Position numbers and translations under genes: made by a program | Notes under the pieces: generated by a model | What the model was told of the DNA's origin: nothing | Seen by the model: the letters and a program-made list of their open reading frames with translations, nothing else | Database searches by the model: none | NCBI GenBank assembly: GCA_965200265.1 | Contig: OZ241357.1 | Span: forward strand, 2,519,816-2,583,815 | Reading direction: 5' to 3' | Length of the DNA: 64,000 nt | DNA from: Alphaproteobacteria bacterium | Lineage (GTDB): Bacteria; Pseudomonadota; Alphaproteobacteria; UBA2966 | Shown here: piece by piece, positions 1-64,000 of the stretch | Numbering within the stretch: position 1 is the first letter of the stretch | How the letters are laid out: every line of letters starts with the position of its first letter

Positions 1-150
1 ACGACAACGTCGTGGACGCCGATTTCGAAGAAGTCGACGACGACAAGAAGCGGGGCGGGGCGGCCTAGCGGCATCCCGTGGACCGTGCCGGGAACGCACC
101 CGCCCGAACCGGGTTCGGATGGCGAGCCGCCGCCCGTCGGAACCTGACGC

Positions 151-1287
151 ATGGCCAAGCCGGATTACTACGACCTGCTCGGCGCCCAGCGCGGCGCGAC
201 GCCGGACGACCTCAAGAAGGCCTATCGCAAGCTGGCGATGAAGTATCACCCGGACCAGAATCCGGGTGACGCCGATGCCGAGCGGAAGTTCAAGGAAATC
301 AACGAGGCCTACGACGTTCTGTCCGACGAGCGGAAACGCGCCGCCTACGACCAGTTCGGCCATACCGCCTTCGACCAGACCGGAGGGGGGCGGCCCGGCG
401 GCTTCGAGTTCTCCTTCGGCGGCGGGTCGTTCGCCGACGTCTTCGACGACCTGTTCGGCGAGTTCATGGGCGGTCAGCAGCGATCCCGGAGCGCCGGCAC
501 GCGCGGGGCCGACCTCCGTTACAACCTGGAGATCTCCCTCGACGACGCCTTCAGGGGCCGCAAGGCCGAAGTCAACGTGCCCTCCACCGTGTCCTGCGAC
601 GACTGCCGCGGCACCGGATCGCGCGATGCCGCGGAACCGACGTCCTGCGGCACCTGTCAGGGCGTCGGCAAGGTCCGCGCCCAGCAGGGTTTTTTCACCA
701 TCGAACGCACCTGTCCGGCCTGTCAGGGCGCGGGGTACGTCATCGAGAACCCCTGCCCGGCCTGCCGCGGCAGCGGCCGGACGGCCAGGACGAGGACCCT
801 CAACATCGACATCCCGCGAGGCGTCGAGGACGGGACACGGATCCGGCTTTCCGGCGAGGGCGAGGCGGGCGTGCGCGGCGCGACGCCGGGCGATCTCTAC
901 GTCTTCGTATCCGTCCGGCCGCACGGTCTGTTCCAGCGCGACGACATGAACCTTCATTGTCGGGTGCCGATCCCGATGACCACCGCCACCCTCGGCGGCG
1001 ACGTCGAGGTGCCGACCCTCGACGGCAAGCGCTCGCGGGTATCCATCCCCGCCGGTACGCAGACGGGCACACAGTTCCGACTCAGGGGCAAGGGTATGCC
1101 GGCCTTGCGCGGGCGCGGCGTGGGTGACCTCTATATCCAGGCCACCGTCGAGACGCCCCGCAACCTGACCTCGCGTCAGAAGGAACTGCTGCGTCAGTTC
1201 GAGAAAGGGGGCAGCGAGAAGACCAGTCCCGATTCGGAGAGCTTTCTGTCCAAGGTGAAGGACATGTGGGAGGACCTGACCGAATGA
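151..1287 (+). CDS. dnaJ: Molecular chaperone DnaJ
   Basis: N-terminal J domain (DYYDLLG...[13 protein letters not shown]), Gly/Phe-rich linker, four CxxCxGxG zinc-finger repeats, C-terminal substrate-binding domain; 378 aa. Confidence 0.95.
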
Positions 1288-2114
1288 TGACCGCCGGGGC
1301 GACGAACGAGATCAAGGTCGGGGTCGCCGGCTGCGCGGGACGCATGGGACAGGCGCTGCTGCGGCAGATCGCCGGACACGGGCGATGCGTCGTCGCCGGC
1401 GGCAGCGAGCGCGAGGACAGCGACGCCATCGGCCGCGATCTGGGCGAGCTCGCCGGCATCGGACCTCTGGGACTCGCCGTCGGGCGGGATCCTGGCCCCG
1501 TGTTCGAGGCGGCGGACGTGGTCCTCGATTTCTCGTCGCCGGCGGCGACCGCCCGTCATGCCGGGTTGGCGGCGGCGACCGGCGCCGCGCTGGTGGCCGG
1601 GACCACGGGACTGGACGGCGGACAGGAGAAGGCCATCGGCGACGCGGCCGTCAGGACGGCCGTCGTGCGCGCCGCGAACATGAGCGTCGGCGTCAACCTC
1701 CTGCTTGCCCTGACCCGGCGCGTCGCCGCCACGCTCGGACCCGACTTCGACGTCGAAGTCCTCGAGATGCACCACCGGCACAAGGTGGACGCGCCGTCGG
1801 GCACCGCGCTGGCGCTCGGCCGCGCGGCGGCATCGGGCCGTGGCGTCGACCACGACGACGTGGCCGACCGGGGACGCGACGGCGTTACCGGCGAGCGTCG
1901 GCGCGGCGCCATCGGGTATGCCGCGCTGCGCGGCGGCAACGTCGCGGGCGAACATGCCGTGATCTTCGCCGCCGATGACGAGCGCGTGGAGCTCGTTCAC
2001 AGGGCGACGGACCGGGCCATCTTCGCGCGCGGCGCCCTCGCCGCCGCGGTCTGGCTGCATGGCAGGCCGCCAGGATTGTATTCGATGGCCGACGTTCTGG
2101 GCCTGGAGACCTGA
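1284..2114 (+). CDS. dapB: 4-hydroxy-tetrahydrodipicolinate reductase
   Basis: NAD(P)-binding [14 protein letters not shown] motif and [15 protein letters not shown] catalytic motif; ATG overlaps the dnaJ stop (ATGATGA). Confidence 0.9.
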
Positions 2115-2132
2115 GAACGGCGGCCCTGACCG

Positions 2133-2654
2133 TCAATCCGCCACGATGTCGCCGATCGCGGCCGTGTACACGTCCGCCGCCTCGGCGCCGAAACATGCGA
2201 ACGTGACCCTGGCGAGGGAACTTCCCCGCGCGAGATGGTCCCTAGTTTCGGTGACGGCGATGCGGGTGGCCGGGTCCAGCGGGTAGCCGTACACGCCCGT
2301 GCCGACGGCGGGAAACGCGATCGACGCGAGCCTCTTGCCGTCGGCGATCTCCAGGCAGCGGCGATAGCAGCTTGCCAGCAGGTCCGCCTCGCCGTGTCCG
2401 CCGCCCCGCCACACCGGCCCGACGGCGTGGATCACGAACTTGGCCGGCAGGTCGTAGCCGTCGGTGACCTTGGCGTCTCCCGTCTCGCAACCGCCGAGAG
2501 CGCGGCAGGCCTCCAGAAGCCGGGGTCCCGCCGCCCTGTGGATCGCGCCATCCACACCGCCGCCGCCCGACAGCGTGCCGTTCGCCGCATTGACGATGGC
2601 ATCGACCGGCAGCGTGGTGATGTCGCCCCGAAATATCTCCAGCCGCTCGCGCAT
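2133..2654 (-). CDS. Macro-domain protein (O-acetyl-ADP-ribose deacetylase-like, YmdB family)
   Basis: RLEIFRGDITTLPVDAIVNAANGTLSGGGGVDGAIHRAAG and FPAVGTGVYGYP motifs typical of macro domains; start chosen at internal Met of the longer ORF. Confidence 0.8.
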   Translation of the reverse strand: MRERLEIFRGDITTLPVDAIVNAANGTLSGGGGVDGAIHRAAGPRLLEACRALGGCETGDAKVTDGYDLPAKFVIHAVGPVWRGGGHGEADLLASCYRRCLEIADGKRLASIAFPAVGTGVYGYPLDPATRIAVTETRDHLARGSSLARVTFACFGAEAADVYTAAIGDIVAD

Positions 2655-2893
2655 GGCGCCCTCCCGGCGCAGGGTTCCCGTGATCCCGGACCGAGGGTAG
2701 CGCCGCCATCGGGCGGCGTGAAGAAGGCGGGGCCGAGAGGCCATCGAAAAATCCACCGGGAGACCGTGCAGGATCGAGTGGATTCTGTTATAGTTCCGAA
2801 CCGGTCCATGATCGTCGATGACGATCCGCGGCGACGCGCGTCGGGACCGGGAAACAGTTCTCGATTCAATCGCCATCTGGACCTGCACACGAC

Positions 2894-4018
2894 ATGAAAC
2901 TGACCATCGAACGCGCCGCCTTGCTGACCGCGTTGACTCACACGCAGAGCGTCGTCGAGCGACGCAACACCATTCCCATCCTGTCCAACGTTCTGGTGGA
3001 CGCCGACGGCGGGCAACTGCGGCTGACGGCGACGGACCTCGATCTCGCGATCGTCGATCTCGCGGCGGCGGACATCGCGGTTCCAGGGTCGACGACGACG
3101 ACCGCTCACACCCTGTACGACATCGTCCGCAAGCTGCCGGAGGGCGCCCAGATAGAGCTGACGTTCGCCGAGGAGACGGACGGGCCGCGGGTATCGCTCA
3201 CGGCGGGACGGTCGTCCTTCCTGTTGCCGTGTCTGCCGAAAGAGGATTTTCCGGTCATGGCCGAAGGGGAACTCCCCCACGGCTTCACCGTGTCGGCGGA
3301 GCTTCTCGGCAACGTCATCGACAAGACACGCTTCGCCATCTCGACGGAAGAGACCAGATACTACCTCAACGGGATCTATCTGCACGCGGCCGAAGTGGAC
3401 GGCAGGCCGGTGCTGCGGGCCGTGGCTACCGACGGCCACAGGCTGGCCCAGGTCAATGCGCCGCTGCCCGACGGCGCGGACGGAATGCCCGGGGTCATCG
3501 TGCCGCGAAAGGCGGTCGCGGAGATCAGGAAACTCATCGACGAAGGCGGGCAGGACATCGAGATTTCCCTTTCCGAGTCGAAAATCCGCTTCTCCGTCGG
3601 CGAGTCCGTTCTGACCTCCAAGTTGATCGACGGCACCTTCCCCGACTACCAGCGGGTCATCCCCGAAGGGAACGACAAGGTCATGGAGGTCGACACCAAG
3701 GTGTTCGCCGAATCGATAGATCGCGTGTCCACGGTGTCCACCGAGAAGTCCCGGGCCGTGAAGATATCGCTGGAAGGAGGAAAGGCGACGATCGCCGCCC
3801 ACAGCCCCGACAACGCCAGCGCGTCCGAGGAGATCGCCGTCGAGTACGGTTCGGACAACCTGGAGATCGGATTCAATTCCCGATACCTGCTGGATATCGC
3901 CTCCCAGATCGACGGTGATACGGCGCGGTTCTTCCTCGCCGACGCGGTGTCCCCCACCCTGATCCGGGACGGCGGGAATACCGATGCCCTCTACGTCCTG
4001 ATGCCCATGAGGGTGTGA
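2894..4018 (+). CDS. dnaN: DNA polymerase III beta sliding clamp
   Basis: MKLTIERAALL...TIPILSNVLVDADGGQLRLTATDLDL..., 374 aa, three-domain clamp architecture. Confidence 0.95.
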   Translation: MKLTIERAALLTALTHTQSVVERRNTIPILSNVLVDADGGQLRLTATDLDLAIVDLAAADIAVPGSTTTTAHTLYDIVRKLPEGAQIELTFAEETDGPRVSLTAGRSSFLLPCLPKEDFPVMAEGELPHGFTVSAELLGNVIDKTRFAISTEETRYYLNGIYLHAAEVDGRPVLRAVATDGHRLAQVNAPLPDGADGMPGVIVPRKAVAEIRKLIDEGGQDIEISLSESKIRFSVGESVLTSKLIDGTFPDYQRVIPEGNDKVMEVDTKVFAESIDRVSTVSTEKSRAVKISLEGGKATIAAHSPDNASASEEIAVEYGSDNLEIGFNSRYLLDIASQIDGDTARFFLADAVSPTLIRDGGNTDALYVLMPMRV

Positions 4019-4139
4019 GGCGCGCTTGGCGGTGGGGATCGCTGTCGCGGCGCCCGACCGGCCGTTGCAGGGACCGGCGCTCCGCGACCCCGGTTTCGGG
4101 CGGACGGAGCGGCTCGCCGAAGAGTCGCCGGACGTCGCG

Positions 4140-5255
4140 GTGACGCGACTCGACCTGACGGACTATCGCAACATCCGCGATCTTCGGCTGGAAACCGAGG
4201 CGAAGGTGGTGGTTCTGACGGGGCCCAACGGGGCCGGCAAGACGAACGTCCTCGAGGCGCTGTCCTTCCTGTCTCCGGGGCGAGGACTGCGCCGCGCGCG
4301 ATTGGCCGACGTGCCGCGTCGCGGCGGCGCGGGAGTCTGGGCCGTGGCCGCGCGGGTCCGGCATCCGCGGGGGATGGTCGAGGTCGGAACCGGGGTGGTC
4401 CCGGACCAGCAGATCGGGGAACGCCGCCTCGTCAAGATCGACGGCCAGGCGGCGCGGGGAACGGCGGCCCTCGGCCGCGCGTTGACGATGAACTGGCTGA
4501 CGCCGCCGATGGACCGGTTGTTCGTCGACGGGCCAAGCCCCCGCCGACGGTTTCTCGACCGGCTCGTCTACGGGTTCGACGCCGACCACGCCGCGCGCGT
4601 ATCGGCCTACGACCGCACGCTGCGGGAACGTTCCCGGCTTCTGCGCGACGGCCGGAGGGACGCGGCCTGGCTCGGCGCGCTGGAGGAGACCCTGGCCGGT
4701 CACGGCATCGCCGTGGCGGCGGCGCGCCGGGAGACCATCTCCCGGTTGCGGAGCGGCATGAAGGCCGGCGTTTCGCCGTTCCCCGCCGCCGCGGTCGCCG
4801 CCGACGGGGACGTGGAGCGCTGGCTCGACGTCATGCCCGCGGTCGACGCCGAGGGCCGGTTCCGGGCCGCCCTCGAGGCGGCGCGGGATTGCGACGCGCG
4901 ATCCGGCGGCGCGGCCGTGGGTCCTCATCGCACCGACCTCGCCGTGCGTCACGCCGGAAAGGACCTGCCCGCCGGAAGCTGCTCGACCGGCGAGCAGAAG
5001 GCGCTTCTGGTGTCGATCGTGCTCGCCGACGCGCGGCTGCGGGAAGCCCGGCTGGGACGGGCGCCGCTTCTGCTATTCGACGAGGTCGCCGCTCATCTGG
5101 ACGCGACGCGACGGGAGGCGCTGTTCGAGTTGCTGATCGACCGATCCGCCCAGACCTGGATCACGGGAACGGACCGCTCGCTGTTCGACGGGCTGGGCCC
5201 GGCCGCGCGGAGATTCGGCGTCGACGACGGCCGGATTTCGGCGAGTCCCGAATAG
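4140..5255 (+). CDS. recF: DNA replication/repair protein RecF
   Basis: Walker A GPNGAGKTNVLEAL near the N-terminus, ABC-signature-like region and Walker B LLLFDEV; GTG start chosen to give canonical RecF length (371 aa); the ORF extends further 5'. Confidence 0.85.
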   Translation: MTRLDLTDYRNIRDLRLETEAKVVVLTGPNGAGKTNVLEALSFLSPGRGLRRARLADVPRRGGAGVWAVAARVRHPRGMVEVGTGVVPDQQIGERRLVKIDGQAARGTAALGRALTMNWLTPPMDRLFVDGPSPRRRFLDRLVYGFDADHAARVSAYDRTLRERSRLLRDGRRDAAWLGALEETLAGHGIAVAAARRETISRLRSGMKAGVSPFPAAAVAADGDVERWLDVMPAVDAEGRFRAALEAARDCDARSGGAAVGPHRTDLAVRHAGKDLPAGSCSTGEQKALLVSIVLADARLREARLGRAPLLLFDEVAAHLDATRREALFELLIDRSAQTWITGTDRSLFDGLGPAARRFGVDDGRISASPE

Positions 5256-7712
<2,457 letters not shown>

Positions 7713-7839
7713 GCGTCCGTCCCGAAATGGGTTGAGCGATTCCACAGGGTCGCGGTCCCGGAGTGCGGCCCCATGTCGCGTGCGTGGGGTGGGGGCGCGC
7801 CGGAGGGGGAGCGGCGAACCGAACGTCGGGGAAACGCCC

Positions 7840-8541
7840 TCAACCGTAACGGTGGAGGTCGGGGCCGGATCGGCGGAGCCAGGATCTGGCCTCGTCGACC
7901 CGGTCGACGAGGCTTTCGACGCGGCGCCAGAACGCCTTGCCGTGGTTCATCTCGAGCAGATGGGCGACCTCGTGGGCGACCACGTAGTTCATGACCCATT
8001 CGGGCGCCATGAAGAGGCGCCAGGAGAACGACAGCGCGCCCGCCGCCGAGCAGCTTCCCCATCGGGTCCGCGGGTCGCGGACGCCGACGCGGGCGACCTC
8101 GGCGCCGATGCGGTCGGCCGCCGCCACGGCCCGACGCGCGAGGGTGTCATGGGCGCGGTCGCGGAACCACTCGCCCACGCGGGCCGGCACGTCGTCCGGA
8201 TGACAGGCGACGAGCAATTCACCGGCTTCCCGCCGGACCCCGGCGCGGAAGAGATCGGTTTCGGCGGTTCGCCGGATGCGGCATGGCCGTCCGAGGACCG
8301 GGACGACCGCGCCATCGCGGAACGGGACCCGGGGCGGCAAGCGAGCCAGCCGGTCCCGGAGCCACGTCGCCTTCCCGGCGGCGAACGACAGGGCTTCCCG
8401 GCGGGAGACGCCCCGCGGGATGACGAGCTGCGCCCCCAGCCTCGGATCGACCTTCAACAGGATCCGGCGCGCCCGCGGACTCCGCCGGACGTCGAGATCG
8501 ACGACGACGCCGTCGACGTCGAGTCGGACGCGACGGCTCAT
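7840..8541 (-). CDS. YgjP/SprT-like zinc metallohydrolase (DUF45, M48-like)
   Basis: HEXXH motif HEVAHLLEMNH near the C-terminus, 233 aa. Confidence 0.75.
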   Translation of the reverse strand: MSRRVRLDVDGVVVDLDVRRSPRARRILLKVDPRLGAQLVIPRGVSRREALSFAAGKATWLRDRLARLPPRVPFRDGAVVPVLGRPCRIRRTAETDLFRAGVRREAGELLVACHPDDVPARVGEWFRDRAHDTLARRAVAAADRIGAEVARVGVRDPRTRWGSCSAAGALSFSWRLFMAPEWVMNYVVAHEVAHLLEMNHGKAFWRRVESLVDRVDEARSWLRRSGPDLHRYG

Positions 8542-9497
8542 GGTTCGGCGCGCGCGCTCCGGGGTCTCGATTCCGGACCCACTGCTTCGAGATCGAACCC
8601 CTCGGCGGCCAGGGACTCCCGGAGCTCGCGCCTTCGGGTGGGCTCCAGCGGCGTCAGCGGCGGGCGCATCGCTTGCCAGCCGGGTTCGCCCGTGATCGTC
8701 GCCATCGCTTCCTTGAGGGCGGCGACGAGAGGAAAGCGGTCGAGCACCCGCCGCACCGCCACGAGCCGCTCCTGCCGGGCGTCCGCGTCGTCGCCGGATC
8801 GCTCATGGGCGCGGAATACGCCGGACGCCATCGGACTGGTCACGTTGGCGGTTGCCGAGATGCAGCCGGGCCCGCCGGCCCGCAGGACCGGCAGCAGATA
8901 TCGCTCCGTTCCCGCGTAGACGCCGAAACCGGGGAAGGCCTCCAGCAGGGACGTCATGTTGCCGAGGTCGCCGGAACTGTCCTTGAGGCCGACGACGACG
9001 TCGGGATAGTCCCGGCGCAGGAGCTCGATGGCGCCCACGGTGATCGGCATGCCGGTCATCGCGGGAAAATGGTACAGGATCACGCGCAGGTCGCCGTCCG
9101 CCACGCGGTCGATGATCCGCGCGAAGGACTCGGCCAGCCCCCGGTCGGTGACGCCCTTGTAGTAGAACGGCGGCAGCATCAGCACCGACCCGATGCCCGC
9201 GGCGCGGACGGCGCGCGTGAGCTCCAGCGTGTCCGGCTCGGCGCACGTCCCGGTTCCCACCATCAACCGGTCCTTCGGCAAGCCGCTCTCCCCCACCGCG
9301 TCGATGATCGACAGGCGCTCGGCGACGCTGAACGAATTGGCCTCGCCCGTCGTCCCCAAGATGCCGAGGCCGTCGCACCCGCGGTCGAGCAACCATCGGA
9401 AATGCGCCAGCATGGCCGGCAGGTCGGGCGCGAGATCCGCCGTCATGGGCGTCAACGCGGCGGCGAGAACGCCGCGCGTGACTCCGGAACCGGTCAT
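8538..9497 (-). CDS. Dihydrodipicolinate synthase/N-acetylneuraminate lyase family protein
   Basis: DapA-family TIM-barrel motifs (GILGTTGEANSFSVAERL, VGTGTC, YHFPAMTG..GLKDSSGD with Schiff-base Lys); internal Met start chosen; stop overlaps the upstream gene start. Confidence 0.8.
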   Translation of the reverse strand: MTGSGVTRGVLAAALTPMTADLAPDLPAMLAHFRWLLDRGCDGLGILGTTGEANSFSVAERLSIIDAVGESGLPKDRLMVGTGTCAEPDTLELTRAVRAAGIGSVLMLPPFYYKGVTDRGLAESFARIIDRVADGDLRVILYHFPAMTGMPITVGAIELLRRDYPDVVVGLKDSSGDLGNMTSLLEAFPGFGVYAGTERYLLPVLRAGGPGCISATANVTSPMASGVFRAHERSGDDADARQERLVAVRRVLDRFPLVAALKEAMATITGEPGWQAMRPPLTPLEPTRRRELRESLAAEGFDLEAVGPESRPRSARAEP

Positions 9498-9553
9498 CGT
9501 CGTCGCGCCTCCCTGCTTGCCCGGACTCGCCGCGGCGCCGCCGCGCGCGCCCT

Positions 9554-10027
9554 CTACGCGGGCCAGTTCACGACCCGGGCGCCGAGATCGTGGGGTTCGT
9601 CTTCGGAGATCGCCCTGTCCCGAACCGAAACGCCGGCGAGATGAACCGTTTCCGGATCGCCCGAGACCAGCGGGTGCCACCAGTGGAGATCGCGTCCCTC
9701 CGAGATCAGCCGATACGCGCAGGTGGACGGCAGCCACGTGAGCGCGCCGACCGTCTCCGGCGACAGCACCAGGCAGTCGGGCACGTGTCTCGTCCGTTCG
9801 GCGTAGCGCCGGCAACGACAGGTCCGGAGGTCGAGCAGACGGCAGGCCACGTCCGTGTGTTCGATCTCTCCGGTGTCCACCCACTCGACCTTGTTGAGAC
9901 AGCATTTGCCACAACCGTCGCACAGCGACTCCCACTCCTCGCGGGACATCTCGCCGAGTGATTTCCGTCGCCAGAACGGGCGCTCCGCGTCCGCCCCCGC
10001 CGCCGGGTTTCGGGTTCCGGCCGTCAC
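9554..10027 (-). CDS. YcgN/UPF0260-family Cys-rich protein
   Basis: CDGCGKCCLNK...CRLLD..CRCRRY cysteine cluster characteristic of YcgN. Confidence 0.75.
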   Translation of the reverse strand: MTAGTRNPAAGADAERPFWRRKSLGEMSREEWESLCDGCGKCCLNKVEWVDTGEIEHTDVACRLLDLRTCRCRRYAERTRHVPDCLVLSPETVGALTWLPSTCAYRLISEGRDLHWWHPLVSGDPETVHLAGVSVRDRAISEDEPHDLGARVVNWPA

Positions 10028-10034
10028 GGTCCCG

Positions 10035-10658
10035 TCAACCGAGGAGTTCCGAGAGGCGCGCGGCCATCTCGTCCGGCGGCGTGCCGAACGTGAAATGGGC
10101 GACGTAGGCGCCGTCCGGCCCCATGACGTAGATCAGCGACGTATGGTCGACGAGATAGTCGTCGCCTTCCTCCGGACCATCGGTCTTCTTGAAATAGACC
10201 CGGTAGGCGCGCGTCGCGGCGCGGACCTCCTCCGGCGTTCCCGTGAGGGCCCGCAGGCTCGGATGGAAATGCCGGGCGTACTCCGCCATCGCCGCCACCG
10301 TGTCGCGCTCCGGGTCCACGGTGATGAACAGCGGCGTGACGCCGTCCGCCTTCGGCCCCAGCCGCTCCAACGCCTCGGTGATGGACTGCAGCTCCATGGG
10401 GCAGATGTCGGGGCAGAACGTATAGCCGAAGTAGACGAGCGCGTGACGCCCGAGGAAGTCCGCTTCGGTCACCGTATTCCCCTCGTGGTCCGTGAGCGTG
10501 AAGGCGCCGCCGATCAACGCCCGGCCCGTCGTCTTCGGGTTTCCGGGGAGGCCCGCGCCGCCGTTCCCCACCCAGTGCCAACCGGCCAGCGCCGCCAGGA
10601 CGACGGCGGCGCCGGCGCAAACGAGCACGAACGTTCGCTTGGCCGCGGAATCGGGCAA
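10035..10658 (-). CDS. SCO1/SenC-family copper chaperone (thioredoxin-like)
   Basis: N-terminal TM helix, FGYTFCPDICP CxxxC motif, conserved His (VDHTSLIYVMGPDG). Confidence 0.85.
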   Translation of the reverse strand: MPDSAAKRTFVLVCAGAAVVLAALAGWHWVGNGGAGLPGNPKTTGRALIGGAFTLTDHEGNTVTEADFLGRHALVYFGYTFCPDICPMELQSITEALERLGPKADGVTPLFITVDPERDTVAAMAEYARHFHPSLRALTGTPEEVRAATRAYRVYFKKTDGPEEGDDYLVDHTSLIYVMGPDGAYVAHFTFGTPPDEMAARLSELLG

Positions 10659-10758
10659 CGGCGCCTCCTCGTCCGGCTTCCGGTGAATACCGTCACCCTC
10701 GAATATACGCCCGATGGCCGGCCGTGTCCGCCCGCCTTTCGCCCGCCGCGGAGCGCCG

Positions 10759-11619
10759 TCACTCCCCGACTTGCAGAATCACGCCGCTGTTGCGGGCCAA
10801 TCCGAAGAAGGCCAGGAACGCCGCCATGCCGACCCCGAGGTAGGCGACGTTCAGCAGGACCGCGGTCATCATCAGGTCGGACCGGAAGGCGCCGTCGACG
10901 AGGATCGCCCGCATCCCCTCGAATACGTGACTGGCGGGCAGGAAGAACGCGACGGACTGAAGCCAGCCGGGCAGCACCGCGATGGGATAGTAGATTCCGC
11001 AGATCGGCGCGATGGCGAAGATCGCCGCCCAGGCCATGCTTTCGGCCCCGAGACCGACCCGCAGCACCAGACCCGAAACCGCGAACCCGATCGCCCAGCC
11101 CATGACGATCAGGTTGAAGAAGAACCCGATCAAGGGAATCCCGAGGGAGTACATGGAGAATCCGAAGAACGTCTGCGCCAGCAGCGACGCCGGAATCAGG
11201 CCGATCAGCGTGCGGATCAGGCTGACCGCCATGAGGCTGACCAGCATTTCGTAGGGTCGCAGGGGGCTGACGAACAGATGCCCGAGGTTGCGCGACCACA
11301 TTTCCTCGAAGAACGACATGGAAACGCCCAGCTGACCCCGGAACAGCACGTCCCAAAGCAGCACGCCGGAGATGAGGACGCCGAAGGCCTGCGCGATGAA
11401 ACTCGAATGTCCGATCAGGAACAGCGTGATGAACCCCCAGAGAACCATCTGCACCGTGGGCCAGTAGGCCATTTCGATGATTCGCGGCCAGGAGCCGCGG
11501 ACCAGAAAGGCGTGACGGAGGATCATGGCGCCGACGCGCCGGGAGGAGAACGGCGGATCGCGGCGGCGCGGCGGCGCGGGGTCCGCACCGCCACCGGCCG
11601 GGGCCGACGCGCCGCTCAT
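10759..11619 (-). CDS. ABC-2-type transporter permease (Wzm/KpsM-like)
   Basis: Six predicted TM segments, ABC-2 family pattern; ATG overlaps the stop of the upstream ATPase gene (ATGA at 11616-11619). Confidence 0.8.
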   Translation of the reverse strand: MSGASAPAGGGADPAPPRRRDPPFSSRRVGAMILRHAFLVRGSWPRIIEMAYWPTVQMVLWGFITLFLIGHSSFIAQAFGVLISGVLLWDVLFRGQLGVSMSFFEEMWSRNLGHLFVSPLRPYEMLVSLMAVSLIRTLIGLIPASLLAQTFFGFSMYSLGIPLIGFFFNLIVMGWAIGFAVSGLVLRVGLGAESMAWAAIFAIAPICGIYYPIAVLPGWLQSVAFFLPASHVFEGMRAILVDGAFRSDLMMTAVLLNVAYLGVGMAAFLAFFGLARNSGVILQVGE

Positions 11620-12377
11620 CGCGCCGCCCTCCGTTCGGCGCCGTCCCGGTCGCGTCCGCGGGCGATGTCCAGGAAGACTTCCTCGAGGTTGGCGCGGCCG
11701 TAGCGGTCGACGAGCTCCGCCGGCGCGCCGCGATCCACGATCCGCCCGGCGCGCATCACGATCGCGTCGTCGCACATGCGCTCCACCTCGCCCATGTTCT
11801 GAGAGGCCAGCAGGATCGTCGCGCCCCTCTCCGTCCGGTAATCCTGGAGATAGCCGCGCACCCAGTCCGCCGTGTCGGGGTCGAGTGACGCCGTGGGCTC
11901 GTCGAGCAGCAACAGTTCGGGCGCGTTGATCAAGGCCTTGGCCAGGGCCACGCGGGTCTTCTGTCCCGCGGAGAGGCCGGCGATCCGCCGATCCATGAAA
12001 TCGCCGAGATCGAAGGCGTCGGCGACCTCGCGCAAGCGTCGCCGGACATCGGAGAGGCCATAGAGCCGGGCATAGACCTGCAGGTTCTCGGCCGCGGTCA
12101 GGCGCTTCGGCAGGTCGACGTAGGGCGAGGAGAAATTCATTCGGGGCAGCACCCGATAGCGATGCCGCAGCATGTCCTCGCCGAACACGGCGACGGACCC
12201 CGCCGTGGGCAGCAAGAGGCCCAGAAGAATGGAGATCGTGGTCGTCTTGCCCGCGCCGTTGCCCCCGAGCAGCGCCGTCGCGCCGCCCGCCGGCACGCTG
12301 AAATTGACGTCGTCGACGGCGACGACGGAGCCGAAACGCTTCCCCAGATTCCCGACTTCGATGACCGGCTCGGACAT
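11616..12377 (-). CDS. ABC transporter ATP-binding protein (Wzt/KpsT-like, short form)
   Basis: Walker A GGNGAGKTT, signature LSAGQKTRVALAKAL, Walker B LLLLDEPTASLD; internal Met start (MSEPVIEVGNLGKRFG). Confidence 0.85.
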   Translation of the reverse strand: MSEPVIEVGNLGKRFGSVVAVDDVNFSVPAGGATALLGGNGAGKTTTISILLGLLLPTAGSVAVFGEDMLRHRYRVLPRMNFSSPYVDLPKRLTAAENLQVYARLYGLSDVRRRLREVADAFDLGDFMDRRIAGLSAGQKTRVALAKALINAPELLLLDEPTASLDPDTADWVRGYLQDYRTERGATILLASQNMGEVERMCDDAIVMRAGRIVDRGAPAELVDRYGRANLEEVFLDIARGRDRDGAERRAAR

Positions 12378-12531
12378 GCGGCCCACTATGGGGTCTGCGC
12401 GCCTCCGTCGCCAGTGGCGCAGGGGCGATTCCCGACCGGACCACGCGACGCTCGTGGACAATGGGACCGGCGACGTCGATCGACGGATCCCTGCCGGATA
12501 CACGTCTCGGCAACCGACTACGACGCCCGAA

Positions 12532-13461
12532 CTAACCGGCACCGCCGGTGCGCGAATGCAGCCTGTAAAACTCACCGCACCGCGCGATGAACTCGGCGTG
12601 CCGGCGCGGAATCGGCAACAGGCTGCGCAGGTAGAGGGCGAGCCAGCGCGCTCGACCGGGCGCGCGACGGCGGCGAGCGAGGCGCCAGACCCGGCTCGCC
12701 GCGCGCCGGCAGGCCAACTGCCTGAGCCGCCACGACAGGTCCCGATGTTCGGACACGAGCCAGCCGAGACCTTTGTTCATGTCCCGCATTATCCCATCCG
12801 TGTCCGTGCTCATCTGTCCAGGCACATGGCGCGGCGCGTATCCGACCGTCGCGTCGACGTGCACGAGCGGCCGTCCCGGCAACATCGCCAGCCGCAGCGC
12901 CAACGTCCAGTCCTGGGCGTGCTCCCATGACTCGTTGCAACCGCCGAGGGTCCGTACCGCGTGGGTCACCGCCATCATCGCCACGGGCCGCCACGAAGGT
13001 CCCCGTATGGTGAACCGAAGCGGGTCGGCGAGCTCCAGGACGGCGGCATCGGAAAGATCGGCACCGAGGTCCCGTGGCGGGGGGGGGGGGTCGTAGAATT
13101 CCCACTTCCCGTAAGCCAGCATTGCCTGGGGATGGGAGAGCAGCGCGTTCCGCAGGGCCTCCGTCGCGCCGTCGGCGAGCAGGTCGTCGGCGTCGCAGAG
13201 CTTGATGAAGGGGTGCCGCGCCTTCGCGATGGCGCGGTTGGTCGCGTGTGCGACACCACGATTCTCCTGTTCGATGATCGTGACGTCGGGCCAGCCCGCG
13301 GTGTGCGCCTTGAGGACGGCCAGCGAGTCGTCCGTCGAGCCGTCGTCGACGAAGACGTACTCGCGCTCGAAGGCGCCGCGCTGCGCGGCAATCCGGTCCA
13401 GAACGTCAGGCAGCCAGGGAGCCTTGTTGAATACGGGCACGACAAAGGACACGCCGGTCAT
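12532..13461 (-). CDS. Family 2 glycosyltransferase
   Basis: VSFVVPVFNKAPWLPDVLDRI...FVDDGSTDDS (GT-A DxD) motifs; contains a run of 12 C on the coding strand (13079-13090) encoding PPPPP. Confidence 0.8.
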   Translation of the reverse strand: MTGVSFVVPVFNKAPWLPDVLDRIAAQRGAFEREYVFVDDGSTDDSLAVLKAHTAGWPDVTIIEQENRGVAHATNRAIAKARHPFIKLCDADDLLADGATEALRNALLSHPQAMLAYGKWEFYDPPPPPRDLGADLSDAAVLELADPLRFTIRGPSWRPVAMMAVTHAVRTLGGCNESWEHAQDWTLALRLAMLPGRPLVHVDATVGYAPRHVPGQMSTDTDGIMRDMNKGLGWLVSEHRDLSWRLRQLACRRAASRVWRLARRRRAPGRARWLALYLRSLLPIPRRHAEFIARCGEFYRLHSRTGGAG

Positions 13462-13499
13462 CTCATCAACCCACGATCTTCATGGCGAGCAGATACGAG

Positions 13500-13811
13500 T
13501 CATCCCGCCGCATAGATGACCTCGGCGGAGTCGAGGATCTCCTTCCGGCGGATGTAGTTCGGACTCCGTTCCACCGACGAGCGCGTCAAAACATCCACAT
13601 GCCTGCCGAACAGCTCCGACAACTCGTCCGCCATGCCGATGAAACGGAAACCCGGCGTCCGGCCGGGCGCGAACTCGACGAGCAGGTCGATGTCGCCGTC
13701 CGGCCCGAAGTCCTCGCGCAGCACCGAACCGAAGATCGCGAGTTTCCTGATGCCGTTCGCCCAGCAGAACGCGGCGAGCCGGTCGGTGGGAATGGACACG
13801 GCCGGATTCAT
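13500..13811 (-). CDS. Nucleotidyltransferase-domain protein (MntA-type minimal NTase)
   Basis: GS...DxD motif FGSVLREDFGPDGDIDLLVEF typical of minimal nucleotidyltransferase antitoxins; no HEPN partner adjacent. Confidence 0.6.
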   Translation of the reverse strand: MNPAVSIPTDRLAAFCWANGIRKLAIFGSVLREDFGPDGDIDLLVEFAPGRTPGFRFIGMADELSELFGRHVDVLTRSSVERSPNYIRRKEILDSAEVIYAAG

Positions 13812-13976
13812 CTCACGCGCTCCCGAACGCCCGGTTCGCGTCGTTGTAGCCGATACCGGGAGGGTCCACAATCGAGGGGGACGATCGTCGTCCGGCGGGC
13901 CGTATCGGGGCGGGAGGCGATTTGCGCGGTCGCCCGGGTCCGCGGACACGGTTTCTCGCCCTCTCCCCGGGTGCTA

Positions 13977-14762
13977 ATGTCTCGCGGCGATGATGCGGTG
14001 CGTGACGATCTCCAGGACTGCATGACGGAACGCCCGGCCCGATCCCCGGCGCGCGTGCCGCCCGGCCGGCGTGTCTACGCGGTCGGAGACGTCCACGGGC
14101 GCGTCGACCTTCTCCGGCGCCTCAACGCCCGGATTCGCGCCGACGCCGACGCCGCCCGCGCCGATTCCCGCGTCGTCGTCTATCTCGGCGACTACGTGGA
14201 CCGCGGCGCGCACAGCCGCGACGTCCTCGACTGCCTGATCGAGGAGCCCATCCCCGGGTTCGAGACCGTCGGCCTCCTCGGCAACCACGAGGCGTTCCTG
14301 CAGGAGTTCCTGGATGATCCGGCGCGCGGCGACATCTGGGTCTACAACGGCGGTGACGCGACGCTGCGCGACTACGGCATCGACCCGGCGGAACCGGAGG
14401 TCCGCGCCGGTGGATGGAAGGGGTTGCGGGACCGGCTCCTCGAAGCCCTGCCCCGACGTCACCTCGACTTCCTGCGCGGCCTTCCCCTGACTCACGTCGA
14501 GGGCGACTACGTCTTCGTTCACGCCGGAATCCGGCCCGGCGTCCCCCTGGAGGAGCAGCAACGGCGCGACCTGCTGTGGATCCGGGAAGGCTTCCTCGAT
14601 TGCGAGGACGACCTCGGCGCGGTGGTCGTGCACGGACATACGCCCGTCAAGGAGATCCAGGTCCGCCCGAACCGCATCGGCATCGACACCGGCGCGTGGA
14701 TGTCGGATACCCTTACCTGCGTCGTCCTCCACGACGGCGAACGCGCGTTCATCCAGACCTGA
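13977..14762 (+). CDS. Ser/Thr protein phosphatase family metallophosphoesterase (PrpA/ApaH-like)
   Basis: GDVHG, GDYVDRG, GNHE, VHAG..HGHT metallophosphatase motifs; start uncertain (alternative Met at 14022). Confidence 0.75.
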   Translation: MSRGDDAVRDDLQDCMTERPARSPARVPPGRRVYAVGDVHGRVDLLRRLNARIRADADAARADSRVVVYLGDYVDRGAHSRDVLDCLIEEPIPGFETVGLLGNHEAFLQEFLDDPARGDIWVYNGGDATLRDYGIDPAEPEVRAGGWKGLRDRLLEALPRRHLDFLRGLPLTHVEGDYVFVHAGIRPGVPLEEQQRRDLLWIREGFLDCEDDLGAVVVHGHTPVKEIQVRPNRIGIDTGAWMSDTLTCVVLHDGERAFIQT

Positions 14763-14782
14763 GCGCCGGACCCGTCGCCAGC

Positions 14783-16273
14783 GTGCCCGACCCTTCCCGC
14801 CTTCTCGAAATTTCGCCGACGCTCGGCGAGGGCCGGGTTCTCGTCGTCGGCGACCTGATGCTGGACCGCTACGTCGCGGGCACGGTCGACCGCGTCTCGC
14901 CGGAAGCGCCGGTCCCCGTCATGCGCGTCGACCGCGAGACGGAAATGCCGGGCGGCGCCGGCAACGTGGCGCGCAACGTCGCGAGCCTGGGCGGGCGGGC
15001 GGCCCTGGTGGGGCTGATCGGCGACGACGCGGCCGGCGCGCGCCTGACGGCACTGCTGGCGGTCGAGGAGGGACTGACGCTCCATCCCGTGGTCTGCCCG
15101 GACGCGCCGACGACGGTGAAGACCCGGTATCTGGCGTCCGGCCAGCAACTCCTTCGCGCCGACGTCGAGGGCGCCGCCGCGCCGCCGCCGGACGTCCTGT
15201 CGCGCGTCGTGGATCAAGCCCTCGCCGAACTGCCGGGAGCGGATGTCGCGGTGCTGTCCGATTACGCCAAGGGCGCGCTGAGCGCCGGGGTCGTCGCGGA
15301 GATCGTCGCCGCGGCAGCGTCCGCCGGCGTGCCGGTGGTCGTCGATCCGAAGAGCCCGGACCTCGCGCGCTACCGGGGGGCGTTCCTGGTGAGCCCCAAC
15401 CGGGACGAGCTGTCCCGGGCCACCGGAACGGCGATCGAGGACGACCGGAGCGCGGCGGCCGCGGCGGGCAAGGCGGTGACGGAAGCCGGCGTCGGCGCCG
15501 TCCTGGTGACGCGCGGCGCCCAGGGCATGACGCTGGTCGTCGCCGGCGAGGAGCCACTGCACCTGCGCACCCGATCGCGGCAGGTCTTCGACGTCTCCGG
15601 TGCCGGCGACACGGCGGTCGCGACCGTCGCCGCGGCCCTCGCCGCCGGACATGGACTCGAGGAGGCCGCGGCCCTCGCCAACGTGTGCGCCGGGATCGTG
15701 GTCGGAAAGGTCGGAACGGCGACGGTGGACGCCGGCGAGCTCGCCGCCGCTCTCCGGGCCGACGCGCCGCCGGACCCGGAGGGGCCGGGAGGCAAGATCG
15801 TGTCGCGGCGCGCGGCGCGCGACCGAATCGCCGGGTGGCGCCGGCGCGACAGGCGCGTGGTGTTCACCAACGGCTGCTTCGACCTCATACATCCGGGACA
15901 CGTTTCCCTCCTCGAGCAGGCCCGCGCGGCCGGCGACGCCCTGATCGTGGGCCTGAACTCGGACGCCTCCGCGCGCCGTCTCAAGGGCGCCGGCCGGCCC
16001 GTCCAGACGGCGGCGGCCCGCGCCTCCGTCCTCGCGGGCCTCTCCGCCGTCGATCTGGTCGTCGAGTTCGGCGAGGACACGCCGCTGTCGCTGATCGAGG
16101 CCATCAGGCCGGACGTCCTCGTCAAGGGCGCCGACTACGCCGAGGAAGACGTCGTCGGCGGCGACCTCGTGAAGTCCTACGGCGGGCGCGTCGTGCTGGC
16201 CGGGCTCGCCGAGGGCCACAGCACCAGCGGCACCATCGGCCGGATCGAGCGGCGCGCCGGGGGCGGCGCGTGA
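14783..16273 (+). CDS. hldE: Bifunctional D-beta-D-heptose 7-phosphate kinase / D-beta-D-heptose 1-phosphate adenylyltransferase
   Basis: N-terminal ribokinase-like domain (VLVVGDLMLDRY...), C-terminal cytidylyltransferase domain (VVFTNGCFDLIHPGHVSLL); GTG start in frame just after the phosphatase stop. Confidence 0.85.
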   Translation: MPDPSRLLEISPTLGEGRVLVVGDLMLDRYVAGTVDRVSPEAPVPVMRVDRETEMPGGAGNVARNVASLGGRAALVGLIGDDAAGARLTALLAVEEGLTLHPVVCPDAPTTVKTRYLASGQQLLRADVEGAAAPPPDVLSRVVDQALAELPGADVAVLSDYAKGALSAGVVAEIVAAAASAGVPVVVDPKSPDLARYRGAFLVSPNRDELSRATGTAIEDDRSAAAAAGKAVTEAGVGAVLVTRGAQGMTLVVAGEEPLHLRTRSRQVFDVSGAGDTAVATVAAALAAGHGLEEAAALANVCAGIVVGKVGTATVDAGELAAALRADAPPDPEGPGGKIVSRRAARDRIAGWRRRDRRVVFTNGCFDLIHPGHVSLLEQARAAGDALIVGLNSDASARRLKGAGRPVQTAAARASVLAGLSAVDLVVEFGEDTPLSLIEAIRPDVLVKGADYAEEDVVGGDLVKSYGGRVVLAGLAEGHSTSGTIGRIERRAGGGA

Positions 16274-17256
16274 TCGTCGTCACCGGCGGGGCCGGCTTCA
16301 TCGGCTCGAACGTCGTCGCCGCGCTGGAGGCGCGGGGAGAGACCGGGATCGTGGTCTGCGACACCCTCGGCGCGGGGGACAAGTGGCGGAACGTCGCCAA
16401 GCGCGAGCTGGCGGGCGTCGTGGCGCCGGACTCCCTGTTCGAATTCCTGGAGGAGCGGCGCGGCGACGTCGATGCGATCTTCCACATGGGAGCCGTCTCG
16501 TCGACCACCGCGATGGACGCCGACCTCGTCGTCGCCAACAACTTCGGCTTTTCCCTCGGTCTCTGGGAATGGTGCGCGCGCGCCGGCGCACGCCTCGTCT
16601 ACGCCTCGTCGGCGGCGACCTACGGGGACGGCGCCGCCGGTTTCGACGACGACGGCTCGGTCGATGCCTTGCGCGGGCTGCGTCCGCTCAACCTCTACGG
16701 CTGGAGCAAGCACCTGTTCGACCGCCGCGTCGCCCGCCTGGCCGCCGAGGGAGGCCCGGCGCCGCCGCAATGGGTCGGACTCAAGTTCTTCAACGTGTTC
16801 GGCCCCAACGAGTACCACAAGGGACCCATGCGCAGCGTCGCCCATCAGATGTACGAACAGGTCGCCGCCGGAGACTCCGTCCGCCTGTTCCGCTCGCACC
16901 ATCCGGACTACGAGGACGGCGGCCAGATGCGCGACTTCATCCCGGTCGACGAGTGCGTCGAGGTGATGATGTGGCTCCACGACCGCCCCGGCGTTTCCGG
17001 CCTTTTCAATCTCGGCACGGGGACGGCGAGATCCTTCTCCGACCTGGCGCGGGCCGTGTGTGCCGCGATGGACGCGGAGCCCCGGATTGAGTTCGTCGAC
17101 ACGCCGGAGCGCCTCCGCGACAGGTATCAGTATTTCACCGAGGCCCGCATGGAGAAGCTCCGCGTCGCCGGGTGCGCGTACCGGTTCCGCGCGCTCGAGG
17201 ACGCGGTCGCGTCATACGTGCGGGACTACCTCGCCGGCAACGATCCGTACCGCTGA
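16270..17256 (+). CDS. hldD: ADP-L-glycero-D-manno-heptose 6-epimerase
   Basis: [14 protein letters not shown] Rossmann start, YxxxK region, 328 aa; GTG overlaps the hldE stop (GTGA). Confidence 0.85.
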
Positions 17257-17278
17257 GACCGGACAGGGGGACGTCTCG

Positions 17279-18061
17279 ATGGCATCACGGGAGAGGAACC
17301 GGGCGGCCCCGGACCGGCAGGCCGCCGACCGGCTGCGCGATCTCCTGCGCGCGGCGCGCCGGGTGGTCGTCTTCACCGGGGCGGGCATCAGCACCGAATC
17401 CGGGATACCCGACTTCCGCAGCCCCGGAGGGCTGTGGACCCGGAACAAGCCGATCGAGTTCGGGGACTTCCTCGCCTCGGAGGAGATGCGCCGCGAAAAC
17501 TGGCGGCGCAAGATCGAGGTCGACAGGACGATACGGCCGGCGGAGCCCAACCGCGGCCATCTCGCCGTGGCCGCGCTCGTCCGCCGCGGACTGGCGACCG
17601 CCGTCGTCACCCAGAACGTCGACGGCCTGCACCAGAAGTCCGGCGTGCCCGACGAACGGGTCATCGAGCTGCACGGCAACGGCACCTACGCCACGTGCCT
17701 GGACTGCGGCACGCGGTACGAGCTGGACGCCATCAAGGCGGCGTTCGAGATCGACGAGACGCTGCCGACGTGCATGTTCTGCGGCGGGATCGTCAAGCAG
17801 GCCACGATCTCGTTCGGGCAGGCGATGCCGGCGGACGCCATGGAGCGGGCGCAGGAGGCGACCTTGAACTGCGATCTCTTCCTCGCCGTCGGGTCCTCGC
17901 TCGTGGTCTATCCGGCCGCCGGTTTCCCCGTCATGGCCAGGGACAACGGATCGACCCTGGTCATTCTCAACCGCGAACCGACCGATCTCGACGCCTTCGC
18001 CGACCTCGTCATCAACGACGAGATCGGCCCGATCCTCTCGGCCGCGGTCGGCCTGAACTGA
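17279..18061 (+). CDS. NAD-dependent protein deacylase, Sir2 family (CobB-like)
   Basis: [21 protein letters not shown], Zn ribbon CxxC...CxxC (CLDCG...CMFCGG), 260 aa. Confidence 0.85.
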
Positions 18062-18125
18062 AGCGGTACGAGACCCGAACGCCGTCACCCGTCCATCCGG
18101 CCCGCACCTGCTCCGGGACAGGCCC

Positions 18126-19001
18126 TCACGGGTCGGGCGTCCAGCGGCAGCCGTCCGCGGTCCCGGTCACGAAGCCCGCCGTCGGGGCGGCGAAGTGCGC
18201 CGGGAACACCTTGACGCCGGTGTCCGCGTGGCGTTCCACGAACGCCTGCCGCGTCGCCGCCGACCTGGGCGGATCGATGCAGGCGGCGCTGTTGACGTGG
18301 GGCATCGCGCACTGGATGGGGTGGTGTATCAGGTCGCCCGTCAGCACCGCCTCGGCGCCGCGCGATTCGAGGCGCACCGAGCAATGGCCCGGCGTATGCC
18401 CCTCCGAGGGTTCGAGCCATATGGAGTCGTCCAGGGCGTAGTCGCTCGCCACCTTCACGGCGTTGCCGGCCTCGATCACCGGCAACACCGAGTCGCGGTA
18501 CCCTTGCCAGTGATTGCCGTCGTCCTCCGGGATGGCGGAGAACCATTCCAGGTCCTTTTCCGAGAACAGGTACTTGGCGTTGGGAAAGGTCGGCGTCCAT
18601 TCGCCGTTCTCGAGCCTGGTGTTCCAGCCCACGTGATCCCCGTGAAGATGCGTGCACATGACGTAGTCGACCTCTTCCGGAACGACCGCCGCCGCCGCCA
18701 GCTCCCGGAGGAAGCGGTCGTCGTCGCGCATGTTGAAGATGGGCCGGGCTTCCCGGCTCTTGTGATTGCCGATGCAGGTGTCGACCACGATGGTGTGGCG
18801 TTCGGTCCGAAGGACGAAGGCGTGGAAACTGAACCTGACCTGCCCGATGCCGTAGTCGAAAAAGTACGGGTCGAGCCAGTCGCGATGGGCGTCGAAGTCC
18901 TCCTGGGAGAGATCGGGGAACAGCCCCTGGTAGCGGAACTCGGTGCCCTCCAGTTCGACGACGCGCGAGATCTCGATATCGCCGACCGACTTCTTCTTCA
19001 T
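18126..19001 (-). CDS. MBL-fold metallohydrolase
   Basis: HxHxDH motif (THLHGDHVGW) plus downstream His/Asp ligands; 291 aa. Confidence 0.8.
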   Translation of the reverse strand: MKKKSVGDIEISRVVELEGTEFRYQGLFPDLSQEDFDAHRDWLDPYFFDYGIGQVRFSFHAFVLRTERHTIVVDTCIGNHKSREARPIFNMRDDDRFLRELAAAAVVPEEVDYVMCTHLHGDHVGWNTRLENGEWTPTFPNAKYLFSEKDLEWFSAIPEDDGNHWQGYRDSVLPVIEAGNAVKVASDYALDDSIWLEPSEGHTPGHCSVRLESRGAEAVLTGDLIHHPIQCAMPHVNSAACIDPPRSAATRQAFVERHADTGVKVFPAHFAAPTAGFVTGTADGCRWTPDP

Positions 19002-19342
19002 CGTCCACGCCTCCCTTTCGCCGGGTCCGGCGATCCGGCCGTGCGCCGATCCCGGAACCGGATTGTAGAGGCCGGATCGCGGACGCGCCAGACGGTGTCC
19101 TCGTTTCCCCGGCCGGCAAAGGCTCCGTTTCCCCGGGAGCGCCGGCGTCCCGCCGGCATGGCGGGTCGAAGGCCGTCCTGGCCGACGCCGGGATCAAGGA
19201 GGCGCGGAGGGCCGAGATGGCGCTCCGGGCCGTCCGTGCGGAGATCACGAAGGACGAAGACGCCGACGCGGAGCAGGACCCGGCCGGTGCTGGGACGACA
19301 CGAGGGACGGCTTCGAGGAGCCGCCCTTTCTCTTGGCGCGGG

Positions 19343-19651
19343 CTACGAAGGAAACAGATTGATGAGAGCTACAACGATGCCGCCGAAGGAGCCAAGGATG
19401 ATGCCGGCGATGATGCCGGTTTGAACCCACAAGGCGCGGTAGAGATCGGCCTTGGTGGCCATCTTGTCTTCGAGGCGGGCTATATCCACCTTGAGGCGGG
19501 CTATATCCGCCTTCGTGGCGATGACTTTGACGACATGATCGCGGGCGGCTTCGGCGTGCGCTTCGGCCTGGGCGTCGTCGACGCCGGCGTCCTTGAGGCG
19601 CCGCGCATAGGACAGCGTATCGAAGCCGGGGGCTGTATCCGTATAGGCCAT
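19343..19651 (-). CDS. Small tail-anchored coiled-coil protein (DUF1640-like), copy 1
   Basis: MAYTDTAPGFDTLSYARRLKDAGV...ATKADIARLKVDIARLEDKMATKADL... heptads followed by the C-terminal TM helix GIIAGIILGSFGGIVVALINLF; internal Met start chosen. Confidence 0.6.
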   Translation of the reverse strand: MAYTDTAPGFDTLSYARRLKDAGVDDAQAEAHAEAARDHVVKVIATKADIARLKVDIARLEDKMATKADLYRALWVQTGIIAGIILGSFGGIVVALINLFPS

Positions 19652-20082
19652 GCGGGAAACGCTACGCCGCGGCCGGGGGGGCGTCAATGGCCGGGGAGCC
19701 GTCCCCGTACGCCGTCCGGGCAGCATGAGAACGTCTGCCTGGCGCCCCGGACGCGCGGCAACCCGGAGCAGAACCCGGACTTTCGAGGGGCCGGGGCGTG
19801 CGATTCCGGAACCGGATCGGGGGCGCGCCAGACGGTGTCCTCGTTTCCCCGGCCGGCAAAGGCTTCGTTTCCCTGGGAGCGCCGGCGTCCCGCCGGCATG
19901 GCGGGTCGAAGGCCATCCTGGCCGACGCCGGGATCAAGGAGGCGCGGAGGGCCGAGATGGCGCTCCGGGCCGTCCGTGCGGAGATCACGAAGGACGAAGA
20001 CGCCGACGCGGAGCAGGACCCGGCCGGTGCCGGGACGACACGAGGGACGGCTTCGAGGAGCCGCCCTTTCTCTTGACGCGGG

Positions 20083-20370
20083 CTACGAAGGAAACAGATT
20101 GATGAGAGCTACAACGATGCCGCCGAAGGAGCCAAGGATAATGCCGGCGATGATGCCGGTTTGAACCCACAAGGCGCGGTAGAGATCGGCCTTGGTGGCC
20201 ATCTTGTCTTCGAGGCGGGCTATATCCGCCTTCGTGGCGACGACTTTGACGACATGATCGCGGGCGGCTTCGGCGTGCGCTTCGGCCTGGGCGTCGTCGA
20301 CGCCGACGTCCCTGAGGTGCCGCGCATAGGACAGCGTATCGAAGCCGGGGGCTGTGTCCGTATAGGCCAT
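20083..20370 (-). CDS. Small tail-anchored coiled-coil protein (DUF1640-like), copy 2
   Basis: Near-identical to copy 1 (R->H, K->R, A->V, I->V and loss of one IARLKVD heptad). Confidence 0.6.
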   Translation of the reverse strand: MAYTDTAPGFDTLSYARHLRDVGVDDAQAEAHAEAARDHVVKVVATKADIARLEDKMATKADLYRALWVQTGIIAGIILGSFGGIVVALINLFPS

Positions 20371-20691
20371 GCGGGAAACGCTACGCCGCGGCCGGGGGGG
20401 CGTCAATGGCCGGGGAGCCGTCCCCGTACGCCGTCCGGGCAGCACAAGAACGTCTGCCTGGCGCCCCGGACGCGCGGCAACCCGGAGCAGAACCCGGACT
20501 TTCGAGGGGCCGGGGCGTGCGATTCCGGAAACGGAAATCGTTTCAAATCAGAACGGGTCCCGGCCTCTCTCGCGTTCGGGTATCCGTCAACTGAACCGTC
20601 CCGCACGGCGAACACGTCCACGGCAATTATCCTCGACCTCGACGGGTGGGAGCGCCGACGCTCCCGGGGACGTGCGGCCCTCAGCGCGCGG

Positions 20692-21000
20692 TCACGTCCG
20701 CTGGAGTTCCGTGACCACGTTCAGGACGGTGATCACGCGGTCCTTCACCATGTCGGCCGTGTCCGAACGGAAGGCCTTCATGTGGGCGGAGTTCATGTGC
20801 GTCTCGATCGCGTCCTTGTCGACGTAGACCTCGTACATGACGTAACGGTTGGGGTCGTCGTCCACGGTGTTCACCTGGAACATCAGGCAGCCCTCCTCGT
20901 TGGCTTGGGAGTCGGCCGAGTGACGGCGGGCGCGGGCGTCGAACGCCTCCTTGCAGGCGGGGTCGATGTCGACCTGGGCGAGAACCGCGACTTGAGCCAT
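20692..21000 (-). CDS. Antibiotic-biosynthesis-monooxygenase (ABM/Dabb) domain protein
   Basis: About 100 aa ferredoxin-like fold signature (VAVLAQVDIDPACKEAFDA...MYEVYVDKDAIETHMNSAHMKAF). Confidence 0.7.
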   Translation of the reverse strand: MAQVAVLAQVDIDPACKEAFDARARRHSADSQANEEGCLMFQVNTVDDDPNRYVMYEVYVDKDAIETHMNSAHMKAFRSDTADMVKDRVITVLNVVTELQRT

Positions 21001-21255
21001 GGGGTTTCCTCTCCGTTGCCGGTTGCGGATAATGGACGACGATTAGCCGGTCGCGCGCCGCGCGTCCAGCGCCCGTCCCGGTTCACGGCCTTCCACACTG
21101 GAACAGCCGAACGAAGATGGTGTACACTCCGTCGGCATCGGGGAATTCCTCCGGGACGGGACAACTCCTTGGCGGCAAAGGAATTATCCCATAATTCGGA
21201 GCCTCGGTGCGTCGCCCCTCGCGGGAAATGCGGGTCTGGATACAGGGAGAGCCAC

Positions 21256-22035
21256 GTGGAGAAGAAAAAGAAGGTCCTGGTCATCGTTCCGTTCCCGATG
21301 ACGGAGGAACAGCTCGGGTTCCGGCAGCAGCAGCACGCCTCGCTCGATTTCGGCCCCGACATCGAGTTCGACTACCGGCCGGTCCGCGCGGCGGGCGGCA
21401 ACCTCGTGAGCCCCTACGACTGGTGCATCGGCGACCTCGTGGTTCTCGAGGCGGGCCTCTCCGCCCAGGAGGAGGGCTACGACGCGGTGTGCGTCGACAC
21501 CGTGAGCGATTCCGGCGTCGCCGCGCTGAGGACCGTTCTCGACATCCCCGTGATCGGTCCGGGGCGGGCGTCGTTCCTGCTCGCCATGCTGCTCGGCGAC
21601 AAGTTCGGCGTGCTGGCGATGTGGGAACGCTGGTCCGGGCTCTACAAGAAGACGCTGGAAGAGCTCGGCATCGGCCACAAGTTCGTGGGCGTGCACAGCA
21701 TCGACGCCACGGTCGACAACCGGAACCTGCTCAGCGGCAAGGAGGAGGAGACCTTCGGGCGGCTCGAGGAGGGCTGCCGGGCCTTGATCGACGACTACGG
21801 CGCCGACGTCATCTGCCTCGGGTCGACGTCGATGCATCAGGCCCACGTCCACCTTTCCGAGCGGATACCCGTGCCCATCGTCAATCCCGGTCCGGTGTCC
21901 TACAAGCTCGCCGAGGCCGTCCTCGGACTCGGCCTCACGCACAGCCGCCAGTACTACAAGCCGCCCATCGTGCGGGCCGACGAGACGCTCCGCGCCATGC
22001 TCGACGGCGCGGTCGAGGCGCGGAAGAACGGGTAG
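21256..22035 (+). CDS. Asp/Glu/hydantoin racemase family protein (paralog 1)
   Basis: Two-Cys racemase-superfamily layout (AVCVDTVSDSG ... VICLGSTSMHQ), PIVNPGPVSYKLAE; GTG start preceded by GGGAGA. Confidence 0.8.
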   Translation: MEKKKKVLVIVPFPMTEEQLGFRQQQHASLDFGPDIEFDYRPVRAAGGNLVSPYDWCIGDLVVLEAGLSAQEEGYDAVCVDTVSDSGVAALRTVLDIPVIGPGRASFLLAMLLGDKFGVLAMWERWSGLYKKTLEELGIGHKFVGVHSIDATVDNRNLLSGKEEETFGRLEEGCRALIDDYGADVICLGSTSMHQAHVHLSERIPVPIVNPGPVSYKLAEAVLGLGLTHSRQYYKPPIVRADETLRAMLDGAVEARKNG

Positions 22036-22077
22036 GCCGGCCCCGGCGGGACGGGCCGGCGGCAGAGGAGAGAAGCC

Positions 22078-22842
22078 ATGGCCAAGGCTCTGGTTCTGGT
22101 GCCCTTCGCGCTCGACGAGAGCGGCATCGCCAACCGGCGCGCCCAGCTCGACCACGTCCGCCTGGGCCCGGACATCGCGTTCGACTTCCGCGGCGTCACG
22201 GCCGGCCCGAAGAGCTACGTGAGCCCGCACGACTTCGTGCTGATGGACATGGCGATCTTCGAGGCCGGGATGCGGGCGCAGGACGAGGGCTACGACGCCG
22301 TCTGCATCGACACCATGAGCGATTCGGGCCTCGACGCGCTCCGGTCGGTGCTCGACATTCCGGTGATCGCGCCGGGGAAGGCGGCGATGCTGTTCTGCCT
22401 GACGCTCGGCGAGAAGTTCTCCATCCTCTGTCAATGGGACTACGCCGTCGCGCGGACCACCAAGATGATCCGCGCGCTGGGGCTCGAGGACTTCTGCGCC
22501 GCCGTCGTGAACTACGACGCGCCGCCGGACTACGCCGGCCTGCTCGACGGCAAGGAGGACACGGTCTTCCCCAGGATGAAGGCGGCGTGCGACGAGGCGA
22601 TGGCGGCGGGGGCGGACGTGATCTGCCTGGGATCGACGACCATGCACCAGGCGGCCGAGTACCTGGCCGCGAACCTGCCCGTCCCCGTCGTCAATCCGGG
22701 TCCGCTGACCTACAAGCTCGTCGAGTCCGTCCTCGATCTCGCGCTCACGCACAGCCGCAAGGCCTATCCCAGGCCCCTCGACCCGCGGCCCGGCATGATC
22801 CACGCCATGCTCGCGGCCGGGAAGGCGTCGCCGGACGGGTAG
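22078..22842 (+). CDS. Asp/Glu/hydantoin racemase family protein (paralog 2)
   Basis: Same motif set as paralog 1 (AVCIDTMSDSG ... VICLGSTTMHQ; PVVNPGPLTYKL). Confidence 0.8.
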   Translation: MAKALVLVPFALDESGIANRRAQLDHVRLGPDIAFDFRGVTAGPKSYVSPHDFVLMDMAIFEAGMRAQDEGYDAVCIDTMSDSGLDALRSVLDIPVIAPGKAAMLFCLTLGEKFSILCQWDYAVARTTKMIRALGLEDFCAAVVNYDAPPDYAGLLDGKEDTVFPRMKAACDEAMAAGADVICLGSTTMHQAAEYLAANLPVPVVNPGPLTYKLVESVLDLALTHSRKAYPRPLDPRPGMIHAMLAAGKASPDG

Positions 22843-22886
22843 TCCGGGTCTCCCGGGACGGTCTTGAGAACCATCGGAACGGCCGG

Positions 22887-25358
22887 ATGAAACGAACCGT
22901 CCGAGTTGCGGGGATCTTCGCGGCGGTGCTGGCGTGCTCCATCGCCGCCGGGTGCGGAGGAGGCGGCGGCGGGGCCGGCCCGCAGCAGGCGTCGCGTCAA
23001 CCGGCACCGGAACCGGAGACCACGGAGACCGAAGCGGAACGGGCCGCGCGGGAAGAGGCCGCCCGGCAGGCGGAGGCGGAGCGCGCGGCCCAGGAAGAAG
23101 AGATGCAGCGGCGGCAAATGGAGGAGGACCAGCGAAGGGCGCGCGAGGCGGCACTCCAGCAGGAGCTGGAACGCATAGACAGACTGGACCTGACCGTGAA
23201 CCTGTCGGCGGTCGGCGTCCGCGAGGCTCACAAGAACGTCGTCCGCGCGAGCGGCGGCCCCGTGCCCTTCGGCGCCGACATCACCATCGGCTTCATCGAC
23301 ACCGGCATCGAGCCGACGCACCCCGCGTTCGCCCCCGGCGCCCGGACCGTGACCGAGGAGCCACTGGAAACAGGAGCGGGCGATCCGGCCAGCAGTTTCA
23401 CGCCCCCCGAAAGATCCCCGCCCGGAGGGTCCTCCCACGGGACGGCGGTCGCCAGCGTCGCCGCCGGTGCGGCCCGCAACGTGATTATCGAGTCGCGTAC
23501 CGAGTCGCGGCAAGGCGTGGCCCCCGGCGCGAACGTCAGGATGTTCGCGATCACGCTGGGTTCGGGGGGGGGGGACTACCAGGAAGTGACCTTGGCCGGC
23601 CTGGAGCGCTTTTCACGGAGATTCGGAGGCTTTCTGAGCCACGCCCTCTCCCAAGACGTCGATGTCCTGAACATGAGCCTCAGCGTCTCCGGAATCATCG
23701 ATCATTATTCGGAGGCGGACCTGCAAGGCCGCATGACGGCGCTCGTCAGCGCGGCGGCGCAGGAGGCAAAAGCCGAGAACAAGACGATCCTCGTCTGGTC
23801 CGCCGGCAACCTGCACGGCGACCCTTGTATGAGCGGGCAGGCTTGCGATACCGGGACCAGAAAAGTCGATGCCCGGTCGGTGACCGTATCCGCCGGGCTC
23901 CCGCTGCGTTTTCCGGAGGAGTTGCGCGGCCACTGGATCGCCGTGGCGGCGGTGGACGACGCCGGCGTCATCGCCAGCTTCTCCAACCGCTGCGGGAGCG
24001 CCGCCGGATTCTGCATCGCAGCTCCCGGAGTGGGCGTCCCGACCGCCTATTACGGGTATCACGATCCCAGCGGCGGCGTCGTCATCGGCGAGGGCAGGGG
24101 CAGCGGAACGTCGTTCGCCGCGCCTACGGTGGCGGGCGGCCTCGCGCTCATGAAGCAGCTCTTCCGCGGCCAGCTGTCCAGCGAGGCGCTGGTCGCGCGG
24201 CTGTTCACGACCGCCAACAGGGACGGCCGCTACGCCGACCGGAGCGTCTACGGCCAGGGGCTGATGGACCTCGGCGCGGCGACGGCGCCGGTGGGCGCGA
24301 TGACGGTCGCCGGCGGCGCCTCGGTCGCGGGCGGCGGCGCCAACCTGCGGGAGACCGGCCTCGCGCTCGGGCCGGCGTTCGGCGACGGGCTCGCGGCGGC
24401 GCTGACGGGGCGGGAGATCGCCGCCTTCGATTCGCTGGGCGCGCCGTTCTGGTTCGACCTCGGCGGCCTCGTCGCCGTCACGGACCCCTCCCCCCCTCTC
24501 CTCCTGGCTCGCCGACTCCGCGCGCTGACGGCGCCGGCCGCGCGCCGCTCCGCTTCGGCGCCGGGCTGGACGGCGCTGACCTTCGATGCCGGCGGCGCCG
24601 GGACCGCCGGCGCCGGAGGCCCGCGGATGGGCCTTCTCGGGGCCGGAACGGACGCGCCGCCGGCCGGCCACCTCGCGCTCGCCGACGGCGCCCTCGCCGC
24701 CGCCTTCGATCCCGGCGCGGGGCTCGCCGCGACCGCCTTCACCAACCGCGGCGCGGGCAACCAGCCGCCGGTCTCGGGCGGCGCGCTGTCGTGGCGTGCG
24801 GCCGGCGCGCCGGCGGGGCTCACGGCCGGCTGGCTGACGGAGAGCGCGGAGCTGCTCGGGACCGGCGCGACCGGCGCCTTCGGCAGGCTGGCGGCCGACA
24901 CGACGTTCCTCGGAGTCGACGCGAACCTGGCCGTCGGCCCCTGGGCGGTCTCCGCCACCGGCGAGATCGGGGCGGCGGCGGCGCGCAACCGGCGCGGCGG
25001 CCTCGTCGCCGGCCTCTCGCCCCTGACGACGAGCGCCTTCGCGCTCGACGCGACGCGCCGCCTCGCGGACGGAAGCTCCGTGCGCCTGACGCTGGCGCAG
25101 CCGTTGCGGGTCGAGAACGGCCGCGCGACGTTCTCCGTTCCCGTCGGCCGCACGCGAGGCGGCGCCGTCCAGCGCCGGTCGGTCGTGGCCGGCCTCGAGC
25201 CGTCGGGCCGCCAGATCGACGTCACGGCGCAATGGCGGCGGCCGTTCGCGGCGGGCGGCGACGTCGCGCTCGGAGTCGCGTGGACGCACGCCCCCGGTCA
25301 CGCGGCCGGTGCGAAGCCGGACCTCGCCGTCATGGCGGGATGGCGACTCGCCTTCTGA
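22887..25358 (+). CDS. Lipoprotein subtilisin-like (S8) serine protease with autotransporter-type C-terminal domain
   Basis: Lipobox (AVLACSIAAGC); S8 catalytic motifs IGFIDTGIEPTHPAF (Asp), GHGTAVASVAAG (His), GTSFAAPTVAGG (Ser); Ala/Gly-rich C-terminal half ending ...MAGWRLAF (aromatic C-terminus typical of OM beta-barrels); 11-nt G run at 23564-23574. Confidence 0.8.
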   Translation: MKRTVRVAGIFAAVLACSIAAGCGGGGGGAGPQQASRQPAPEPETTETEAERAAREEAARQAEAERAAQEEEMQRRQMEEDQRRAREAALQQELERIDRLDLTVNLSAVGVREAHKNVVRASGGPVPFGADITIGFIDTGIEPTHPAFAPGARTVTEEPLETGAGDPASSFTPPERSPPGGSSHGTAVASVAAGAARNVIIESRTESRQGVAPGANVRMFAITLGSGGGDYQEVTLAGLERFSRRFGGFLSHALSQDVDVLNMSLSVSGIIDHYSEADLQGRMTALVSAAAQEAKAENKTILVWSAGNLHGDPCMSGQACDTGTRKVDARSVTVSAGLPLRFPEELRGHWIAVAAVDDAGVIASFSNRCGSAAGFCIAAPGVGVPTAYYGYHDPSGGVVIGEGRGSGTSFAAPTVAGGLALMKQLFRGQLSSEALVARLFTTANRDGRYADRSVYGQGLMDLGAATAPVGAMTVAGGASVAGGGANLRETGLALGPAFGDGLAAALTGREIAAFDSLGAPFWFDLGGLVAVTDPSPPLLLARRLRALTAPAARRSASAPGWTALTFDAGGAGTAGAGGPRMGLLGAGTDAPPAGHLALADGALAAAFDPGAGLAATAFTNRGAGNQPPVSGGALSWRAAGAPAGLTAGWLTESAELLGTGATGAFGRLAADTTFLGVDANLAVGPWAVSATGEIGAAAARNRRGGLVAGLSPLTTSAFALDATRRLADGSSVRLTLAQPLRVENGRATFSVPVGRTRGGAVQRRSVVAGLEPSGRQIDVTAQWRRPFAAGGDVALGVAWTHAPGHAAGAKPDLAVMAGWRLAF

Positions 25359-25633
25359 CCGGCTCGGGCGAGAGCCAGGGCAATCGCACTTGAAAACCGG
25401 GGACGCCGTTTGCGAGCCGATTCCCCGCCAAATCGGGCAAGATGAGCGAGGCTTTGGCGTTTTCACCCTTATGTTCGCACTTTGTCTTGCTCCGAATGTC
25501 ACAAGATTCCCACGGAATTTCCAAGTGCGATTGCCCTGGGCGAGAGCGCGTTGACCGGCGCGGCGCGAGAACGTATCTTGCGAGATGGGAACCGCCCGTT
25601 CCGCCGTCGATGCTTCCCGAAGAGGGAGTTGCA

Positions 25634-26182
25634 ATGAAGCACCTGGAGATCAACTGGACCGCCGTCGCCACCGTTCTTACGGGCCTCAGCGTCGTCGTCG
25701 CCCTCGGCGCTCTTCAGTTTTTGCTGACGGAGAGCACGAACGCCCGGATCGACACCCTGCGTTCGGACGTGAACGGGGAAATCCGCACCTTGCGTTCGGA
25801 CGTGAACGGGGGAATCGGTGCCCTGCGTTCGGAGGTGGGCGAGGGAATCCGCACCCTGCGTTCGGAGGTGAGCGGGGAAATCGTCGCCCTGCGTTCGGAG
25901 GTGAGCGAGGAAATCCGCGTCCTGCGTTCGGACGTGAGCGAGGAAATCCGCACCTTGCGTTCGGAGGTGAACGGGGAAATCGGCGCGCTTCGGGAGGAAG
26001 TGACCGGCGAGATCAATTCGCTGCGGTCGAACCTGCGGGAGGAGTCCGCGTCCAATCGAGAGAGGATCAAGGAGTTCGCTCGGGCGACGGCGGCTCTCAT
26101 CATGAAGGTGAACTCCATCGAGGAGAAAATCCTGCCGGAGAGCCGCGCGGACGATGACGCACCGCCGCCCGACGGGGAGTGA
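25634..26182 (+). CDS. N-terminally membrane-anchored protein made of 11-residue tandem repeats (LRSEVxGEIxx)
   Basis: RBS AGGGAG 7 nt upstream; TM helix WTAVATVLTGLSVVVALGALQFLL then about 8 copies of RTLRSDVNGEI-like 11-mers, acidic C-terminus. Confidence 0.7.
   Translation: MKHLEINWTAVATVLTGLSVVVALGALQFLLTESTNARIDTLRSDVNGEIRTLRSDVNGGIGALRSEVGEGIRTLRSEVSGEIVALRSEVSEEIRVLRSDVSEEIRTLRSEVNGEIGALREEVTGEINSLRSNLREESASNRERIKEFARATAALIMKVNSIEEKILPESRADDDAPPPDGE
25752..26040 (+). repeat. 33-bp in-frame tandem repeat array (about 8.5 units) inside the repeat-protein gene
   Basis: Consensus unit ctgcgttcggasgtgarcggggaaatccgcacc repeated head-to-tail with point differences. Confidence 0.9.
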
Positions 26183-26264
26183 GGCGCGGCCGGCCCGGAG
26201 CGACGGGCGACGGTAGGGCCGGAGACCCCCGTCAGCGTCCTGCCCGGAAGGCCGGGACGAGCCC

Positions 26265-27200
26265 CTACCGGGCGCGCTCCCGCTCCGGCGGCGCGTACCG
26301 TTCCTCGAGCGCGGCCACCTCGTTCATCCCCATGAGGCTCAGCATCTCGTCGAAGGCGGGCAGGTCCGCCTCCATGCCGGCCCAGGTTCCCTCCTCCCTG
26401 AGACGGTCGAGGCAGCCCAGCGCCGCACGGATGGCCGACAGCAGGAGCAGGCCGGGATAGATCGCGAGCTTGAACCCGAGCGTCCCCAACTCCCCGGCGG
26501 GCAACAGCGGCGTCTTGCGGCTGGACGCCAGGTTGGCGACCTGGGGGACGCCGAAGGCGCGCCCGATCCTCGCCATCTGCCGCCTGTCCGTCGGCGCCTC
26601 GACGAACAGCATGTCGGCGCCGGCCTCCTCGTACAGGGCGGCGCGGGCGAGCGCCGCGTCGAACCCTTCCACGGCAATGGCGTCGGTGCGGGCGATGACG
26701 ACGAAATCGGGGTCCGTCCTCGCGTCCACCGCCGCCTTGACCTTGGCCACCATCTCCTCCGCCGGAACGAGCTGCTTGCCGGCGAAGTGGCCGCAGCGCT
26801 TCGGGATGACCTGGTCCTCGATGTGGACGGCGGCGACTCCGGCCCGTTCGTAGCTGCGGATCGCGCGGCGGACGTTCAACGGCCCGCCGTAGCCGTTGTC
26901 GCCATCGGCGACGACGGGCAGCCCCGAGGCATCCACGATGCGCGCCGCGTTGTCGACCATCTCCGTCATGGTCAGCAGGCCGACGTCGGGCATCCCGAGA
27001 CGCACGGCCGTCGTCCCGGCGCCGGTCATGTAGACGGCCGGGAACCCCTTGTGGGCGACGAGCCGGGCATGGAAGGGATCCGGCGCCCCCGGCGCCATGA
27101 CGACGTCCGGGCCGGCCAGCAACCGGCGAAAGGCGGCGGCGTTCGTCACGGTCCCGACCTCCCGGAAAGGCGTTCCGGCGACATGGAGCGACTTTACCAC
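26265..27200 (-). CDS. Isocitrate lyase/PEP mutase family protein (carboxyvinyl-carboxyphosphonate phosphorylmutase / 2-methylisocitrate-lyase-like)
   Basis: ICL/PEPM superfamily motifs (GAPDPFHARL, VADGDNGYG, AAVHIEDQVIPKRCGH, FVIARTDA). Confidence 0.8.
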   Translation of the reverse strand: MVKSLHVAGTPFREVGTVTNAAAFRRLLAGPDVVMAPGAPDPFHARLVAHKGFPAVYMTGAGTTAVRLGMPDVGLLTMTEMVDNAARIVDASGLPVVADGDNGYGGPLNVRRAIRSYERAGVAAVHIEDQVIPKRCGHFAGKQLVPAEEMVAKVKAAVDARTDPDFVVIARTDAIAVEGFDAALARAALYEEAGADMLFVEAPTDRRQMARIGRAFGVPQVANLASSRKTPLLPAGELGTLGFKLAIYPGLLLLSAIRAALGCLDRLREEGTWAGMEADLPAFDEMLSLMGMNEVAALEERYAPPERERAR

Positions 27201-27259
27201 CCCCGCTCCGCCCGGTAACGTTGCGTTGCCGCGCGGCGCGAAGGGGGAAGGGACGGCTC

Positions 27260-27949
27260 ATGGAACTCTCGGACAAGACCGCCCGCCGGATGTGGGAGGA
27301 GCTCAAGGCCAATCCGAAGCCGCGTTTCGGTTTCGGCAGGCGGCCGATGGTCGTGAACGTCGACGTCCAGAAGTCGTTCACGCTGGAGGATGAATACACG
27401 TCCGCCTATTCGACGCACCCCAGGCAGATCGACTACATCAACGAGATCTCCGGCATCGCCCGGTCGAAGAACCTGCCCGTCGTGTGGACCTACGTCGCCT
27501 ACATGGAGAACGCCGACGACTGCGGCGTCTGGGGAACCCGGAACGACCACGAGGACGCCCTCCAGAACGTCAAGGTCGGCTCGCGCAAGGCGGAGCTCGA
27601 CGACCGCTGCGACGTCGACCGCGGCAACGATGTCGTCATCAACAAGCGGGGCGCCTCGGCGTTCTTCCAGACGCACCTGCCCTCGCTCTGCGTGTGGTAC
27701 CGGACCGACACCGTCATCGTGACGGGCGGGTCGACCTCCGGCTGCGTGCGCGCGACGGTGGTGGACAGCCTTCAGAGCGGCTACCGCACCGTCGTCCCCG
27801 AGGAGTGCACCTCGGACCGGCACGAGAGTCCGCACTTCGCCAACCTCTACGACATGGCCGCGAAGTACGCCGACGTGATACCGGCCCGGGAGGTGATCGA
27901 CCATCTCAACGAATACGTCCCGGCGAACGACCCGGGAGGACGGTCATGA
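27260..27949 (+). CDS. Isochorismatase-family cysteine hydrolase (paralog 1)
   Basis: MVVNVDVQKSF..., catalytic-Cys region VIVTGGSTSGCVRATVVD; stop overlaps next gene start (ATGA). Confidence 0.8.
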   Translation: MELSDKTARRMWEELKANPKPRFGFGRRPMVVNVDVQKSFTLEDEYTSAYSTHPRQIDYINEISGIARSKNLPVVWTYVAYMENADDCGVWGTRNDHEDALQNVKVGSRKAELDDRCDVDRGNDVVINKRGASAFFQTHLPSLCVWYRTDTVIVTGGSTSGCVRATVVDSLQSGYRTVVPEECTSDRHESPHFANLYDMAAKYADVIPAREVIDHLNEYVPANDPGGRS

Positions 27950-28866
27950 CGGTCAGCGACCCCGGCATCTACGCGTACTCGCCGTACAACGACCGGCCCC
28001 GGATCACGTGGCCGGACGGCGCCCGCGTCGCCTTCTGGGTGGCGCCCAACATCGAGTTCTACGAGGCCCGTCCGCCCGCCAACCCGGTTCGCCAAGACAT
28101 GTCGAGGCCGGCGCCCGACGTCGTCTTCTACGCGCACCGCGACTACGGCAACCGGGTCGGCGTCTGGCGCATGATGGAGGCGATGGACCGTTACGGCGTG
28201 CGCGGCAGCGTGTCCCTCAACGTGGCCGTCTGCGACCATCATCCCGAGATCATCGAGGCGTGCGTCGAGCGCGGCTGGGAGCTGTTCTCCCACGGCGTCT
28301 ACAACACCCGCTACCAGTACGGCATGAGCGAGGCGCAGCACCGCGCGCTCATCGAGGACGCGATCGAGACCATCGACAGGGCGTCCGGCCAGAAGCTGGC
28401 CGGCTGGCTGTCGCCGGCGCTGAGCAACACGGAACGGACGCTCGACCTGCTGGCGGAGTACGGGGTGCTGTACACCTGCGATCTCTTCCACGACGACCAG
28501 CCGCAACCCGTCAAGGTCAGGCAGGGCCGGCTGATCAGCATCCCCTACTCGCTGGAGATGAACGACATCGTGGTCTACCACCAGATCAACTCGAGCCCGC
28601 CGCGCCAGTACACCGAGGTGATCAAGCGGCAGTTCGACCAGCTCTACGAGGAAGGGGCGGAGAACGGCACCGTCATGTGCATCCCGCTGCATCCGTTCCT
28701 CGTCGGCCAGCCGCACCGGGTCGGTCCGTTCGCCGAGGCGCTCGAATACATCACCGGCCACGACGGCGTCTGGGTGACGACGGGACGCGAGATCGCCGAG
28801 TACTACCTCGAACACCACTACGACGACGTCGTCGCGGCCCAGTCCGCCGCCACCGCCGGGGAGTGA
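27946..28866 (+). CDS. Polysaccharide deacetylase (NodB-homology/PuuE-like) family protein (paralog 1)
   Basis: VAFWVAPNIEFYE...HRDYGNRVGVWR...SHGVYN motifs of CE4/PuuE-like fold; 306 aa. Confidence 0.8.
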   Translation: MTVSDPGIYAYSPYNDRPRITWPDGARVAFWVAPNIEFYEARPPANPVRQDMSRPAPDVVFYAHRDYGNRVGVWRMMEAMDRYGVRGSVSLNVAVCDHHPEIIEACVERGWELFSHGVYNTRYQYGMSEAQHRALIEDAIETIDRASGQKLAGWLSPALSNTERTLDLLAEYGVLYTCDLFHDDQPQPVKVRQGRLISIPYSLEMNDIVVYHQINSSPPRQYTEVIKRQFDQLYEEGAENGTVMCIPLHPFLVGQPHRVGPFAEALEYITGHDGVWVTTGREIAEYYLEHHYDDVVAAQSAATAGE

Positions 28867-28870
28867 CGCC

Positions 28871-29794
28871 ATGAGCCTGCCCGACGATTACCTCGAGTAC
28901 CCGATCCGCGGCTACGGGATGGACCACGACCGCTACGGCTGGGAGATCCTGTTCCGCAGGACGCCCGTCGAATGGCCGGGCGGCGCGCGCGTGGCGTTGT
29001 GGATCACGCCGCTGCTGCAATGGTTCCCGATGGACATGGAGACCGGGCCGGTGGCGCCGCCCGGCGGATTCAACCGGCCCTATCCCGACTACCGGAACTA
29101 CTCCCACCGCGACTACGGCCTGCGCGTCGGCGTCTTCCGCTTCTTCAGGCTCTTCGACGCGCTCGGGATCAAGGCGTCGGCGGCGCTGAACTCCGCCGTC
29201 GGCGAGCGCTACCCGGTCGTCGTCGACGAGATCAACCGGCGCGGCTGGGAGGTCATCGCCCACGGCGTGCACATGGGCCACGTGAGCCACGGGGGCATGG
29301 ACGAGAAACTGGAGGCCGGGCGCGTCGAAAGCTGCATCCGGTCGCTGCGCGAGACCACGGGCCAGCCGGTCCGGGGCTGGCTGTCCATCGGCAAGTCCGA
29401 ATCGGACAACACCCCCGACCTTCTGGCCGCGAACGGGATCGAGTATCAGTGCGACTGGTGCAACGACGACATGCCGTACCGCTTCGCGACCGGGAACGGC
29501 GATCTCTTCGCCATGCCCCACACGGTCGAGCTCGACGACCGGGAGGTGCTGCTGCGCTTCCATCACCGCGAGGCGGAGTTCGTGCAGCAGATCAAGGACC
29601 AGTTCGACGTGCTCCACGCCGAGGCCGAGCGGTACGGCGGGCGGATCCTGTCGATCGCCCTGCATCCGTGGGTCATGGGACACCCCTACCGGATCCGTTA
29701 TCTCCGGGAGGCCCTGGAATACGTCCTCGGACACGACGGCGTCTGGCCCGCGACGGGGGCGGAGATCCTCGACGCCTGCAAGGCGCAGGCGTAG
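28871..29794 (+). CDS. Polysaccharide deacetylase (NodB-homology/PuuE-like) family protein (paralog 2)
   Basis: VALWITPLLQWF...HRDYGLRVGVFR...AHGVHMGHV; 307 aa, paralogous to the preceding gene. Confidence 0.8.
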   Translation: MSLPDDYLEYPIRGYGMDHDRYGWEILFRRTPVEWPGGARVALWITPLLQWFPMDMETGPVAPPGGFNRPYPDYRNYSHRDYGLRVGVFRFFRLFDALGIKASAALNSAVGERYPVVVDEINRRGWEVIAHGVHMGHVSHGGMDEKLEAGRVESCIRSLRETTGQPVRGWLSIGKSESDNTPDLLAANGIEYQCDWCNDDMPYRFATGNGDLFAMPHTVELDDREVLLRFHHREAEFVQQIKDQFDVLHAEAERYGGRILSIALHPWVMGHPYRIRYLREALEYVLGHDGVWPATGAEILDACKAQA

Positions 29795-29844
29795 GCGGCG
29801 GTCCACGCTACGAACGAGGCCGGAGCGGCGGAAAGGGCGAACCC

Positions 29845-30522
29845 ATGGAACTCTCGAACAAGACGGCCCGGCAGATGTACGAGGACCTGAAGTCGGCGCC
29901 GCCCAGGCGCAGGTTCGGCTTCGGCCGCAAGCCCATCATCGTCAATGTCGACGTGCAGAGCGCCTTCACGCTCGAGGAGGAGTACGACTCCGCCTATTCC
30001 ACCGATCCCGGACAGATGGCGTACATCAACCAGATCTGCGGAATCGCGCGGTCGAAGGGACTGCCGGTCGCGTGGTGCTACGTCGCCTACATGGAGAACG
30101 GACACGATTGCGGCGTGCGCGGCACCCGCAGCGACGGCCCGACCGCCCTCCAGAACATAAAGATCGGATCGAGGATGGCCGACCTCGACCCCCGGCTGAC
30201 CGTCGACGAGGGCCGCGACGTGATCTACCGAAAGGTCGGCGCGTCGGCCTTCTTCCAGACGCATCTGCCGTCGCTCTGCGTCTGGTACGGCGTCGACACG
30301 GTGATCGTCACCGGCGGCTCGACCTCGGGGTGCATCCGCTCGACGGTGCTCGACAGCGTGCAGCACGGCTACCGCACCATCGTGCCCGAGGAGTGCGTCG
30401 CCGACGTGCACGAAAGCCCGCACTTCCAGAACCTCTACGACATGGCCAGGAAGTACGCCGACGTCGTCCCGGTCGCCGAGGTCGTCGACTACCTCGACGG
30501 CTACGTCCCGGCGAACGGGTAG
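29845..30522 (+). CDS. Isochorismatase-family cysteine hydrolase (paralog 2)
   Basis: MELSNKTARQMYEDL... near-collinear with paralog 1 (IIVNVDVQSAF, VIVTGGSTSGCIRSTVLD). Confidence 0.8.
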   Translation: MELSNKTARQMYEDLKSAPPRRRFGFGRKPIIVNVDVQSAFTLEEEYDSAYSTDPGQMAYINQICGIARSKGLPVAWCYVAYMENGHDCGVRGTRSDGPTALQNIKIGSRMADLDPRLTVDEGRDVIYRKVGASAFFQTHLPSLCVWYGVDTVIVTGGSTSGCIRSTVLDSVQHGYRTIVPEECVADVHESPHFQNLYDMARKYADVVPVAEVVDYLDGYVPANG

Positions 30523-30551
30523 CCGGGCGCGCGGCGGCCCGGCGGCCGGCG

Positions 30552-31499
30552 TTACAGGAAGAGCACGTCCTTCGCGTACATCTCCATCTTCTCGAGCGCT
30601 TCGCTCAGCGTCGGGCTCAGGAAGTTGAAGTTCAGCAGGCCGACGCCCAACTCGCGAAAGTGCTCGACGTCGCCGGCGATCTCCTCCGGCGCGCCCATGA
30701 ACAGCCGCCGTCCGCCGCCGTCGGCGACCGTCCCCGCGACACCGGCCCAGTTGGCCCAGAACGCCAGCGTGATGGTCGCCGGGTCGCGCCCTTTCTCCGC
30801 GGCCATCGCGTGGAGCCGGTCGACGTTGGCCTTGTACCGCTCGCGCGTGTCCATCCGGTTCCCGGGGTTGGCGCCGAGGGGATACCAGCCGTCGCCGAGC
30901 TCGACGACCCGGCGCAGCGCGGGGTCGCTCTCGCCGCCGACGAATATCGGAGGGTGGGGCTTCTGGACCGGCCTGGGCGCGAAGACGACGTCCGAGAAGC
31001 TCACGTAATCGCCCCGCATGGAGGGACTCTCCCGCGTCCACAGCTCCTTGAAGGCGCGGACGTATTCGTTCGTGACCCGGCCACGCTCGGCGTGCGGCGG
31101 CGCGCCGAGAGCCTCGAACTCCTCCTTCATCCAGCCCGCGCCGACGCCGATCGAGAGGCGGCCGCCGGACAGCACGTCGATGGTCGAGAGCATCTTCGCC
31201 GTCAGCACGGCCGGGCGATGGGGGACGACGAGCACGGAGGTCATGAGCCGCGGCTTCGTCGTGACCGCGGCCGCCCAGGTCACGACCGTGAGCTGGTCGA
31301 GACAGTCGCCGGCCCCGCCGCCGGGCATCTCGCCGGTCTCCGAGTACGGATACTCGAAGGCGTAGGCGCGCGGGATGACGAGGTGGTCGGGGACGGTCAG
31401 ATAGTCGTATCCGAGCCGTTCGCCGCACTCGGCCATCGCCCGGACGCCTTCCGGGTTGGCAAGCGGGCCGCGCGTCGGCAAACCGAATCCGAACTGCAT
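30552..31499 (-). CDS. LLM-class (luciferase-like) flavin-dependent oxidoreductase, paralog 1
   Basis: MQFGFGLPTRGPL...DHLVIPR...GGRLSIGVGAGWMKEEFEALGAP...; TIM-barrel LLM family. Confidence 0.8.
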   Translation of the reverse strand: MQFGFGLPTRGPLANPEGVRAMAECGERLGYDYLTVPDHLVIPRAYAFEYPYSETGEMPGGGAGDCLDQLTVVTWAAAVTTKPRLMTSVLVVPHRPAVLTAKMLSTIDVLSGGRLSIGVGAGWMKEEFEALGAPPHAERGRVTNEYVRAFKELWTRESPSMRGDYVSFSDVVFAPRPVQKPHPPIFVGGESDPALRRVVELGDGWYPLGANPGNRMDTRERYKANVDRLHAMAAEKGRDPATITLAFWANWAGVAGTVADGGGRRLFMGAPEEIAGDVEHFRELGVGLLNFNFLSPTLSEALEKMEMYAKDVLFL

Positions 31500-31679
31500 C
31501 GCAATCCTCCTTCAAGCGGTCCGGCGCCACTCTGCCACCGGGTCCGGGAGCGGGGCAAATCGGGGCGGGCGCCGCGTTGATGCGGCTTCCGCAATCGGGT
31601 ATCAAGCCGGGTCACGGCGTGGATGTCGGAAGGCATCGCGTTTCCTCTCGACCGAACCCGACGCGGCGGGGCGGCGGCC

Positions 31680-32954
31680 ATGAAGCTGAAATGCGTGGAG
31701 ATCGAGAACTACCGGGCCATCGAGAAGCTCGACCTGCCGCTCGACCCCGACTTGACGGTGTTCCACGGCGCCAACGGGCACGGCAAGACCAGCGTGCTCA
31801 GCGCCATCGCCGTGGGCCTCGGCAGCATTCCCACGTTGTTGCCGGAAGTCTCCGGTATCGGCTTCCGCAAGACCGACCGGCGCGGGCAGCAGCCCTTGCG
31901 GGTGGCGCTGCACACGCTGGACGGGATCGAATGGGAGCGGCGCATGGCCGGGCAGCGGAAATTGACCCGTCGTCGTCCGTTGCAGGAGGCGCTGGACGCT
32001 ATCGTCGCCGCGGACAGCGAGGGAGCCGCGCCACGCGACCTTCCCATCGTCGCTTTCTACGACACGGATCGCGCGGTGTTCGACGCGTCGCATCGGCGCC
32101 GGAGCTTCAAGACGGAGTTTCCGCGTTACGCGGCGCTGGAGGAGGCGCTCACCCCCCGAACCAACTTCAGTGAGTTCTTCAAGTGGTTCTACGCCTTGGA
32201 GAACGAGGAGGTCCGGGAACAAAAGGAACGGGGGGGGGACTGGGAGTTGAAGGAACTGAAAGCCGTCCGCAAGGCGATCGAACGCATGGTCCCCGGAGTC
32301 TCCGACCCGCAGATCAAATTCCGGCCCGTGCGGTTCGCCGTGTCCGTGAAGTCGGAAGCGGGCAAGACGGAAAAACTCGCGCTCGACCAGCTGAGCGGCG
32401 GCTACCGCATCATGCTGGCGCTCGCCGCCGATCTCGCCCGGCGCATGGCGCAAGGGAACCCGCATCTCGACGACCCGCTCCAGTCGGAAGCGATCGTGCT
32501 GATCGACGAAGTCGACCTGCATCTGCATCCTCACTGGCAACATCGGGTGCTGACCGATTTGACGACGGCCTTCCCGAACACGCAGTTCATCGTCTCCACC
32601 CACAGCCCGCCGGTGCTGACGACAGTTCGTCCAAAGCACATCGTCCGGCTTTACCACGACGACGGGCGCATCGTCGCCGGACAACCGAACGCGCCGACCT
32701 ACGGCGCCGAGGCGGGAAGCGTGCTCGAAGCGATCATGGGCGTGCAGGAACGGCCGGCTGCCGAACACAACGAATTCGTGAAGAAGCTCGAGGAATACAG
32801 GCGTCTCGTCGATGACGGCCGCGGGCGGTCCGAAGAAGCCGTGTCGCTCAGGGGTGAGCTCGAAAGCCTCTCCCCCAGGGATCCGGCACTTGATGCGGCG
32901 GACATGGAAATGGATCGGCAGGAAATTTTCACGCGGTTGGGGAAGGGGTCTTGA
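31680..32954 (+). CDS. ptuA: AAA_21/OLD-type ATPase, Septu PtuA-like
   Basis: Walker A GANGHGKTS, ABC-signature-like LSGGYR, Walker B/D-loop IVLIDEVDLHLHPHWQ; 424 aa; contains a 9-nt G run (32230-32238). Confidence 0.7.
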   Translation: MKLKCVEIENYRAIEKLDLPLDPDLTVFHGANGHGKTSVLSAIAVGLGSIPTLLPEVSGIGFRKTDRRGQQPLRVALHTLDGIEWERRMAGQRKLTRRRPLQEALDAIVAADSEGAAPRDLPIVAFYDTDRAVFDASHRRRSFKTEFPRYAALEEALTPRTNFSEFFKWFYALENEEVREQKERGGDWELKELKAVRKAIERMVPGVSDPQIKFRPVRFAVSVKSEAGKTEKLALDQLSGGYRIMLALAADLARRMAQGNPHLDDPLQSEAIVLIDEVDLHLHPHWQHRVLTDLTTAFPNTQFIVSTHSPPVLTTVRPKHIVRLYHDDGRIVAGQPNAPTYGAEAGSVLEAIMGVQERPAAEHNEFVKKLEEYRRLVDDGRGRSEEAVSLRGELESLSPRDPALDAADMEMDRQEIFTRLGKGS

Positions 32955-33694
32955 AACGGATACGGTCACTCCAAGGCCCCGTACCCGGCCTTGCCGACTA
33001 CAGGAAACAAGCCAGCGCGCAGGCGAATTGGAAGGGATATCGCAAGCACCGCGCAGGCAAGAAGCGGTATCAGAGCCTCATCGAAAGCCTTGTCGGCCTT
33101 CAGCACGGACTCTGCGGTTACTGCGAGATCGATCTTGTCGAGGGCGACCGTCAGGTCGAGCACGTCATCTCGAGAAACAAGGCGCCGGACCGCGATCTCG
33201 ATGCCGAGAACATGATCGCTTGTTGCAGAGGCGGCGCATCGGACGACTCCGACGTTCGAGGCGACCGGGAGCGGTTTTCGCCGCCGGATGCGAGTTGTGG
33301 CCACGCGATGGGCAATACCGACGACCCGGAATTCGTCGATCCGAGGACGGTGCCCGACCTGCCGTCGTTGACGCGTGTCCGTCCGGACGGCCAGATCGAG
33401 GCCGATACGGGTGCCTGCGCGGACGCCGGATGGTCCGCCGACAGCGTGGAGAAGACCATCCGGATCCTGGGTTTGAACGTCCAACGACTACAAACGACTC
33501 GGAGGGATTATTGGGACAATCTCTCGAGCAAGATGCCCGCCTATCACGGCAACCCGAATGCAATGGAAGAGTGGGCGCGTAGTCGGCTTTTGCCGAAGAA
33601 CGGCACCCTGCCGAAGTTCTTTACCGTCAGCCGTTCGTATTTCGGGCTGTTGGGCGAGGAGATTCTGGCGGAAGAACCCCGCGAATGGATTTGA
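32951..33694 (+). CDS. ptuB: HNH endonuclease, Septu PtuB-like (retron-type CxYCE HNH)
   Basis: LCGYCEIDL...RQVEHVISRNKAP HNH core; TTG start overlapping the ptuA stop (TTGA), so the start is uncertain. Confidence 0.65.
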   Translation: MKRIRSLQGPVPGLADYRKQASAQANWKGYRKHRAGKKRYQSLIESLVGLQHGLCGYCEIDLVEGDRQVEHVISRNKAPDRDLDAENMIACCRGGASDDSDVRGDRERFSPPDASCGHAMGNTDDPEFVDPRTVPDLPSLTRVRPDGQIEADTGACADAGWSADSVEKTIRILGLNVQRLQTTRRDYWDNLSSKMPAYHGNPNAMEEWARSRLLPKNGTLPKFFTVSRSYFGLLGEEILAEEPREWI

Positions 33695-33769
33695 ACCGAC
33701 GTCCGACGGCACCCTGAGAGTGCAGGCAGGCGGCGGTCTCCGCTCGGCGGGCCGTGGTAGCCTCCGCGG

Positions 33770-34192
33770 ATGTTCGAGGAGCGGCAGCGGGCGTTTCTGA
33801 ACGGCCGGCGCGTCGGGCGGCTGGCGACGGCGGACGCGGCCGGGCGGCCCCACGTGGTGCCGGCGTGCTTTGCGCTCGGCGCGCGCGGCGTCTACATTAC
33901 GATCGACGAGAAGCCGAAAAGGAGGGCGGGGCAGCCCCTGAAGCGTATCCGCAACATCCTCGAAAACCCTTCGGTGGCGCTGGTCGTCGATCGCTACGAC
34001 GAGGACTGGAGCCGCCTCGGCTGGGTGATGGTGAGGGGTTCGGCGGAAATTCTGGAGAACGGCGACGAGCACGACCGGGCGCAGGCGCTGCTGCGGGACC
34101 GCTACCCCCAGTATCGGCGAATGGCCCTGGAGGACCTTCCCGTCATCGCCATCCGCGCCGAGCGCGTGACGAGCTGGGGGAATCTCGACTGA
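33770..34192 (+). CDS. PPOX-class (pyridoxamine 5'-phosphate oxidase-like) FMN/F420-binding split-barrel protein
   Basis: LNGRRVGRLATADAAGRPHVVPACFAL...VALVVDRYDEDWSRLGWVMVRGSAEIL pattern of the TIGR03618-like PPOX class. Confidence 0.7.
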   Translation: MFEERQRAFLNGRRVGRLATADAAGRPHVVPACFALGARGVYITIDEKPKRRAGQPLKRIRNILENPSVALVVDRYDEDWSRLGWVMVRGSAEILENGDEHDRAQALLRDRYPQYRRMALEDLPVIAIRAERVTSWGNLD

Positions 34193-34230
34193 CCACGCCG
34201 GAACCCGCGGAGAACGGCAGGCATGATAGG

Positions 34231-35355
34231 ATGGACATGACGGAAGAACTGAAAATGTGGACGGTCGGGAACGGTGGCGAGGCCGCTCCGGTGAAGCAAG
34301 TGAGGCACATCGAAACCGAAAACCTGCTAGAAAAGACGCTCGTCAAGAACCCGGACATGCTGATACCGGGGTTGAAACTCGTGGGGCGACAGACGCCGAC
34401 CGACGGAGGCTGGCTCGACCTGCTGGGCGTGGACCGGGATGGCCGGCTCGTCGTATTCGAATTGAAACGCGGCAAGCTCACGCGGGAGGCGGTCACCCAG
34501 ATCATCGACTACGCCTCGGACCTCAATGCCATGAACGACAAACAACTGGCGGAGCACATCACCCAACGGTCGGGCCGCGACGGCATAGAGAAGATCGAGA
34601 ATTTCGACGACTGGTACGAAGACTGGCGCGCCCAACATATCGAGGAACCCGACGAGGCGCCTCAGTTACGGCCCGTGAAGATGATGCTTGTCGGTCTCGG
34701 CGCCGATGCCCGAGCTACCCGGATGGTGGACTTCCTGGCGCGGGGCGTGGACATATCGCTTCTGACGTTCCACGGCTACGAACATGAAGGCAAAACCTTT
34801 CTCGCCAGGCAAGTACAGGCGGAGCCGGACCTGACCGAAGAGTTCCGCGGCGGGAAGGAGAGCCGCGAAGAGCGCCGTCGAAAGCGCCGTCGCGCCGTTG
34901 AGGAATTGGCCGAAAATCATGGTGTAAGCGATATATTCAACGAGGCGGTCAGAAGATTCTTGGACTTGGATAGTCGTTATACGCCGCACACTCGTAGGGA
35001 CGGGTATGCTTTCTACGCGGCGCGGTCGTTGACGCTCTCCGGACACGATACAAAATTCAACAGCCCACTGTCGTTGAGGATTACCCGGAACGGAGAGATG
35101 CGCGTGACCTTCTTCCCGGTCTCGGTACATCTCTGCAAGCAGAAATTCCGGGAGGCGACACAATCCAATCCATCCCTGTTCAAATGCGAGCCTCCACCCA
35201 ATGCCCCTCGCACGAACGACGTCCCGGAGCAGTGGTACTGCGTCCTGGATCGGTCGGGATGGGATGAGCACAAGGAAAGACTGTTCGAGCTCGCCAAGGA
35301 CGTCTCCACGGCATGGAACAAGACCGAGCAAGAGGCCGGATCACGGGCGGCGTAA
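34231..35355 (+). CDS. NucS/DUF91-like PD-(D/E)xK nuclease-domain protein with uncharacterised C-terminal region
   Basis: GGWLDLLGVDRDGRLVVFELKRGKLTREAVTQIIDYASDL matches the D...(E)LK core of NucS/EndoMS-type nucleases; remaining about 250 aa unassigned. Confidence 0.65.
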   Translation: MDMTEELKMWTVGNGGEAAPVKQVRHIETENLLEKTLVKNPDMLIPGLKLVGRQTPTDGGWLDLLGVDRDGRLVVFELKRGKLTREAVTQIIDYASDLNAMNDKQLAEHITQRSGRDGIEKIENFDDWYEDWRAQHIEEPDEAPQLRPVKMMLVGLGADARATRMVDFLARGVDISLLTFHGYEHEGKTFLARQVQAEPDLTEEFRGGKESREERRRKRRRAVEELAENHGVSDIFNEAVRRFLDLDSRYTPHTRRDGYAFYAARSLTLSGHDTKFNSPLSLRITRNGEMRVTFFPVSVHLCKQKFREATQSNPSLFKCEPPPNAPRTNDVPEQWYCVLDRSGWDEHKERLFELAKDVSTAWNKTEQEAGSRAA

Positions 35356-35457
35356 TCCGCCGATACGGACTGATCTCGCCGAGCCGCGGCAGCGCCCGCC
35401 GAATCGCCCCCGTCGCCGCGCCGGTTCGGGGCGCGGGCGGCATGGCCGGCAGCGGCG

Positions 35458-36030
35458 TTACGGCTTTCCGGTTTCCGGCGCCGGGCGCCGCAGGGCCATC
35501 AGGATGCCGGCGAGATGGCCGATCACAGGGACCTCGCCGTTGGCCGCGGCCCGCGCCAGCTCGTCGCGGGTCATGAGCACGGTCTCGATCTCTTCAAGGT
35601 TCGTCGCCGGGTCGGGTTCCCGCTTCCAGACGCCGCCCGACGCCAGGAAGAAGTGCTCCTCGCCGCAGCGCTGGTTGTTGTTGCGGCAGAAGGCGCCGAG
35701 AGGCCGCCAGTCCCGGCACTCGTACCCCGTCTCCTCGAGCAGCTCCCGCCGGGCGGCGGCGAGCGGCTCTTCGCCCGGATCGACGATCCCGCCGGGAAGG
35801 GTGAGCGAGATCCGCTCCGGTCCATGCTTGTACTGCCGCTGACAGATGAACCGGCCGTCCTCCGCCGTCGCGGCCACCCACGCCTGATCGGGGAGATCGA
35901 CCCGGTAGTAGGGCTCGTATCGCCGGCCGCCGGGAAGCTCGACCGCGTGGGCGGACACCGAGAGCCGCCGGGGGACGACGAATATCTCCCGCGATCCCAG
36001 CAACTTCCACGGTCGGAGATCGCGGGTCAC
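35458..36030 (-). CDS. NUDIX hydrolase (ADP-ribose pyrophosphatase-like)
   Basis: Nudix box GGIVDPGEEPLAAARRELLEETG; GTG start overlaps the stop of LLM paralog 2 (GTGA). Confidence 0.7.
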   Translation of the reverse strand: MTRDLRPWKLLGSREIFVVPRRLSVSAHAVELPGGRRYEPYYRVDLPDQAWVAATAEDGRFICQRQYKHGPERISLTLPGGIVDPGEEPLAAARRELLEETGYECRDWRPLGAFCRNNNQRCGEEHFFLASGGVWKREPDPATNLEEIETVLMTRDELARAAANGEVPVIGHLAGILMALRRPAPETGKP

Positions 36031-37016
36031 GGGCCGGTCCCGGAACCGATGAACTCCGCCGCGTATGCCTCCATCCCTTCGAGCGTCTCCCCGATGGTTT
36101 CCCGCTCGAAGTTGACGATGACGGAGTCGACGCCGATCTCCTCCATGGCCGCCATGTCGTCCTTCATGTGCCGGGCGCTGCCGCTCAGGAGGCGCCGGTC
36201 TCCACCGGGAAACGGGGCGTCGACTTCCGCCGGCCGCAGCGGCTCGCCCGGTTCCGTCCCCCACCACAGCGTGAACCACGTGACCCGGAGCGAGGCGGGA
36301 TCCCGGCCGGCGTCCTCCGCCAGCCCGTGGAGCCTGTCCACATACGTCCGCAACCGCTCCAGCGTGTCGAGGGGGACCCTGGCGTTGTGGGCCATGGGGA
36401 TCCAGCCGTCACCCAGCGTCGCGGCGCGGCGCATGGCCGGGGGGCTCTCGCCGCCCACCAGGATGGGCGGGCGCGGTTTCCGAACCGGCTTCGGCTCGAA
36501 GATGATGTCGGCGAAATCGACGTAATCGCCGTGGAACTCCGGGTCGTCGTTCGTCCACAGCTCCTTGAACGCCTCGATGTATTCGTTGGCGACCCTGCCG
36601 CGCTCGGCATGGGGCGGCGCGCCCAGGGCCTCGAACTCCTCCTTCATCCATCCCGCCCCGCACCCCACGGAAAGACGGCCGCCGGAAAGGTAGTCAAGGC
36701 TCGCCAGCGCCTTGGCCGTCGGGACCGGCGAACGGTGCGGCAGCACCAGCACGGACGTGAGCAGGCCGACGGACCGCGTCCGGGCGGCGACGAACGCCAG
36801 CGCCGTCAGCTGATCGACGAAATCCCCGAAACGTCCGGGCAGCCAGTCGCCGTCCCTGGTATAGGGATAGTCCGAGACCCGGCTTCGCGGCACCACCAGA
36901 TGGTCCGTCATGGACAGGAAATCGAAGCCGAGCGCCTCGCCCTTCCGGGCCAGGGCCGACATGTTCTCCGGCGCGCTCAGCGGTCCCCGCGTGGGGACGT
37001 AGAACCCGATCTCCAT
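36027..37016 (-). CDS. LLM-class flavin-dependent oxidoreductase, paralog 2
   Basis: MEIGFYVPTRGPL...GGRLSVGCGAGWMKEEFEALGAPPHAERG; paralogous to 30552-31499. Confidence 0.8.
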   Translation of the reverse strand: MEIGFYVPTRGPLSAPENMSALARKGEALGFDFLSMTDHLVVPRSRVSDYPYTRDGDWLPGRFGDFVDQLTALAFVAARTRSVGLLTSVLVLPHRSPVPTAKALASLDYLSGGRLSVGCGAGWMKEEFEALGAPPHAERGRVANEYIEAFKELWTNDDPEFHGDYVDFADIIFEPKPVRKPRPPILVGGESPPAMRRAATLGDGWIPMAHNARVPLDTLERLRTYVDRLHGLAEDAGRDPASLRVTWFTLWWGTEPGEPLRPAEVDAPFPGGDRRLLSGSARHMKDDMAAMEEIGVDSVIVNFERETIGETLEGMEAYAAEFIGSGTGP

Positions 37017-37040
37017 GAAGGCTTCCCCGTCGTGGCGCCG

Positions 37041-38057
37041 TCACGCGCCGCGACCCGCTCGACCGTCCGCCGCCGGGGCCGAGAGCGGGCCGACGTCGCG
37101 GGCGAACGCCTCCATCCCGTCCATGGTCTCGGAAAGGCCGGGACGCTCGAAGTTCAGCACGAGCGCCTTCACGCCGAGCCCTTCCAGCGCCGCGACGTCG
37201 GCCGCCATCTGCTCCGCCGAGCCCGTCATCAGACGACGGTTGCCATCGGTCGCCGGACCGTCCGTTCCCAGCGGCGGCAAGGGATCGCCGGGTTCCGATC
37301 CCCACCGCATGATGAAGAAGGCGCGGTCGACGTCGTCGATGCTCCGCCCCGTCTCCCCGGCGAGACGCGCCAGACCGTCCAGGGCCGCCTCGTACCTGTC
37401 ACGGGTGTCGAGAGGGTAGTTCGGGTTGTGCGCGATGGGAAGCCAGCCATCGCCGAGCCGGACGACGCGGCGCAGGGCGGGCCTGCTCTCGCCCCCGATC
37501 CAGACCGGCGGGCCCGGCCGCTGCACGGGACGCGGGAGGAATGCGATGTCGGCGAAGTCCGCGTAATCGCCGTGGAATTCCGGGTCCTCGGCGCTCCACA
37601 GCTCCCTGAAGACGCGGATGTACTCGTCGGTGACCTTGCCGCGCTCCCCGTGGGGAGGCGCGCCGATCGCCTCGAACTCCTCCTTGCACCAGCCGGCGCC
37701 GACGCCGACGGTGAGACGACCGCGGGACAGGACGTCGATCGTCGACAGCATCTTCGCCGCGAGCACCGGCGGCCGATGCGGCGCGACCATGACCGAAGTC
37801 AGGAGGCGGGCCGAACCGGTCCGCCCGGCGAGATAGGCGAGAACCGTCAACTGGTCGCAGAAATCCCCGAATCGCCCCGCGGGCCAGTCGCCCTCGTCGG
37901 TATAGGGGTATCTGGAGTCCACGCCGCGCGGCACGACGACGTGATCGGTCACCGCGATGTAGCCGTACCCCAGCTCCTCGCCCCTGGCAGCCAGCGCCGT
38001 CATGTGCTCGGGCGTGCCGAGGGGGCCTCGTGTCGGAAGGTAGAAGCCGAATTCCAT
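37041..38057 (-). CDS. LLM-class flavin-dependent oxidoreductase, paralog 3
   Basis: MEFGFYLPTRGPL...RGRLTVGVGAGWCKEEFEAIGAPPHGERG; internal Met start chosen. Confidence 0.8.
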   Translation of the reverse strand: MEFGFYLPTRGPLGTPEHMTALAARGEELGYGYIAVTDHVVVPRGVDSRYPYTDEGDWPAGRFGDFCDQLTVLAYLAGRTGSARLLTSVMVAPHRPPVLAAKMLSTIDVLSRGRLTVGVGAGWCKEEFEAIGAPPHGERGKVTDEYIRVFRELWSAEDPEFHGDYADFADIAFLPRPVQRPGPPVWIGGESRPALRRVVRLGDGWLPIAHNPNYPLDTRDRYEAALDGLARLAGETGRSIDDVDRAFFIMRWGSEPGDPLPPLGTDGPATDGNRRLMTGSAEQMAADVAALEGLGVKALVLNFERPGLSETMDGMEAFARDVGPLSAPAADGRAGRGA

Positions 38058-38197
38058 GTCGTCGTCCCTCGAACCGCAGGCATTCCGGATCGTTCGCACC
38101 CGCATTTATAGCGGATGGCTCCGCGCGTGTGACCAGCCGGTCGGCAAAGGACGGCGAAGCGGTTCCGGCCGAACGGGAACCGCTCTAGATTGGGCGC

Positions 38198-39325
38198 ATG
38201 AAGCTCCTCGCTCTTCGCGGCGACGCCATCGGACCCGAAATCGTCGGCGCGGCGATCGAGGTCCTGAAGGCGGCCGATGGCGCGTTCGGCCTCGGCCTCG
38301 AAGTCGAGGAAGCCCCGGTCGGCCTCGACGCCCTGGAGCGGCTGGGCACGACGCTGCCCGACGAGACCTTCGCCCGCGTTCTGGCCAGCGACGGCGTCGT
38401 CCTGGGGCCACAGCACAACATGATCTATCCCCCGCCCGGCGAGGGCGGAACGAACGTTTCGGCGACGATCCGCAAGAGTCTCGACCTGTTCGCCAACATC
38501 CGCCCGAGTCGCGGCCGTCCCGGCGTCCCGGCGCCGTCTCCCGGCATCGACGTGGTCGTCGTGCGGGAGAACACCGAGGGCTTCTACGCGGACCGCTCGA
38601 TGGCCCGGGGCTCGGGAGAGTTCATGCCCACGGAGGACGTGGCGCTGGCGGTCCGCAAGATCACCCGCGAGGGTTCCCGCCGGATCGCCGAGGAGGCCTG
38701 CCGCGTCGCGGCCTCCCGCGGCGGCAGGCTCGCGGTCGTGCACAAGGCGAACGTCCTGGGCCTGACCGACGGGCTGTTCCGGGATACGGCGTTCTCCGTC
38801 GCCGAACGACACGGCGGGCTGGAGGTCGAGGAGCATCTCGTCGACGCCGCGGCGGCCCGTCTGGTCCGCGAATCCGAGGCGTTCGACGTGATCGTGACGA
38901 CCAACATGTTCGGGGACATCCTCTCCGATCTGGCCGCCGAACTGTCGGGCGGGCTGGGGCTGGGGCCGTCGATCAACGCCGGCCGCGATCACGCCGTTGC
39001 CCAGGCGGCCCACGGCGCGGCGCCGGACATCGCCGGGCGGGACGCCGCCAACCCGACGGCCATGATCCTCTCGGTCGCCATGCTGCTGGACTGGTTGGGG
39101 CTGAAGCACGACCGGGACGGTCCGCGGCGGGCGGCGGCGGCCATGGAACGCGCGGTCGACGCGCAACTCGCCGACCCGAAAGGCCGGACCGCCGATCTGG
39201 GCGGCTCGTTGGGGACCGCGGCCTTCGGTGCCGCCGTGGCGACGCGGATCCCGGCCGAAGCGGCGCGGAATCTCCCGCTCAGCGCCGGACGACCGGCGCC
39301 GGGTTCCCTTCGATCATCACGTTGA
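38198..39325 (+). CDS. Isocitrate/isopropylmalate dehydrogenase family (tartrate/3-isopropylmalate dehydrogenase-like)
   Basis: GDAIGPEI, NIRP, VVRENTEGFYA, NMFGDILSD, AAHGAAPDIAG motifs of the beta-decarboxylating dehydrogenase family. Confidence 0.75.
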   Translation: MKLLALRGDAIGPEIVGAAIEVLKAADGAFGLGLEVEEAPVGLDALERLGTTLPDETFARVLASDGVVLGPQHNMIYPPPGEGGTNVSATIRKSLDLFANIRPSRGRPGVPAPSPGIDVVVVRENTEGFYADRSMARGSGEFMPTEDVALAVRKITREGSRRIAEEACRVAASRGGRLAVVHKANVLGLTDGLFRDTAFSVAERHGGLEVEEHLVDAAAARLVRESEAFDVIVTTNMFGDILSDLAAELSGGLGLGPSINAGRDHAVAQAAHGAAPDIAGRDAANPTAMILSVAMLLDWLGLKHDRDGPRRAAAAMERAVDAQLADPKGRTADLGGSLGTAAFGAAVATRIPAEAARNLPLSAGRPAPGSLRSSR

Positions 39326-40912
39326 CGCAAGCGGGCCCGCCGCTGGCGCGGGCGCGGGCCAACGCCGCCGACAGCTCTTCCGGTCGGGTCACGAACTCCC
39401 CGTGCGCGCCGAGCGCTTCCGCGACGAGGTCGTACCGCGTCGGCAGCAGCTCGCAGCCGTGCGCCCGGTTCTCGCCGTAGTCGCGGATCTGGATTTGATG
39501 CTCGGCGTTCCAGCGCGCGTCGTTGCCGACGACGACGATCAGCGGAGATCGTGGCGGACCGCAGTGTCGAGCTCGGCAAGGTGGTACCCGAAAGCGCCGT
39601 CCCCCGAGATGGCGACGACCGGCGCCTCCCTCTCGACCGCGCAGGCCGCGAGACCGAAGGGGATGGCGGAGCCGATCGAACCGGCGACGCCGTTGATGAC
39701 ACGCCGTTCCGAATCGAGCACGCCCTGCGCCCACTGACCGATCTCGCCGCCATCGCAAACGAGCACGGCATCGGGACGTTCCGCCAGAAACTCCCGAACG
39801 CCGCGACAGAGATCGAGCGCGTGAAGCGCCCCGTCGCCGGCGGCGGTCGTGGTTTCCCATTCGGGCGGACGATAGCCCACGGCGGCGCGCACCTCGGCGA
39901 GCCATGCGCCGTCGCCGCGCGCCGAACCGGGCGCCGAGAGCGCCGCGGCCGACGCCAGGGGGGACGCCACACCGCTCAGCATCAGGCGGTCGCCCTTGTC
40001 CCGCGCCACGCGGCGGATCGTCTCGACGTCGGGGGCGAGCACGATGAACCCGCAGGCCGGATCGACGGCGGGCGCCTCCCCGAACCGGAGGGTGAAATCG
40101 AGGGGCTTCCCGAGCAACACCAGGAGATCGGTCCGCCGGAACGCCTCCGCGACCGCACCGAGCGCCGGGTCGTCGAGTCCGCGGGGGCTCTCCATGCCGA
40201 TCACGGGAACGTTCAGGGCATCCTCCAGCTTCCGCGCCGCGGCCCGGCCCGGCGCGGAGCAAAGCGTCGGACCGCCGACGATCAGGGGGCGCTTCGCCGC
40301 GGCGATGGCGGAGCGCGCGGCGGACGCCGTCGCCTTGCTCAACGGAGAGACCACGGGATCGAAGGCGGACGCCTCCGGCCACAGAGCCGGATCGTCCGCG
40401 AGCTCCGCCTCCAGGAGATCGGACGGCAGGCCGAGGTGGACGGGGCCTGGGCGTCCCGACGCGGCGATACGGGCGGCGCGCGCGAGATCGTGACCAAGGT
40501 CCGCCGCGCGCTCGGCCGTCCATGACTCCTTGGCCACGGTCGCGGCCATCGCCGCCTGCGGCAACTCCTGGAATCCGCCCCGGCCGATCTCGTGGGTGCG
40601 AGCGTGTCCCGACAGCAAGAGCACGGGGGTCTCCGAGGCCAGGGGCGTACAGAGCGCCGCGACCGCGTTGGTGTGACCCGGACCGCCCGTGACGAGGGCG
40701 ACCCCGACATTGTCGGTCAGGCGGGCCCAGGCGCTTGCCATGAACACCGCCGCCGCCTCCTGGCGGACGTGCAACAGCTCCAGCATCGTGTCGACCGCGG
40801 CATCGTAGATCGACATGATATGGTTCCCCGACAGCGAGAAGATGGTGCGCATCCCTGCCGTGTCGAGTGTCCGGGCCACGACGTCGGCTCCACGCAGGGT
40901 CTTCGTCATCAT
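39279..40912 (-). pseudogene. Thiamine-pyrophosphate-dependent enzyme (acetolactate synthase/benzoylformate decarboxylase-like) with apparent -1 frameshift
   Basis: N-terminal Pyr and central domains in one frame (ORF 39539-40984) ending VRHDLR*; canonical TPP-binding C-terminus (PLIVVVGNDARWNAEHQIQ...) continues in another frame (39279-~39560); a single extra C near 39542-39547 would restore DLPLIVVVGND. Confidence 0.6.
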
Positions 40913-41052
40913 GATCGCTCCATCGGTCGCGCGGACGCGGCTCGGGCGCGCCAAACCGAGCCCGTCCTCCATCCTTATACCCATCCCCGGCCGGTTCGTG
41001 CCATCCTTCGGCCGGTGACGGATCGCTCGGCAACAGGGGGGAGAATACCGAT

Positions 41053-41817
41053 ATGGCGAAACTGAAAGGCCAGGTGGCCCTCGTCAGCGGGGCCTCGCGC
41101 GGCATCGGCAAGGCCATCGCGCTCGAACTGGCGGGAGAGGGCGCGTCGCTCTATCTGGCGGCGGACGGGACGGAAGCCGAGTTGCGGGCGGCCTGCTCCG
41201 AGTGCAGCGAACGGCACGACGCCGTCGACGCGCGCTACGGGATCATGGAGCTCTCCGAGGCGGACGCCGGCGAGCGCATGGTAGCGGCCTGCCTCGAGAC
41301 GTTCGGGCGCCTCGACGTGCTCGTCAACAACGCCGGCGTGCGCCGACGCGGACGTTTCGGCGAGTTCACCCGGGACGACTACGAGTTCGTCCAGGCGGTC
41401 AACGTCCGGACACCCTTCTTCGCCAGCCAGGCGGCGCTGCCGGCCATGCGCGAACAGGGCGGCGGGCGCATCATCAACATCACCAGCCAGATGGGATCGG
41501 TGGCCTTCGACGACCTCGCCCTCTACGGCATGAGCAAGGCGGCGCTCATCTACATGACGCGCGCGATCTCCTTCGACTGGGCCCGCGACGGCATCCGGGC
41601 GAATTGCGTCAGCCCGGGACCCATCGCCACCCAATACAACATCGACCGCCTCGCCAACGACCGGGCCATGTGGGACAAGCTCGAACGCGGCACGACGGTC
41701 GGCCGTCTCGGCGAACCCCACGAGATAGCCGAGGCGGTCTGTTTCCTGGCGACGTGCGAGACCGACTTCATCCAAGGGCACGACCTTGTCGTCGACGGCG
41801 GCTGGACCAGCCATTGA
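41053..41817 (+). CDS. SDR-family oxidoreductase
   Basis: GASRGIGKAIA Rossmann motif, NNAG, S...YxxxK (YGMSKAAL). Confidence 0.8.
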   Translation: MAKLKGQVALVSGASRGIGKAIALELAGEGASLYLAADGTEAELRAACSECSERHDAVDARYGIMELSEADAGERMVAACLETFGRLDVLVNNAGVRRRGRFGEFTRDDYEFVQAVNVRTPFFASQAALPAMREQGGGRIINITSQMGSVAFDDLALYGMSKAALIYMTRAISFDWARDGIRANCVSPGPIATQYNIDRLANDRAMWDKLERGTTVGRLGEPHEIAEAVCFLATCETDFIQGHDLVVDGGWTSH

Positions 41818-41891
41818 TGACCGGAAACGTTTCCGCTCGCCGCCGATTCGTGCACCCGGACCGTTCGCCGGCGCCGCCGGAAGAGGCATGA

Positions 41892-44569
<2,678 letters not shown>

Positions 44570-44573
<4 letters not shown>

Positions 44574-45355
44574 CGGCCCTTCCAGACCGGTTTGCGCTTC
44601 TCCGCGAAGGCGCGCGCGCCCTCCTGCAGGTCCTCGCTCCCGTAGAGCGTGTTGACGGCGGGGATCCCCTTGCCGTGCATCAGGTCGAACGCTTCCTGCA
44701 CCTTGAGGTCCTCGGTCATGCGGATGGTTTCCTTGATCGCCGCGAACACCAGCGGTGGCCCGTCCGCCAGGAGATCGGCCAGCTCCCGGGCCCTGTCCAA
44801 CAGCCGGGCGGTCGGCAGAACCTCGTTCACGAGACCCCAGCGCGCCGCTTCCCCGGCCTCCATCCAGCGTCCCGTCAGCAGCAGATCCATGCAGACATGG
44901 AACGGGATGCGCCGGTGCAGCTTGATGCTGGCGGCGTCGGCGAGCACGCCCACGTTGATCTCCGGCAAGGCGAAGCGCGCGTGCTCCGCCGCCAGGACGA
45001 GATCGCAGGAGATGGCGAGTTCGAGACCCCCGCCGACCGCCATCCCGTTCACCGCCGCGATCACCGGCTTGTTGAGATCGGGGAGCTCCTGCAAGCCCCC
45101 GAATCCGCCCACGCCGTAGTCGGTGTCGGGCGGCTCGCCTTCCGCGGCGCCCTTCAGGTCCCAGCCCGCCGAAAAGAATCTCTCGCCGGTCGCGGTGACG
45201 ACGGCCACCCGCAAGTCGGGATCGTCCCGGAACTCCGCGAACAGGTCGCCCATGCGGCGGCTGGTGGCGCCGTCGATGGCGTTCGCCTTCGGGCGATCGA
45301 GGGTGACCTCCAGCACGCGGCCGCGCCGCGTGACATGGAGGGAATCGTCGGTCAT
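44570..45355 (-). CDS. Enoyl-CoA hydratase/isomerase (crotonase) family protein, CaiD-like
   Basis: Crotonase fold motifs (VVTATGERFFSAGWDLK, AAVNGMAVGGGLELAISCDLVLAAE). Confidence 0.85.
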
Positions 45356-47469
45356 GTCGGTTCTCCTTCAACGAGTCGCATCAGGGCATCCACCGCCACC
45401 GCGCCGCCGCCTCGCGGTCGCACGATGACCGGGTTCACGTCGAGTTCGACCAGACTGTCGGCGTGATCGAGGGCGAACCGCTGTATGGCGAGCACCATCT
45501 CGACCAGCGCGTCGCGATCGCCGGAACTCCGCCCGCGGAAGCCGTCGATCAGCGCGCTTACCTTCAGCCCCTTCACGGCGGAGGCGATCTCGTCTCGCGT
45601 GGAGGGCGGTATCAGCAGGACGCGGTCCCCGACCAGCTCGGTCAACTCGCCGCCCGACCCGAGCAACAAAACGAGACCGACTTGCGGATCACGACGCGCG
45701 CCGACGATCACTTCGGCGACCGTGTCCCCGATCATCTCCTCGATGAGCACCGCGCCGCCGACGGGCAGCAATTCGCCGGCCGCGGCGACCACATCGGGAG
45801 TGCTCCCGAGACCGAGACGCACCGCGTTCGCGTCCGACTTGTGGACAAGGCCCGGATCCACGGCCTTGACCACGGCGGGACGGCCGATGCGCTCGGCCGC
45901 GCCCATGGCCTCCGGGAGGCGACGCACGACTTCGCCCCTGGGGACGCGGATGCCGGCGTCAGCCAGCCGCTTCTTCGCCTCCCACTCGTTCAGAACCGTG
46001 TCGGAACCCGCGCGAAGGGCGCGCGATCCATACGGCGGCGAAGGAGGCGTCGCCCACGTCTCGCCGATGTCGGCGGCCAGTTCGATCGCCGCGAGGCCTT
46101 CCTCGACGCCGGAAAAGGGAACCATGCCGCGAACCATGATCTCGTCGGCGAGCGACTCCGTGAGCGATTCCGGAAGAGTCGCCAGTACGCCGCCCAAGGC
46201 GCCGGTCCGATCGCAGGCCCGCTCGAACGCGTCCAGGGCGATCCGCCAGTCACGGTCGTCGCAGCGGTCGTCGCGCGGCAGATCGATCGCCAGGAGACAG
46301 ATATCGAAGCCGCAGCCGAGCATCGCCGAGAACGTCGCGGCCAGACGCTCCCCATCGCCCCAGATGAACGTGTGGTAGTCGAGCGGGTTCGAGACGGTCA
46401 CGAGATCGCCCAGCGTCGCCCGGACCCTCGCGCTCTCGGCCGTCGTCAACGTCCGGGCGGCGAGATTGCGGCGCTCGAGGGCATCGGCGATCAGCGCCGC
46501 CTCGCCTCCCGAACAGCTCATGGACGCCACGTCGCGTCCCGGCAGCGGCCCCGACGCGTGCAACAGCCGCAGGGTATCGAGGAACACCGGCAGGGAGGGG
46601 GCGCGCACGATCCCGACCCGCTTCAGAAACGCGGTCGCCACGGCGTCCGACCCGGCCAGGGAGGCCGTGTGCGAGAGCGTGAGCCCGGCGCCTCCGGCGC
46701 TGCTCCCGAGCTTGAGCGCCACGACCGGGATACGCTTCTCGCGCGCCTTCTCCGCCGCCCGGGCCAGATCCGCCGCGTCGTCCAGGGATTCCAGGAGAAG
46801 CCCGACCGCGGTGACGCGCCCATCCTCGATCAGGGCCTCCATCACCGCCGGGGCGCCGAGCTGGGCCCGGTTTCCGAGCGTGATCACGGCGGCGATGGGC
46901 AGGCCGCGGCGGTTCATCGTCAGCGTGATGGCGATGTTGCTGCTCTGGGAGAGGATGGCGACCCCGCGTTCGACCCGCTTTCCACCGTGCTGATCGGGCC
47001 ACAGCGGCACGCCGTCCAGGTAGTTGATCAGCCCGTAACAGTTCGGCCCGACGATCGGCATGTCGCCGGCGGCGCCGAGCAACGCGGCCTGAAGGTCCAT
47101 GCCCTCCTCGCCCGACTCGCCGAAGCCGGAGGCGTAACACACGGCGCCGCCGGCGCCCCTCGCGGCCAATGACCGGACGACGGAGACGGTCAGATCCCGG
47201 CGGACGCCGACGAAGGCGGCATCCGGCGCTTCCGGCAGGTCGTCGACGCTCCCGAAACAGGGCAGCCCCTCGACCTCGGCGCGCGCGGGATGGACCGGGT
47301 AGATGGCGCCCTGGAACTCCATACGTCGGCACTGCTCGACGACCCGCGCCGCTTCGCGGCCGCCGACGACGCAGATCGAACGGGGCTTCAGGAGACGGGC
47401 GAGGTTCCATGTCCTCCCCCCGTCCCGCCGGGAGGAGGCCGGATGAAACGTGCGCGACTCCCGGATCAA
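45352..47469 (-). CDS. Acyl-CoA synthetase (NDP-forming), CoA-binding + ATP-grasp domains
   Basis: LLKPRSICVVGG CoA-binding Rossmann, succinyl-CoA-synthetase-like alpha and beta domains fused; start (TTG at 47469) is low confidence; stop overlaps crotonase start. Confidence 0.7.
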   Translation of the reverse strand: MIRESRTFHPASSRRDGGRTWNLARLLKPRSICVVGGREAARVVEQCRRMEFQGAIYPVHPARAEVEGLPCFGSVDDLPEAPDAAFVGVRRDLTVSVVRSLAARGAGGAVCYASGFGESGEEGMDLQAALLGAAGDMPIVGPNCYGLINYLDGVPLWPDQHGGKRVERGVAILSQSSNIAITLTMNRRGLPIAAVITLGNRAQLGAPAVMEALIEDGRVTAVGLLLESLDDAADLARAAEKAREKRIPVVALKLGSSAGGAGLTLSHTASLAGSDAVATAFLKRVGIVRAPSLPVFLDTLRLLHASGPLPGRDVASMSCSGGEAALIADALERRNLAARTLTTAESARVRATLGDLVTVSNPLDYHTFIWGDGERLAATFSAMLGCGFDICLLAIDLPRDDRCDDRDWRIALDAFERACDRTGALGGVLATLPESLTESLADEIMVRGMVPFSGVEEGLAAIELAADIGETWATPPSPPYGSRALRAGSDTVLNEWEAKKRLADAGIRVPRGEVVRRLPEAMGAAERIGRPAVVKAVDPGLVHKSDANAVRLGLGSTPDVVAAAGELLPVGGAVLIEEMIGDTVAEVIVGARRDPQVGLVLLLGSGGELTELVGDRVLLIPPSTRDEIASAVKGLKVSALIDGFRGRSSGDRDALVEMVLAIQRFALDHADSLVELDVNPVIVRPRGGGAVAVDALMRLVEGEPT

Positions 47470-47474
47470 CTGGC

Positions 47475-48635
47475 CTACACGCCCAACGGCCGCAGCAGAT
47501 CGCGGGCGATGATGTGCCGCTGGATCTCGCTGGTGCCGTCCCAGATTCGCTCGACGCGGGCGTCTCGCCAAAACCGCTCGATCGGCAGGTCGTCCATGAG
47601 ACCCATACCTCCGAAAATCTGCACCGCCGCGTCGGTGACACGGGCCAGCATCTCCGACGCATAGAGCTTGGCCTGGGCGATCTGACGGTTGGCGTCGAGC
47701 CCCTGGTCGAGCCGCCAAGCCGCGGCCAGAGTGAGCCAGTCCGCCGCGTCGATCTCGGTCACCATGTCGGCGAGCTTGAAGGAAACGCCCTGGAACCTGC
47801 CGATCGGTCGACCGAACTGCCGGCGACGAGCGGCCCAGTCGACACAGAGATCGAAGCAGCGTCGCGCCCGGCCCACGCACATGGCGGCAACCGTCAGGCG
47901 CGTGGCATAGAGCCAGGTATTGGCCATGTCGAACCCGCCGCCTTCCTCGCCGAGAACCTGGTCGGCGGAGACGCGGCACTCGTCGAAAGCGAGGATGCCG
48001 TTGTGATAACCGCGGTGCGAAACGGCGCGATAGCCCGGGCGGATCTCGAAGCCGGGCGTGTCCCGGTCGATCAGGAAGCACGTGATGCGCTTCTTCGGTC
48101 CGGCGGGCGTCTCCTCCTCCCCCGTGGCGACGAAGACGATGACGAAGTCGGCGATGTCGGCGTGACTGATGAAGTGTTTGGTGCCCGTGATGACGTAGCC
48201 GTCGCCCTCGCGGCGGGCGAAGGTCTTCATGCCGCGCACGTCGGAGCCGGCGTCGGGTTCGGACATCGCGAGGGCGTCGATCTTCTCGCCGCGCACGCTG
48301 GGCAACAGGTAGCGCGCGCGCTGATCCTCGTCACCGGCGCAGAGAATGTTCGAGGGCCGGCCCCAGAACACGGAAAGCGCCATCGAGGCCCGGCCCAACT
48401 CGCGCTCGAGAAGGGTGAAGGTCAGATGATCCAGGCCGCCGCCGCCGAACTCCGGTGGGATGTTGGGGGCATAGAAACCGAGGGCGCGGACCTTGTCCTG
48501 GATCTCCCGGCCGAGTTCCCGCGGCACCAGGGCCGTCCGCTCGACTTCGTCCTCGAGGGGATAGAGCTCGCGCTCGACGAAGCTCCGCACGGTATCGACC
48601 ACCATCCGCTGTTCCTGGCTCAACCCGAACTCCAT
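47475..48635 (-). CDS. Acyl-CoA dehydrogenase
   Basis: ACAD N-terminal, middle and C-terminal domain signatures (GGGGLDHLTF, ALAMSEPDAGSD, RIWDGTSEIQRHIIAR). Confidence 0.85.
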   Translation of the reverse strand: MEFGLSQEQRMVVDTVRSFVERELYPLEDEVERTALVPRELGREIQDKVRALGFYAPNIPPEFGGGGLDHLTFTLLERELGRASMALSVFWGRPSNILCAGDEDQRARYLLPSVRGEKIDALAMSEPDAGSDVRGMKTFARREGDGYVITGTKHFISHADIADFVIVFVATGEEETPAGPKKRITCFLIDRDTPGFEIRPGYRAVSHRGYHNGILAFDECRVSADQVLGEEGGGFDMANTWLYATRLTVAAMCVGRARRCFDLCVDWAARRRQFGRPIGRFQGVSFKLADMVTEIDAADWLTLAAAWRLDQGLDANRQIAQAKLYASEMLARVTDAAVQIFGGMGLMDDLPIERFWRDARVERIWDGTSEIQRHIIARDLLRPLGV

Positions 48636-48651
48636 GGCCGCCTCGTTCGTT

Positions 48652-50178
48652 TCACCCGGAGCCGGCCTTGGGGGCCGACCCCGTCGGCATGGCGATGGCG
48701 CGGCCGGCCGCTTCGGGCACGCCGAGACCGGCTTGCGCGTCTTCGATCTCGCGGAGACGCGCCAGCACTTCGGGCGCCGCCGGGGCGGCGCGACCGGCCC
48801 GCGCATCGACGTGAAGGAGCATGTGTTCCGCCGTGGCGAGCTCCGTATCCGTCTCCTCGTGACTCATGCGATGGAAGAGATGGAGCCGTTTCTCGTCGCA
48901 ACCCAGCACCCGGGTCGAGACGGCGAGGGGTTCCTCCCCCGCGACCTCGCGCAGATGCCGGACGTGCGTTTCCACCGTGTAATAGCTGTGGCCCGCCGCC
49001 AGATAGCCGCCGTCCACACCGACGAACCGCAACAAGGCGTCCGTCGCGTCGCCGAACACCTGAAGATAACGGCTTTCCGTCATGTGGTTGTTGAAGTCCG
49101 TCCACTCGGGCGCGACCCGGACCGCGTGGAGCCGCAAGGGCCGGGACAGATCGTGCTCCCCCGTCCGCGACGCGCGATGGGCGCGCGAGAACAATTGGGC
49201 CTCGTAGTCGCGCAACACGGCGCCGGCGCCGTGGTCGTGGGTACGCAGCCCCTGCATCACGGATACCAGACAGTCGTCCCGCAGACGTTCGAGATCCCGG
49301 ACGGTGCGCCCTCCCGCCTGGGCGTCGGACTGCGCGACGATCCGCTCGATCAGATCGTTGGTGAGCGCGGGACCCTCGACACGCGCCCACGGCAGGTCGA
49401 GCGCCCCGCCGAACTGCTCGAGGAAGTGGCGCATTCCGCCGTCGCCTCCGGCGAGACGATAGGCCAGGAAGGTTCCCATGACGCTCCACCGCAGTCCCGG
49501 ACCGTAGACGATGGCCTGGTCGATCTGGTCGGCCGTGGCGACGCCGTCGTCGATCAGGTGCAGAGCCTCGCGCCAGAGGGCTTCGAGCAGCCGGTCGGCG
49601 ATGAAGGCGTCGATCTCGGTGTCCAGCAGCAGGGGATGCATACCGACCGAGCGATAGACCGCGGCGGCGCGCGCCTTGGCGTTCTCCGCGGTAGCCTTGC
49701 CGCCGACCACTTCGACCAGTGGCAGCAGGTAGACCGGATTGAATGGATGTCCGACGCAGATGCGGTCGGGCGCCACGCAGTCGGCCTGCAGTTCGCTCGG
49801 CAGCAGGCCCGAGGTCGAGGAAGCGATGACGATGCCCGGATCCGTGGCTCGGCTCGCCTCGGCGAGCAGGGCGCGTTTAGTCTCCACGCGCTCGGGCGCG
49901 CTCTCCTGAACGAAATCGGCGCCATCGACGGCTTCGGCGATCTCGCCGACGACGGCGATACGTCCCGGCGGCGCCGGCGGCGCCAAAGTCAGCCTGGCGT
50001 AAGCGCGTCGCGCGTTCTCCAGCGTCTCCTCGATACGGGTGGCGGCGCGCGGGTCGGGATCGGAGGCGGAGACGTCGATGCCGTTCACGGCAAACCGCGC
50101 CGCCCAGCCCGCTCCGATGACGCCGGCGCCGATCAGGGCGACACGCTTGATCTCGATCACGGCGGCCACGGCTTCCGA
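48652..50178 (-). CDS. lcdH: L-carnitine dehydrogenase (3-hydroxyacyl-CoA-dehydrogenase fold) with C-terminal hotdog/thioesterase-like extension
   Basis: RVALIGAGVIGAGWAARF NAD-binding start, 3HCDH domains, extra about 170 aa C-terminal domain as in proteobacterial CDH; GTG start ambiguous (50178 or 50169). Confidence 0.7.
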   Translation of the reverse strand, partial: SEAVAAVIEIKRVALIGAGVIGAGWAARFAVNGIDVSASDPDPRAATRIEETLENARRAYARLTLAPPAPPGRIAVVGEIAEAVDGADFVQESAPERVETKRALLAEASRATDPGIVIASSTSGLLPSELQADCVAPDRICVGHPFNPVYLLPLVEVVGGKATAENAKARAAAVYRSVGMHPLLLDTEIDAFIADRLLEALWREALHLIDDGVATADQIDQAIVYGPGLRWSVMGTFLAYRLAGGDGGMRHFLEQFGGALDLPWARVEGPALTNDLIERIVAQSDAQAGGRTVRDLERLRDDCLVSVMQGLRTHDHGAGAVLRDYEAQLFSRAHRASRTGEHDLSRPLRLHAVRVAPEWTDFNNHMTESRYLQVFGDATDALLRFVGVDGGYLAAGHSYYTVETHVRHLREVAGEEPLAVSTRVLGCDEKRLHLFHRMSHEETDTELATAEHMLLHVDARAGRAAPAAPEVLARLREIEDAQAGLGVPEAAGRAIAMPTGSAPKAGSG

Positions 50179-50186
50179 GGTCCGCG

Positions 50187-51080
50187 TCAGCCGTATCGGT
50201 TCAGCGAGAGTTTTTCCCGGACCTCGCCGGGTCCGAGGATACGCACGTTCATGGCCTCCAGGATGGTAACGGCCCGCTCGACGAGCTGGGCGTTGGAAGC
50301 GAAGACGCCGCGTTCCAGGTAGATGTTGTCCTCGAGCCCGACGCGCACGTTGCCTCCGGCGAGAACCGCCATGGCGACGAAGGGCAGCTGCATACGGCCG
50401 ATAGAGAAGGTCGACCAGTGCGTGCCCGGCGGAAGCTGGTTGACCATGGCCAACAAGGTGCCGGGATCGTCCGGCGCGCCGTAGGGAATCCCGCAGCACA
50501 ACTGGATCATCGCCGGCGTGTCGATCAGACCTTCGTCGATCATCGTCTTGACGAAGACCAGATGACCCGTGTCGAAGATCTCGAGCTCGGGACGCACGCC
50601 CAGTTCGCGCACGCGCCTCGCCCCCGCCCGCAGCATCGAGGGCGTGTTCGTCATCACGTAGTCGCCCTCGGCGAAGTTCATGGTGCCGCAGTCGAGGGTG
50701 CAGATTTCGGGCAGCAATTCCTCGACATGGGCCAGCCGCTCCAATGGCCCGGCCAGATCGGTCAATTCCTCATCGAGAGGCAACGGATGTTCCCCCTTGC
50801 CGAACACGAGGTCGCCGCCCATGCCGGCCGTGAGATTGAGCACGACATCCGTATCGGACGCGCGGACACGCTCGATCACCTCGCGATAGAGCGCGGGGTC
50901 CCGGGCGCCACGGCCCGTTTCGGGGTCCCGAACGTGAATGTGTGCGATGGCCGCGCCGGCTTCCGCGGACTCGATCGCCGCGGCGGCGATTTCCTCGGGG
51001 GTGACCGGAATCGCCGGATGCTTGCCCGTGGTGTCACCCGCACCCGTGACGGCGCAGGTGATGAACGCCTCCCAGTTCAT
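50187..51080 (-). CDS. BKACE-family (DUF849) beta-keto acid cleavage enzyme, 3-dehydrocarnitine cleavage enzyme-like
   Basis: [11 protein letters not shown]...HIHVRD TIM-barrel BKACE motifs; internal Met start. Confidence 0.8.
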
Positions 51081-51305
51081 CTCGGAGACCTCCCCGGACA
51101 GGAGCATGGACGCCCGTAGCGTACCGGATTCGAGGCTCGGAAGACATTCGGAATCGACGAATTACCGGCTATTTCCGACGCCTGGAGCGGCGGCGGCGCC
51201 CCGGAGCGCGACGACCGGCCTTCGCGCGGTTCTTGTTGGCGAGGCGCCGGGTCTGGTATGCGACGATACGGTCGTCGTCGTGGATTCACCCGAGAGAAGC
51301 GGACC

Positions 51306-52769
51306 ATGAAGCGTTTCCCGGAGCAGAAGCTCTACATCGACGGCGCGTATGCCGCCGCGACGAGCGGCCGGACCTTCGAGAACGTGAATCCCGCGACCGG
51401 CGAGGCGCTCTGCGCCGTCCATGTCGCGGACGCCGGCGATGTCGACCGGGCGGTCGCCGTCGCCGCGCGTGGGTTCGAGAGGTGGTCGCGGATGGCGGGC
51501 GCGGAGCGGGGTCGCGTCCTGATGGAGGCGGCGCGCCTCTTGCGGGCCCGCAACGACGAGCTCGCCGAGATCGAGGTGCTGGATACCGGCAAGCCGATCT
51601 CCGAGGCCAGGGCCGTCGACGTCGCCTCGGGTGCGGACTGCATCGAGTATTACGCGGGGCTGGCGCCGTCGCTCCACGGCGAGCACTTCGACTTCGGCTC
51701 GGCCTTCGCCTACACACGGCGCGAGCCCCTCGGCGTCTGCGCCGGAATCGGCGCGTGGAACTACCCCCTTCAGATCGCCTGCTGGAAATCGGGGCCGGCC
51801 TTGGCCTGCGGCAACGCGATGGTGTTCAAGCCCTCGGAAGAGACGCCGCTGACGGCCGCGCGGCTCGCCGAGATCTACACCGAGGCGGGCCTGCCGCACG
51901 GCGTCTTCAACGTCGTGCAGGGCGGGACGGAGACGGGCCGGGCGCTCACGCGCCATCCGGACATCGCCAAGGTGTCGCTCACCGGCGGCGTCGATACCGG
52001 CAAGGCCGTGATGGCCGACGCGGCGGCGACGGTGAAGCACGTCACGCTCGAGCTGGGCGGCAAGTCACCGCTGATCGTCTTCGCCGATGCCGATCTCGAC
52101 GACGCGGTCTCGGCGGCCCTGATGGCCAACTTCTACACGCAGGGCGAGATCTGCTCCAACGGCACGCGGGTGTTCGTCGAGAGGCCGATCCACGAAGCGT
52201 TCGTCGAGCGGTTGCTGCCGCGCGTGGAGGCGATGAAGGTGGGGGATCCGCTCGACCCCGAAACGACCGTCGGCTCGCTGATCAGCCGCGAGCATCTCGA
52301 CAAGGTGATGAACTACATCGAGACGGGGAAGCGCGAGGGCGCCGAACTCGTCATCGGCGGCGAACGGGCGGTCGATGGAACTCTGGAATCGGGGAACTTC
52401 GTGACGCCGACCGTCTTCGACCACTGCGAGGACGACATGACCATCATGAAGGACGAAATCTTCGGTCCGGTCATGGGCGTGCTCACGTTCGATGGCGAGG
52501 ACGAGGTGGTGGCGCGCGCCAACGCGACCGATTTCGGGCTCGCCGCCGGCGTGTTCACGCGGGATCTCGCCCGCGGGCATCGCGTCGTCGCCCGTCTCCA
52601 GGCGGGGACCTGCTGGATCAACAACTACAACGTCACCCCCATCGAGATGCCCTTCGGCGGCTACAAGCATTCCGGCCTCGGACGCGAGAACAGCCTCGCG
52701 GCCATCGAGCACTACACCCAGAGGAAGAGCGTCTACGTGGAGCTGGGCGGCGTCGAAGCCCCGTTCTGA
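51306..52769 (+). CDS. betB: Betaine-aldehyde dehydrogenase (NAD-dependent aldehyde dehydrogenase)
   Basis: ALDH motifs (ELGGKSP, catalytic Cys in [21 protein letters not shown]); N-terminus [15 protein letters not shown] typical of BetB. Confidence 0.85.
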
Positions 52770-52837
52770 ATTTCGTGGGCCGGGCACGGTTTGGACCCCA
52801 CCCGGACCGTCACCGGCCGAACCCGAGGAGACGATGC

Positions 52838-53683
52838 ATGAGCGGAAACGGCGATCGCTTTCTGGAGGGGCGCGCGGCGATGGTCACGGGCGGCGCCTCG
52901 GGAATGGGCCGGGCCATGGCGCTCGCCTTCGCGGGAGCCGGCGCCGACGTCGCCATCGGCTCGCTGCTGTCGGATCGCTCCGGGACCGTGGCCGAGGGGG
53001 AGATCGCCCATCTCCCGGGACGAGGCGAGCTCGACGCCGCGGCCAAGGAGATCGAGTCCTGCGGCGCGCGGGCGCTGGCGATGGGACTCGACGTGACGTC
53101 GATGGAGTCCGTCGAGGCGTTCTTCGACGCGACCGTCGAGGCCTTCGGCAAGGTCGACGTCCTGGCCAACGCCGCCGGCATCACGGCCGAGCAGACCATC
53201 GTCGGCCACGCCGACGCCCTGTGGGAGAAGGTGCTCGACGTCAACCTCAACGGCGCCTACCGCGCCATCAAGCTCTCCCTGCCCGGAATGATCGAGCGGG
53301 GGTGGGGCCGCATCGTCAACATCGCCTCGACGGCGGCCTCCGTCGGCGCGCCCACGTCGGGGGCCTACTGCGCCTCCAAGGCCGGTGTCGTGGGCCTGAG
53401 CCGCTGCGTCGCCCTCGAAGGCGCGGCCCACGGCGTGACCTGCAACACCATCAGCCCCACCTGGGTCGAGACCGGCTTCGGCAAGGACTGGATGAGCGAC
53501 ATCGCCGAAACCCAGGAGGACCGCCCGGGTGAGGCGTACATCGCCGACGTCAAGGCCACCAACCCGCAGGGGCGCCTCGTCCAGCCCTCGGAGGTCGGTG
53601 CGCTCGCGCTCTATCTCTGCCGCGAGGAAGCCGCCGGCGTCACCATGCAGGACCTGACGATCTCGGCCGGGTCTCTGTGGTGA
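52838..53683 (+). CDS. SDR-family oxidoreductase (3-oxoacyl-ACP-reductase-like)
   Basis: TGGASGMGRAMA, NAAG, S..YxxxK (YCASKAGV); RBS GAGGAG upstream. Confidence 0.8.
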   Translation: MSGNGDRFLEGRAAMVTGGASGMGRAMALAFAGAGADVAIGSLLSDRSGTVAEGEIAHLPGRGELDAAAKEIESCGARALAMGLDVTSMESVEAFFDATVEAFGKVDVLANAAGITAEQTIVGHADALWEKVLDVNLNGAYRAIKLSLPGMIERGWGRIVNIASTAASVGAPTSGAYCASKAGVVGLSRCVALEGAAHGVTCNTISPTWVETGFGKDWMSDIAETQEDRPGEAYIADVKATNPQGRLVQPSEVGALALYLCREEAAGVTMQDLTISAGSLW

Positions 53684-54002
53684 CCCTTCGGGTCATCTTC
53701 GGCGCCAAGGAGGATTTCTTCATCAAGGCTGTCATGGCCTACACCAAATTTGGCCTTGAATAGCAAAGCCAATTCGTGTCTACTTGTGACGCATTCGGAT
53801 TCACATGAGGGTCGAGAACACGCATAGGGGGTAATTCGTGCTTCCGGTTGCCCAAGGCTACACACCTAACCGTGGTTTCCTTGCCGATTTCCCTGATGTA
53901 GGCTTTTTCTCGATGTCCCCACGTTCGATGAGAAGAAACGAGCCGTTGATCCCTCTCTTGCTCAACGCTACACTACACTGACCCGTACCGAAGGAACCAC
54001 CC

Positions 54003-54431
54003 ATGAACCCGAGAAAAATCTTTATCGCATGCGTCACCACAGCCATATTGACCGGCTGTGCATCACTAGATAAACTAAATTTGTCACTCGGTCCATTTCC
54101 GACTGATTACAAAACAACCATCAAGAAAGAGGTCTTGCGTGGCTTCTTTGATCCTTATTCGATTCGAGATGCTTCGATATCTGCGCCTATACGGTCCCGC
54201 ATAGTCGAACCTAAAGGGTGGCTTGTTTGCCTTGAGGTAAACGCCAAGAACAGGATGGGTGGTTACACTGGACTATCCCGCACCGCCTACTATATCCGGC
54301 TTGGCGGGCAGGTAATCGGAATCGAGGACGGTGATTCCGGAAACTGGACTTGCTCCGGTCAAACAATCAGTGGGATGAGGACGTTGACTTATTCGTTGTG
54401 GCCAGAGCTTGAACAGCTTCAACATCAATAG
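54003..54431 (+). CDS. Lipoprotein, function unknown (low-GC islet)
   Basis: Signal peptide + lipobox (ILTGCAS); lies in a distinctly AT-richer segment. Confidence 0.55.
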   Translation: MNPRKIFIACVTTAILTGCASLDKLNLSLGPFPTDYKTTIKKEVLRGFFDPYSIRDASISAPIRSRIVEPKGWLVCLEVNAKNRMGGYTGLSRTAYYIRLGGQVIGIEDGDSGNWTCSGQTISGMRTLTYSLWPELEQLQHQ

Positions 54432-54457
54432 CATCCACTCCCGGTCCCTTCTACCGC

Positions 54458-54730
54458 TCATACGTGGAATTTGTAACGAATTGTCAGAGATGCTCCTCTT
54501 TTCCCTTTCGGTTGGTGAATGATGTCATCTCTATCCTCTTTGTACTCCTGCCACATGACATTCGCACATGAGGGCATGTTCGCAGCGCGCTCTCCACGTT
54601 TGGGTGGGTAACCACCAAGTTTCCGGTAAAGCTCACCAGCATTTATCTCAGCATGTGGGCGACCCTGCTGTTGGGCGCGTTTGATCTGTGCTCGAAGTTC
54701 TTCTCGAAACTCGTCTGTGGTTGGCGGCAT
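54458..54730 (-). CDS. Hypothetical small basic protein (low-GC islet)
   Basis: 90 aa, Lys/Arg-rich, non-repetitive composition (...EINAGELYRKLGGYPPKRGERAANMPSCANVMWQEY...); no family assigned. Confidence 0.4.
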   Translation of the reverse strand: MPPTTDEFREELRAQIKRAQQQGRPHAEINAGELYRKLGGYPPKRGERAANMPSCANVMWQEYKEDRDDIIHQPKGKRGASLTIRYKFHV

Positions 54731-55043
54731 CAGGAATTCACCTTACAAGACCTGGGGATACGATGTCGGCAGTTGGTTTCAGTGCGGCTTCCGTACCGAT
54801 CCGGTGTTCAGGCCCCTCGTTCGACTCTTGGTCCAGTAACCTTGAAGCACCTTGTGCCGAATGCTCCCTGTCATGGTTGCAGAGTGGCGGGCCGCGGCGC
54901 ATTTGTCAAACACTGCCTTACAGATGCCGGGAACATCGCCGCGCGCCGGACCTCCGGTCTCGCGAGGACCCCGCCGCTGATGACCAGCCCGGTGTCTTCC
55001 GCGGCCGAACACCCCTATCGTATGAAATCAGCTCTTCCTTCTG

Positions 55044-55442
55044 TTGTCAGATGCTGATAACCTTGTGGCGGTAACCACACCCGACCGCGATCCCGGGCTG
55101 GACACCCTGCTGGACCTTCACGGCCAGACCCTGTTCGTGGATGAGGTCGGACATTGGGTGAAGTTTGTCGTGCTGCGAACCGATGTGACTCCGGAACGTC
55201 CGCACGGACTCAGCTATTCGCTGACACTGCACGCACCGGACGGCACCAGGTTGGTCGGGTTCGACAACGCGCACCCGGTGAGGGAGCGGCGAGGTCCGGG
55301 AATGCGGAAACGCATGAAGAGCGACCACAAGCACCGGATTCGGACAGTCCGGCCCTATGATTACGAAGACGCCGCCACGCTTCTTGAGGATTTCTGGACC
55401 GAGGTAGATCGGATTCTGAAGGAAGGAGAGTCGATTCCATGA
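55044..55442 (+). CDS. TumE-like toxin-family protein (DUF6516-like)
   Basis: FDNAHP...H.H pattern (GFDNAHPVRERRGPGMRKRMKSDHKHRIR) and 4-nt overlap with a downstream HTH gene, as in TumE/TumA-type pairs. Confidence 0.55.
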   Translation: MSDADNLVAVTTPDRDPGLDTLLDLHGQTLFVDEVGHWVKFVVLRTDVTPERPHGLSYSLTLHAPDGTRLVGFDNAHPVRERRGPGMRKRMKSDHKHRIRTVRPYDYEDAATLLEDFWTEVDRILKEGESIP

Positions 55443-55819
55443 GGACGTTGAAGATCGGTATTGCCGACTATGATCGGATGAAGGCGCGCACCATGGAGAT
55501 CGCGCACGGCGAACGCAAGCCGGCCAAGGGCGAGCCGATGGTATGGTTCACGTCGGTCGAGAGCTTCGCGAAGGTGCTCTCCCGGCGCAATCAGGAACTT
55601 CTGGCGTTGATCGCCCGCGAGAAGCCGCGGTCGCTCACCGAGCTGGCGGAACTCGCGGGGCGGAACAAGTCGAACCTGTCGCGCACCCTGAAGACGATGT
55701 CGCGGTATGGCCTCGTGGAATTGACGGAAGGACGACGTGGCATGTTGGTCCCGCGGGTCCGGTACGACCGGGTGAGGCTGGACGTTTCGTTGACGCCGCT
55801 CCCGCACCAAGTCGCGTGA
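55439..55819 (+). CDS. HTH DNA-binding protein (HVO_A0114/MarR-like), putative antitoxin partner
   Basis: Winged-helix segment ELLALIAREKPRSLTELAELAGRNKSNLSRTLKTMSRYGLVEL; ATGA overlap with the preceding gene. Confidence 0.55.
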   Translation: MRTLKIGIADYDRMKARTMEIAHGERKPAKGEPMVWFTSVESFAKVLSRRNQELLALIAREKPRSLTELAELAGRNKSNLSRTLKTMSRYGLVELTEGRRGMLVPRVRYDRVRLDVSLTPLPHQVA

Positions 55820-55891
55820 AGCGGCCGGAATCGACGGGCGCGGACGGTCCGGAGAGACCGCCATGCCCCGGCGACCCGTATGTGAACGCCC

Positions 55892-56755
55892 CTACCGCTC
55901 GCTCTCCAGCGAAGCGATGCGCAACAGGCCCTCCCGGGCGAGCGCGACCGTGTCCGGGTCGGCGGGATCCGAGGAATGCATCATGTAGGCCGGCCGCTTG
56001 AAGGTCGGGGCGCCGGTCACGCGGTATAGCCGCCTCTCCGCCAGATAGGGCCGCACGACCCGCAGGGGGAAGTACCCCGCCCCGCCGTTGTCGAGGATGT
56101 ATTGCAACCCGATGGCGCCGAGACCGACGGAGACCGCCGAAACCTCGATCTCGGGGAACGCCTTGACGAGTTCCGCGCGGTAGTCGGCGCCCCAGTCCAC
56201 GTAGATGTAGTCATCCATCCAACCGGAACGGATCTTGCGCTTGCGGGTCGACACCATCACGAGCCGCTCCTCCAGGAGGGTCTCGACGACGAACCCCGAC
56301 ATCGTGCGCGGATAATAGAGGACGACGAGGTCGAGCAGACCGTCGGACAGCTGCCGCATCAGGCTGGGCGAATAATCCGTCTCCACGTGAAGCGCGACGT
56401 CCGGCGCCTGGGCCCGCATCCACGGCAGCCATCGCGCCACCAGCCGTTCCCACAGGCTCACCTGGGTGCCGAGGCCGAACAGAGCCCGGTAACCCTCGGG
56501 CAGAGCGACCTGTTGCCGGCCCCGCTCCCAGCCCTGGACCACGGACGCGGCGTATCGTTCGAAGCGCCGGCCGGCGCCGGTCAACTCGACCCCTGACCGG
56601 CCGCGCCGGAACAGCTGGCGATCGAGTCGGTCCTCCAGCCCCCTGATCCGCGCGCTGACCGTCGACTGGCTGACGTTCAGATTGTCGGCAGCCTGGTTGA
56701 AGTTTCCCGTCGCGGCGATTTCGAGAAAGGTCCGCAACTGCTCGATGTTCGCCAT
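55892..56755 (-). CDS. LysR-family transcriptional regulator
   Basis: N-terminal HTH IEQLRTFLEIAATGNFNQAADNLNVSQSTVSARIRGLE, C-terminal substrate-binding domain; divergent from the GBBH-like gene. Confidence 0.85.
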   Translation of the reverse strand: MANIEQLRTFLEIAATGNFNQAADNLNVSQSTVSARIRGLEDRLDRQLFRRGRSGVELTGAGRRFERYAASVVQGWERGRQQVALPEGYRALFGLGTQVSLWERLVARWLPWMRAQAPDVALHVETDYSPSLMRQLSDGLLDLVVLYYPRTMSGFVVETLLEERLVMVSTRKRKIRSGWMDDYIYVDWGADYRAELVKAFPEIEVSAVSVGLGAIGLQYILDNGGAGYFPLRVVRPYLAERRLYRVTGAPTFKRPAYMMHSSDPADPDTVALAREGLLRIASLESER

Positions 56756-56903
56756 GGCGCCGGATCCGATGACGGATCGAAAGTTTCGATTGGTTCAATT
56801 TATTAAATTCGCTTTTCAAATCAACCGGAAAGTCGAACATTCCGCGCCGGGACAGGTCGAAAGCCGACGAAGACTTGATACGGATGCAACGCGAGGTCGT
56901 GAC

Positions 56904-58169
56904 ATGCGGTCGCCGGTAGTATTGGCCGAGCGAATACTTGGCGGAGCGGTGCGTATCCCCCGCGGCGGTCCCGCTCGGGCGCACTCCGTTCCGCCGCCGG
57001 CCGCGCCCGCCGGCCTTTCCCCTGGACCGTCCGCGAAGGAGGTCGGATCGGTCCGCGTCGTCGGTCGATCCCTCGAAGTGACCTGGAACGACGGGCGGTC
57101 CTACGCCTTCCCCCTGATCTGGTTGCGGGACAACTGCGGTTGTCCGCGCTGCCTGCACCCGGATACGCGAGAGCGGACGTTCGATCTCCTGACCGTTCCG
57201 GAGACGCCGCGTGTGGCCAGCGCCGGACTCACAGGCCGGGGCGCGGTAATGGTGTTGTGGGGCGACGACGGCCACACCAGCAAGTACGAGCAGGACTGGT
57301 TGCGCCGGTACGCCTTCGAACCGTCCGGCGACGAGCCCGCTCGGCCCGACGTCGTGCTCTGGGACGCCAGCCTGTCCGGCCGCGTGCCCCGGTTCGACTA
57401 CGGCGACGTCATGGAAAGCGGGCAAGGCCTCGAGGCCTGGCTCTCCGCACTGCTGGAACACGGCATCGCGGTCATCGCCGACACGCCGCGTCGCGACCGG
57501 GAGGTCGTCCGGGTGGCCGAGCGAGTCGCCTACGCGCGACGCTCCAACTTCGGAGAACATTTCGAGGTCCGGGCCGAACCCAACCCGGTCAACAACGCCT
57601 ACACGGCGCTCAAGCTCCCCAACCACACGGATCTCTGCAATTGGGAGCGTTCTCCGGGTTACCAATTCCTCCATTGTCTGGAGAACACCGCGACCGGCGG
57701 AGACTCCACCCTGGTCGACGGATTCCGCGTCGCCGAGGCACTGCGTCACGCGGATGCCGAGGCCTTTCGCGTGCTGTCGACCACGCCGGTGCTGTTCCGT
57801 TTCCACGACACCGAATGCGACCTGCGGTTCCACGCCCCGATCATCGGACTGGACGACTCCGGGCGCTTCGAACGGATCCGCTTCAACTTCGGGCTCTTCG
57901 GCGTTCAGGTTCTGCCGCCCGACGAGACCATGGCGCTCTACGCGGCCTACCGCAAATTCGCCCGGCTCGTTCGCGACGACCGCTACCAGATCCGCTTCAG
58001 GCTCCGGCCGGGGGATCTGCTCACCTTCGACAACTGGCGGGTGCTGCACGGACGTCTGGCGTACCAGCCGTCGACCGGCAAACGGCACCTGCAGGGATGC
58101 TACGTGGACCGGGACGAGGTGTTGAGCCGCCTGCGCATGTCCGCCTCGGCCGTCACCAACGCCGCCTGA
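56904..58169 (+). CDS. Gamma-butyrobetaine-hydroxylase-like Fe(II)/2-oxoglutarate dioxygenase (TauD/TfdA fold with N-terminal DUF971 zinc domain)
   Basis: DUF971 zinc motif WLRDNCGCPRCLHP; HxD...H facial triad (HTDLCN ... RVLHGR); start is low confidence. Confidence 0.75.
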   Translation: MRSPVVLAERILGGAVRIPRGGPARAHSVPPPAAPAGLSPGPSAKEVGSVRVVGRSLEVTWNDGRSYAFPLIWLRDNCGCPRCLHPDTRERTFDLLTVPETPRVASAGLTGRGAVMVLWGDDGHTSKYEQDWLRRYAFEPSGDEPARPDVVLWDASLSGRVPRFDYGDVMESGQGLEAWLSALLEHGIAVIADTPRRDREVVRVAERVAYARRSNFGEHFEVRAEPNPVNNAYTALKLPNHTDLCNWERSPGYQFLHCLENTATGGDSTLVDGFRVAEALRHADAEAFRVLSTTPVLFRFHDTECDLRFHAPIIGLDDSGRFERIRFNFGLFGVQVLPPDETMALYAAYRKFARLVRDDRYQIRFRLRPGDLLTFDNWRVLHGRLAYQPSTGKRHLQGCYVDRDEVLSRLRMSASAVTNAA

Positions 58170-59849
58170 CTACCGGTCCGCGGACCCCATGACCTTTTCG
58201 CCACGCGCCTGGCGCTGTTCGCGCTCGGCCAGCGTTCGGTCGAGCCAGCCGATCTCCATTTCCGGGACGGAGGACAGCAGCAGGTCCGTATATTCGTGAT
58301 GCGGTGGGGTCAGCATGTCGTTCCTGGCGCCCTGTTCGACGATACGCCCCTGCAACATGACCACGACCTCGTCCGAGATCGCCCGCACCGTGGCGAGGTC
58401 GTGGGTGATGAACATGTAGGACAGGTGAAGTTCGTCCTGGAGGCGCTGGAGGAGCTTGAGGATCTCCTCGGCCACCAACTGGTCCAGCGCCGAGGTCACC
58501 TCGTCGCAGATGATCAGGTCGGGCTGGGCGGCGAGCGCGCGGGCGATGCAGACGCGCTGCTTCTGGCCGCCGGACAGTTCGGTCGGATAGCGGTCGATGA
58601 AGTCGTCCGGGTCGAGTTCGATCATCTCCAGCAACTCGCGCACCCGGTCCTCGCGCGCCCCCCCCGTCAGCCCGAGATAGAACGCGAGCGGCCGCCCGAT
58701 GATGTCGCGCAGGCGCTGGCGCGGGTTCAGGGCCGTATCGGGCATCTGATAGATCATCTGGAGACGGCGCAGCATCTCGCGGTTTCGCCCCGACAGCGCC
58801 GGCGTCAGCGCCTCGCCGTCGAAGAGGATCCGGCCTTCCTCCGGCGGCAGCAGGCCGGTGATGACGCGCGCCAACGTGCTCTTGCCGCTGCCCGATTCAC
58901 CCACGACGGCGACCGTGCGCTGGCGACCGATCTCGAGATCGATGTCCTCCAGCACCCGAGCCGACCGGCCGTAGCGCGCGGAGACACCCTCGATGCGCAG
59001 CAGCGGCTCCTCCGGCGGCGGGCCCGCGTCGGGCTTGCGGTAGGTGCGCACCGCGAGGAGCTCCCGGGTGTACTTCTCCCTGGGGCCGTTGATGATCTGG
59101 TCGGCCGTTCCTTCCTCCACGAGGTCGCCGTGGCGCAGCACCATGATGCGATCCGCCATCTGCGCCACGACCGCGAGATCATGGGTGATGTAGATAGCGG
59201 CGGTATCGAACTGCCTCACCACGTCCTTGACCGCGGCCAGAACCTCGATCTGGGTCGTCACGTCGAGGGCCGTGGTCGGCTCGTCGAAGACGATGAGGTC
59301 GGGCCGGCACGACATGGCCATGGCGGTCATGGCGCGCTGGAGTTGACCGCCCGAGACCTGATGAGGATAGCGGTAGCCGATCTGCTCGGGATACGGAAGC
59401 TGAAGCCGGCGATAGAGATCCTTGGCGTCGGCCTCGGCCTCGGCGCGGGATCTCACGCCGTGATGGACCGGCGCCTCGGCGAACTGATCGATCAGCCGGT
59501 GCGCCGGGTTGAAGGCCGCCGCCGCGCTCTGCGCGACGTAGGCGATCCGCACGCCCCGCAGGCCGCGCTTCCGCTCCTCCGGCGCACCGCGCAGCTCCAT
59601 CCCGTCGAACACGATGTCGCCGCCCGACAGGCGGCAACCGGGACGTGCGTATCCCATCGCCGCGAGGCCGATGGTCGACTTGCCGGCGCCCGATTCGCCG
59701 ATCAATCCGAGCACTTCCCCCCGGTGAAGCACGACGTCCACGCCGCGGACGATCTCGCTCCATTGCTCGCCCGCCTGTCCCTCGATGCGGAGCCCCGTCA
59801 TCTTCAACAGGGGTTCGCGGGCGTCGGCGGTGGAGTCGCCGCTACTCAT
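58170..59849 (-). CDS. ABC transporter ATP-binding protein, fused tandem ATPase (DppD/DppF-like)
   Basis: Two Walker A (GESGAGKST, GESGSGKST), two signatures (LSGGQLQRA, LSGGQKQRV), two Walker B. Confidence 0.85.
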   Translation of the reverse strand: MSSGDSTADAREPLLKMTGLRIEGQAGEQWSEIVRGVDVVLHRGEVLGLIGESGAGKSTIGLAAMGYARPGCRLSGGDIVFDGMELRGAPEERKRGLRGVRIAYVAQSAAAAFNPAHRLIDQFAEAPVHHGVRSRAEAEADAKDLYRRLQLPYPEQIGYRYPHQVSGGQLQRAMTAMAMSCRPDLIVFDEPTTALDVTTQIEVLAAVKDVVRQFDTAAIYITHDLAVVAQMADRIMVLRHGDLVEEGTADQIINGPREKYTRELLAVRTYRKPDAGPPPEEPLLRIEGVSARYGRSARVLEDIDLEIGRQRTVAVVGESGSGKSTLARVITGLLPPEEGRILFDGEALTPALSGRNREMLRRLQMIYQMPDTALNPRQRLRDIIGRPLAFYLGLTGGAREDRVRELLEMIELDPDDFIDRYPTELSGGQKQRVCIARALAAQPDLIICDEVTSALDQLVAEEILKLLQRLQDELHLSYMFITHDLATVRAISDEVVVMLQGRIVEQGARNDMLTPPHHEYTDLLLSSVPEMEIGWLDRTLAEREQRQARGEKVMGSADR

Positions 59850-60672
59850 CCTTCAACCCGGCCGTTTGATGGAGGAACCAGTCGACGATGAAGTTCACGC
59901 CGACCGTCAGCAAGGCGATGGAGGCCGCCGGCAGGATCGGCGTGAAGTCGCCGAACGTGATCAGGGTCGCGTTGTCGCGCACCATGCTGCCCCAATCCGC
60001 CGTCGGCGGCTGGATGCCCAGGCCGAGGAAGCTCAAGGCGCTCAACAGCAGGAACACGAAGCAGAAGCGCAGGCCGAACTCGGCGACCAGGGGCGGCAGG
60101 GCGTTGGGCAGCACCTCGCGGCGCATGATCCACCACAGGCCCTCGCCCCGCAGGCGTGCGACCTCGACGTAGTCCATGACGACGATGTTCATCGCGACCG
60201 CGCGCGCGAGCCGGAACACGCGCGTGGAGTCGAGCACGGCGATGACGACGACCAGCACCGGGATGGCGGTGCCGACGATGGTCAGGATGAGCAGCGCGAA
60301 GATGAGCTGGGGAATCGCCATCAGGATGTCGACGATGCGGCCGATCATCTGATCGGTCCAGCCGCCGAGAGTCGCGGCCAGGAATCCGGCGACGCAGCCG
60401 ATGAGGAAGGCCAGAACCGTCGTGGCCAAGGCGATGCCGATGGTGTTCCGGGCTCCGTAGATGAGGCGCGTCAGCATGTCGCGGCCGAGATTGTCCGTGC
60501 CGAGCAGGAATTCCGGGCTCCAGGGCTCGTACTCCGTGGCGACGATCTCGGACTCGCCGTAGGGCGTCAGCACCGGCGCGAAGATCGCCACGAACACGTA
60601 GAAGAGGACCACGAACATCCCGAAACGGGCGCTCCAGGGCGAATTTCCGAGAAGGCGGAGGGCGTCCCGCAC
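59842..60672 (-). CDS. ABC transporter permease (DppC/OppC-like)
   Basis: BPD-transport inner-membrane domain with EAA-like loop; stop/start overlap with the ATPase gene. Confidence 0.85.
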   Translation of the reverse strand: MRDALRLLGNSPWSARFGMFVVLFYVFVAIFAPVLTPYGESEIVATEYEPWSPEFLLGTDNLGRDMLTRLIYGARNTIGIALATTVLAFLIGCVAGFLAATLGGWTDQMIGRIVDILMAIPQLIFALLILTIVGTAIPVLVVVIAVLDSTRVFRLARAVAMNIVVMDYVEVARLRGEGLWWIMRREVLPNALPPLVAEFGLRFCFVFLLLSALSFLGLGIQPPTADWGSMVRDNATLITFGDFTPILPAASIALLTVGVNFIVDWFLHQTAGLKDE

Positions 60673-60685
60673 GGCGTCGGCGCTC

Positions 60686-61642
60686 CTATCTCGGATGCAG
60701 CAGCCGCGGGTTGGTCAGGATCGACAACACGTCGGCGGTCAGGTTCAGGAGGATGTAGGCGGTGGCGAAGAGCAATCCCGTGGCCTGCACCACCGGGATG
60801 TCGCGCGTGCGCACCGCGTCGATGAGGAGCTGTCCCAGTCCCGGATAGACGAACACCACCTCGACGATGACCACGCCCACCACGAGGTAGGCGAGATTGA
60901 TCACCACGACGTTGATGATCGGCGCCAAGGCGTTCGGCAGGGCGTGCCTCACGATGACGCGGGCGCGCGGCAGGCCCTTGAGGTTGGCCATCTCGATATA
61001 GGGGCTGGCCATTAGGTTGATGATCGCCGCGCGCGTCATGCGCATCATGTGTGCGACGACCACCAGGGTCAGGGTCAGCGCCGGCAGGATGGAGCGGTAG
61101 ACCCGTTCCCAGAATCCGAGCTCCTCGCCGATGTTGGAGATGCTGGGAAACCAGCCGAGCTGCACGGCCAGGACCAGGATCAGGATGTAGGCGACGAAGA
61201 ACTCGGGGAAGGAGATCGATGACAGCGTGACGATGTTGACCGTGCGATCGTACAGCGTGTTGCGGTAGAGTGCCGCCAGTATCCCCAGCCCGAGCGCCAG
61301 CGGAACCGAGACCGCCGCCGAGATGAAGGCGAGGAACAAGGTGTTCCCCAGCCGCACGCCCATGAGTTCGGTGATCGCCCGCTTGTTGGCCAGGGAATGA
61401 CCCAGGTCTCCCTGAAGGATGCCGGCGAGCCAGGCGACGTAACGCTCGTGCGGCGGCAGGTCGAGCTTGAGTTCCCTTCGGAACGCCGCGACCGTCTCCT
61501 CGGTCGCCGCCTGGCCAAGGATCGCCTGGGTCAGGTCCCCCGGCAGCAGCTCGACGCCGAGAAAGATGATCAGCGAGACGACGAAGAGGGTGAGGAGGCC
61601 CAGCGCCAGGCGCTGGGCCACCATCGTCAGGATTTGGGTCAC
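60686..61642 (-). CDS. ABC transporter permease (DppB/OppB-like)
   Basis: 318 aa, six TM, conserved EAA loop region (MRMTRAAIINLMASPYIEMA). Confidence 0.85.
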   Translation of the reverse strand: MTQILTMVAQRLALGLLTLFVVSLIIFLGVELLPGDLTQAILGQAATEETVAAFRRELKLDLPPHERYVAWLAGILQGDLGHSLANKRAITELMGVRLGNTLFLAFISAAVSVPLALGLGILAALYRNTLYDRTVNIVTLSSISFPEFFVAYILILVLAVQLGWFPSISNIGEELGFWERVYRSILPALTLTLVVVAHMMRMTRAAIINLMASPYIEMANLKGLPRARVIVRHALPNALAPIINVVVINLAYLVVGVVIVEVVFVYPGLGQLLIDAVRTRDIPVVQATGLLFATAYILLNLTADVLSILTNPRLLHPR

Positions 61643-61693
61643 GCCGCTACGTAACCGCCGGTCCGGCGCGACCCGCGCCGGGCGGGAACGCCC

Positions 61694-63277
61694 CTAGGCG
61701 AACCACCACCGCTCCGTGCACTTGAAGCCGTCCATCGACCAGTTCGCCGCCATCTGGCCGTGGCCGATCTTGTCCGAAAGGCCCATGACGTAGTTGGCGA
61801 ACATGGGGATGAGCACGCCGCCGTCGTCCCTGACGATCGCCTGCATCTCCTCGTACATGCCGCGGCGCTTCTTCTCGTCCAGCTCCGCCCTGGCGGCGAG
61901 CAGCAGTTCGTTGAACCTGTCGTGCTGCCAGAAACTGTCGTTCCAGTTCGCGTCCGCCGCGTAGGCGGTCGAGAACATCCAGTCCTCGGTCGGCCGTCCG
62001 CCCCAGTACACCGCGCAGTAGGGCTTCTTCATCCAGACGTTGGCCCAGTAGCCGTCGTCGGGTTCGCGGACCACGTTGATGCCGATGCCGGCCTTGGCCG
62101 CGTGTTCCTTGTAGAGAACGGCGGCGTCGACCGCGCCGGCGAAGGCCGCGTCGGCCGCGCTCAGGTCGACCGAGAGACCCTCCATGCCCGCCTTCTTGAG
62201 GTGGTGCCTGGCCTTGTCCGGATCGTAGGCGCGTTGCGGCAGGTTGCCCGCGTGATAGCGGTTGGACTGGCCGATCGGATGGTCGTTGCCGAGCACGCCG
62301 TGACCGCGGAGGATCGTCTTGAGGATCGCTTCGCGGTCGATGGCGTATTTCAGCGCCAGCCGCACGTCGTTGTTGTCGAAGGGCGGGGTGTCGGCCCGCA
62401 TCGTGAACGTGTAGTGCTGGGTGCCGCTGGTCTCGGCGATCTTGACGCCCTCGCGGCGTTTCAGCAGGTGCGCGGTCTTGAGGTCGACCCGGTCCATGGC
62501 GTCGATCTCGCCCGTCGTCAGCGCGTTGGTGCGCGCCGCCACGTCGGCGATGGTGATGATCTCCACCTCGTCGAAATGCCCGAACCCCGACTTGAAGTAG
62601 TTGGGGTTGCGCTCGAACGTGGTGCGCACGCCGGGTTCGTAACCCTGGAGCGCGTAGGCCCCGGTGCCGATGCCGGACTTCCAGTCCACGGTGTCGCCGT
62701 TCGCCGGCATGATGGCCAGGTGGTAGTCGCTCACGAGGAAGGGGAAGTCGGCATTGCCCTCCCTCAGCGTGATGGTCACCGCGTTCTTGCCGTCGGCCTT
62801 CATGTCCACGATGGCGTCAAGCAACGACTTGGCGGCCGATTTCGAATCCTCGCCGCGGTGATGGTTGATCGACGCCACGACGTCGTTGGAGTCGAGGGTC
62901 TTGCCGTTGTGGAATTCGACGCCCTGGCGCAGGTTGAATTTCCACGTCCTGGCATCCTCCGAAACGTCGAACCCCTCCGCGAGCTCGGGAATCAGGTCGC
63001 CGTTCTGGCCGACCTCCATCAGGTTGCTGCGGGCGGCGCTGCCCACGACCTGCATGTAGAGGTTCTCGAACGTGGCGGGATCGAGCGAGTCCGTGGTCGA
63101 TCCATGTCCGAGTCCGCAACGGAAGCGGCCTCCCTTCTTCGGCATCGCGAAGGCCCGGTCGGCGAGTGTCGTCGCCAGAGCCGTCGTGGCGCCGAGCGCC
63201 AGCGCGCGTTCCATGAACCCGCGACGGGTGATGCCTTTTCGAGAGGCGAGTGCCTTCAGTTCCTGTTCAACGTTCAT
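61694..63277 (-). CDS. ABC transporter substrate-binding protein, family 5 (DppA/OppA-like), Tat signal
   Basis: Twin-arginine signal RRGFMERALALGATTALA, SBP_bac_5 fold length; strong RBS GGGGAGAA before ATG at 63277. Confidence 0.85.
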   Translation of the reverse strand: MNVEQELKALASRKGITRRGFMERALALGATTALATTLADRAFAMPKKGGRFRCGLGHGSTTDSLDPATFENLYMQVVGSAARSNLMEVGQNGDLIPELAEGFDVSEDARTWKFNLRQGVEFHNGKTLDSNDVVASINHHRGEDSKSAAKSLLDAIVDMKADGKNAVTITLREGNADFPFLVSDYHLAIMPANGDTVDWKSGIGTGAYALQGYEPGVRTTFERNPNYFKSGFGHFDEVEIITIADVAARTNALTTGEIDAMDRVDLKTAHLLKRREGVKIAETSGTQHYTFTMRADTPPFDNNDVRLALKYAIDREAILKTILRGHGVLGNDHPIGQSNRYHAGNLPQRAYDPDKARHHLKKAGMEGLSVDLSAADAAFAGAVDAAVLYKEHAAKAGIGINVVREPDDGYWANVWMKKPYCAVYWGGRPTEDWMFSTAYAADANWNDSFWQHDRFNELLLAARAELDEKKRRGMYEEMQAIVRDDGGVLIPMFANYVMGLSDKIGHGQMAANWSMDGFKCTERWWFA

Positions 63278-63591
63278 TGTCGTTCTCCCCGTGCTTCGCG
63301 CGCGCGTGGCGCGACCGGAACCATGCCCGGCCACGCGGCTCGCCGGCGATCCGTTACGCGGGCGATCCCTTCGGACCGACGCGCGCCCGACCGGAAGGTC
63401 CCGCGGGACCATGGCGGTGACGCCATGGCCGCTCCGTCCGGTCCTCCCGGAATCCGTCCGGCGAGACTCGATTGAAACTCACCGATCACCGCGCATTCCA
63501 CGGTCATAGTAGAAGGCGCTCCGAACACTGACAAGGCCGTGACCTGGTTCAGTACATATGAGACACCGGACGGGCCGTCGGGAGCGGCGCG

Positions 63592-63936
63592 TCAGGCCGC
63601 CGTCCGCAGCCCCTCCCCGCGCCGGGCGGCCTCCCATCCCAGGAGAGCGCGCTTGCGAACGTGGCCCCAGCGGTAGCCGGTCGCCAAGCCCGACTTGTGA
63701 ATCACGCGGTGGCAGGGCACGAGATAGGAAATCGAATTTCGGCCGACGGCCGATCCCACCGCGCGCGACGCGGTCGGTTTCCCGAGATGGGCTCCCAACG
63801 CCTCGTAGGTGGTCACGCGGCCCGGCGGTATCCGCATCAACGCCTCCCAGACCCGAATCTGGAAGTTGGTGCCCTTGAGGACGAGACGGAAGGGGCGGCC
63901 CTCGCCGGCGCCGGCGCCGAAGATCTCCGCCGCCAC
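63592..63936 (-). CDS. ogt: Methylated-DNA--protein-cysteine methyltransferase (Ogt/Ada C-terminal domain); N-terminus may extend towards the window edge
   Basis: Active-site PCHRV motif and HTH (TYEALGAHLGKPTASRAVGSA). Confidence 0.7.
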   Translation of the reverse strand: MAAEIFGAGAGEGRPFRLVLKGTNFQIRVWEALMRIPPGRVTTYEALGAHLGKPTASRAVGSAVGRNSISYLVPCHRVIHKSGLATGYRWGHVRKRALLGWEAARRGEGLRTAA

Positions 63937-64000
63937 CGGAGCGGTCGCTCGCGGCTCGCGCCGGAGCGTGGCCAGGGACCATTGGGCGCCGAGGTTCCGG

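Follow-up and report, generated by a model that had tools for sequence, protein, structure and literature searches.

What does it mean that two almost identical genes lie head to tail in the genome of an uncultured alphaproteobacterium: is the duplication real, how old is it, what keeps the copies alike, and what kind of protein do they encode? The question is raised by a locus within a stretch of 64,000 nucleotides (GenBank assembly GCA_965200265.1, contig OZ241357.1, positions 2,519,816 to 2,583,815 of the forward strand), referred to here as the window, for which an initial annotation had described a tandem duplication of a small tail-anchored coiled-coil gene. Taking the DNA history and the protein model together, we consider it quite probable that a segment of about 720 bp, which holds the gene with a promoter-like region of its own and some 270 bp of non-coding DNA on the 3' side (about 270 bp), was duplicated in tandem inside a lineage-specific insertion between the genes of an ABM monooxygenase and an MBL-fold hydrolase. 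The junction would have formed through illegitimate or slipped recombination and a 21-bp duplication within the gene through replication slippage; the copies have since exchanged sequence, giving rise to mosaic variants, and the locus has been rearranged further. Tandem duplication with microhomology, a slippage indel, gene conversion and deletion are ordinary DNA events, and the locus is an ordinary lineage-specific duplication.

The repeat, as delimited by local alignment and a repeat search, consists of the following parts:
19072–19811: repeat unit b, proximal to the MBL gene, 740 bp
19812–20530: repeat unit a, proximal to the ABM gene, 719 bp
19343–19651, minus strand: DUF1640/CCDC90-like gene, copy b, 102 aa
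20083–20370, minus strand: DUF1640/CCDC90-like gene, copy a, 95 aa, identical to the database protein P0007
19472–19513, minus strand: 21-bp unit present twice, with the products KADIARL and KVDIARL; a single unit in copy a
20516–20536: start of a third unit, about 20 nt, with 19/21 matches to 19797–19817
19040–19063: related short motif cgtgcgCcgatcccggaaccggat, in ancestral DNA upstream of the MBL gene, outside the repeat proper

In the local alignment, 19072–19471 pairs with 19812–20211 and 19493–19816 with 20212–20535, leaving 16 mismatches (97.8% identity) and a single 21-bp gap between the units; the separate repeat search agrees, with spacings of 740 and 719 for the two matching blocks. 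Both units are in direct, head-to-tail orientation, and each contains one minus-strand gene together with its own 160 bp of upstream DNA. TRF assigned 2.0 copies of the 21-bp unit GAGGCGGGCTATATCCACCTT to unit b only. The two tandem units and the two complete minus-strand reading frames of the initial annotation were thus recovered, the units with refined lengths, and so was the remnant of a third unit, for which no match of this quality is expected by chance and which marks the ABM-side breakpoint of the duplication at about 20530. The proposed extent of 19049–20536 stood as far as the tandem repeat is concerned, but the repeat proper covers 19072–20535, and the related motif beyond it belongs to the ancestral flank, where it is possibly the microhomology used to form the duplication junction.

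Thirteen other contigs, retrieved via close homologues, share the neighbourhood of the locus with the gene order S8 peptidase, two Asp/Glu racemases, ABM, DUF1640 gene(s), MBL hydrolase, SIR2 and heptose-synthesis genes. Given that their flanking genes are 98–99.7% identical to the window at the DNA level, these contigs are assigned to the same species. The allele states, written as ABM side and MBL side with lengths in aa, are:
(95, 102): window, L003, L004, L005, L088, L089, L091
(102, 95): L002
(5'-deleted 95, 95): L177
single 95: L006, L087, L090
contig break inside the repeat: L001

The initial annotation had considered that the tandem arrangement might be an assembly artefact; one gene could have been expanded to two, or two strain alleles stitched head to tail. 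Short-read scaffolds do break within the repeat (L001) or carry 100-N gaps there (L088 and L091), and three contigs show one copy. However, the copies differ at 16 sites and by the indel, and the same junction recurs in eight or more further assemblies of the species (L002–L005, L088, L089, L091 and L177), which come from different samples; both points speak strongly against an artefact. Two of these assemblies, L004 and L005, are large contigs of 470 kb and 525 kb from one sample with 11.7x and 19.6x coverage, and their names look like the output of a HiFi assembler. The junction-specific bases 19820 and 19823 are, moreover, consistently unlike the flank copy across assemblies. An artefact is therefore very improbable, and we regard the duplication as real. 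The gaps in L088 and L091 indicate that short reads struggle at the repeat, and the single-copy contigs could reflect either true deletions or a collapse of the repeat during short-read assembly. As all single-copy versions come from short-read scaffolds, the ongoing copy-number variation that had also been proposed is suggested by these contigs but remains unproven.

For the origin of the locus, orthologues were sought by a scan with the MBL protein in one genome per species. Four sister species (L007–L010) hold the orthologous locus, with MBL proteins that are 91–96% identical and, for L007 and L008, flanking genes with 93–95% DNA identity to the window. L007, L008 and L009 carry a luciferase-like (LLM) oxidoreductase and an alpha/beta hydrolase at the site, both named by eye. 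DNA homology to the sister species ends at 20687 on the ABM side and restarts at about 19095–19105 on the MBL side. The segment between these points is therefore specific to the lineage:
about 19106–20686: lineage-specific segment, absent from the sister species

The last 34 bp or so of each unit (19072–19105, copied at 19812–19845) are ancestral DNA from upstream of the MBL gene. At the junction, GATCCGG (19072) adjoins TTCCGGAATCGCACG from the 5' end of the unit, and the matching ABM-side sequence reads TTTCCGT up to the boundary and TTCCGG beyond it; aligned with the sister species, the three boundaries show a junction microhomology of a few bases. A conserved TACAAT upstream of the MBL gene (19062–19067, reverse strand) was left outside the duplication. 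Comparison with related genomes, which had been recommended for finding the ancestral copy number, places the duplication later than the split from the sister species and earlier than the divergence of the present strains; these species (L007–L010, with the interval content resolved for L007–L009) lack a DUF1640 gene in the interval from ABM to MBL. A very recent duplication, as initially concluded from the near-identity of the copies, is contradicted by its presence in strains that differ by 0.3–2% in their flanking genes; the near-identity is in part maintained by gene conversion.

Within single genomes, copies a and b differ at about 15–16 sites in the window, 16 in L003, 10 in L004, 5 in L005 and 4 in L002, and an alignment of all units gives 3–21 differing sites between same-position copies of different genomes; copies a and b of different genomes lie 8–21 sites apart in the comparison used for gene conversion. 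The table of variable sites forms a mosaic and not two clean lineages. Because the copies of L002 are near-identical to each other but stand apart from those of all other genomes by 11–21 sites, the copies bear the signature of gene conversion and are homogenised by it. The 21-bp insert occurs as a GTG allele (KVDIARL) in seven assemblies and as a GCG allele (perfect repeat, KADIARL) in L001 and L002, and in L002 it lies in the opposite copy. In L177, 230 bp equivalent to 20284–20513 were lost across a 12-bp overlap, a deletion that removes the promoter and the head of copy a and results in the fused reading frame P0010. The locus is structurally unstable, as evident from the swapped position of the insert, the deletion in L177 and the contigs with one copy.

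Both genes are real and constrained. The proteins of copy b and copy a differ by R18H, K20R, A22V and I44V and by the seven residues KVDIARL, so that the four substitutions and the in-frame 21-bp heptad indel reported before were confirmed from the translations. Among 285 aligned coding bases of all copies, 19 sites are variable with a pN/pS of 0.20, and the protein is invariant from residue 50 onward; this ratio and the invariant C-terminal half show both genes to be under purifying selection. Variability in the non-coding DNA of the unit is about equal to that at synonymous sites. GC3 is lower in the DUF1640/CCDC90-like gene than in its neighbours (about 0.79 vs about 0.9), and expression level or origin of the gene may therefore be atypical. 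Candidate expression signals are:
19659–19687, minus strand: promoter-like element of copy b, TTGACG (19687–19682), 17 nt, TAGCGT (19664–19659), 7 nt, ATG
20378–20406, minus strand: promoter-like element of copy a, matching that of copy b
19308–19323: G+C-rich hairpin 20 nt beyond the copy b stop codon, repeated at 20048–20063 after copy a

A strict sigma-70 scan called no promoter, the described element being weaker than the scan threshold, and the case for the element rests on its conservation between paralogue loci. The arrangement is kept at the paralogue locus L093, L096 has GTTGACA as its -35-like hexamer and a spacing of 6 nt in front of the ATG, and L092 keeps the part TAGCGT-N6-ATG. 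No Shine-Dalgarno sequence was found upstream of either copy; in combination with a TAGCGT located 7 nt from the ATG, this suggests that the mRNA of both copies may be leaderless. Both hairpins are terminator-like on the plus strand and can be folded on the minus strand too. Longer starts at ATG 19726 and GTG 20445 (127 and 120 aa) were rejected, as homologues begin a few residues from the short start. A 92-aa plus-strand reading frame in the 3' part of the unit (19798–20076), with a GC3 of 0.93–0.97 over about 90 nt, is annotated by gene callers in L004 and L005. It was rejected as a gene: variable sites fall 6/9/3 on codon positions 1/2/3 and are mostly non-synonymous, the start codon is absent in unit b, where the frame reads through, and searches gave no Pfam or NCBIfam match and itself as the sole database match. 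Rfam and tRNA scans of the whole window had no matches.

The protein of copy b can be divided into the following parts (residues):
about 10–43: head
44–49: beta-layer motif IATKAD
64–69: beta-layer motif MATKAD
about 75–100: transmembrane helix

In the 95-aa copy, MATKAD occupies residues 57–62, and the first motif reads I/V-A-T-K-A-D over both copies. In the family alignment A2, the conserved residues of the head are F10, D11, T12, L13, L19, A22, G23, A29-E30-A31 and A33, corresponding to the motif FDTLxYARRLxxAGV..QAEAHAEA; A45-T46-K47 is nearly invariant, with K47 invariant, and the stalk, which varies greatly in length among homologues, is followed by a hydrophobic C-terminus. Read from the translation, the hydrophobic run of the window protein extends from W75 to F100, followed only by PS, and aligns with the hydrophobic C-termini throughout A2, which bears out the tail-anchored coiled-coil architecture proposed initially. 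By analogy with characterised relatives, the protein is probably anchored in the inner membrane by this C-terminal helix with its N-terminus in the cytoplasm, and would form a parallel homotrimer with an alpha/beta coiled-coil stalk interrupted by two beta-layers.

Sequences of the type [aliphatic]-A-T-K-[polar]-[DE] fold into a beta-layer within trimeric coiled coils; in DUF1640 proteins the motif is found where the stalk begins, and a beta-layer assigns position e to the residue after it and may itself come after position g or c (Hartmann et al., PMC4786415). In the register assigned by hand to the 102-aa protein, I44-A-T46 forms layer 1, K47 takes position e, I50, L53, I57 and L60 fall on a/d, K63 on g, and M64-A-T66 forms layer 2. 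Removal of KVDIARL (K54–L60) leaves a K at g before layer 2. The extra heptad between the two layers is therefore predicted to preserve the coiled-coil register, and since the g position before layer 2 is kept, the heptad indel would be a change that the fold tolerates. A heptad of a coiled coil measures 7 x 0.15 nm, roughly 1 nm, and the extra one would lengthen the stalk by about this amount without breaking the register. An AF2 monomer model was of low confidence (pLDDT 56, pTM 0.25) and has a helix break at A65–K67, the second ATK.

Assignment to a family rests on indirect support. The initial annotation had anticipated a DUF1640-like match in Pfam, but the window proteins score 19.8 bits (102 aa) and 17.7 bits (95 aa) against PF07798 and stay below the gathering cut-off of 33.5, and their match covers only profile positions 1–36 and 1–53 of 175. 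A word-indexed search retrieved 539 homologues, many with precomputed PF07798 annotation, and a separate search gave 1148 representatives, clustered at 50%, with E<=1e-3. The expectation stood at the level of the family: 67 of the 70 aligned homologues match PF07798 with E<=0.01 (best 7.4e-9), and the family profile A2 matches the crystal structure of human CCDC90B in the PDB (6h9m_A, E=6.6e-5) over fDTLayarrLkeAGvdeaqAEA, as well as a prokaryotic relative (6h9l) and Tcar0761 (5apz, E=0.024). Given that head, beta-layer motif and anchor are all present, although the Pfam gathering score is missed, the placement of the proteins as a new short member of the DUF1640/CCDC90-like superfamily is supported. 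NCBIfam and PADLOC yielded no meaningful match for the proteins, a literature search found no function for any bacterial DUF1640 member, and gene neighbourhoods offer no conserved hint of a partner: the paralogues lie in unrelated contexts.

The genome that encodes P0007 also encodes the relatives P0031 (103 aa) and P0038 (97 aa). At L093, which shares its sample of origin with L004 and L005, P0038 is one half of a second tandem DUF1640 pair of 100 aa and 97 aa with 95% DNA identity over 427 bp, which differs by a three-residue insertion, MAM, directly before the second MATKAD. By the register rule this insertion moves the beta-layer from after g to after c, and as beta-layers may follow either position, it is register-legal as well. 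This second pair bears on two further explanations of the locus. One of them assumes a unit that is, or was, a small self-multiplying mobile cassette bounded by short repeats, with the DUF1640 gene as a passenger. The segment is lineage-specific and takes the place of other genes, and it is marked near both ends, 16–24 nt inside, by a motif found nowhere else in the window:
19130–19147, again 19870–19887, and inverted (17/18) 20653–20670: 18-nt motif TCCCCGGGAGCGCCGGCG

In favour of a cassette, the L093 pair is also flanked by 28-nt palindromic direct repeats and contains between its copies a fragment of a helix-turn-helix reading frame that resembles, by eye only, the N-terminus of a transposase, and the family matches the phage protein family phrog_17872 (E=4.6e-10). 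However, the window locus and its surroundings contain neither a transposase nor an integrase or recombinase, a tblastn search of phage and plasmid records gave no relative, and the non-coding DNA of the unit has no further occurrence beyond the locus in all retrieved sequence. The right arm of the inverted repeat forms a perfect hairpin directly behind the stop codon of the ABM gene and may be a terminator, and the junction of the duplication falls within ancestral flank DNA, as predicted for a host-mediated duplication. A mobile cassette or MITE-like element would combine terminal repeats with copies at other sites or a recombinase; other copies were found neither in the window nor in the retrieved loci, and no recombinase gene lies nearby. 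We consider a cassette origin unlikely.

The other explanation is an adaptive one, in which selection keeps a short and a long stalk, the 95-aa and 102-aa proteins forming either distinct homotrimers or an obligatory hetero-complex. One copy of each length is present in eight of the nine two-copy assemblies, even where the positions are swapped (L002), and the L093 pair likewise differs by a register-legal stalk indel. Tandem pairs are rare elsewhere in the family (1/80 metagenome loci in a scan with a 16-sequence alignment; 0/18 loci with >=6 kb of sequence), and eukaryotic members work as paralogue hetero-complexes (PMC7519068; bioRxiv 10.1101/2025.10.14.682030). In contrast, L177 has two 95-aa copies, of which copy a is truncated, contigs with a single 95-aa copy exist, and the strains are few and closely related, so that the shared 95/102 state may be simple inheritance. 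A two-length system is thus unlikely, and it is equally doubtful that the lineage repeatedly makes and keeps tandem DUF1640 pairs differing only by register-legal stalk indels, a heptad between two beta-layers in one pair and, in the other, three residues that turn a hexad-type beta-layer into a nonad-type one. If true, the locus would represent a selected two-length or hetero-complex system, a bacterial analogue of MCUR1–CCDC90B or Put6–Put7, and a natural experiment on the tolerance of alpha/beta coiled coils to changes in length.

We therefore return to an ordinary tandem duplication within one lineage as the preferred explanation. Its impact on general biology is little, given that the processes involved, from tandem duplication through slippage indels to gene conversion, are textbook knowledge and the family has already been described. 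The locus nevertheless provides a clean documented case of a young paralogue pair evolving in concert, seen at the population level in an uncultured bacterium. A further benefit is a pair of natural variants, differing in stalk length, of a prokaryotic relative of MCUR1/CCDC90B, whose indels obey the published register rules for beta-layers. Both variants could be used as constructs in structural studies of alpha/beta coiled coils and in work on the role of bacterial DUF1640 proteins; the interest is modest and lies chiefly with coiled-coil specialists.

Among known systems, the Bdr proteins of Borrelia are small inner-membrane paralogues that are anchored at the C-terminus and whose central repeats vary in copy number from one paralogue to another; they differ from the window proteins by repeat units of 11 residues, plasmid-borne genes and large paralogous families. 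With Tcar0761 of Thermosinus carboxydivorans (PMC4786415, 5apz) the window proteins share MATK(D/A)D beta-layer motifs, which would interrupt a trimeric coiled coil here too, and, as with other alpha/beta coiled coils, natural variation in how many repeat units separate the layers. In Tcar0761, 14 nonads follow one another, and the protein was described together with DUF3782-type stalks, whereas the window proteins would have two layers separated by 13 or 20 residues (a hexad plus one or two heptads) and a membrane anchor. Trimers with head, neck, stalk and anchor were reportedly described for the CCDC90-like family by Adlakha and colleagues in 2019. Human MCUR1 and CCDC90B, yeast Put6 (Fmp32) and Put7, and prokaryotic homologues (structures 6h9m and 6h9l for the family) share with the window proteins the head motif FDT..(L)..G....QAE, aligned here to CCDC90B, an ATK-x-D beta-layer motif at the start of the stalk, a coiled-coil stalk and a C-terminal transmembrane anchor. 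The window proteins are shorter (95–102 aa, compared with a Pfam model of 175 positions), have no targeting peptide, carry a second beta-layer motif directly before the transmembrane helix, unlike CCDC90-like relatives, and, unlike MCUR1 and Put6–Put7, stand in no context of MCU or proline utilisation. Most of the protein would face the cytoplasm, corresponding to the mitochondrial matrix in the case of MCUR1/CCDC90B. MCUR1, CCDC90B, Put6 and Put7 are matrix-facing and act in hetero-oligomeric scaffolds (PMC7519068; bioRxiv 10.1101/2025.10.14.682030), and by analogy with MCUR1/CCDC90B and Put6/Put7, a role as a membrane-proximal scaffold is most likely for the proteins of the window as well.

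The arrangement TTGAC(G/A)-17/18-TA(G/C)CGT-6/7-ATG, which is promoter-like, is kept 5' of diverged DUF1640 paralogues; its positions are given here, followed by those of a second tandem pair of such genes:

19659-19687 and 20378-20406, minus strand, and the upstream regions at three loci of diverged paralogues (L093, L096 and L092): promoter-like arrangement.
L093:3295-4294 (contig ctg391006, sample ERZ25070167): another pair of tandem DUF1640 paralogues, with products of 100 and 97 aa.

At L092, the TAGCGT-N6-ATG portion alone is retained. This conserved arrangement suggests leaderless mRNAs for these DUF1640 genes. The proteins of the L093 pair are approximately 54% identical to the DUF1640 proteins of the window, and the two L093 paralogues share 95% DNA identity with each other across 427 bp, from which they depart by a 9-bp insertion (MAM) directly before the second MATKAD motif, the beta-layer motif of the coiled-coil stalk. 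In one strain of the species (locus L177), both copies are of the 95-aa type, and a deletion of 230 bp at L177:476-772 (equivalent to 20284-20513 of the window), with an overlap of 12 bp, has deprived copy a of its promoter and head and produced a fused 98-aa ORF (P0010).

Two further features recur in the repeat units, and the second of them also lies close to both ends of the lineage-specific segment:

19798-20076, with a copy at approximately 19067-19333, plus strand: ORF of 92 aa, running antisense in the 3' flanking region of each DUF1640 gene.
19130-19147 and 19870-19887, one per unit, and inverted (17/18) at 20653-20670: 18-nt motif TCCCCGGGAGCGYCGGCG.

The antisense ORF is called as a gene by gene callers in related contigs, contains a segment of about 90 nt with very high GC3 and ends at a terminator-like hairpin. 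Most substitutions in it are non-synonymous, no homologues of it were found, and it may be what is left of a decayed gene. The inverted copy of the 18-nt motif, directly past the stop codon of the monooxygenase gene (ABM), forms a perfect 7-bp hairpin; no further good copies were found in the 64-kb window.

Other repeats and a compositional anomaly were noted in the window and at the locus of a sister species without DUF1640 genes there (L007):

About 21270-22035 and 22078-22842, plus strand: two adjacent Asp/Glu/hydantoin racemase genes (259 aa and 254 aa in related contigs).
L007:2000-2057 and 4735-4792: a G+C-rich element of 58 nt, present twice (91%), containing ..CCCCACCCCGACCCTCCCCCTGC.AGGG.GAGGGAGAAGAAG..
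55892-56755, minus strand: putative LysR-type regulator gene, assigned by eye.

The racemase genes have a 174-nt segment in common at 75% identity and a spacing of 813 bp, which indicates that an older tandem duplication lies beside the young DUF1640 one. The L007 elements bracket a block of the ABM gene and the genes at the DUF1640 site, and similar peptide-like repeats are found again downstream of the MBL-fold hydrolase gene. Between 54000 and 56000, the G+C content falls to 0.58 versus approximately 0.68-0.70 in the rest of the window, and no ORFs of at least 150 aa are present between 53683 and 55361.

The L093 pair is flanked by a repeated element:

L093:3165-3235 and 4385-4415: a palindromic element of 28-33 nt, present three times, containing ..CATCCCCGCGTGTGCGGGGGAAGC..

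Two copies abut with a 33-nt period and the third lies beyond the pair. A homopolymer of 21 G occurs at L093:2928-2948. A short helix-turn-helix ORF (MKFEEVYGRTHRGALSQGEAAEILGVSERTFRRWRDRYE...), encoded on the strand opposite to the two DUF1640 copies, occupies the space between them and has the look of a putative N-terminal fragment of a transposase. The gene adjoining the pair (L093:4719-6287) shows a strong match (E=1.3e-154) to PDC-S27, a candidate defence ATPase in PADLOC. The palindromic element, as judged by eye, resembles a type I-E CRISPR repeat.

Follow-up and report, generated by a model that had tools for sequence, protein, structure and literature searches.

The apparent mirror duplication in the window, that is, the whole 64,000-nucleotide stretch of alphaproteobacterial DNA analyzed here, is, by sequence comparison, a widespread three-gene unit, comprising a predicted amidase, a predicted ring-opening hydrolase and a probably inactive partner, to which an extra amidase was recently added. 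The core of the locus is a candidate two-step hydrolytic module through which a small cyclic imide or ureide would lose nitrogen, a reading to which we assign a probability of about 0.55. This combination of genes is not described in any paper found in a full-text literature search.

All the genes named in the initial annotation are present, at or near the positions given there and in high-GC3 coding frames, and the families, the peptides quoted and the paralogous pairs are borne out by Pfam matches and pairwise identities. On the forward strand, IsoA, an isochorismatase-like cysteine amidohydrolase (27260-27949; PF00857, E=2e-26), is followed by the PuuE-like CE4-B (27946-28866; PF01522), its paralog CE4-B' (28871-29794; PF01522; 37% identity to B) and the extra amidase copy IsoA' (29845-30522; PF00857; 71% identity to IsoA). 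The stop of IsoA overlaps the start of CE4-B by 4 nt, and B is separated from B' by a gap of 4 nt, whereas in annotated Burkholderia and Comamonas records these two genes overlap by 4 nt. The gene for an ICL/PEPM-superfamily C-C lyase (26265-27200, reverse strand, with the start codon uncertain between 27200 and 27149; PF13714, E=2e-47) is divergent from this quartet and upstream of it. Further upstream lie the racemase-family genes RacA (21256-22035, forward; PF01177, E=2e-29) and RacB (22078-22842, forward; PF01177, E=2e-25), as well as a gene for an ABM-domain protein (20692-21000, reverse; PF03992, E=5e-17). The genes are thus placed as originally described, but they do not form one contiguous cassette: a subtilase (S8) lipoprotein gene (22887-25358) and a coiled-coil repeat protein gene (25634-26182) intervene between RacA/RacB and the lyase. 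Likewise, three LLM paralogs are indeed found downstream, all on the reverse strand, but not as a single group, with LLM1 (30552-31499; TIGR03619) set apart from LLM2 (36027-37016; TIGR03619) and LLM3 (37041-38105) by a Septu defense insertion along with PPOX, NucS-like and Nudix genes.

The evolutionary history of the quartet emerges from a survey of 84 loci from other species, representing at least 8 phyla, of which 46 were sufficiently well flanked for neighbors to be counted. The order IsoA, B, B' is fully collinear in 65 of the 84 loci, again across at least 8 phyla, so that the linkage of the three genes is far beyond chance. The objection anticipated in the initial annotation, that orthologs might turn out to be scattered and unlinked, fails for the core, whose genes show strong linkage from phylum to phylum. 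Outside the home clade, each B-B' pair is accompanied by a single Iso, and all 74 orthologs from other species are closer to IsoA than to IsoA', which makes IsoA, by this comparison, the ancestral amidase of the triad. IsoA' occurs in loci L001-L006, which belong to the same species, and in the two related lineages L096 and L097, and the 84 loci from other species all lack it; judging from this distribution, it is a clade-specific, recent extra copy.

The properties of CE4-B point to ring opening. Metal-free hydrolysis of cyclic imides and ureides, via a Glu-His-Trp triad, is carried out by PuuE and by its close relative, the imidase BpIH (PMC11424739); HxnM and the imidase of P. putida, CE4-fold proteins at a greater distance, are cyclic imide hydrolases, too (PMC9304392). 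CE4-B shares with the structures of the PuuE/BpIH group (PDB 3CL6, 1Z7A and 3S6O) the fold, the length, the catalytic Asn/Glu, the His and the second His, and aligns with PuuE-type enzymes over nearly the full length (profile E=1e-39 to 2.5e-40; E=4e-34 for 1Z7A and 2e-33 for 3CL6). It differs from them in sequence, with about 33% identity, and in an invariant Asn that takes the place of the triad Trp, the one PuuE-type catalytic residue that is not retained. The best NCBIfam model for both B and B' is that of PuuE, TIGR03212, which falls far short of its cut-off of 425 bits in either case (139 bits for B, a third of the cut-off, and 117 for B'). Residues N35, E37, H116, N120, N206, D207 and H249 of CE4-B, and with them the signature N-E-H-N-N-H, are invariant in 77 of 78 orthologs, the exception being truncated at the N terminus. 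The protein lacks the Asp-His-His metal triad, looks cytoplasmic and shows 61-73% identity across phyla. From these residue patterns, CE4-B is probably a PuuE-like, metal-independent, ring-opening amidohydrolase and the catalytic subunit of its pair. Its genomic context is unlike that of PuuE, with no purine-catabolic genes seen near B.

The partner of CE4-B presents a different picture. B' still matches PuuE (3CL6, E=3e-27) and lies directly 3' of B in 80 of the 84 loci, but the catalytic Glu, His and His are all retained in just 11 of 77 orthologs, at least one having been lost in the other 66. In the window, the equivalent positions are occupied by Q50, H131, M135, D222 and H265, with Gln in place of the catalytic Glu. 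B' also diverges faster than B, with a mean pairwise identity of 50% compared to 65%. Because catalytic residues have been lost in most lineages, B' is probably a non-catalytic partner subunit of B, although such loss is proof neither of inactivity nor of binding to B. On the sequence comparisons, the split between B and B' is ancient and the two are universally inherited together; they are not a local duplication. This constant pairing with a degenerate paralog distinguishes B from the PuuE/BpIH-type enzyme, for which a homotetramer was modelled with 3S6O as the template (PMC11424739).

The second putative step is assigned to the amidase. The closest solved structures to IsoA, 4L07/4L08 (E=9e-36, about 41% identity), are deposited simply as "isochorismatase family hydrolase", and we take them to be the maleamate amidase Ami of P. 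putida S16; the structure of N-carbamoylsarcosine amidohydrolase follows (E=5e-32, about 38% identity). Iso has in common with Ami, NicF and N-carbamoylsarcosine amidohydrolase the isochorismatase fold, the aligned Asp, Lys and Cys catalytic positions and an Asp-Arg ("DR") motif that presumably binds a carboxylate, at 38-41% identity, and the catalytic positions are also kept in IsoA'. Ami and N-carbamoylsarcosine amidase both act on an amide or ureide of a carboxylate, and all three enzymes function directly after a ring-opening or deformylating step in their own pathways. Iso is not orthologous to any of them, with no equivalog model reached (27 against a cut-off of 378 for RutB and 30 against 370 for BiuH), and its upstream partner is a CE4 hydrolase, whereas theirs is a dioxygenase with a deformylase or an ATP-dependent hydantoinase. 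Iso and CE4 are as near to enzymes that act on ureides, namely, N-carbamoylsarcosine amidase and PuuE, as to those that act on imides, so that the substrate may belong to either class.

Two-step hydrolysis of this kind has parallels. The breakdown of cyclic imides in Blastobacter reportedly proceeds through an imidase and then a half-amidase. In nicotinate breakdown in Aspergillus, HxnM is followed by HxnN (PMC9304392). Both systems convert a cyclic imide to a half-amide and then to a dicarboxylate and ammonia, as the module would, and both employ a ring-opening enzyme with a CE4/PuuE-related fold. The differences lie in the components: HxnN is an amidase-signature enzyme and Iso a member of the isochorismatase family; HxnM belongs to the HpPgdA/CIH clade, which B matches at just E=1e-11; and no paired pseudo-subunit comparable to B' is known in these systems.

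The neighbors of the triad elsewhere suggest the fate of the product. Of the 46 well-flanked loci, 26 (57%) carry an ICL/PEPM homolog no more than 10 kb from the triad; a LeuC-like protein is encoded nearby in 23 (50%), a LeuD-like protein in 17, the binding protein of a LIV-type ABC transporter in 16, and a flavoprotein, most similar to soluble fumarate reductase (6e-55) and to urocanate reductase, in 12. In Agrobacterium, a complete operon consists of Iso, B, B', LeuC, LeuD, the ABC transporter, PEPM and the flavoprotein, and on a plasmid of Burkholderia plantarii, a GntR-LeuCD-FAD-ICL operon is divergent from the triad. The hydratase, the flavoprotein and the transporter did not figure in the initial annotation, and no match of their kind was found in the 64,000-nt window; since the hydratase and the flavoprotein are absent, the downstream route there is either incomplete or different. 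In the nicotinate fermentation of Eubacterium barkeri, dimethylmaleate is known to be processed by a LeuCD-like hydratase and then by an ICL-family lyase. DmdAB and Dml of that bacterium, as well as maleate hydratase, resemble the neighbors that the triad has in roughly half of the genomes, where a LeuCD-type two-subunit hydratase accompanies an ICL/PEPM lyase with a K(K/R)CGH loop. The lyase in the window contains the loop in the form KRCGH, but, unlike in the E. barkeri system, no hydratase is present, no other genes of the nicotinate fermentation were seen, and the lyase is at similar distances from PrpB (4e-62), petal death protein (5e-57) and 2,3-dimethylmalate lyase (3FA3, 5e-56). The methylcitrate pathway does not fit: with the PrpB model, the lyase reaches 275 bits, short of the cut-off of 354.

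RacA and RacB share 48% identity and are, by comparison across genomes, a conserved, ancient tandem, with distinct RacB orthologs (53-86% identity) in 20 of the 47 loci of the family that span 8 kb or more; the pair is often divergent from a fumarate-reductase-like flavoprotein gene. The neighbors in these 47 loci include FAD_binding_2 in 21, CE4 in 15 and Iso in 12, among them a catalytically intact third B-type paralog directly upstream of Rac. The best structural match of RacA is 3QVK/3QVJ, deposited as "putative hydantoin racemase" (E=6e-13), and the association with a PuuE-like hydrolase parallels the logic of HpxA and PuuE. However, in contrast to HpxA and the hydantoin racemases, and apart from forming a tandem, this subfamily has, by alignment, neither catalytic cysteine: T82 and S190 of RacA occupy both positions, within a D-T...G-S-T-x-M-H motif that is invariant in 16 family members. 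We know of no precedent for a Thr/Ser racemase. Because both cysteines are absent, the analogy to maleate isomerase and hydantoin racemase drawn previously should not be taken at face value.

The remaining genes had been proposed as partners of the triad, but their linkage is not conserved outside the clade. An ABM gene is near the triad in none of the 46 well-flanked loci, and the near relative L099 has FAD_binding_2 genes where the window has ABM; an LLM gene is found in one of the 46. LLM1 adjoins the quartet in L096 and L097 as well, and in relatives the LLM2 and LLM3 genes lie beside F420_oxidored and F420-ligase genes; the LLM linkage to the triad is, on these comparisons, limited to the home clade. 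Pairwise identity among the three LLMs is 50-58%, and the two that were scanned, LLM1 and LLM2, are F420-dependent members of TIGR03619 (235 and 248 bits, respectively, against a cut-off of 167). The RutA type to which they had been likened is ruled out (74 bits against 498). LLM2 and LLM3 are peripheral, clade-specific paralogs, F420-dependent by family.

Several other explanations have to be weighed. The families present recall the classical trio of hydantoinase, carbamoylase and racemase, so that a non-homologous version of that process can be imagined: CE4-B would open a 5-substituted hydantoin or some other cyclic ureide, in the way that PuuE opens allantoin, Iso would act as an N-carbamoyl amidohydrolase yielding ammonia, CO2 and an amino compound, and RacA/RacB would racemize the hydantoin. 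PuuE, an opener of the hydantoin ring, is the nearest characterized relative of B, Iso matches N-carbamoylsarcosine amidohydrolase, and, among solved structures, Rac comes nearest to hydantoin and allantoin racemases. We nevertheless consider this scenario rather unlikely: the commonest partners, LeuCD-like, ICL-family and flavoprotein, handle unsaturated or hydroxy dicarboxylates rather than amino acids, the PuuE triad Trp is Asn in B, and Rac lacks its cysteines and is near the triad in just 4 of the 46 loci. An assignment to a known pathway, be it purine/allantoin (PuuE plus allantoin racemase), the maleamate branch by which nicotinate or nicotine is degraded (NicF/Ami plus maleate isomerase) or Rut pyrimidine degradation (RutA, RutB), is highly improbable. 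The protein families are the same, but the equivalog models for PuuE, RutB, BiuH, RutA and PrpB all stay far below their cut-offs, in keeping with the initial view of a candidate cyclic-amide catabolic cluster outside the known pathways compared, that of biuret included, and the nucleophilic Cys on which maleate isomerase and allantoin racemase depend is absent from Rac. Moreover, urate oxidase, allantoate amidohydrolase, 2,5-dihydroxypyridine dioxygenase and N-formylmaleamate deformylase are missing among the annotated genes at 17-39 kb of the window, and the same purine-, Nic- and Rut-specific families are missing from the precomputed Pfam assignments of nine loci and from the annotated recurrent neighbor families.

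Not supported is the idea of systematic doubling, under which A-B and B'-A' would be parallel enzyme sets for two related substrates or enantiomers. The A-B-B'-A' order, the catalytic-triad residues kept in both Iso copies and the retention of the quartet in two related lineages favor this idea, but it is improbable considering the single Iso per B-B' pair outside the clade, the ancient and universal B/B' split, the degeneration of B' and the late arrival of IsoA'; the racemase pair, being a conserved tandem in its own right, is not part of such a doubling either. We also doubt that the module is biosynthetic or detoxifying, for example, hydrolyzing a toxic, electrophilic maleimide or a secondary-metabolite intermediate. 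Maleimides are reactive with thiols, the module occurs in many unrelated contexts and on plasmids, and the high cross-phylum identity suggests horizontal spread; frequent operons with an uptake ABC transporter and lyase and hydratase genes of the central-metabolism type speak against this possibility, as does the absence of NRPS and PKS, core biosynthetic families, among the precomputed Pfam neighbors in nine loci and the annotated recurrent neighbor families.

For the nitrogen-removing hydrolytic module that we favor, we infer the following order of steps. Cytoplasmic CE4-B, with a Glu-His-Asn site in place of a metal triad and acting in a hetero-oligomer with the catalytically degenerate B', would open the cyclic C-N bond and produce a carboxylate bearing an amide (or ureido) group, which IsoA would hydrolyze to release ammonia; IsoA' may do the same in the home clade. 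The acid product, most plausibly a substituted maleate or succinate (or malate), would in most genomes pass to the LeuCD-like hydratase, the fumarate-reductase-like flavoprotein and the KRCGH-loop lyase, the only one of these organic-acid enzymes present in the window, and C-C cleavage of a 2-hydroxy-acid intermediate by the lyase would yield small central metabolites. By analogy with allantoin racemase and PuuE, the cysteine-less RacA/RacB probably epimerizes or isomerizes the ring substrate or the product for a stereospecific CE4 enzyme, and the F420-dependent LLM and PPOX genes would form a clade-specific front end for preparing the ring. Across lineages, the neighborhoods of the triad vary widely, including molybdenum hydroxylase, CoA ligases, Rieske oxygenases and PhyH, and the module may serve several substrates.

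The coding frames, picked by third-position GC because the window is ~69% G+C and then confirmed with Pfam and NCBIfam, bear out the gene content and order given by the initial annotation, which overlooked that unrelated genes break in at two places. Two tandem racemase-fold genes, RacA (21256-22035, plus strand) and RacB (22078-22842, plus), are followed by a lyase gene of the ICL/PEPM superfamily (PEPM, 26265-27200, minus) and by four genes on the plus strand, namely, the isochorismatase-like hydrolase IsoA (27260-27949; PF00857), the PuuE-like paralogues CE4-B (27946-28866) and CE4-B' (28871-29794; both PF01522), and a second isochorismatase-like hydrolase, IsoA' (29845-30522; PF00857). The paralogues are 71% (IsoA/IsoA'), 37% (B/B') and 48% (RacA/RacB) identical, and the window proteins have exact matches on many metagenome contigs. 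Judged by matches to solved structures, the fold assignment of the cluster proteins is secure.

The distribution of these genes does not support the suggested mirror duplication A-B-B'-A' for two substrates. CE4-B has thousands of relatives that are 61-73% identical across phyla, and scanning species-representative genomes confirmed at least 586 matches, from which 80 loci were kept that span Alpha-, Beta- and Gammaproteobacteria, Acidimicrobiales, Thermomicrobiales, Gemmatimonadota, Rokubacteria/Methylomirabilota, Bacteroidota and Marinimicrobia; relatives were also found in SAR324. Among the cultured carriers are Agrobacterium, Rhizobium, Brevundimonas, Caulobacter, Microvirga, Hydrogenophaga and Allopusillimonas. 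When the window proteins were mapped onto 84 loci from other species (these 80 and four fetched individually), Iso, B and B' proved collinear, in this order, in 65; in another 15, B is followed by B' with Iso on the opposite strand or past the contig end, and in the remaining 4, Iso precedes B with B' missing past the contig end. A second Iso was found in none of the 84 loci, and all 74 Iso orthologues in them are closer to IsoA than to IsoA'. Among the loci examined, the quartet, together with a divergent PEPM and flanking F420-dependent luciferase-like (LLM) genes, is confined to this species and to two lineages related to it, the CE4-B of the latter being 89-91% identical to that of the window. 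Given that the quartet is restricted to one clade and the triad is found elsewhere, the "mirror" resolves into an ancient triad joined by a single tandem amidase copy specific to the clade.

The triad genes are tightly packed, with a 4-nt overlap between IsoA and B and a 4-nt gap between B and B' in the window, and with 4-nt overlaps in annotated Burkholderia and Comamonas records; they are predicted to be translationally coupled. In PuuE and the imidase BpIH, Glu-His-Trp stands in place of the CE4 metal triad, complemented by a second catalytic His (PMC11424739, citing Ramazzina et al. 2008). To place the catalytic positions, the B-family profile was aligned to PuuE structures. Across the 78 B orthologues, Asn35 and Glu37 (one truncated copy aside), His116, Asn120 (78/78; Trp in PuuE), Asn206, Asp207 and His249 are all invariant. 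Among the 77 B' orthologues, by comparison, position 35 is occupied by Ala, His, Pro, Gln and others, position 37 by Glu in 48 and Gln in 29, position 116 by His (52), Asn (13), Tyr (5) or Gly (5), position 120 mostly by Met, position 206 by Asp, Ser, Glu or Asn, and position 249 by His (44), Thr (15), Asn (9) or Arg (5), Asp207 alone being kept in 77/77. The Glu and both His residues are retained together in 11 of the 77, and the full B signature in none; in the window, B carries Glu37-His116-Asn120 and His249, and B' carries Gln50-His131-Met135. The B' family also diverges faster, with a mean pairwise identity of 50% vs 65% for B. From these sequences, we infer that B is the likely catalyst and B' a non-catalytic partner, the two probably forming a hetero-oligomer. 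B-B' or Iso-B fusion proteins, sought as a sign of physical association, were not found, and long open reading frames resembling such fusions turned out to be out-of-frame read-through artefacts of high-GC DNA.

By their scores against PF00857 (93 and 88 bits, cut-off 27), IsoA and IsoA' are assigned to the isochorismatase-like cysteine hydrolase superfamily. Their nearest solved structures are 4L07/4L08 (E=9e-36, ~41% identity), which we take to be Ami, a maleamate amidase from P. putida S16, N-carbamoylsarcosine amidohydrolase (E=5e-32, ~38%), and 3OT4, presumably NicF, which aligns over the C-terminal part alone (E=2e-17). Both proteins retain the residues at the catalytic Asp, Lys and Cys positions as well as the Asp-Arg motif, and the Cys aligns with the residue changed to Ala in 4L08. 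These structural relatives hydrolyse the amide or ureide at the end of a carboxylate-bearing molecule, and the opening of a cyclic imide or ureide yields exactly this type of substrate. The module reads as a cyclic amidohydrolase followed by an amidase.

The module is outside every characterised pathway compared, and scores, residues and gene context led us to drop its reading as a true allantoinase, Rut, Nic or glycan deacetylase system. As PuuE allantoinases (TIGR03212), B and B' would score far higher than they do (139.3 and 116.9 bits vs an equivalog cut-off of 424.6), and the Glu-His-Trp triad is broken in both, by Asn for Trp in B and by Gln50-His131-Met135 in B'; purine/ureide catabolism families were found neither among the annotated genes of the 17-39 kb part of the window, nor in the precomputed Pfam assignments for nine fetched loci, nor among the annotated recurrent neighbour families. 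A metal-dependent CE4 deacetylase of polysaccharide or peptidoglycan fares no better, with weak PF01522 matches (36 and 24 bits), N-x-E and S-H-G-x-Y-N at the motif positions of B, and no N-terminal signal peptide evident by eye on the CE4 proteins. The Iso proteins fall well short of the RutB (27 bits vs 378), BiuH (30 vs 370) and PncA (17-20 vs 174) equivalogs, LLM1 (30552-31499, minus) of the RutA-type FMN monooxygenase (TIGR03612; 74.5 bits vs 498), and the lyase of the methylisocitrate lyase PrpB (TIGR02317; 275 bits vs 354.4), prpC and prpD not being adjacent. The LLMs had been likened to RutA-type enzymes; LLM1 and LLM2 (36027-37016, minus) instead score 235 and 248 bits against TIGR03619, a family of F420-dependent LLMs (cut-off 167), and LLM3 (37041-38105, minus) is 53-58% identical to both.

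To identify partners of the triad, neighbouring ORFs were clustered de novo and scanned against Pfam and NCBIfam, and the partners were counted in 46 loci with long flanks: Iso is present in 42, the PEPM/ICL lyase in 26, LeuC-like and LeuD-like proteins in 23 and 17, a LIV-type binding protein in 16, an FAD_binding_2 flavoprotein in 12, Rac in 4, an LLM in 1 and the ABM-domain protein in 0. A full operon in Agrobacterium reads Iso-B-B'-LeuC-LeuD-binding protein-permease-permease-ATPase-ATPase-PEPM-flavoprotein, and on a Burkholderia plantarii plasmid GntR-LeuC-LeuD-FAD-ICL is divergent from Iso-B-B'-MFS. A PDB search for a ligand-bound orthologue of the Agrobacterium binding protein returned generic Leu/Ile/Val-binding proteins alone (E=6e-30 or weaker), and the flavoprotein is nearest to soluble fumarate reductase (E=6e-55) and also to urocanate reductase. 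The window lyase (PF13714, 162 bits), with the catalytic loop KRCGH within IPKRCGHFAGK, is assigned by its sequence to the lyase branch of the ICL/PEPM superfamily, and is about equidistant from PrpB, petal death protein and 2,3-dimethylmalate lyase. A LeuCD-type hydratase with an ICL-type lyase is the established means of disposing of substituted maleates (dimethylmaleate hydratase with dimethylmalate lyase; maleate hydratase). These partners therefore point to a dicarboxylate product and hence to an imide rather than a hydantoin as the substrate, a preference that is moderate and not decisive. Other triads lie beside a molybdenum hydroxylase with amidases, a CoA ligase with an acyl-CoA dehydrogenase, Rieske oxygenases, or PhyH; given such varied neighbourhoods, the triad may be a lower pathway shared by several heterocycles. 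In the window, no LeuCD-like hydratase, flavoprotein or LIV-type binding protein was found, the queries matching only a housekeeping aconitase (weakly) and an ABC ATPase elsewhere (unspecifically), so that the pathway there may be truncated or use genes elsewhere in the genome.

RacA and RacB (103 and 90 bits against PF01177, cut-off 31) are assigned to the Asp/Glu/hydantoin racemase superfamily, yet hydantoin racemase or maleate isomerase chemistry cannot be assumed for them. Thr82 and Ser190 sit at the two catalytic Cys positions of the nearest solved structure, 3QVJ/3QVK, which is titled "putative hydantoin racemase" in the PDB and which we take to be the Klebsiella allantoin racemase HpxA, the two Cys being presumably Cys79 and Cys184. 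Both substitutions and the motif D-T...G-S-T-x-M-H are invariant in 16 Rac family members; with the Cys pair or nucleophilic Cys replaced, a two-base racemase or maleate isomerase of the HpxA, HyuE, MurI or MaiA/NicE class is set aside. A metagenome scan yielded 47 Rac-family loci of at least 8 kb, among which the RacA-RacB tandem recurs in 20 and a fumarate-reductase-like flavoprotein, often divergent from Rac, in 21, with CE4 (15), Iso (12) and PEPM (8) as further neighbours. Comamonadaceae genome loci, and metagenome loci of the same layout, have a third B-type paralogue directly before Rac, which keeps all catalytic residues in the genome loci checked. Rac is thus part of the same gene network as the triad and itself an ancient pair. 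The notion of an unnamed catabolic cluster for a cyclic amide is supported for a core made up of Iso, B, B' and PEPM and, to a moderate degree, for Rac, the links to the LLMs and to the ABM-domain protein (20692-21000, minus) being clade-specific at best. Cysteine-less Rac is most often paired divergently with a ~465-aa fumarate-reductase-like FAD_binding_2 protein (loci L093, L094, L099 and many of L100-L178), and in L094 it is also near MmgE/PrpD, PhyH, tautomerase, SDR, LIV-type ABC transporter and GntR genes; this arrangement looks like a second organic-acid module.

Several features of the flanks deserve mention in their own right. Between Rac and PEPM, close relatives have Sel1-LLM-amidohydrolase-ABC transporter, the amidohydrolase being 8-oxoguanine-deaminase-like but under its cut-off, where the window has instead an S8 subtilase (22887-25358, plus; 823 aa, its N terminus of lipoprotein type and its long C-terminal half rich in Ala and Gly), whose gene is broken into two ORFs in sister contig L001, and a coiled-coil protein (25634-26182, plus; 182 aa of 11-residue repeats, LRSDVNGEIRT...). 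Two tandem units of ~720-740 bp, 95-98% identical (19072-20520), lie between an MBL-fold hydrolase gene (18126-19001, minus) and the ABM gene, and L001 has additional 102-aa ORFs at this site. A Septu anti-phage system (31623-33694, plus; PADLOC E=5.5e-114 for the PtuA ATPase and 1.3e-50 for the PtuB HNH nuclease) occupies a strain-variable site between LLM1 and the gene of an F420-dependent PPOX-class protein (33770-34192, plus; TIGR03668-type), which in sister contigs L001 and L002 is taken instead by a DDE_3 transposase and a gene for a DUF4760 protein. The PPOX gene is adjoined, in the window as in sister contigs, by a NucS-like gene (34231-35355, plus; 374 aa, with a NucS_C nuclease domain, candidate defence family PDC-S11, PADLOC E=6e-32), followed by a Nudix gene (35458-36003, minus). 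F420 use is uncommon among Proteobacteria; this lineage has many F420-dependent genes, with three TIGR03619-type LLMs and the PPOX-class protein in the window and, in the related quartet lineages L096 and L097, two further LLMs nearby plus genes of the F420_oxidored family and for an F420 ligase (PF01996). Just past LLM3, in the same place in sister contigs, is a gene of the IPMDH/IDH/tartrate-dehydrogenase family (38198-39325, plus), which is under every equivalog cut-off and for which linkage to the triad was not found elsewhere; the encoded enzyme might oxidise a product of the D-malate type.

Methyl-ethyl-maleimide, methyl-vinyl-maleimide and hematinic acid are monopyrrolic end products of the oxidative breakdown of chlorophyll, bacteriochlorophyll and heme. 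Leaves and lake sediments are reported to contain such maleimides (PMC7318184). It is conceivable, if improbable, that Iso-B-B', together with the LeuCD-like hydratase, the ICL-type lyase and the fumarate-reductase-like protein that accompany it, is the missing bacterial route that mineralises alkyl-maleimides. The maleimide would be opened to an alkylmaleamate and converted via alkylmaleate and alkylmalate to pyruvate or a 2-oxoacid and a short acid, which would call for an obligate CE4 heteromer of enzyme and pseudoenzyme and for a racemase-fold isomerase of a new, cysteine-independent kind. Such a route, if true, would explain the abundance of the module and its 61-73% conservation across phyla in marine, freshwater and plant-associated bacteria.

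The triad is present in more than 580 species-level genomes, from Proteobacteria to Actinomycetota, Chloroflexota, Bacteroidota and Gemmatimonadota, and it is routinely annotated as "polysaccharide deacetylase" or "allantoinase"; PGAP uses generic names in the plasmid records ("polysaccharide deacetylase family protein", "isochorismatase family protein"), and one Rhizobium record is without annotation. A full-text literature search, of incomplete coverage so that an existing characterisation is possible, found no paper on this gene combination and returned only those on HxnM and BpIH, both of which were used for residue roles. The reading as a two-step hydrolytic release of nitrogen would correct these annotations and point to cultured hosts, namely, Agrobacterium, Brevundimonas, Caulobacter and Burkholderia plantarii, and to a defined set of candidate substrates. 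Two features are unusual, the CE4 pairing of an enzyme with a putative pseudoenzyme and the pair of cysteine-less proteins with a racemase fold, and both raise further questions, the latter as a subfamily with both catalytic cysteines replaced. If the substrate is not an abundant natural heterocycle, this would be another catabolic operon built from familiar enzyme families; if it is one, such as the pigment-derived maleimides, a gap in carbon and nitrogen cycling would be filled.

Follow-up and report, generated by a model that had tools for sequence, protein, structure and literature searches.

A tandem array of 11-residue repeats in an alphaproteobacterial membrane protein: a probable coiled-coil stalk of variable length

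What kind of protein is encoded by a gene in which one 33-bp unit follows another, head to tail and in frame? The question arises at a locus within 64,000 nucleotides of an alphaproteobacterial genome, the stretch of DNA analysed here (the window, to which all coordinates refer; all features described lie on the + strand). The coding sequence (25634-26182) runs from an ATG at 25634 to a stop codon at 26180-26182 and specifies 182 amino acids; the good ribosome-binding site listed in the initial annotation is present as AGGGAG at 25623-25628, with the ATG 5 nt further on. That annotation had compared the 11-residue periodicity of the product with apolipoproteins, LEA proteins and synuclein, and had called it unusual in bacteria. 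Here, we arrive at another reading: the product is probably a small bitopic protein that forms a parallel, homo-oligomeric hendecad coiled-coil stalk of about 20 nm and of variable length.

The array occupies 25754-26050 and consists of nine units of 11 residues, which are anchored on L-R-[S/E] (residues 41-139) and spaced by exactly 11 residues throughout. In their DNA, units 1-7 (25754-25984) are nearly identical and units 8 and 9 have diverged, so that the earlier count of about 8.5 similar DNA units stands as nine units of protein but only about seven of near-identical DNA. The 33-bp array is in frame and coding. Tandem Repeats Finder (TRF) places 6.9 copies of a unit with a period of 33 bp at 25753-25981, with 84% matches, 0% indels and a score of 304, and a 99-bp row of the same output carries the array on to 26043. 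This 99-bp (33-residue) period is not a real superperiod, since nucleotide identity is no higher at a lag of 99 (0.79) than at 33 (0.78) or 66 (0.77), the three values being equal. The lag-33 identity of 0.78 compares with 0.30 ± 0.03 (maximum 0.395) in 2,000 codon shuffles, and within the 64-kb window it exceeds 0.6 at the array alone. A recent expansion of the units, as had been proposed, is borne out at the codon level: the seven core units agree without exception in five of their 11 codons, and these codons are almost constant when 24 units from four genes are compared.

Does the repeat carry the register of a coiled coil? The hydrophobic moment reaches its maximum of 1.00 at 3.667 residues per turn, compared with 0.23 at 3.5, which is the 11/3 periodicity that the annotation had suggested looking for. 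The register places Ile at a, Leu at d, Val at h, Arg at e, Ser at f and Glu at k. On an 11/3 helical wheel, the stripe of Leu, Val and Ile spans -65 to 0 degrees, with Glu at -98 and Arg at +33 degrees. Apolar positions make up three of the 11 and are all filled by bulky aliphatics (ILVMFW 28%); position e, which belongs to the core of the classical hendecad, is occupied by Arg here. The seven core units use the same codon throughout at a, d, h, e and f, and across the 24 units these positions show one V/M exchange at h and one R/H exchange at e. Of 14 nonsynonymous variant events, 12 affect residues that face the surface (b, c, g, i, j and k; binomial P = 0.016). The pN/pS ratio among units is 2-3.5, from which we claim no positive selection because only about 17 independent events are available (14 of 17 nonsynonymous, P = 0.38).

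Structure prediction agrees with this register. An AF2 monomer model, built on a 3-sequence alignment, shows one continuous helix from residue 8 to residue 166 with a mean pLDDT of 88 and values of 90-98 in the array. A Foldseek search of this model against the PDB gave a best E of 9.8; with only one long helix as the query, it was uninformative. Across five genes, the LRS motifs are spaced by 11, by 7 or by 4+7 residues only, and we read indels that occur among relatives in steps of 7 or 11 residues as the signature of a coiled-coil core register; in coiled-coil theory, insertions of four residues, which turn 7 into 11, stay helical (PMC4786415). By periodicity and register, with apolar a, d and h positions, register-keeping indels and a predicted helix, the sequence bears the marks of the hendecad coiled-coil class. 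[quoted passage not shown]

The array sits in a simple frame. The chain begins with a short tail, MKHLEIN (25634-25654; MKR... in orthologues), which holds one or two Lys/Arg and is followed by the one N-terminal transmembrane helix, or signal anchor, that the annotation had predicted (residues 8-31, 25655-25726; best 19-residue Kyte-Doolittle window 2.09). This segment lies within a run of uncharged residues (6-32) and is conserved in all copies. A juxtamembrane linker, TESTNARID (25727-25753), leads into the array; at the same spot, paralogues carry a 21-bp mini-repeat (seven residues, SLTGSMV) in 2 to 2.7 copies. At the distal end of the array, the register table shows a polar break that lacks core residues, REESASNRER (residues 135-144, 26036-26065), possibly a hinge between the rod and a distal module. 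The 3-4-3-4 spacing read from the sequence assigns three canonical heptads to this module (I145, F148, A152, L155, V159, I162 and I166; 26066-26134), and residues 149-169 are almost invariant among orthologues. In our searches, the distal C-terminal module had no homologue outside the lineage and none of known function. The chain ends in a proline-containing tail, PESRADDDAPPPDGE (26135-26179), which is acidic as noted before (net charge -5 over residues 168-182 and likewise over 167-182) and which AF2 leaves disordered, without secondary structure (pLDDT 51-56). The net charge of the array is -6 and that of the ectodomain -10. Glycine makes up 11.7% of the array in the window copy. Stable coiled coils usually contain less, and folding might thus be marginal or conditional.

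We infer from these parts how the protein might oligomerise, in what state and orientation, and how it might serve as a spacer or tether. The 7-residue tail and the transmembrane helix would be followed by an uninterrupted alpha-helix of about 135 residues, made of nine hendecads, the short polar break and three canonical heptads, and then by the disordered acidic tail. With Ile (a), Leu (d) and Val (h) in the core, Arg (e) on one flank and Glu (k) on the other, neighbouring chains in the same membrane would zip into a parallel, almost untwisted homo-oligomer, probably a trimer, which interhelical Arg-Glu pairs would stabilise. The resulting stalk of about 20 nm would keep the heptad module and the acidic tail a fixed way off the inner membrane, and it most likely points into the periplasm (N-in, C-out). 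As a spacer, the 33-bp array would be easy to lengthen or shorten: unequal recombination could add or remove 11-residue units, or 7-residue units by way of 4-residue deletions, and leave the core register intact, with rods of 18-25 nm among relatives as the outcome.

The relatives indeed differ in this way. Their rods measure 119-166 residues, corresponding to 17.8-24.9 nm, in proteins of 163-210 amino acids, and the variation in repeat number that had been predicted between strains was found between relatives: the window array counts 6.9 DNA copies, that of relative L001 5.0, and there are 7.0 in copy D of the metagenome-assembled genome (MAG) L004 and 2.7 degenerate copies in L002. As to the number of chains, the best match among solved structures is 6h9l_A (E = 6e-4), whose matched segment has EDIEALRKATK five times together with one 7-mer; the I-x-A-L-R...[T/V]...E 11-mer is common to this structure and the window protein, and in the structure an occasional 7-mer is mixed in. 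The structure contains three chains, and the same 11-mer also occurs in a fibre protein with a Peptidase_S74 chaperone domain; together with relatives that pass the Pfam CCDC90-like model, these matches hint at a trimer.

On which side of the membrane does the stalk lie? In L001 and in copies C and D of L004, the N-terminal tail holds two Lys/Arg and the 15 residues past the transmembrane helix hold none; the start of the orthologues, MKR followed by a long hydrophobic stretch, resembles a signal anchor, and the net charge of -10 likewise favours an ectodomain outside the cytoplasm. The same stalk could also be inserted the other way round (N-out, C-in), as a cytoplasmic, membrane-tethered scaffold comparable to CCDC90/DUF1640 proteins or to subunit b of the ATP synthase. 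For the window protein and for L002 the charges are ambiguous, with two or three Lys/Arg past the transmembrane helix. Clearly positive juxtamembrane segments also follow the helix in several N-terminally anchored proteins found with the repeat motif (P0008, P0027, P0076 and P0133), the rods of 41 C-terminally anchored proteins among the matches examined are presumably cytoplasmic, and the coiled coil of CCDC90 lies on the matrix side of its mitochondrial membrane. We regard this opposite orientation as somewhat unlikely, and the periplasmic stalk remains our preferred reading.

Both scaffolds resemble the window protein in outline and depart from it in detail. The CCDC90-like family (DUF1640, PF07798; MCUR1, CCDC90B and prokaryotic homologues), which has been described as a transmembrane coiled-coil scaffold and has a 'head-neck-stalk-anchor' plan, likewise comprises small, membrane-anchored proteins that are mostly coiled-coil stalk. 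Two relatives detected by way of the repeat region pass the cutoff of its Pfam model (P0022 with 44 bits, P0092 with 36.8), whereas the window protein scores 30.4 bits (E = 4.1e-7) against a cutoff of 33.5 and matches stalk positions 60-133 of 175 only. CCDC90-like proteins are anchored at their C-terminus, whereas the only hydrophobic segment here is residues 8-31, preceded by just seven residues and by no N-terminal head domain. The ATK motif of the family, whose beta-layer neck reads [aliphatic]-A-T-K-[polar]-[DE] (PMC4786415), is absent as well. The arrangement is inverted with respect to CCDC90-like proteins, with a short heptad module and an acidic tail as the distal element, and outside the repeat no homology can be demonstrated. 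Subunit b of the E. coli ATP synthase has about 156 residues. In F-type ATP synthases, this subunit combines an N-terminal transmembrane helix with a long hendecad helix in a right-handed, parallel coiled coil (PMC6131620), and its function rests on the hendecad pattern and not on the exact sequence. It is a dimer, however, and has neither near-identical DNA repeats nor variable copy number nor tandem paralogues; the window protein has no ATP-synt_B (PF00430) match at E ≤ 1, and its gene lies outside an atp operon.

Could the repeat instead be an amphipathic 11/3 helix, tethered by its transmembrane segment, that binds along a hydrophobic surface such as lipid or takes shape conditionally on drying, in the manner of apolipoproteins, synuclein or group-3 LEA proteins? 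The exchangeable apolipoproteins, alpha-synuclein and group-3 LEA proteins do share tandem 11-mers and the 11/3 periodicity, which is real here; Apolipoprotein A1/A4/E is the best Pfam match (E = 9e-9), apolipoproteins appear among the PDB matches, and the glycine content would be in keeping with folding that occurs only in contact with a surface. Yet the score for the Apolipoprotein model (PF01442) is 35.7 bits where the gathering cutoff is 90, and no LEA_4 (PF02987) or synuclein (PF01387) match was found in Pfam at E ≤ 1. Moreover, the Apolipoprotein model detects periodicity and not homology, since rods of viral fibres score as well (156 bits for the fibre rod P0005). The class-A amphipathic helix of Segrest has Lys/Arg at both polar-apolar interfaces, a wide apolar face and 11- or 22-mers punctuated by proline, and LEA and synuclein 11-mers are of the KTKEGV or TAQAAKEKAGE type. 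In the window repeat, by contrast, the apolar face is narrow (three of 11 positions), Arg lines one flank and Glu the other, the core residues are Ile, Leu and Val instead of Ala and Thr, and residues 8-167 contain no proline. The net charge of -6 would be unfavourable on anionic bacterial membranes, and a surface helix does not require indels of 7 and 11 residues only. A narrow stripe, flanks of opposite charge, negative charge, the lack of proline punctuation and a transmembrane anchor are features of a coiled-coil core and not of a lipid-surface helix. We thus consider the comparison made in the annotation quite improbable as an account of function, and a parallel coiled-coil stalk, probably trimeric, fits better.

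Is such a protein unusual in bacteria, as the annotation had stated? An exhaustive HMMER search with the repeat motif returned 2,427 representative proteins at E ≤ 1e-3, so that this claim does not hold. A lag-11 self-identity of at least 0.3 was found in 133 of the 153 matches examined, and most are small prokaryotic proteins with a single transmembrane helix that are annotated as hypothetical. Some members of this class pass the Pfam CCDC90-like (DUF1640) model and some are viral fibre proteins. The source names of ten members were all 'hypothetical' apart from one spurious 'ribosomal protein L29'. The window protein thus belongs to a kind of bacterial protein that is common but has not been studied, of which it is a local, fast-evolving representative; it is not a bacterial apolipoprotein, and with this the most eye-catching reading of the locus drops out. 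Thousands of clusters of small single-pass proteins stand as 'hypothetical' or are mislabelled by sub-threshold Apolipoprotein or CCDC90 matches, and annotators should be aware that both Pfam models respond to hendecad periodicity, even in viral fibres, and do not in such cases report homology. The nine-unit, near-perfect array offers a natural model for coiled-coil work. As the relatives differ by clean steps of 7 or 11 residues, nature provides with them a graded set in which straight or right-handed coiled coils, and the effects of rod length, can be studied.

We speculate that the window protein might stand for an undescribed 'inverted' branch of the I-x-x-L-R-x-x-[V/M/T]-x-x-E hendecad class, with the anchor first, then the stalk and a small distal module. 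Its array might serve as a tunable periplasmic ruler or tether, in which repeat gain and loss together with tandem duplication would set the distance of the module, and the module might perhaps act with the neighbouring S8 surface protease. In this full form, the proposal is a long shot. Our literature search found no paper that describes N-terminally anchored hendecad-repeat proteins. The gene is monocistronic and convergent with the gene downstream; its neighbours encode a Peptidase_S8 protein, a PEP mutase/ICL-family protein, an isochorismatase and polysaccharide deacetylases. This context provided no functional link. Class members lie in heterogeneous surroundings, those of P0008 and P0092 having nothing in common. 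The upstream protease had been called an S8 autotransporter: the Peptidase_S8 domain is there, and the label 'autotransporter' is unverified because the C-terminal 319 residues gave no Pfam autotransporter match at E ≤ 0.01.

A parallel in which repeat number varies is found in spirochaetes. The repeat unit of the Borrelia Bdr proteins has 11 residues (33 bp), and their anchor is C-terminal, at the end opposite to that of the window protein. They form a multigene family of small, inner-membrane-associated proteins with direct repeats and of unknown function, and the repeat number of bdrT differs between strains, with about nine copies versus six (PMC3303823, PMC10016077). The bdr genes are borne on plasmids or prophages, and the Bdr family was absent among the Pfam and NCBIfam matches of the window protein.

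Searches of Pfam, NCBIfam, PADLOC and PHROG profiles gave only sub-threshold matches or matches due to coiled-coil bias. Some of these would suggest an envelope-spanning part for lysis or fusion, comparable to Rz, the i-spanin of phages, or else a different component of phage or defence systems such as a ZorA-like tail. Rz, with its N-terminal transmembrane helix and a periplasmic coiled coil that contacts a partner in the outer membrane, is indeed similar in architecture and size. PHROG showed weak matches to an Rz-like spanin (E = 4e-4 and 7e-6) and, likewise weak, to a pair of phage families whose function is unknown (2e-10 and 4e-11), while PADLOC showed weak ZorA matches (2.8e-5). All of these are confined to the repeat region, however, and the spanin match with E = 4e-4 (phrog_7686) has no stretch above threshold. 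The neighbourhood lacks genes for a holin, an endolysin or an o-spanin and any other phage gene, the flanking chromosomal genes are syntenic in relatives, and orthologues were found neither in JGI metagenome contigs nor in the 2.9 million viral contigs of IMG/VR. A phage or defence part is hence very improbable. Envelope rods such as Lpp and domain II of TolA are further architectural analogues. The rod length of Lpp and TolA is functionally important, and weak NCBIfam and PDB matches lead to Lpp as well as to Rz; these similarities exist at the coiled-coil level only and are analogies. The window gene has no lysis cassette, no lipobox and no TolA domain III.

How does the gene evolve? Strict relatives are restricted to one uncultured alphaproteobacterial lineage, in which the gene forms a tandem family and is the fastest-evolving gene at its own locus. 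It is a real gene that is under purifying selection outside the repeats, with dN/dS of 0.3-0.5 in the N- and C-terminal modules, where orthologues differ mostly at third codon positions. A spurious reading frame over a DNA minisatellite, or a collapsed-repeat assembly artefact, could draw on the truncation of two of the four copies in L004, on a gene GC content of 0.64 against a window mean of 0.68 and on the pN/pS of 2 or more among units, and yet is extremely improbable: the nonsynonymous excess is not significant, translation of the opposite strand or of the two remaining frames yields low-complexity sequence rich in Arg and Gly, the Shine-Dalgarno sequence and the 5' region are conserved, and the frame is open in five independent assemblies, one of them a complete 3.67-Mb chromosome, with differing repeat numbers and the 7/11-residue register always kept.

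What signals accompany the gene? A pattern scan found no terminator, the 3' intergenic sequence folds no better than shuffles (z = +0.26), and neither Rfam families nor tRNAs were detected in the whole window. By-eye inspection of the upstream region for an EcfG-type promoter (GGAAC-N16-17-CGTT) found none. One sigma-70-like match, TTGACC and TATCTT with a 17-nt spacer (25551-25579), is the only promoter-like site in 25200-26400, where shuffles expect 0.0; the assignment is tentative because the -35 hexamer is not conserved in orthologues. A small hairpin, CUUCC-GAAGA-GGGAG (25614-25628), is predicted to pair with the Shine-Dalgarno sequence. Its 5-bp stem is predicted both in the window and in an alignment of seven copies and is conserved without compensatory changes; given this lack of covariation (whole-UTR fold z = -1.76), we do not propose the hairpin as a regulator, though it is conserved. 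In the comparison of orthologues, an indel interrupts the sequence 5' of the ATG, which shows no conservation of the coding type. The region at 25540-25633, promoter and 5'UTR together, is nevertheless conserved as DNA and has been duplicated with every gene copy: about 95 nt ahead of the ATG align in seven of seven copies with a mean column identity of 82%, and in L004 a repeat family, D2, starts 94 nt ahead of each of the four ATGs.

The gene at 25634-26182 of the forward strand encodes, from an ATG start, a 182-residue protein. The evidence best supports a bitopic architecture, in which the extramembrane part would assemble with copies of itself into a parallel hendecad coiled coil that is almost untwisted. 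As the initial annotation had described, the protein carries one transmembrane (TM) segment (hydrophobic residues 8-31, Kyte-Doolittle 2.09) and an acidic tail, which also contains proline (residues 168-182, net charge -5). The repeat array is followed, by register reading, by a polar break (residues 135-144) and three canonical heptads (I145, F148, A152, L155, V159, I162, I166), which show the highest conservation within the protein. AlphaFold2, run on the monomer with an alignment of 3 sequences, predicted a single uninterrupted helix over residues 8-166, with a pLDDT of 90-98 in the array and a disordered tail.

Tandem Repeats Finder detected a 33-bp period at 25753-25981 (6.9 copies, 84% matches, 0 indels, score 304), and its 99-bp row carries the array on to 26043. 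A true 99-bp superperiod was rejected, because identity is equal at lags 33, 66 and 99. Nucleotide identity at lag 33 was 0.78 in the array versus 0.30 +/- 0.03 in codon shuffles, and nowhere else within the 64-kb window did it exceed 0.6. At the protein level, nine units anchored on L-R-[S/E] follow one another at a spacing of exactly 11 residues (residues 41-139, 25754-26050). The in-frame array of about 8.5 head-to-tail units proposed earlier was thus recovered, but near-identity at the DNA level holds for only about seven of them.

The hydrophobic moment of the array shows a sharp peak at 3.667 residues per turn (1.00, the maximum) versus 0.23 at 3.5, in agreement with the 11-residue (11/3) periodicity noted before. 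The hendecad register reads a = I, b = R/G, c = T/A/V, d = L, e = R, f = S, g = D/E, h = V, i = N/S/G, j = G/E and k = E, which places on the 11/3 wheel a narrow L/V/I stripe (-65 to 0 degrees) between a Glu flank (-98 degrees) and an Arg flank (+33 degrees). The residues ILVMFW make up 28% of the array, whose net charge is -6 (-10 for the entire post-TM part). In the 7 core units of the window, positions a, d, e, f and h do not vary even at the codon level, and a comparison of 24 near-identical units taken from four genes showed only one V/M (h) and one R/H (e) change at these positions. Of the nonsynonymous variant events, 12/14 fall on six surface positions (P = 0.016); pN/pS among units is 2-3.5, though on about 17 events only, and the nonsynonymous excess is not significant (P = 0.38).

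How does the array change in length? The close relatives comprise three metagenome contigs (L001; L002/L003) and one alphaproteobacterial MAG, L004 (OZ251449.1), which is a complete chromosome of 3.67 Mb from an uncultured organism. The LRS motifs are spaced by 11 residues eight times in the window, by 7 and then six times 11 in L001, by 11, 7, 11, 7, 11, 4+7 and 11 in L002, by 7, 11, 7 and then five times 11 in copy C of L004, and by 7, seven times 11, 7 and 11 in its copy D. Among these five genes, array length changes in 11- and 7-residue steps only, and the 7-residue units are 11-mers minus four residues. A 4-residue stutter turns a heptad into a hendecad while the helix is kept, and beta-layers require insertions of 2 or 6 residues (PMC4786415). 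The observed steps are exactly those after which the core of an alpha-helical coiled coil stays in register. Next to the TM helix lies a second mini-repeat, 21 bp (7 residues) long and present in 1 to 2.7 copies across the genes. The predicted rod spans 119-166 residues among the relatives, which corresponds to 17.8-24.9 nm for a rise of 0.15 nm per residue.

The coiled coil is probably trimeric, by analogy with relatives and given its core, in which beta-branched Ile and Val argue for a trimer. The best solved-structure match of the orthologue profile was 6h9l_A (E = 6e-4), an 'uncharacterized protein' of 3 chains, in which the matched segment is EDIEALRKATK x5 plus one 7-mer. We take 6h9l to be the entry of Adlakha et al. 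2019 (Structure 27:464), who reportedly described prokaryotic and organellar membrane proteins with a trimeric head-neck-stalk-anchor build. The Arg and Glu flanks of neighbouring chains would face each other in a parallel homo-oligomer, making interhelical salt bridges possible. The array would then act as a length-adjustable spacer that places the acidic tail and the conserved heptads about 20 nm off the membrane. The protein might serve, among other options, to tether the envelope, to measure a distance like a ruler, or to scaffold a partner that binds the distal module. We moderately favour an N-in/C-out topology with a periplasmic rod, because the N-tail contains 2 Lys/Arg and the first 15 post-TM residues of three paralogues none, but the charge test is ambiguous for the window protein and L002. 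It is quite possible that the rod faces the cytoplasm instead, as in DUF1640 proteins or ATP-synthase subunit b.

The window protein would work like the stalk of the DUF1640/CCDC90 scaffolds, but it lacks their head domain, beta-layer neck and C-terminal anchor, and with 30.4 bits it stays below the Pfam CCDC90-like cutoff of 33.5. Some other members of the class do pass this model, among them P0022 (44 bits). ATP-synthase subunit b shares the layout of an N-terminal TM segment plus a hendecad helix (PMC6131620), but differs in both family and operon. In population behaviour the family resembles Borrelia Bdr, a multigene family of inner-membrane-associated proteins with strain-variable repeat number and unknown function. 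We regard the window protein as a lineage-specific variant of the membrane-anchored hendecad stalk proteins, one that places the anchor first and evolves fast. Its value lies less in surprising biology than in a clean natural hendecad/heptad series and in pointing to a large unstudied class.

The initial annotation had likened the 11-residue period to apolipoprotein, LEA or synuclein helices. Such a lipid-surface or LEA-like helix is kept alive by the 11.7% Gly of the window array (25754-25984, at positions j, k and b), but is disfavoured by the narrow aliphatic stripe, the opposite charges on its two flanks, the negative net charge, the lack of proline punctuation, profile scores below threshold and indels restricted to 7/11 residues. 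Position j is Glu in most units of L001 and of L004 copy D, unlike in the Gly-rich window allele, whose rod could be more flexible or marginally stable. Judged by its sequence, the window protein is not a member of the Apolipoprotein, LEA or synuclein families. P0005-P0007 are giant proteins (1,360-3,006 aa) with long arrays of this 11-mer (TLRGDLQSNVT…); the C-terminal Peptidase_S74 domain (chaperone of endosialidase) of P0006 identifies it as a fibre of viral or phage type. On Pfam Apolipoprotein, P0005 reaches 156 bits and so exceeds the gathering score, an assignment that is likely false and driven by hendecad periodicity. That a fibre-like giant scores this high shows that this model detects hendecad periodicity and not ancestry. 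A spanin-like or defence role rests only on coiled-coil-level hits, and phage context is absent.

An artefact, pseudogene or non-coding minisatellite is unlikely, because the frame stays open in every full-length copy despite differing array lengths, orthologues differ outside the repeats, in their N- and C-terminal modules, mainly at third codon positions (dN/dS 0.3-0.5), and about 95 nt ahead of the ATG are kept in 7/7 gene copies. This region includes the Shine-Dalgarno sequence AGGGAG (25623-25628, 5 nt before the start), as initially annotated. A longer ORF from 25442 was ruled out, since the DNA further upstream diverges and carries an indel across copies. A 5-bp hairpin, CUCCC-N5-GGGAG (25614-25628), would sequester the Shine-Dalgarno sequence and recurs at the corresponding site of each of the 7 copies; though it is conserved, no compensatory changes were found among them (fold z-score -1.76).

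Between the window and L002, the repeat protein is 68% identical and its neighbours 92-95%, with a dN of 0.198 versus 0.023-0.047. The differing arrays, copy numbers and fast divergence among relatives bear out the earlier suggestion that the array expanded recently and that repeat number varies. The gene occurs as type 1 (L002, L004 copies A and B), with an MKRPEI… start and degenerate repeats, and as type 2 (window, L001, L004 copies C and D), with near-identical repeats. Beside the PEP-mutase gene, the single copy belongs to type 2 in the window but to type 1 in L002, in flanks about 91% identical, and the dS of the repeat gene exceeds that of its neighbours, which together suggest paralogue replacement or gene conversion. 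The window holds one copy. In L004, the orthologous S8 protease gene (83-92% nucleotide identity to that of the window) is followed by four tandem copies (5400-8700) and these by a PIN-domain gene; two copies are full length (181 and 210 aa) and two truncated, one by an inserted segment (104 aa) and one at a REP-like element (83 aa). REP-like palindromes (CTCCTCCCCCATAACAGGGGGGAGG) lie between these copies (6774-6844, 6947-7017, 7800-7870) and in the L001 flanks, and may mediate the duplications and truncations.

Upstream in the window, the forward-strand gene at 22887-25358 matches Peptidase_S8 (134.6 bits), so that the protease of the initial annotation stands. Its N-terminus is lipoprotein-like (…AVLACSIAAGC), and the …AGWRLAF end looks like an outer-membrane-protein C-terminus. 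The last 319 aa gave no Pfam autotransporter match at E<=0.01, which leaves the autotransporter label unverified. The S8 adjacency is kept in both loci with a visible upstream side (window, L004), which is a lead, not evidence, for a functional link. The downstream cassette (26265-29794) starts with a PEP-mutase/isocitrate-lyase-family gene (reverse strand), followed by a gene for an isochorismatase and a pair of polysaccharide-deacetylase-like genes, of which the second lacks a Pfam match at E<=1e-5; it is syntenic in L002/L003 (about 91% nucleotide identity).

Is the repeat common beyond this lineage? True orthologues, defined by an N-terminal EINWTAV.TVLTG module together with a C-terminal ATAALIMKVNSIEEKILPE module, are confined to one uncultured alphaproteobacterial lineage in the databases searched. 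A search of 5.8 billion proteins returned two, both from one metagenome project; its other matches, P0003 and P0004, share the 11-mer repeats alone and have a C-terminal TM segment. One GTDB genome carries the gene, and neither JGI metagenome contigs nor IMG/VR yielded an orthologue. An exhaustive HMMER scan with the repeat region itself gave matches to 2,427 representative proteins at E<=1e-3, of which 159 reach E<=1e-10. Lag-11 self-identity is at least 0.3 in 133 of the 153 proteins examined. Among those of up to 320 aa, the TM segment is N-terminal in 18 and C-terminal in 41; about 19 of the 153 have an interior one, mostly after a disordered N-terminal region and before the array, and 27 have none. 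Class members looked up are named 'hypothetical protein', and the two compared share no neighbourhood genes. The contig carrying class member P0092 holds a second small CCDC90-like gene about 2.4 kb downstream of it, with a Transposase_31 gene in between, and stems from PANK22-1, a metagenome project that also yielded orthologues of the window gene.

Follow-up and report, generated by a model that had tools for sequence, protein, structure and literature searches.

Two neighboring genes in an intergenic position between LLM oxidoreductase genes raise the question of what kind of defense system, if any, they encode, and whether they arrived together with the genes around them. They lie in a stretch of 64,000 nucleotides, here called the window, from an uncultured alphaproteobacterium with a GC content of 69%. 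The original prediction took the pair for a Septu-type ATPase and nuclease in a small inserted defense islet. Our analysis identifies the segment 31578-33727 as a standalone (type I) Septu cassette consisting of its own leader, ptuA and ptuB, with a four-base overlap between the two genes; we put the probability of this reading at about 0.9.

The first gene, ptuA (31680-32954, plus strand), starts with ATG and encodes a predicted Septu ABC-type ATPase of 424 aa. It matches the PADLOC PtuA1 profiles PDLC00311 (E = 4.5e-114) and PDLC00278 (E = 2e-104), the latter over the full length of the protein (residues 1-418 against profile positions 1-432 of 436). In Pfam, it matches AAA_15, AAA_21, SMC_N and AAA_23. 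The motifs that had been named for this protein are present: Walker A at G30-ANGHGKT-S38, including K36; the LSGG signature at 238-241; and the Walker B/D-loop segment IVLIDEVDLHLHP at 272-284, in which D276 and E277 are the Walker B residues. An H-loop, STHS, is found at 306-309 and includes H308. The PDB sequence matches are PtuA chains (E-values from 1e-37 to 3e-44), and those outside PtuA chains are weak and local (OLD, 1.7e-8; AriA, 1.7e-6). These observations, all at the level of sequence, support the assignment of gene 1 as a PtuA-type ABC/AAA_15-AAA_21 ATPase. The suggestion that it shares its ATPase type with GajA and AriA also holds, in the sense that the AAA_15/AAA_21 core is common to them. 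Residue 4 of the window protein aligns to residue 68 of a 551-aa retron-type PtuA in the PDB; therefore the N-terminal extension of the retron-type protein is absent here. Among annotated plasmid proteins, the closest homologues reach at most 34% identity to this PtuA. A scan of the IMG/VR viral contigs with PtuA found no relative, and therefore no tie between the cassette and phages.

The second gene, ptuB (32951-33694, plus strand), starts with TTG and encodes a protein of 247 aa, predicted to be the Septu HNH (beta-beta-alpha-Me) nuclease with a Cys-rich putative zinc site. PADLOC PtuB1 (PDLC00349) covers residues 1-243 with profile positions 1-257 of 260 (E = 1.3e-50), and NCBIfam TIGR02646 scores 66.6 bits, above its cut-off of 52.15. 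The Pfam HNH model does not match the window protein, and it reaches 20.3 bits, below the cut-off of 21.4, with the PtuB allele of a contig from the same species (L082). The best PDB sequence match is 8ee7_C, the PtuB of a standalone E. coli Septu (E = 1.9e-10), with the His and Asn residues aligned. The AlphaFold model has ten listed PDB fold matches, of which nine, comprising every one with E<1, are PtuB chains; against 8eea_G, the TM scores are 0.55 and 0.58. In this model, pLDDT is approximately 50-60 across residues 50-130, so the HNH part is of low confidence. The HNH core reported earlier is found as LCGYCE at 54-59 and VEHVISRN at 69-76. Across 41 PtuB homologues, no variation is seen at C55, C58, E59, E70, N87, C92, C116 and C156, and all except one have His at the position of H71. 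The 16-residue spacing of H71 and N87 equals that of H75 and N91 in Septu EcB88. H118 was also considered as a third HNH residue and was dropped, being His in only 15 of the 41 homologues. Taken together, these data support gene 2 as a probable PtuB HNH nuclease. For both proteins, the PADLOC E-values lie far outside anything that chance would give.

As read from the sequence, the TTG start of ptuB overlaps the TGA stop of ptuA in the tetranucleotide TTGA (32951-32954, plus strand), as originally predicted. An NTGA overlap of this kind (TTGA or GTGA) recurs in L082, L084, L090, L001 and L089, which makes six loci with the window. The two genes thus adjoin on one strand as one operon, in the coupled arrangement of ATPase and HNH nuclease by which Septu had been recognized.

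The neighbors of the cassette are LLM1 (30552-31499, minus strand) on the left and a PPOX-class F420-dependent oxidoreductase gene (33770-34192, plus strand; 169.8 bits with TIGR03668, whose cut-off is 119) on the right. They are followed by a NucS-like gene with a NucS_C domain (34222-35355, plus strand) and by NUDIX (35458-36030), LLM2 (36027-37016) and LLM3 (37041-38105), all three on the minus strand. The earlier description of the flanks had the gene order and the end of LLM1 at 31499 right, but the left edge of the NUDIX-LLM2-LLM3 group is at 35458, the 3' end of NUDIX, and not at 36030. Third-position GC (GC3) is 0.83 in ptuA, 0.73 in ptuB and 0.74 in the NucS-like gene, compared with 0.87-0.95 in the flanking genes. 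The contrast in composition that had been proposed for the whole islet is therefore seen in these three genes but not in PPOX, which at 0.89 resembles the flanks.

Look-ups of the exact PtuA and PtuB sequences of the window returned no contig. For comparison, the context of the locus was therefore drawn from contigs bearing homologues (the L-numbered loci), among which L082 is the same-species contig and L002 is the closest reference genome, free of ptuAB. On the left, homology to L002 stops at approximately 31577. The leader or promoter region 5' of ptuA (31578-31679, plus strand) is kept in the occupied loci (the window, L082, L001 and L084) and missing from the empty locus. On the right, a junction segment (33695-33727, plus strand) separates ptuB from the point at 33728, 42 bp 5' of the PPOX ATG, where homology to L002 restarts; nucleotide identity to L082 is back to at least 97% by approximately 33800. 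A scan for sigma-70 promoters and terminators called no promoter 5' of ptuA and no terminator 3' of ptuB. By eye, the leader carries TTGATG-17 nt-TATCAA, which failed the strict sigma-70 rule of the scan. A hairpin is predicted in the leader at approximately 31622-31649, with only one compensatory change among four sequences; the idea of an RNA structure supported by covariation was dropped, as four sequences give no real covariation. No direct or inverted repeats of the mobile-element kind flank the cassette, and there are no tRNA genes within the 64-kb window.

The prediction had proposed that the surroundings of LLM1 in relatives would tell whether ptuAB was inserted. In L002 ptuAB is missing, and in this genome and seven more distant ptuAB-free genomes, PPOX and LLM1 adjoin divergently. 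It is because of these eight genomes that ptuAB can be said to split the PPOX-LLM1 pair. By this comparison, the data support the view that ptuAB is accessory relative to the empty site of L002. The layout of ptuAB is kept in four related loci, and the arrangement is thus neither a recent nor a private insertion. Conserved synteny, which had been named as an argument against a mobile islet, is found within the lineage (these four loci) but not beyond it. Since PPOX is the ancestral divergent neighbor of LLM1 and has a native GC3, ptuAB and the NucS-like gene occupy two separate accessory slots flanking a core gene. Of the proposed defense islet, the accessory nature of ptuAB therefore remains, but PPOX is native, the NucS-like gene sits in a slot of its own, and the insertion is not recent.

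Within the species, the cassette is much more variable than its surroundings. Between the window and L082, the flanks are 97-100% identical, compared with 47-92% across 31.58-33.8 kb; PtuA is 77% identical, while the NucS-like gene is 99.7% identical. Across alleles, the C-terminal residues 346-424 of PtuA co-vary with the type of PtuB, in agreement with the published contact between PtuA's C-terminal extension and PtuB. Homologues with 70-75% identity are located in clear defense islands, in the company of GmrSD, Vsr/Dcm and DUF499-DUF1156-SNF2 genes. In two relatives the nuclease gene is damaged: in L001 an IS element interrupts ptuB, and in L089 ptuB is truncated. The system can thus be dispensed with and could be silent.

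The closest competitor of the standalone reading is a retron of type I-A (Septu type II), of which ptuAB would be the effector pair and the reverse transcriptase (RT) and ncRNA would lie elsewhere or have been missed. The retron profiles do match: PADLOC ATPase_I-A gives 1.2e-86 and HNH_I-A gives 2.4e-28, the NCBIfam models of retron-Ec78 PtuA and PtuB give 271 and 82 bits, the top PDB sequence matches of PtuA are retron-type chains, and PtuB has the CxYCE form of the Ec83 PtuB. However, these PADLOC matches come in fragments and lack the strength of those to PtuA1 and PtuB1, which are full length, as the profile comparison suggested by the prediction shows. The NCBIfam scores are far from the equivalog cut-offs (271 against 500 for NF041760; 82 against 150 for NF041761), and the PtuA typical of these retrons, of approximately 550 aa with an N-terminal extension and flaps that bind msDNA, is not what is found here, but one of 424 aa lacking the extension. 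The CxYCE form, originally regarded as retron-associated, does occur in Ec83 PtuB, but it shows no variation within this standalone family and is no retron marker. The motif Y[AVCIL]DD is absent from all six frames of the 64 kb, an Rfam search of 29-38 kb at relaxed E-values (E<=1) gave only a chance miRNA match, and all genes around ptuAB are assigned to families other than RT. The neighbors are metabolic, and the sole non-coding space is the 180-bp spacer between LLM1 and ptuA (31500-31679), which includes the leader. Likewise, no RT adjoins ptuA in L082, L084, L001, L089 or L090. Therefore, from the lack of an RT and from a PtuA without the N-terminal extension, the system is assigned to standalone (type I) Septu, as had been predicted against an Ec78-type retron; a full-length PtuA with its ATPase motifs, a PtuB with the HNH His and Asn, an operon, and no RT or ncRNA nearby are the features of this type. 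The retron reading is already largely refuted, and we regard it as extremely unlikely.

Two further readings concern the ATPase. It could be a housekeeping, SMC/RecF-like repair protein working with an HNH nuclease outside of defense, to which the Pfam matches to SMC_N and AAA_23, weak N-terminal NCBIfam matches to RecF, RecN and Rad50, and the synteny of the four related loci would correspond. Nevertheless, the RecF/Rad50 matches span only a segment of approximately 45 residues around Walker A, with 20-40 bits against cut-offs from 170 to more than 1000, and the HNH residues His71 and Asn87, whose lack would have spoken for a non-defense family, are present. A housekeeping role is also at odds with the absence of ptuAB from the same site in the closest reference genome, its hypervariability within the species, its decay in two relatives, and the presence of close homologues in defense islands, and it appears very unlikely. 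The same ABC core is also common to Gabija GajA, OLD nucleases and PARIS AriAB, with the weak PDB matches to an OLD-family nuclease and AriA given above. These systems have a Toprim domain, either in the ABC ATPase itself or in a partner protein; a Pfam search found Toprim in neither PtuA nor PtuB. Moreover, gene 2 is an HNH protein, neither a helicase like GajB nor a Toprim/DUF4435 protein like AriB, and among the matches listed, all 25 PADLOC families for each gene are PtuA/PtuB or retron I-A. Membership in this third group is hardly conceivable.

Compared with the characterized standalone Septu of E. coli (8EE4/8EE7/8EEA; EcB88), the standalone cassette of the window has the same order, an ABC ATPase gene followed by an HNH nuclease gene, a PtuA of similar size (424 versus 465 aa) without the retron-type N-terminal extension, and a PtuB that is closest to 8ee7_C in PDB sequence and to 8eea_G in fold, with the same 16-residue His-Asn spacing. 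Its proteins are, however, only about 20-34% identical to the E. coli PtuA and PtuB, and the fold-alignment identity for PtuB is approximately 24%. The cysteine cluster C55, C58, C92, C116 and C156, invariant in the family of the window PtuB, is not shared: the residues aligned with C58, C91/C92 and C116 are Ser, Ala or Gly in the E. coli protein. The PtuA signature of the window reads LSGGYR, with Tyr where the Ec78 PtuA has Gln and the E. coli Septu has Leu. The hosts also differ, that of the window being the uncultured alphaproteobacterium with 69% GC. With the retron I-A effectors (the PtuAB of Ec78/Eco7 and Ec83/Eco4), the pair shares a homologous PtuA ATPase core and the PtuB fold, and with the Ec83 PtuB also the LCxYCEIDL motif. 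Unlike them, it has no RT, ncRNA or msDNA partner, its PtuA is approximately 125 aa shorter, and the ATPase_I-A match falls into three stretches.

The NucS-like gene beyond PPOX encodes a nuclease of the PD-(D/E)xK type, with Pfam NucS_C at residues 33-103. Its best PADLOC profile is PDLC04916 of PDC-S11 (E = 6e-32), in which residues 6-217 align to positions 1-201 of 358 only; PDC-S11 itself is a candidate system. D66, E80 and K82 are invariant in 34 homologues. The structural model has a pLDDT of 82, and its sole PDB fold match is NucS/EndoMS, limited to approximately 160 residues; for the C-terminal domain (approximately 215-377), no structure in the PDB matches the fold. The protein thus shares with PDC-S11 and NucS the N-terminal NucS_C-type domain, the invariant D-E-x-K residues and the EndoMS fold. 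In L002 the position of the gene is filled by an AIG2/GGCT-like gene, and in L085 the gene is 81% identical, compared with 97-98% for the flanks. It is a candidate single-gene defense protein in a slot of its own.

Could ptuAB and this nuclease nevertheless be one composite, lineage-specific three-gene defense locus? The window, L082 and L084 have both, and further contigs, paired by their matching lengths, apparently contain homologues of both; both are missing from L002, both are hypervariable relative to near-identical flanks, and both are low in GC3. On the other hand, the native PPOX lies between them and is retained in the empty locus as well. Outside the lineage, each is found alone: NucS-like homologues without ptuAB in L087 and L088, and ptuAB without the NucS-like gene in L089 and L090. 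The two also vary independently, as the comparison with L082 shows, and their co-occurrence is accounted for by the shared ancestry of the locus. A composite locus is, therefore, quite unlikely. The notion that the NucS-like gene and ptuAB move as one cassette was dropped for the same reason, conserved synteny in the lineage. Quite unlikely, too, is a more elaborate proposal, in which the Septu cassette and the PDC-S11-like nuclease would be functionally coupled in one lineage-specific defense locus, and the PtuA tail together with PtuB would be a specificity module swapped by recombination. If it were true, the alleles of the window and L082 would be ready-made chimeras for mapping PtuA-PtuB pairing and the choice of target or trigger.

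How the standalone Septu cassette may work can be proposed by homology with the characterized E. coli systems. In PMC12640716 and PMC12819146, EcSeptu is described as a PtuA:PtuB complex of 6:2 that is inhibited by ATP, and the nuclease target differs among the characterized PtuAB systems: DNA nicking is reported for EcSeptu and cleavage of tRNA-Tyr in its variable loop for Septu EcB88. The contact of the PtuA C-terminal extension with PtuB is described in PMC12819146, and so is the retron-type PtuA of 551 aa with its N-terminal extension. For Septu EcB88, mutants of K43, D316, H75 and N91 were examined, and H75 and N91 are essential residues (PMC13096335). By analogy, PtuA would oligomerize and hold PtuB through its C-terminal helical tail, and bound ATP would keep the nuclease inactive. 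On infection, a phage protein and/or declining ATP might then release or activate PtuAB; PtuB would cleave nucleic acid, and phage replication would be halted at the expense of the growth of the infected cell.

Regarding the history of the locus, the comparison shows that the cassette was inserted, in an ancestor of the lineage, into the short promoter region between the divergent genes LLM1 and PPOX and has kept its position since. There, it has diverged or been exchanged far faster than the sequence around it, with the C-terminal tail of PtuA changing jointly with PtuB.

With its two genes, ptuAB is an ordinary Septu of a familiar type, and its identification is routine because standard tools, PADLOC among them, would detect it without further work. 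The finding adds a Septu to those on record, from a lineage of uncultured Alphaproteobacteria with high GC. It is notable only in that one chromosomal spot holds very different Septu versions in close relatives. Its comparative value is modest and lies in a clean empty site, in a fixed insertion point that splits a conserved LLM-PPOX pair, and in a cassette that within one species was replaced or sharply diverged with clear boundaries. The joint change of the PtuA tail and PtuB suggests that natural chimeras could serve for the study of pairing specificity.

As a minor observation, L002 has an extra segment of 4 kb between LLM1 and an isochorismatase gene. Reading of the ORF translations revealed no recognizable defense genes in this segment; it contains a putative MerR/CueR-type regulator and putative membrane and cytochrome c genes.

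The two genes at the centre of the locus, ptuA (31680-32954, + strand, ATG start, 424 aa) and ptuB (32951-33694, + strand, TTG start, 247 aa), overlap in a TTGA tetranucleotide that carries both the stop codon of the former and the start codon of the latter. Both ORFs had been placed exactly in the original prediction, and each of the motifs quoted there was found in the translated proteins. PtuA contains a Walker A motif (G30-ANGHGKT-S38), an LSGG signature (238-241), the segment IVLIDEVDLHLHP (272-284) and STHS (306-309). The signature reads LSGGYR here, whereas the Tyr position is Gln in Ec78 and Leu in E. coli Septu. PADLOC PtuA1 profiles match with E values of 4.5e-114 to 1e-99, several of them end to end (for example, protein residues 1-418 against profile positions 1-432 of 436). 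Pfam matches are confined to generic ABC-ATPase families (AAA_15, AAA_21, SMC_N, AAA_23), with no Toprim domain among them. In the PDB sequence search, E. coli Septu and retrons Ec78 and Ec83 supply the 12 significant matches, which are PtuA chains (about 3e-44 to 2e-36), while an OLD-family chain (1.7e-8) and an AriA chain (1.7e-6) are aligned over short local segments only.

PtuB carries LCGYCE at residues 54-59 and VEHVISRN at residues 69-76. The PADLOC PtuB1 profile PDLC00349 spans the full-length protein (1.3e-50), and NCBIfam TIGR02646, "retron system putative HNH endonuclease", is passed with 66.6 bits against a curated cut-off of 52.15. The best PDB sequence match is 8ee7_C, the PtuB of standalone E. 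coli Septu (1.9e-10); the VEH His and the ENM Asn are aligned in this match. The Pfam HNH family does not match this PtuB; the divergent allele at the compared locus L082 matches it over residues 52-92, just under the threshold. Aligning 41 homologues showed C55, C58, E59, E70, N87, C92, C116 and C156 to be invariant, while position 71 is His in 40 of them. H71 and N87 are 16 residues apart, the same spacing as that of H75 and N91 in Septu EcB88, where mutating either residue abolishes immunity (PMC13096335). H118, considered as a third HNH residue, aligns with an E. coli His but is not conserved, and no residue is assigned to that position. Peculiar to this family are the LSGGYR signature of PtuA and the invariant Cys cluster of PtuB, which probably forms a zinc site and of which E. 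coli Septu PtuB has only a part. The AlphaFold model has a mean pLDDT of 71; its C-terminal helical domain is predicted with high confidence, the HNH region with low confidence (~50-60). When it was used in a PDB fold search, every match at E<1 was a PtuB chain, including Ec83 PtuB (1.5e-5) and E. coli Septu 8eea_G (2.5e-5, TM 0.55/0.58).

Septu systems occur either as standalone (type I) or as retron-linked (type II) PtuAB, the latter reported to account for ~7.6% of them (PMC12640716). No Y[AVCIL]DD motif is present in six frames across the whole 64-kb window, an Rfam search of 29-38 kb returned nothing relevant, and all genes neighbouring ptuAB belong to metabolic families. In addition, residue 4 of the 424-aa PtuA aligns to residue 68 of a 551-aa retron-type PtuA in the PDB sequence comparison, which means that the N-terminal extension used by retron PtuA (PMC12819146) is missing here. 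The NCBIfam retron-Ec78 equivalogs also score far under their cut-offs (271 versus 500 bits and 82 versus 150 bits). The pair is therefore a type I Septu, and together with the profile matches the absence of retron signs bears out the earlier identification of a standalone PtuAB. It is a known kind of system, and PADLOC-type tools would flag it automatically.

The neighbouring genes are LLM1 (30552-31499, - strand), an LLM oxidoreductase paralog to the left of the cassette, and, to its right, a PPOX-class F420-dependent oxidoreductase gene (33770-34192, +; TIGR03668), a NucS-like gene with a NucS_C domain (34222-35355, +), NUDIX (35458-36030, -), LLM2 (36027-37016, -) and LLM3 (37041-38105, -). 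The identities and order of these genes had been given correctly, while the NUDIX-LLM block has its left boundary at 35458 and not at 36030. Among species representatives, the closest is L002, a MAG of an uncultured "Alphaproteobacteria bacterium", and its flanking proteins are 82-94% identical to those of the window. There the order is LLM3-LLM2-NUDIX, an AIG2/GGCT-like gene, PPOX and then LLM1, divergent from PPOX; ptuA, ptuB and the NucS-like gene are all absent from the locus. Seven genomes at a greater distance (L004, L012, L017, L018, L019, L023 and L035) likewise have PPOX and LLM1 adjoining and divergent, with a gap of 17-87 bp. PPOX is therefore native, and its GC3 of 0.89 points likewise (host genome GC ~69%). 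Homology to the empty site stops at ~31577 and restarts at 33728, which delimits a cassette of ~2.15 kb with its own leader of ~100 bp; ptuAB entered the short promoter region between LLM1 and PPOX. A second slot, separate from the first, lies between PPOX and NUDIX; it holds the NucS-like gene in the window and the GGCT-like gene (8998-9414) in L002. The single islet originally proposed, with PPOX as a member, must therefore be replaced by two accessory slots with PPOX between them. A further ~4 kb (10950-14997) lies between LLM1 and an isochorismatase gene in L002; its ORF translations, read by eye, include a putative MerR/CueR-type regulator, a membrane protein and a cytochrome c-like CxxCH protein. 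With the GGCT-like gene, this segment indicates a neighbourhood with several variable slots.

It had been argued that conserved synteny with the LLM genes across distant relatives would speak against a mobile islet. The full arrangement from LLM1 through ptuA, ptuB, PPOX and the NucS-like gene to LLM3 is not private to the window genome, since it is shared with the related loci L084 (3.67-Mb genome) and L082, but the site is empty in L002 and PPOX-LLM1 is uninterrupted in the distant genomes. Within the lineage this is an old locus, with a cassette that turns over rapidly. No mobility signature was found: there are no flanking repeats around the cassette, no tRNA genes and no relatives in viral contigs, and plasmid homologues are distant only. 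Across four loci, the leader (31578-31679, ~100 nt) shows higher conservation than the coding sequence of ptuA; it has a predicted hairpin at ~31622-31649 and a TTGAnG-17-TATCAA motif; four sequences are too few for covariation.

In L084, the flanking proteins are 88-96% identical to those of the window, compared with 75% for PtuA, 67% for PtuB, 86% for PPOX and 65% for the NucS-like protein. L082, which its flank identity (97-99.7%) places in the same species, has PtuA at 77%, PtuB at about 52%, PPOX at 97% and the NucS-like protein at 99.7%. In a 100-nt sliding comparison between L082 and the window, nucleotide identity is 95-100% (mostly 97-100%) as far as ~31577. Through most of the initial two thirds of ptuA it is 83-92% (62% in one 82-nt segment that contains an indel), and it falls to 47-69% over ~32730-33607, that is, the 3' end of ptuA and nearly all of ptuB, before returning to at least 97% from ~33800. 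In an otherwise near-identical chromosome, the cassette is thus a unit that is hypervariable or exchanged. In L001 (3.52-Mb genome; flanks 91-96% identical), ptuA is 80% identical at the same site. Within 11275-13420 of that locus, an rve-family IS (transposase 11790-12821) splits ptuB after codon 139, and a second copy truncates PPOX, with synteny lost downstream.

Allele comparison (window 32715-33694 versus L082 7830-8845) revealed two classes of PtuA residues 346-424, tracking the PtuB class. Identity to the window in this tail is 53% in L082 (PtuB 52%) and 43% in L090 (PtuB 55%), as against 77% in L089 (ptuB reduced to its first 31 codons), 81% in L084 (PtuB 67-69%) and 84% in L001 (PtuB 70% and 78%, in two pieces). 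This agreement fits the published structure, in which PtuB is sandwiched by a pair of PtuA C-terminal extensions (PMC12819146), and suggests that tail and PtuB are swapped together as a module. The window and L082 alleles form natural chimeras, the sole mildly useful by-product of the comparison.

Beyond the lineage, PtuA homologues 70-75% identical are found in obvious defence islands (L089, L090), among DUF499-DUF1156-SNF2, GmrSD, AAA_21/DUF3696 ATPase and Vsr/Dcm genes. The two islands are dense and lie in unrelated genomes; in both (1-17000), the homologue sits inside a larger multi-gene system, between its DUF499/DUF7680 and its DUF1156/SNF2-helicase genes. In L090, ptuB directly follows ptuA with the same NTGA overlap. 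In L089, the 31 codons of ptuB (9278-9370) remain behind an intact ptuA (75% identical to that of the window), a decayed Septu.

The NucS-like protein has an N-terminal PD-(D/E)xK domain in which D66, E80 and K82 do not vary among 34 homologues. Its match to the PADLOC candidate PDC-S11 covers only positions 1-201 of the 358-position profile, and its AlphaFold model (pLDDT 82) matches NucS/EndoMS over ~160 residues, the C-terminal domain (~160 aa) having no PDB fold match. A functional coupling with ptuAB is possible, but two features speak against it: the gene is distributed separately from ptuAB, and it varies independently. Homologues elsewhere are single genes, flanked by toxin-antitoxin pairs and IS fragments in one genome (L087) and placed among housekeeping genes in another (L088). 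Like the cassette, the gene is itself hypervariable within the species, being 81% identical in L085 compared with 97-98% for PPOX, NUDIX and LLM2. It can reasonably be considered a candidate independent single-gene defence nuclease.

The sequence comparisons show which families the two proteins belong to, that their catalytic motifs are intact, that the genes are organised as an operon, that the cassette is accessory and hypervariable, and that no retron accompanies it. By analogy with the characterised E. coli systems, a PtuA oligomer would bind PtuB, and bound ATP would hold the nuclease inhibited until a phage cue and/or ATP depletion activates or frees PtuAB, whereupon PtuB may cleave nucleic acid. 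EcSeptu is described as a 6:2 complex with plasmid nicking or DNA cleavage activity; a tail fibre protein is the phage cue reported for Septu, and Septu EcB88 cleaves tRNA-Tyr in its variable loop, with an arrest of growth as is typical of abortive infection (PMC12640716, PMC12819146, PMC13096335). Since the characterised systems differ in target, no target is predicted here.

Elsewhere in the window, a low-GC islet of small ORFs lies at 53700-55900 (GC 0.53 at 54-55 kb versus ~0.69 elsewhere). It includes a TumE-like toxin gene (55044-55442, +; PF20126, 2.9e-8) and an HVO_A0114/TumA-like HTH gene (55439-55819, +; PF25212, 9e-22), which overlap by 4 nt and probably constitute a toxin-antitoxin pair of foreign origin.
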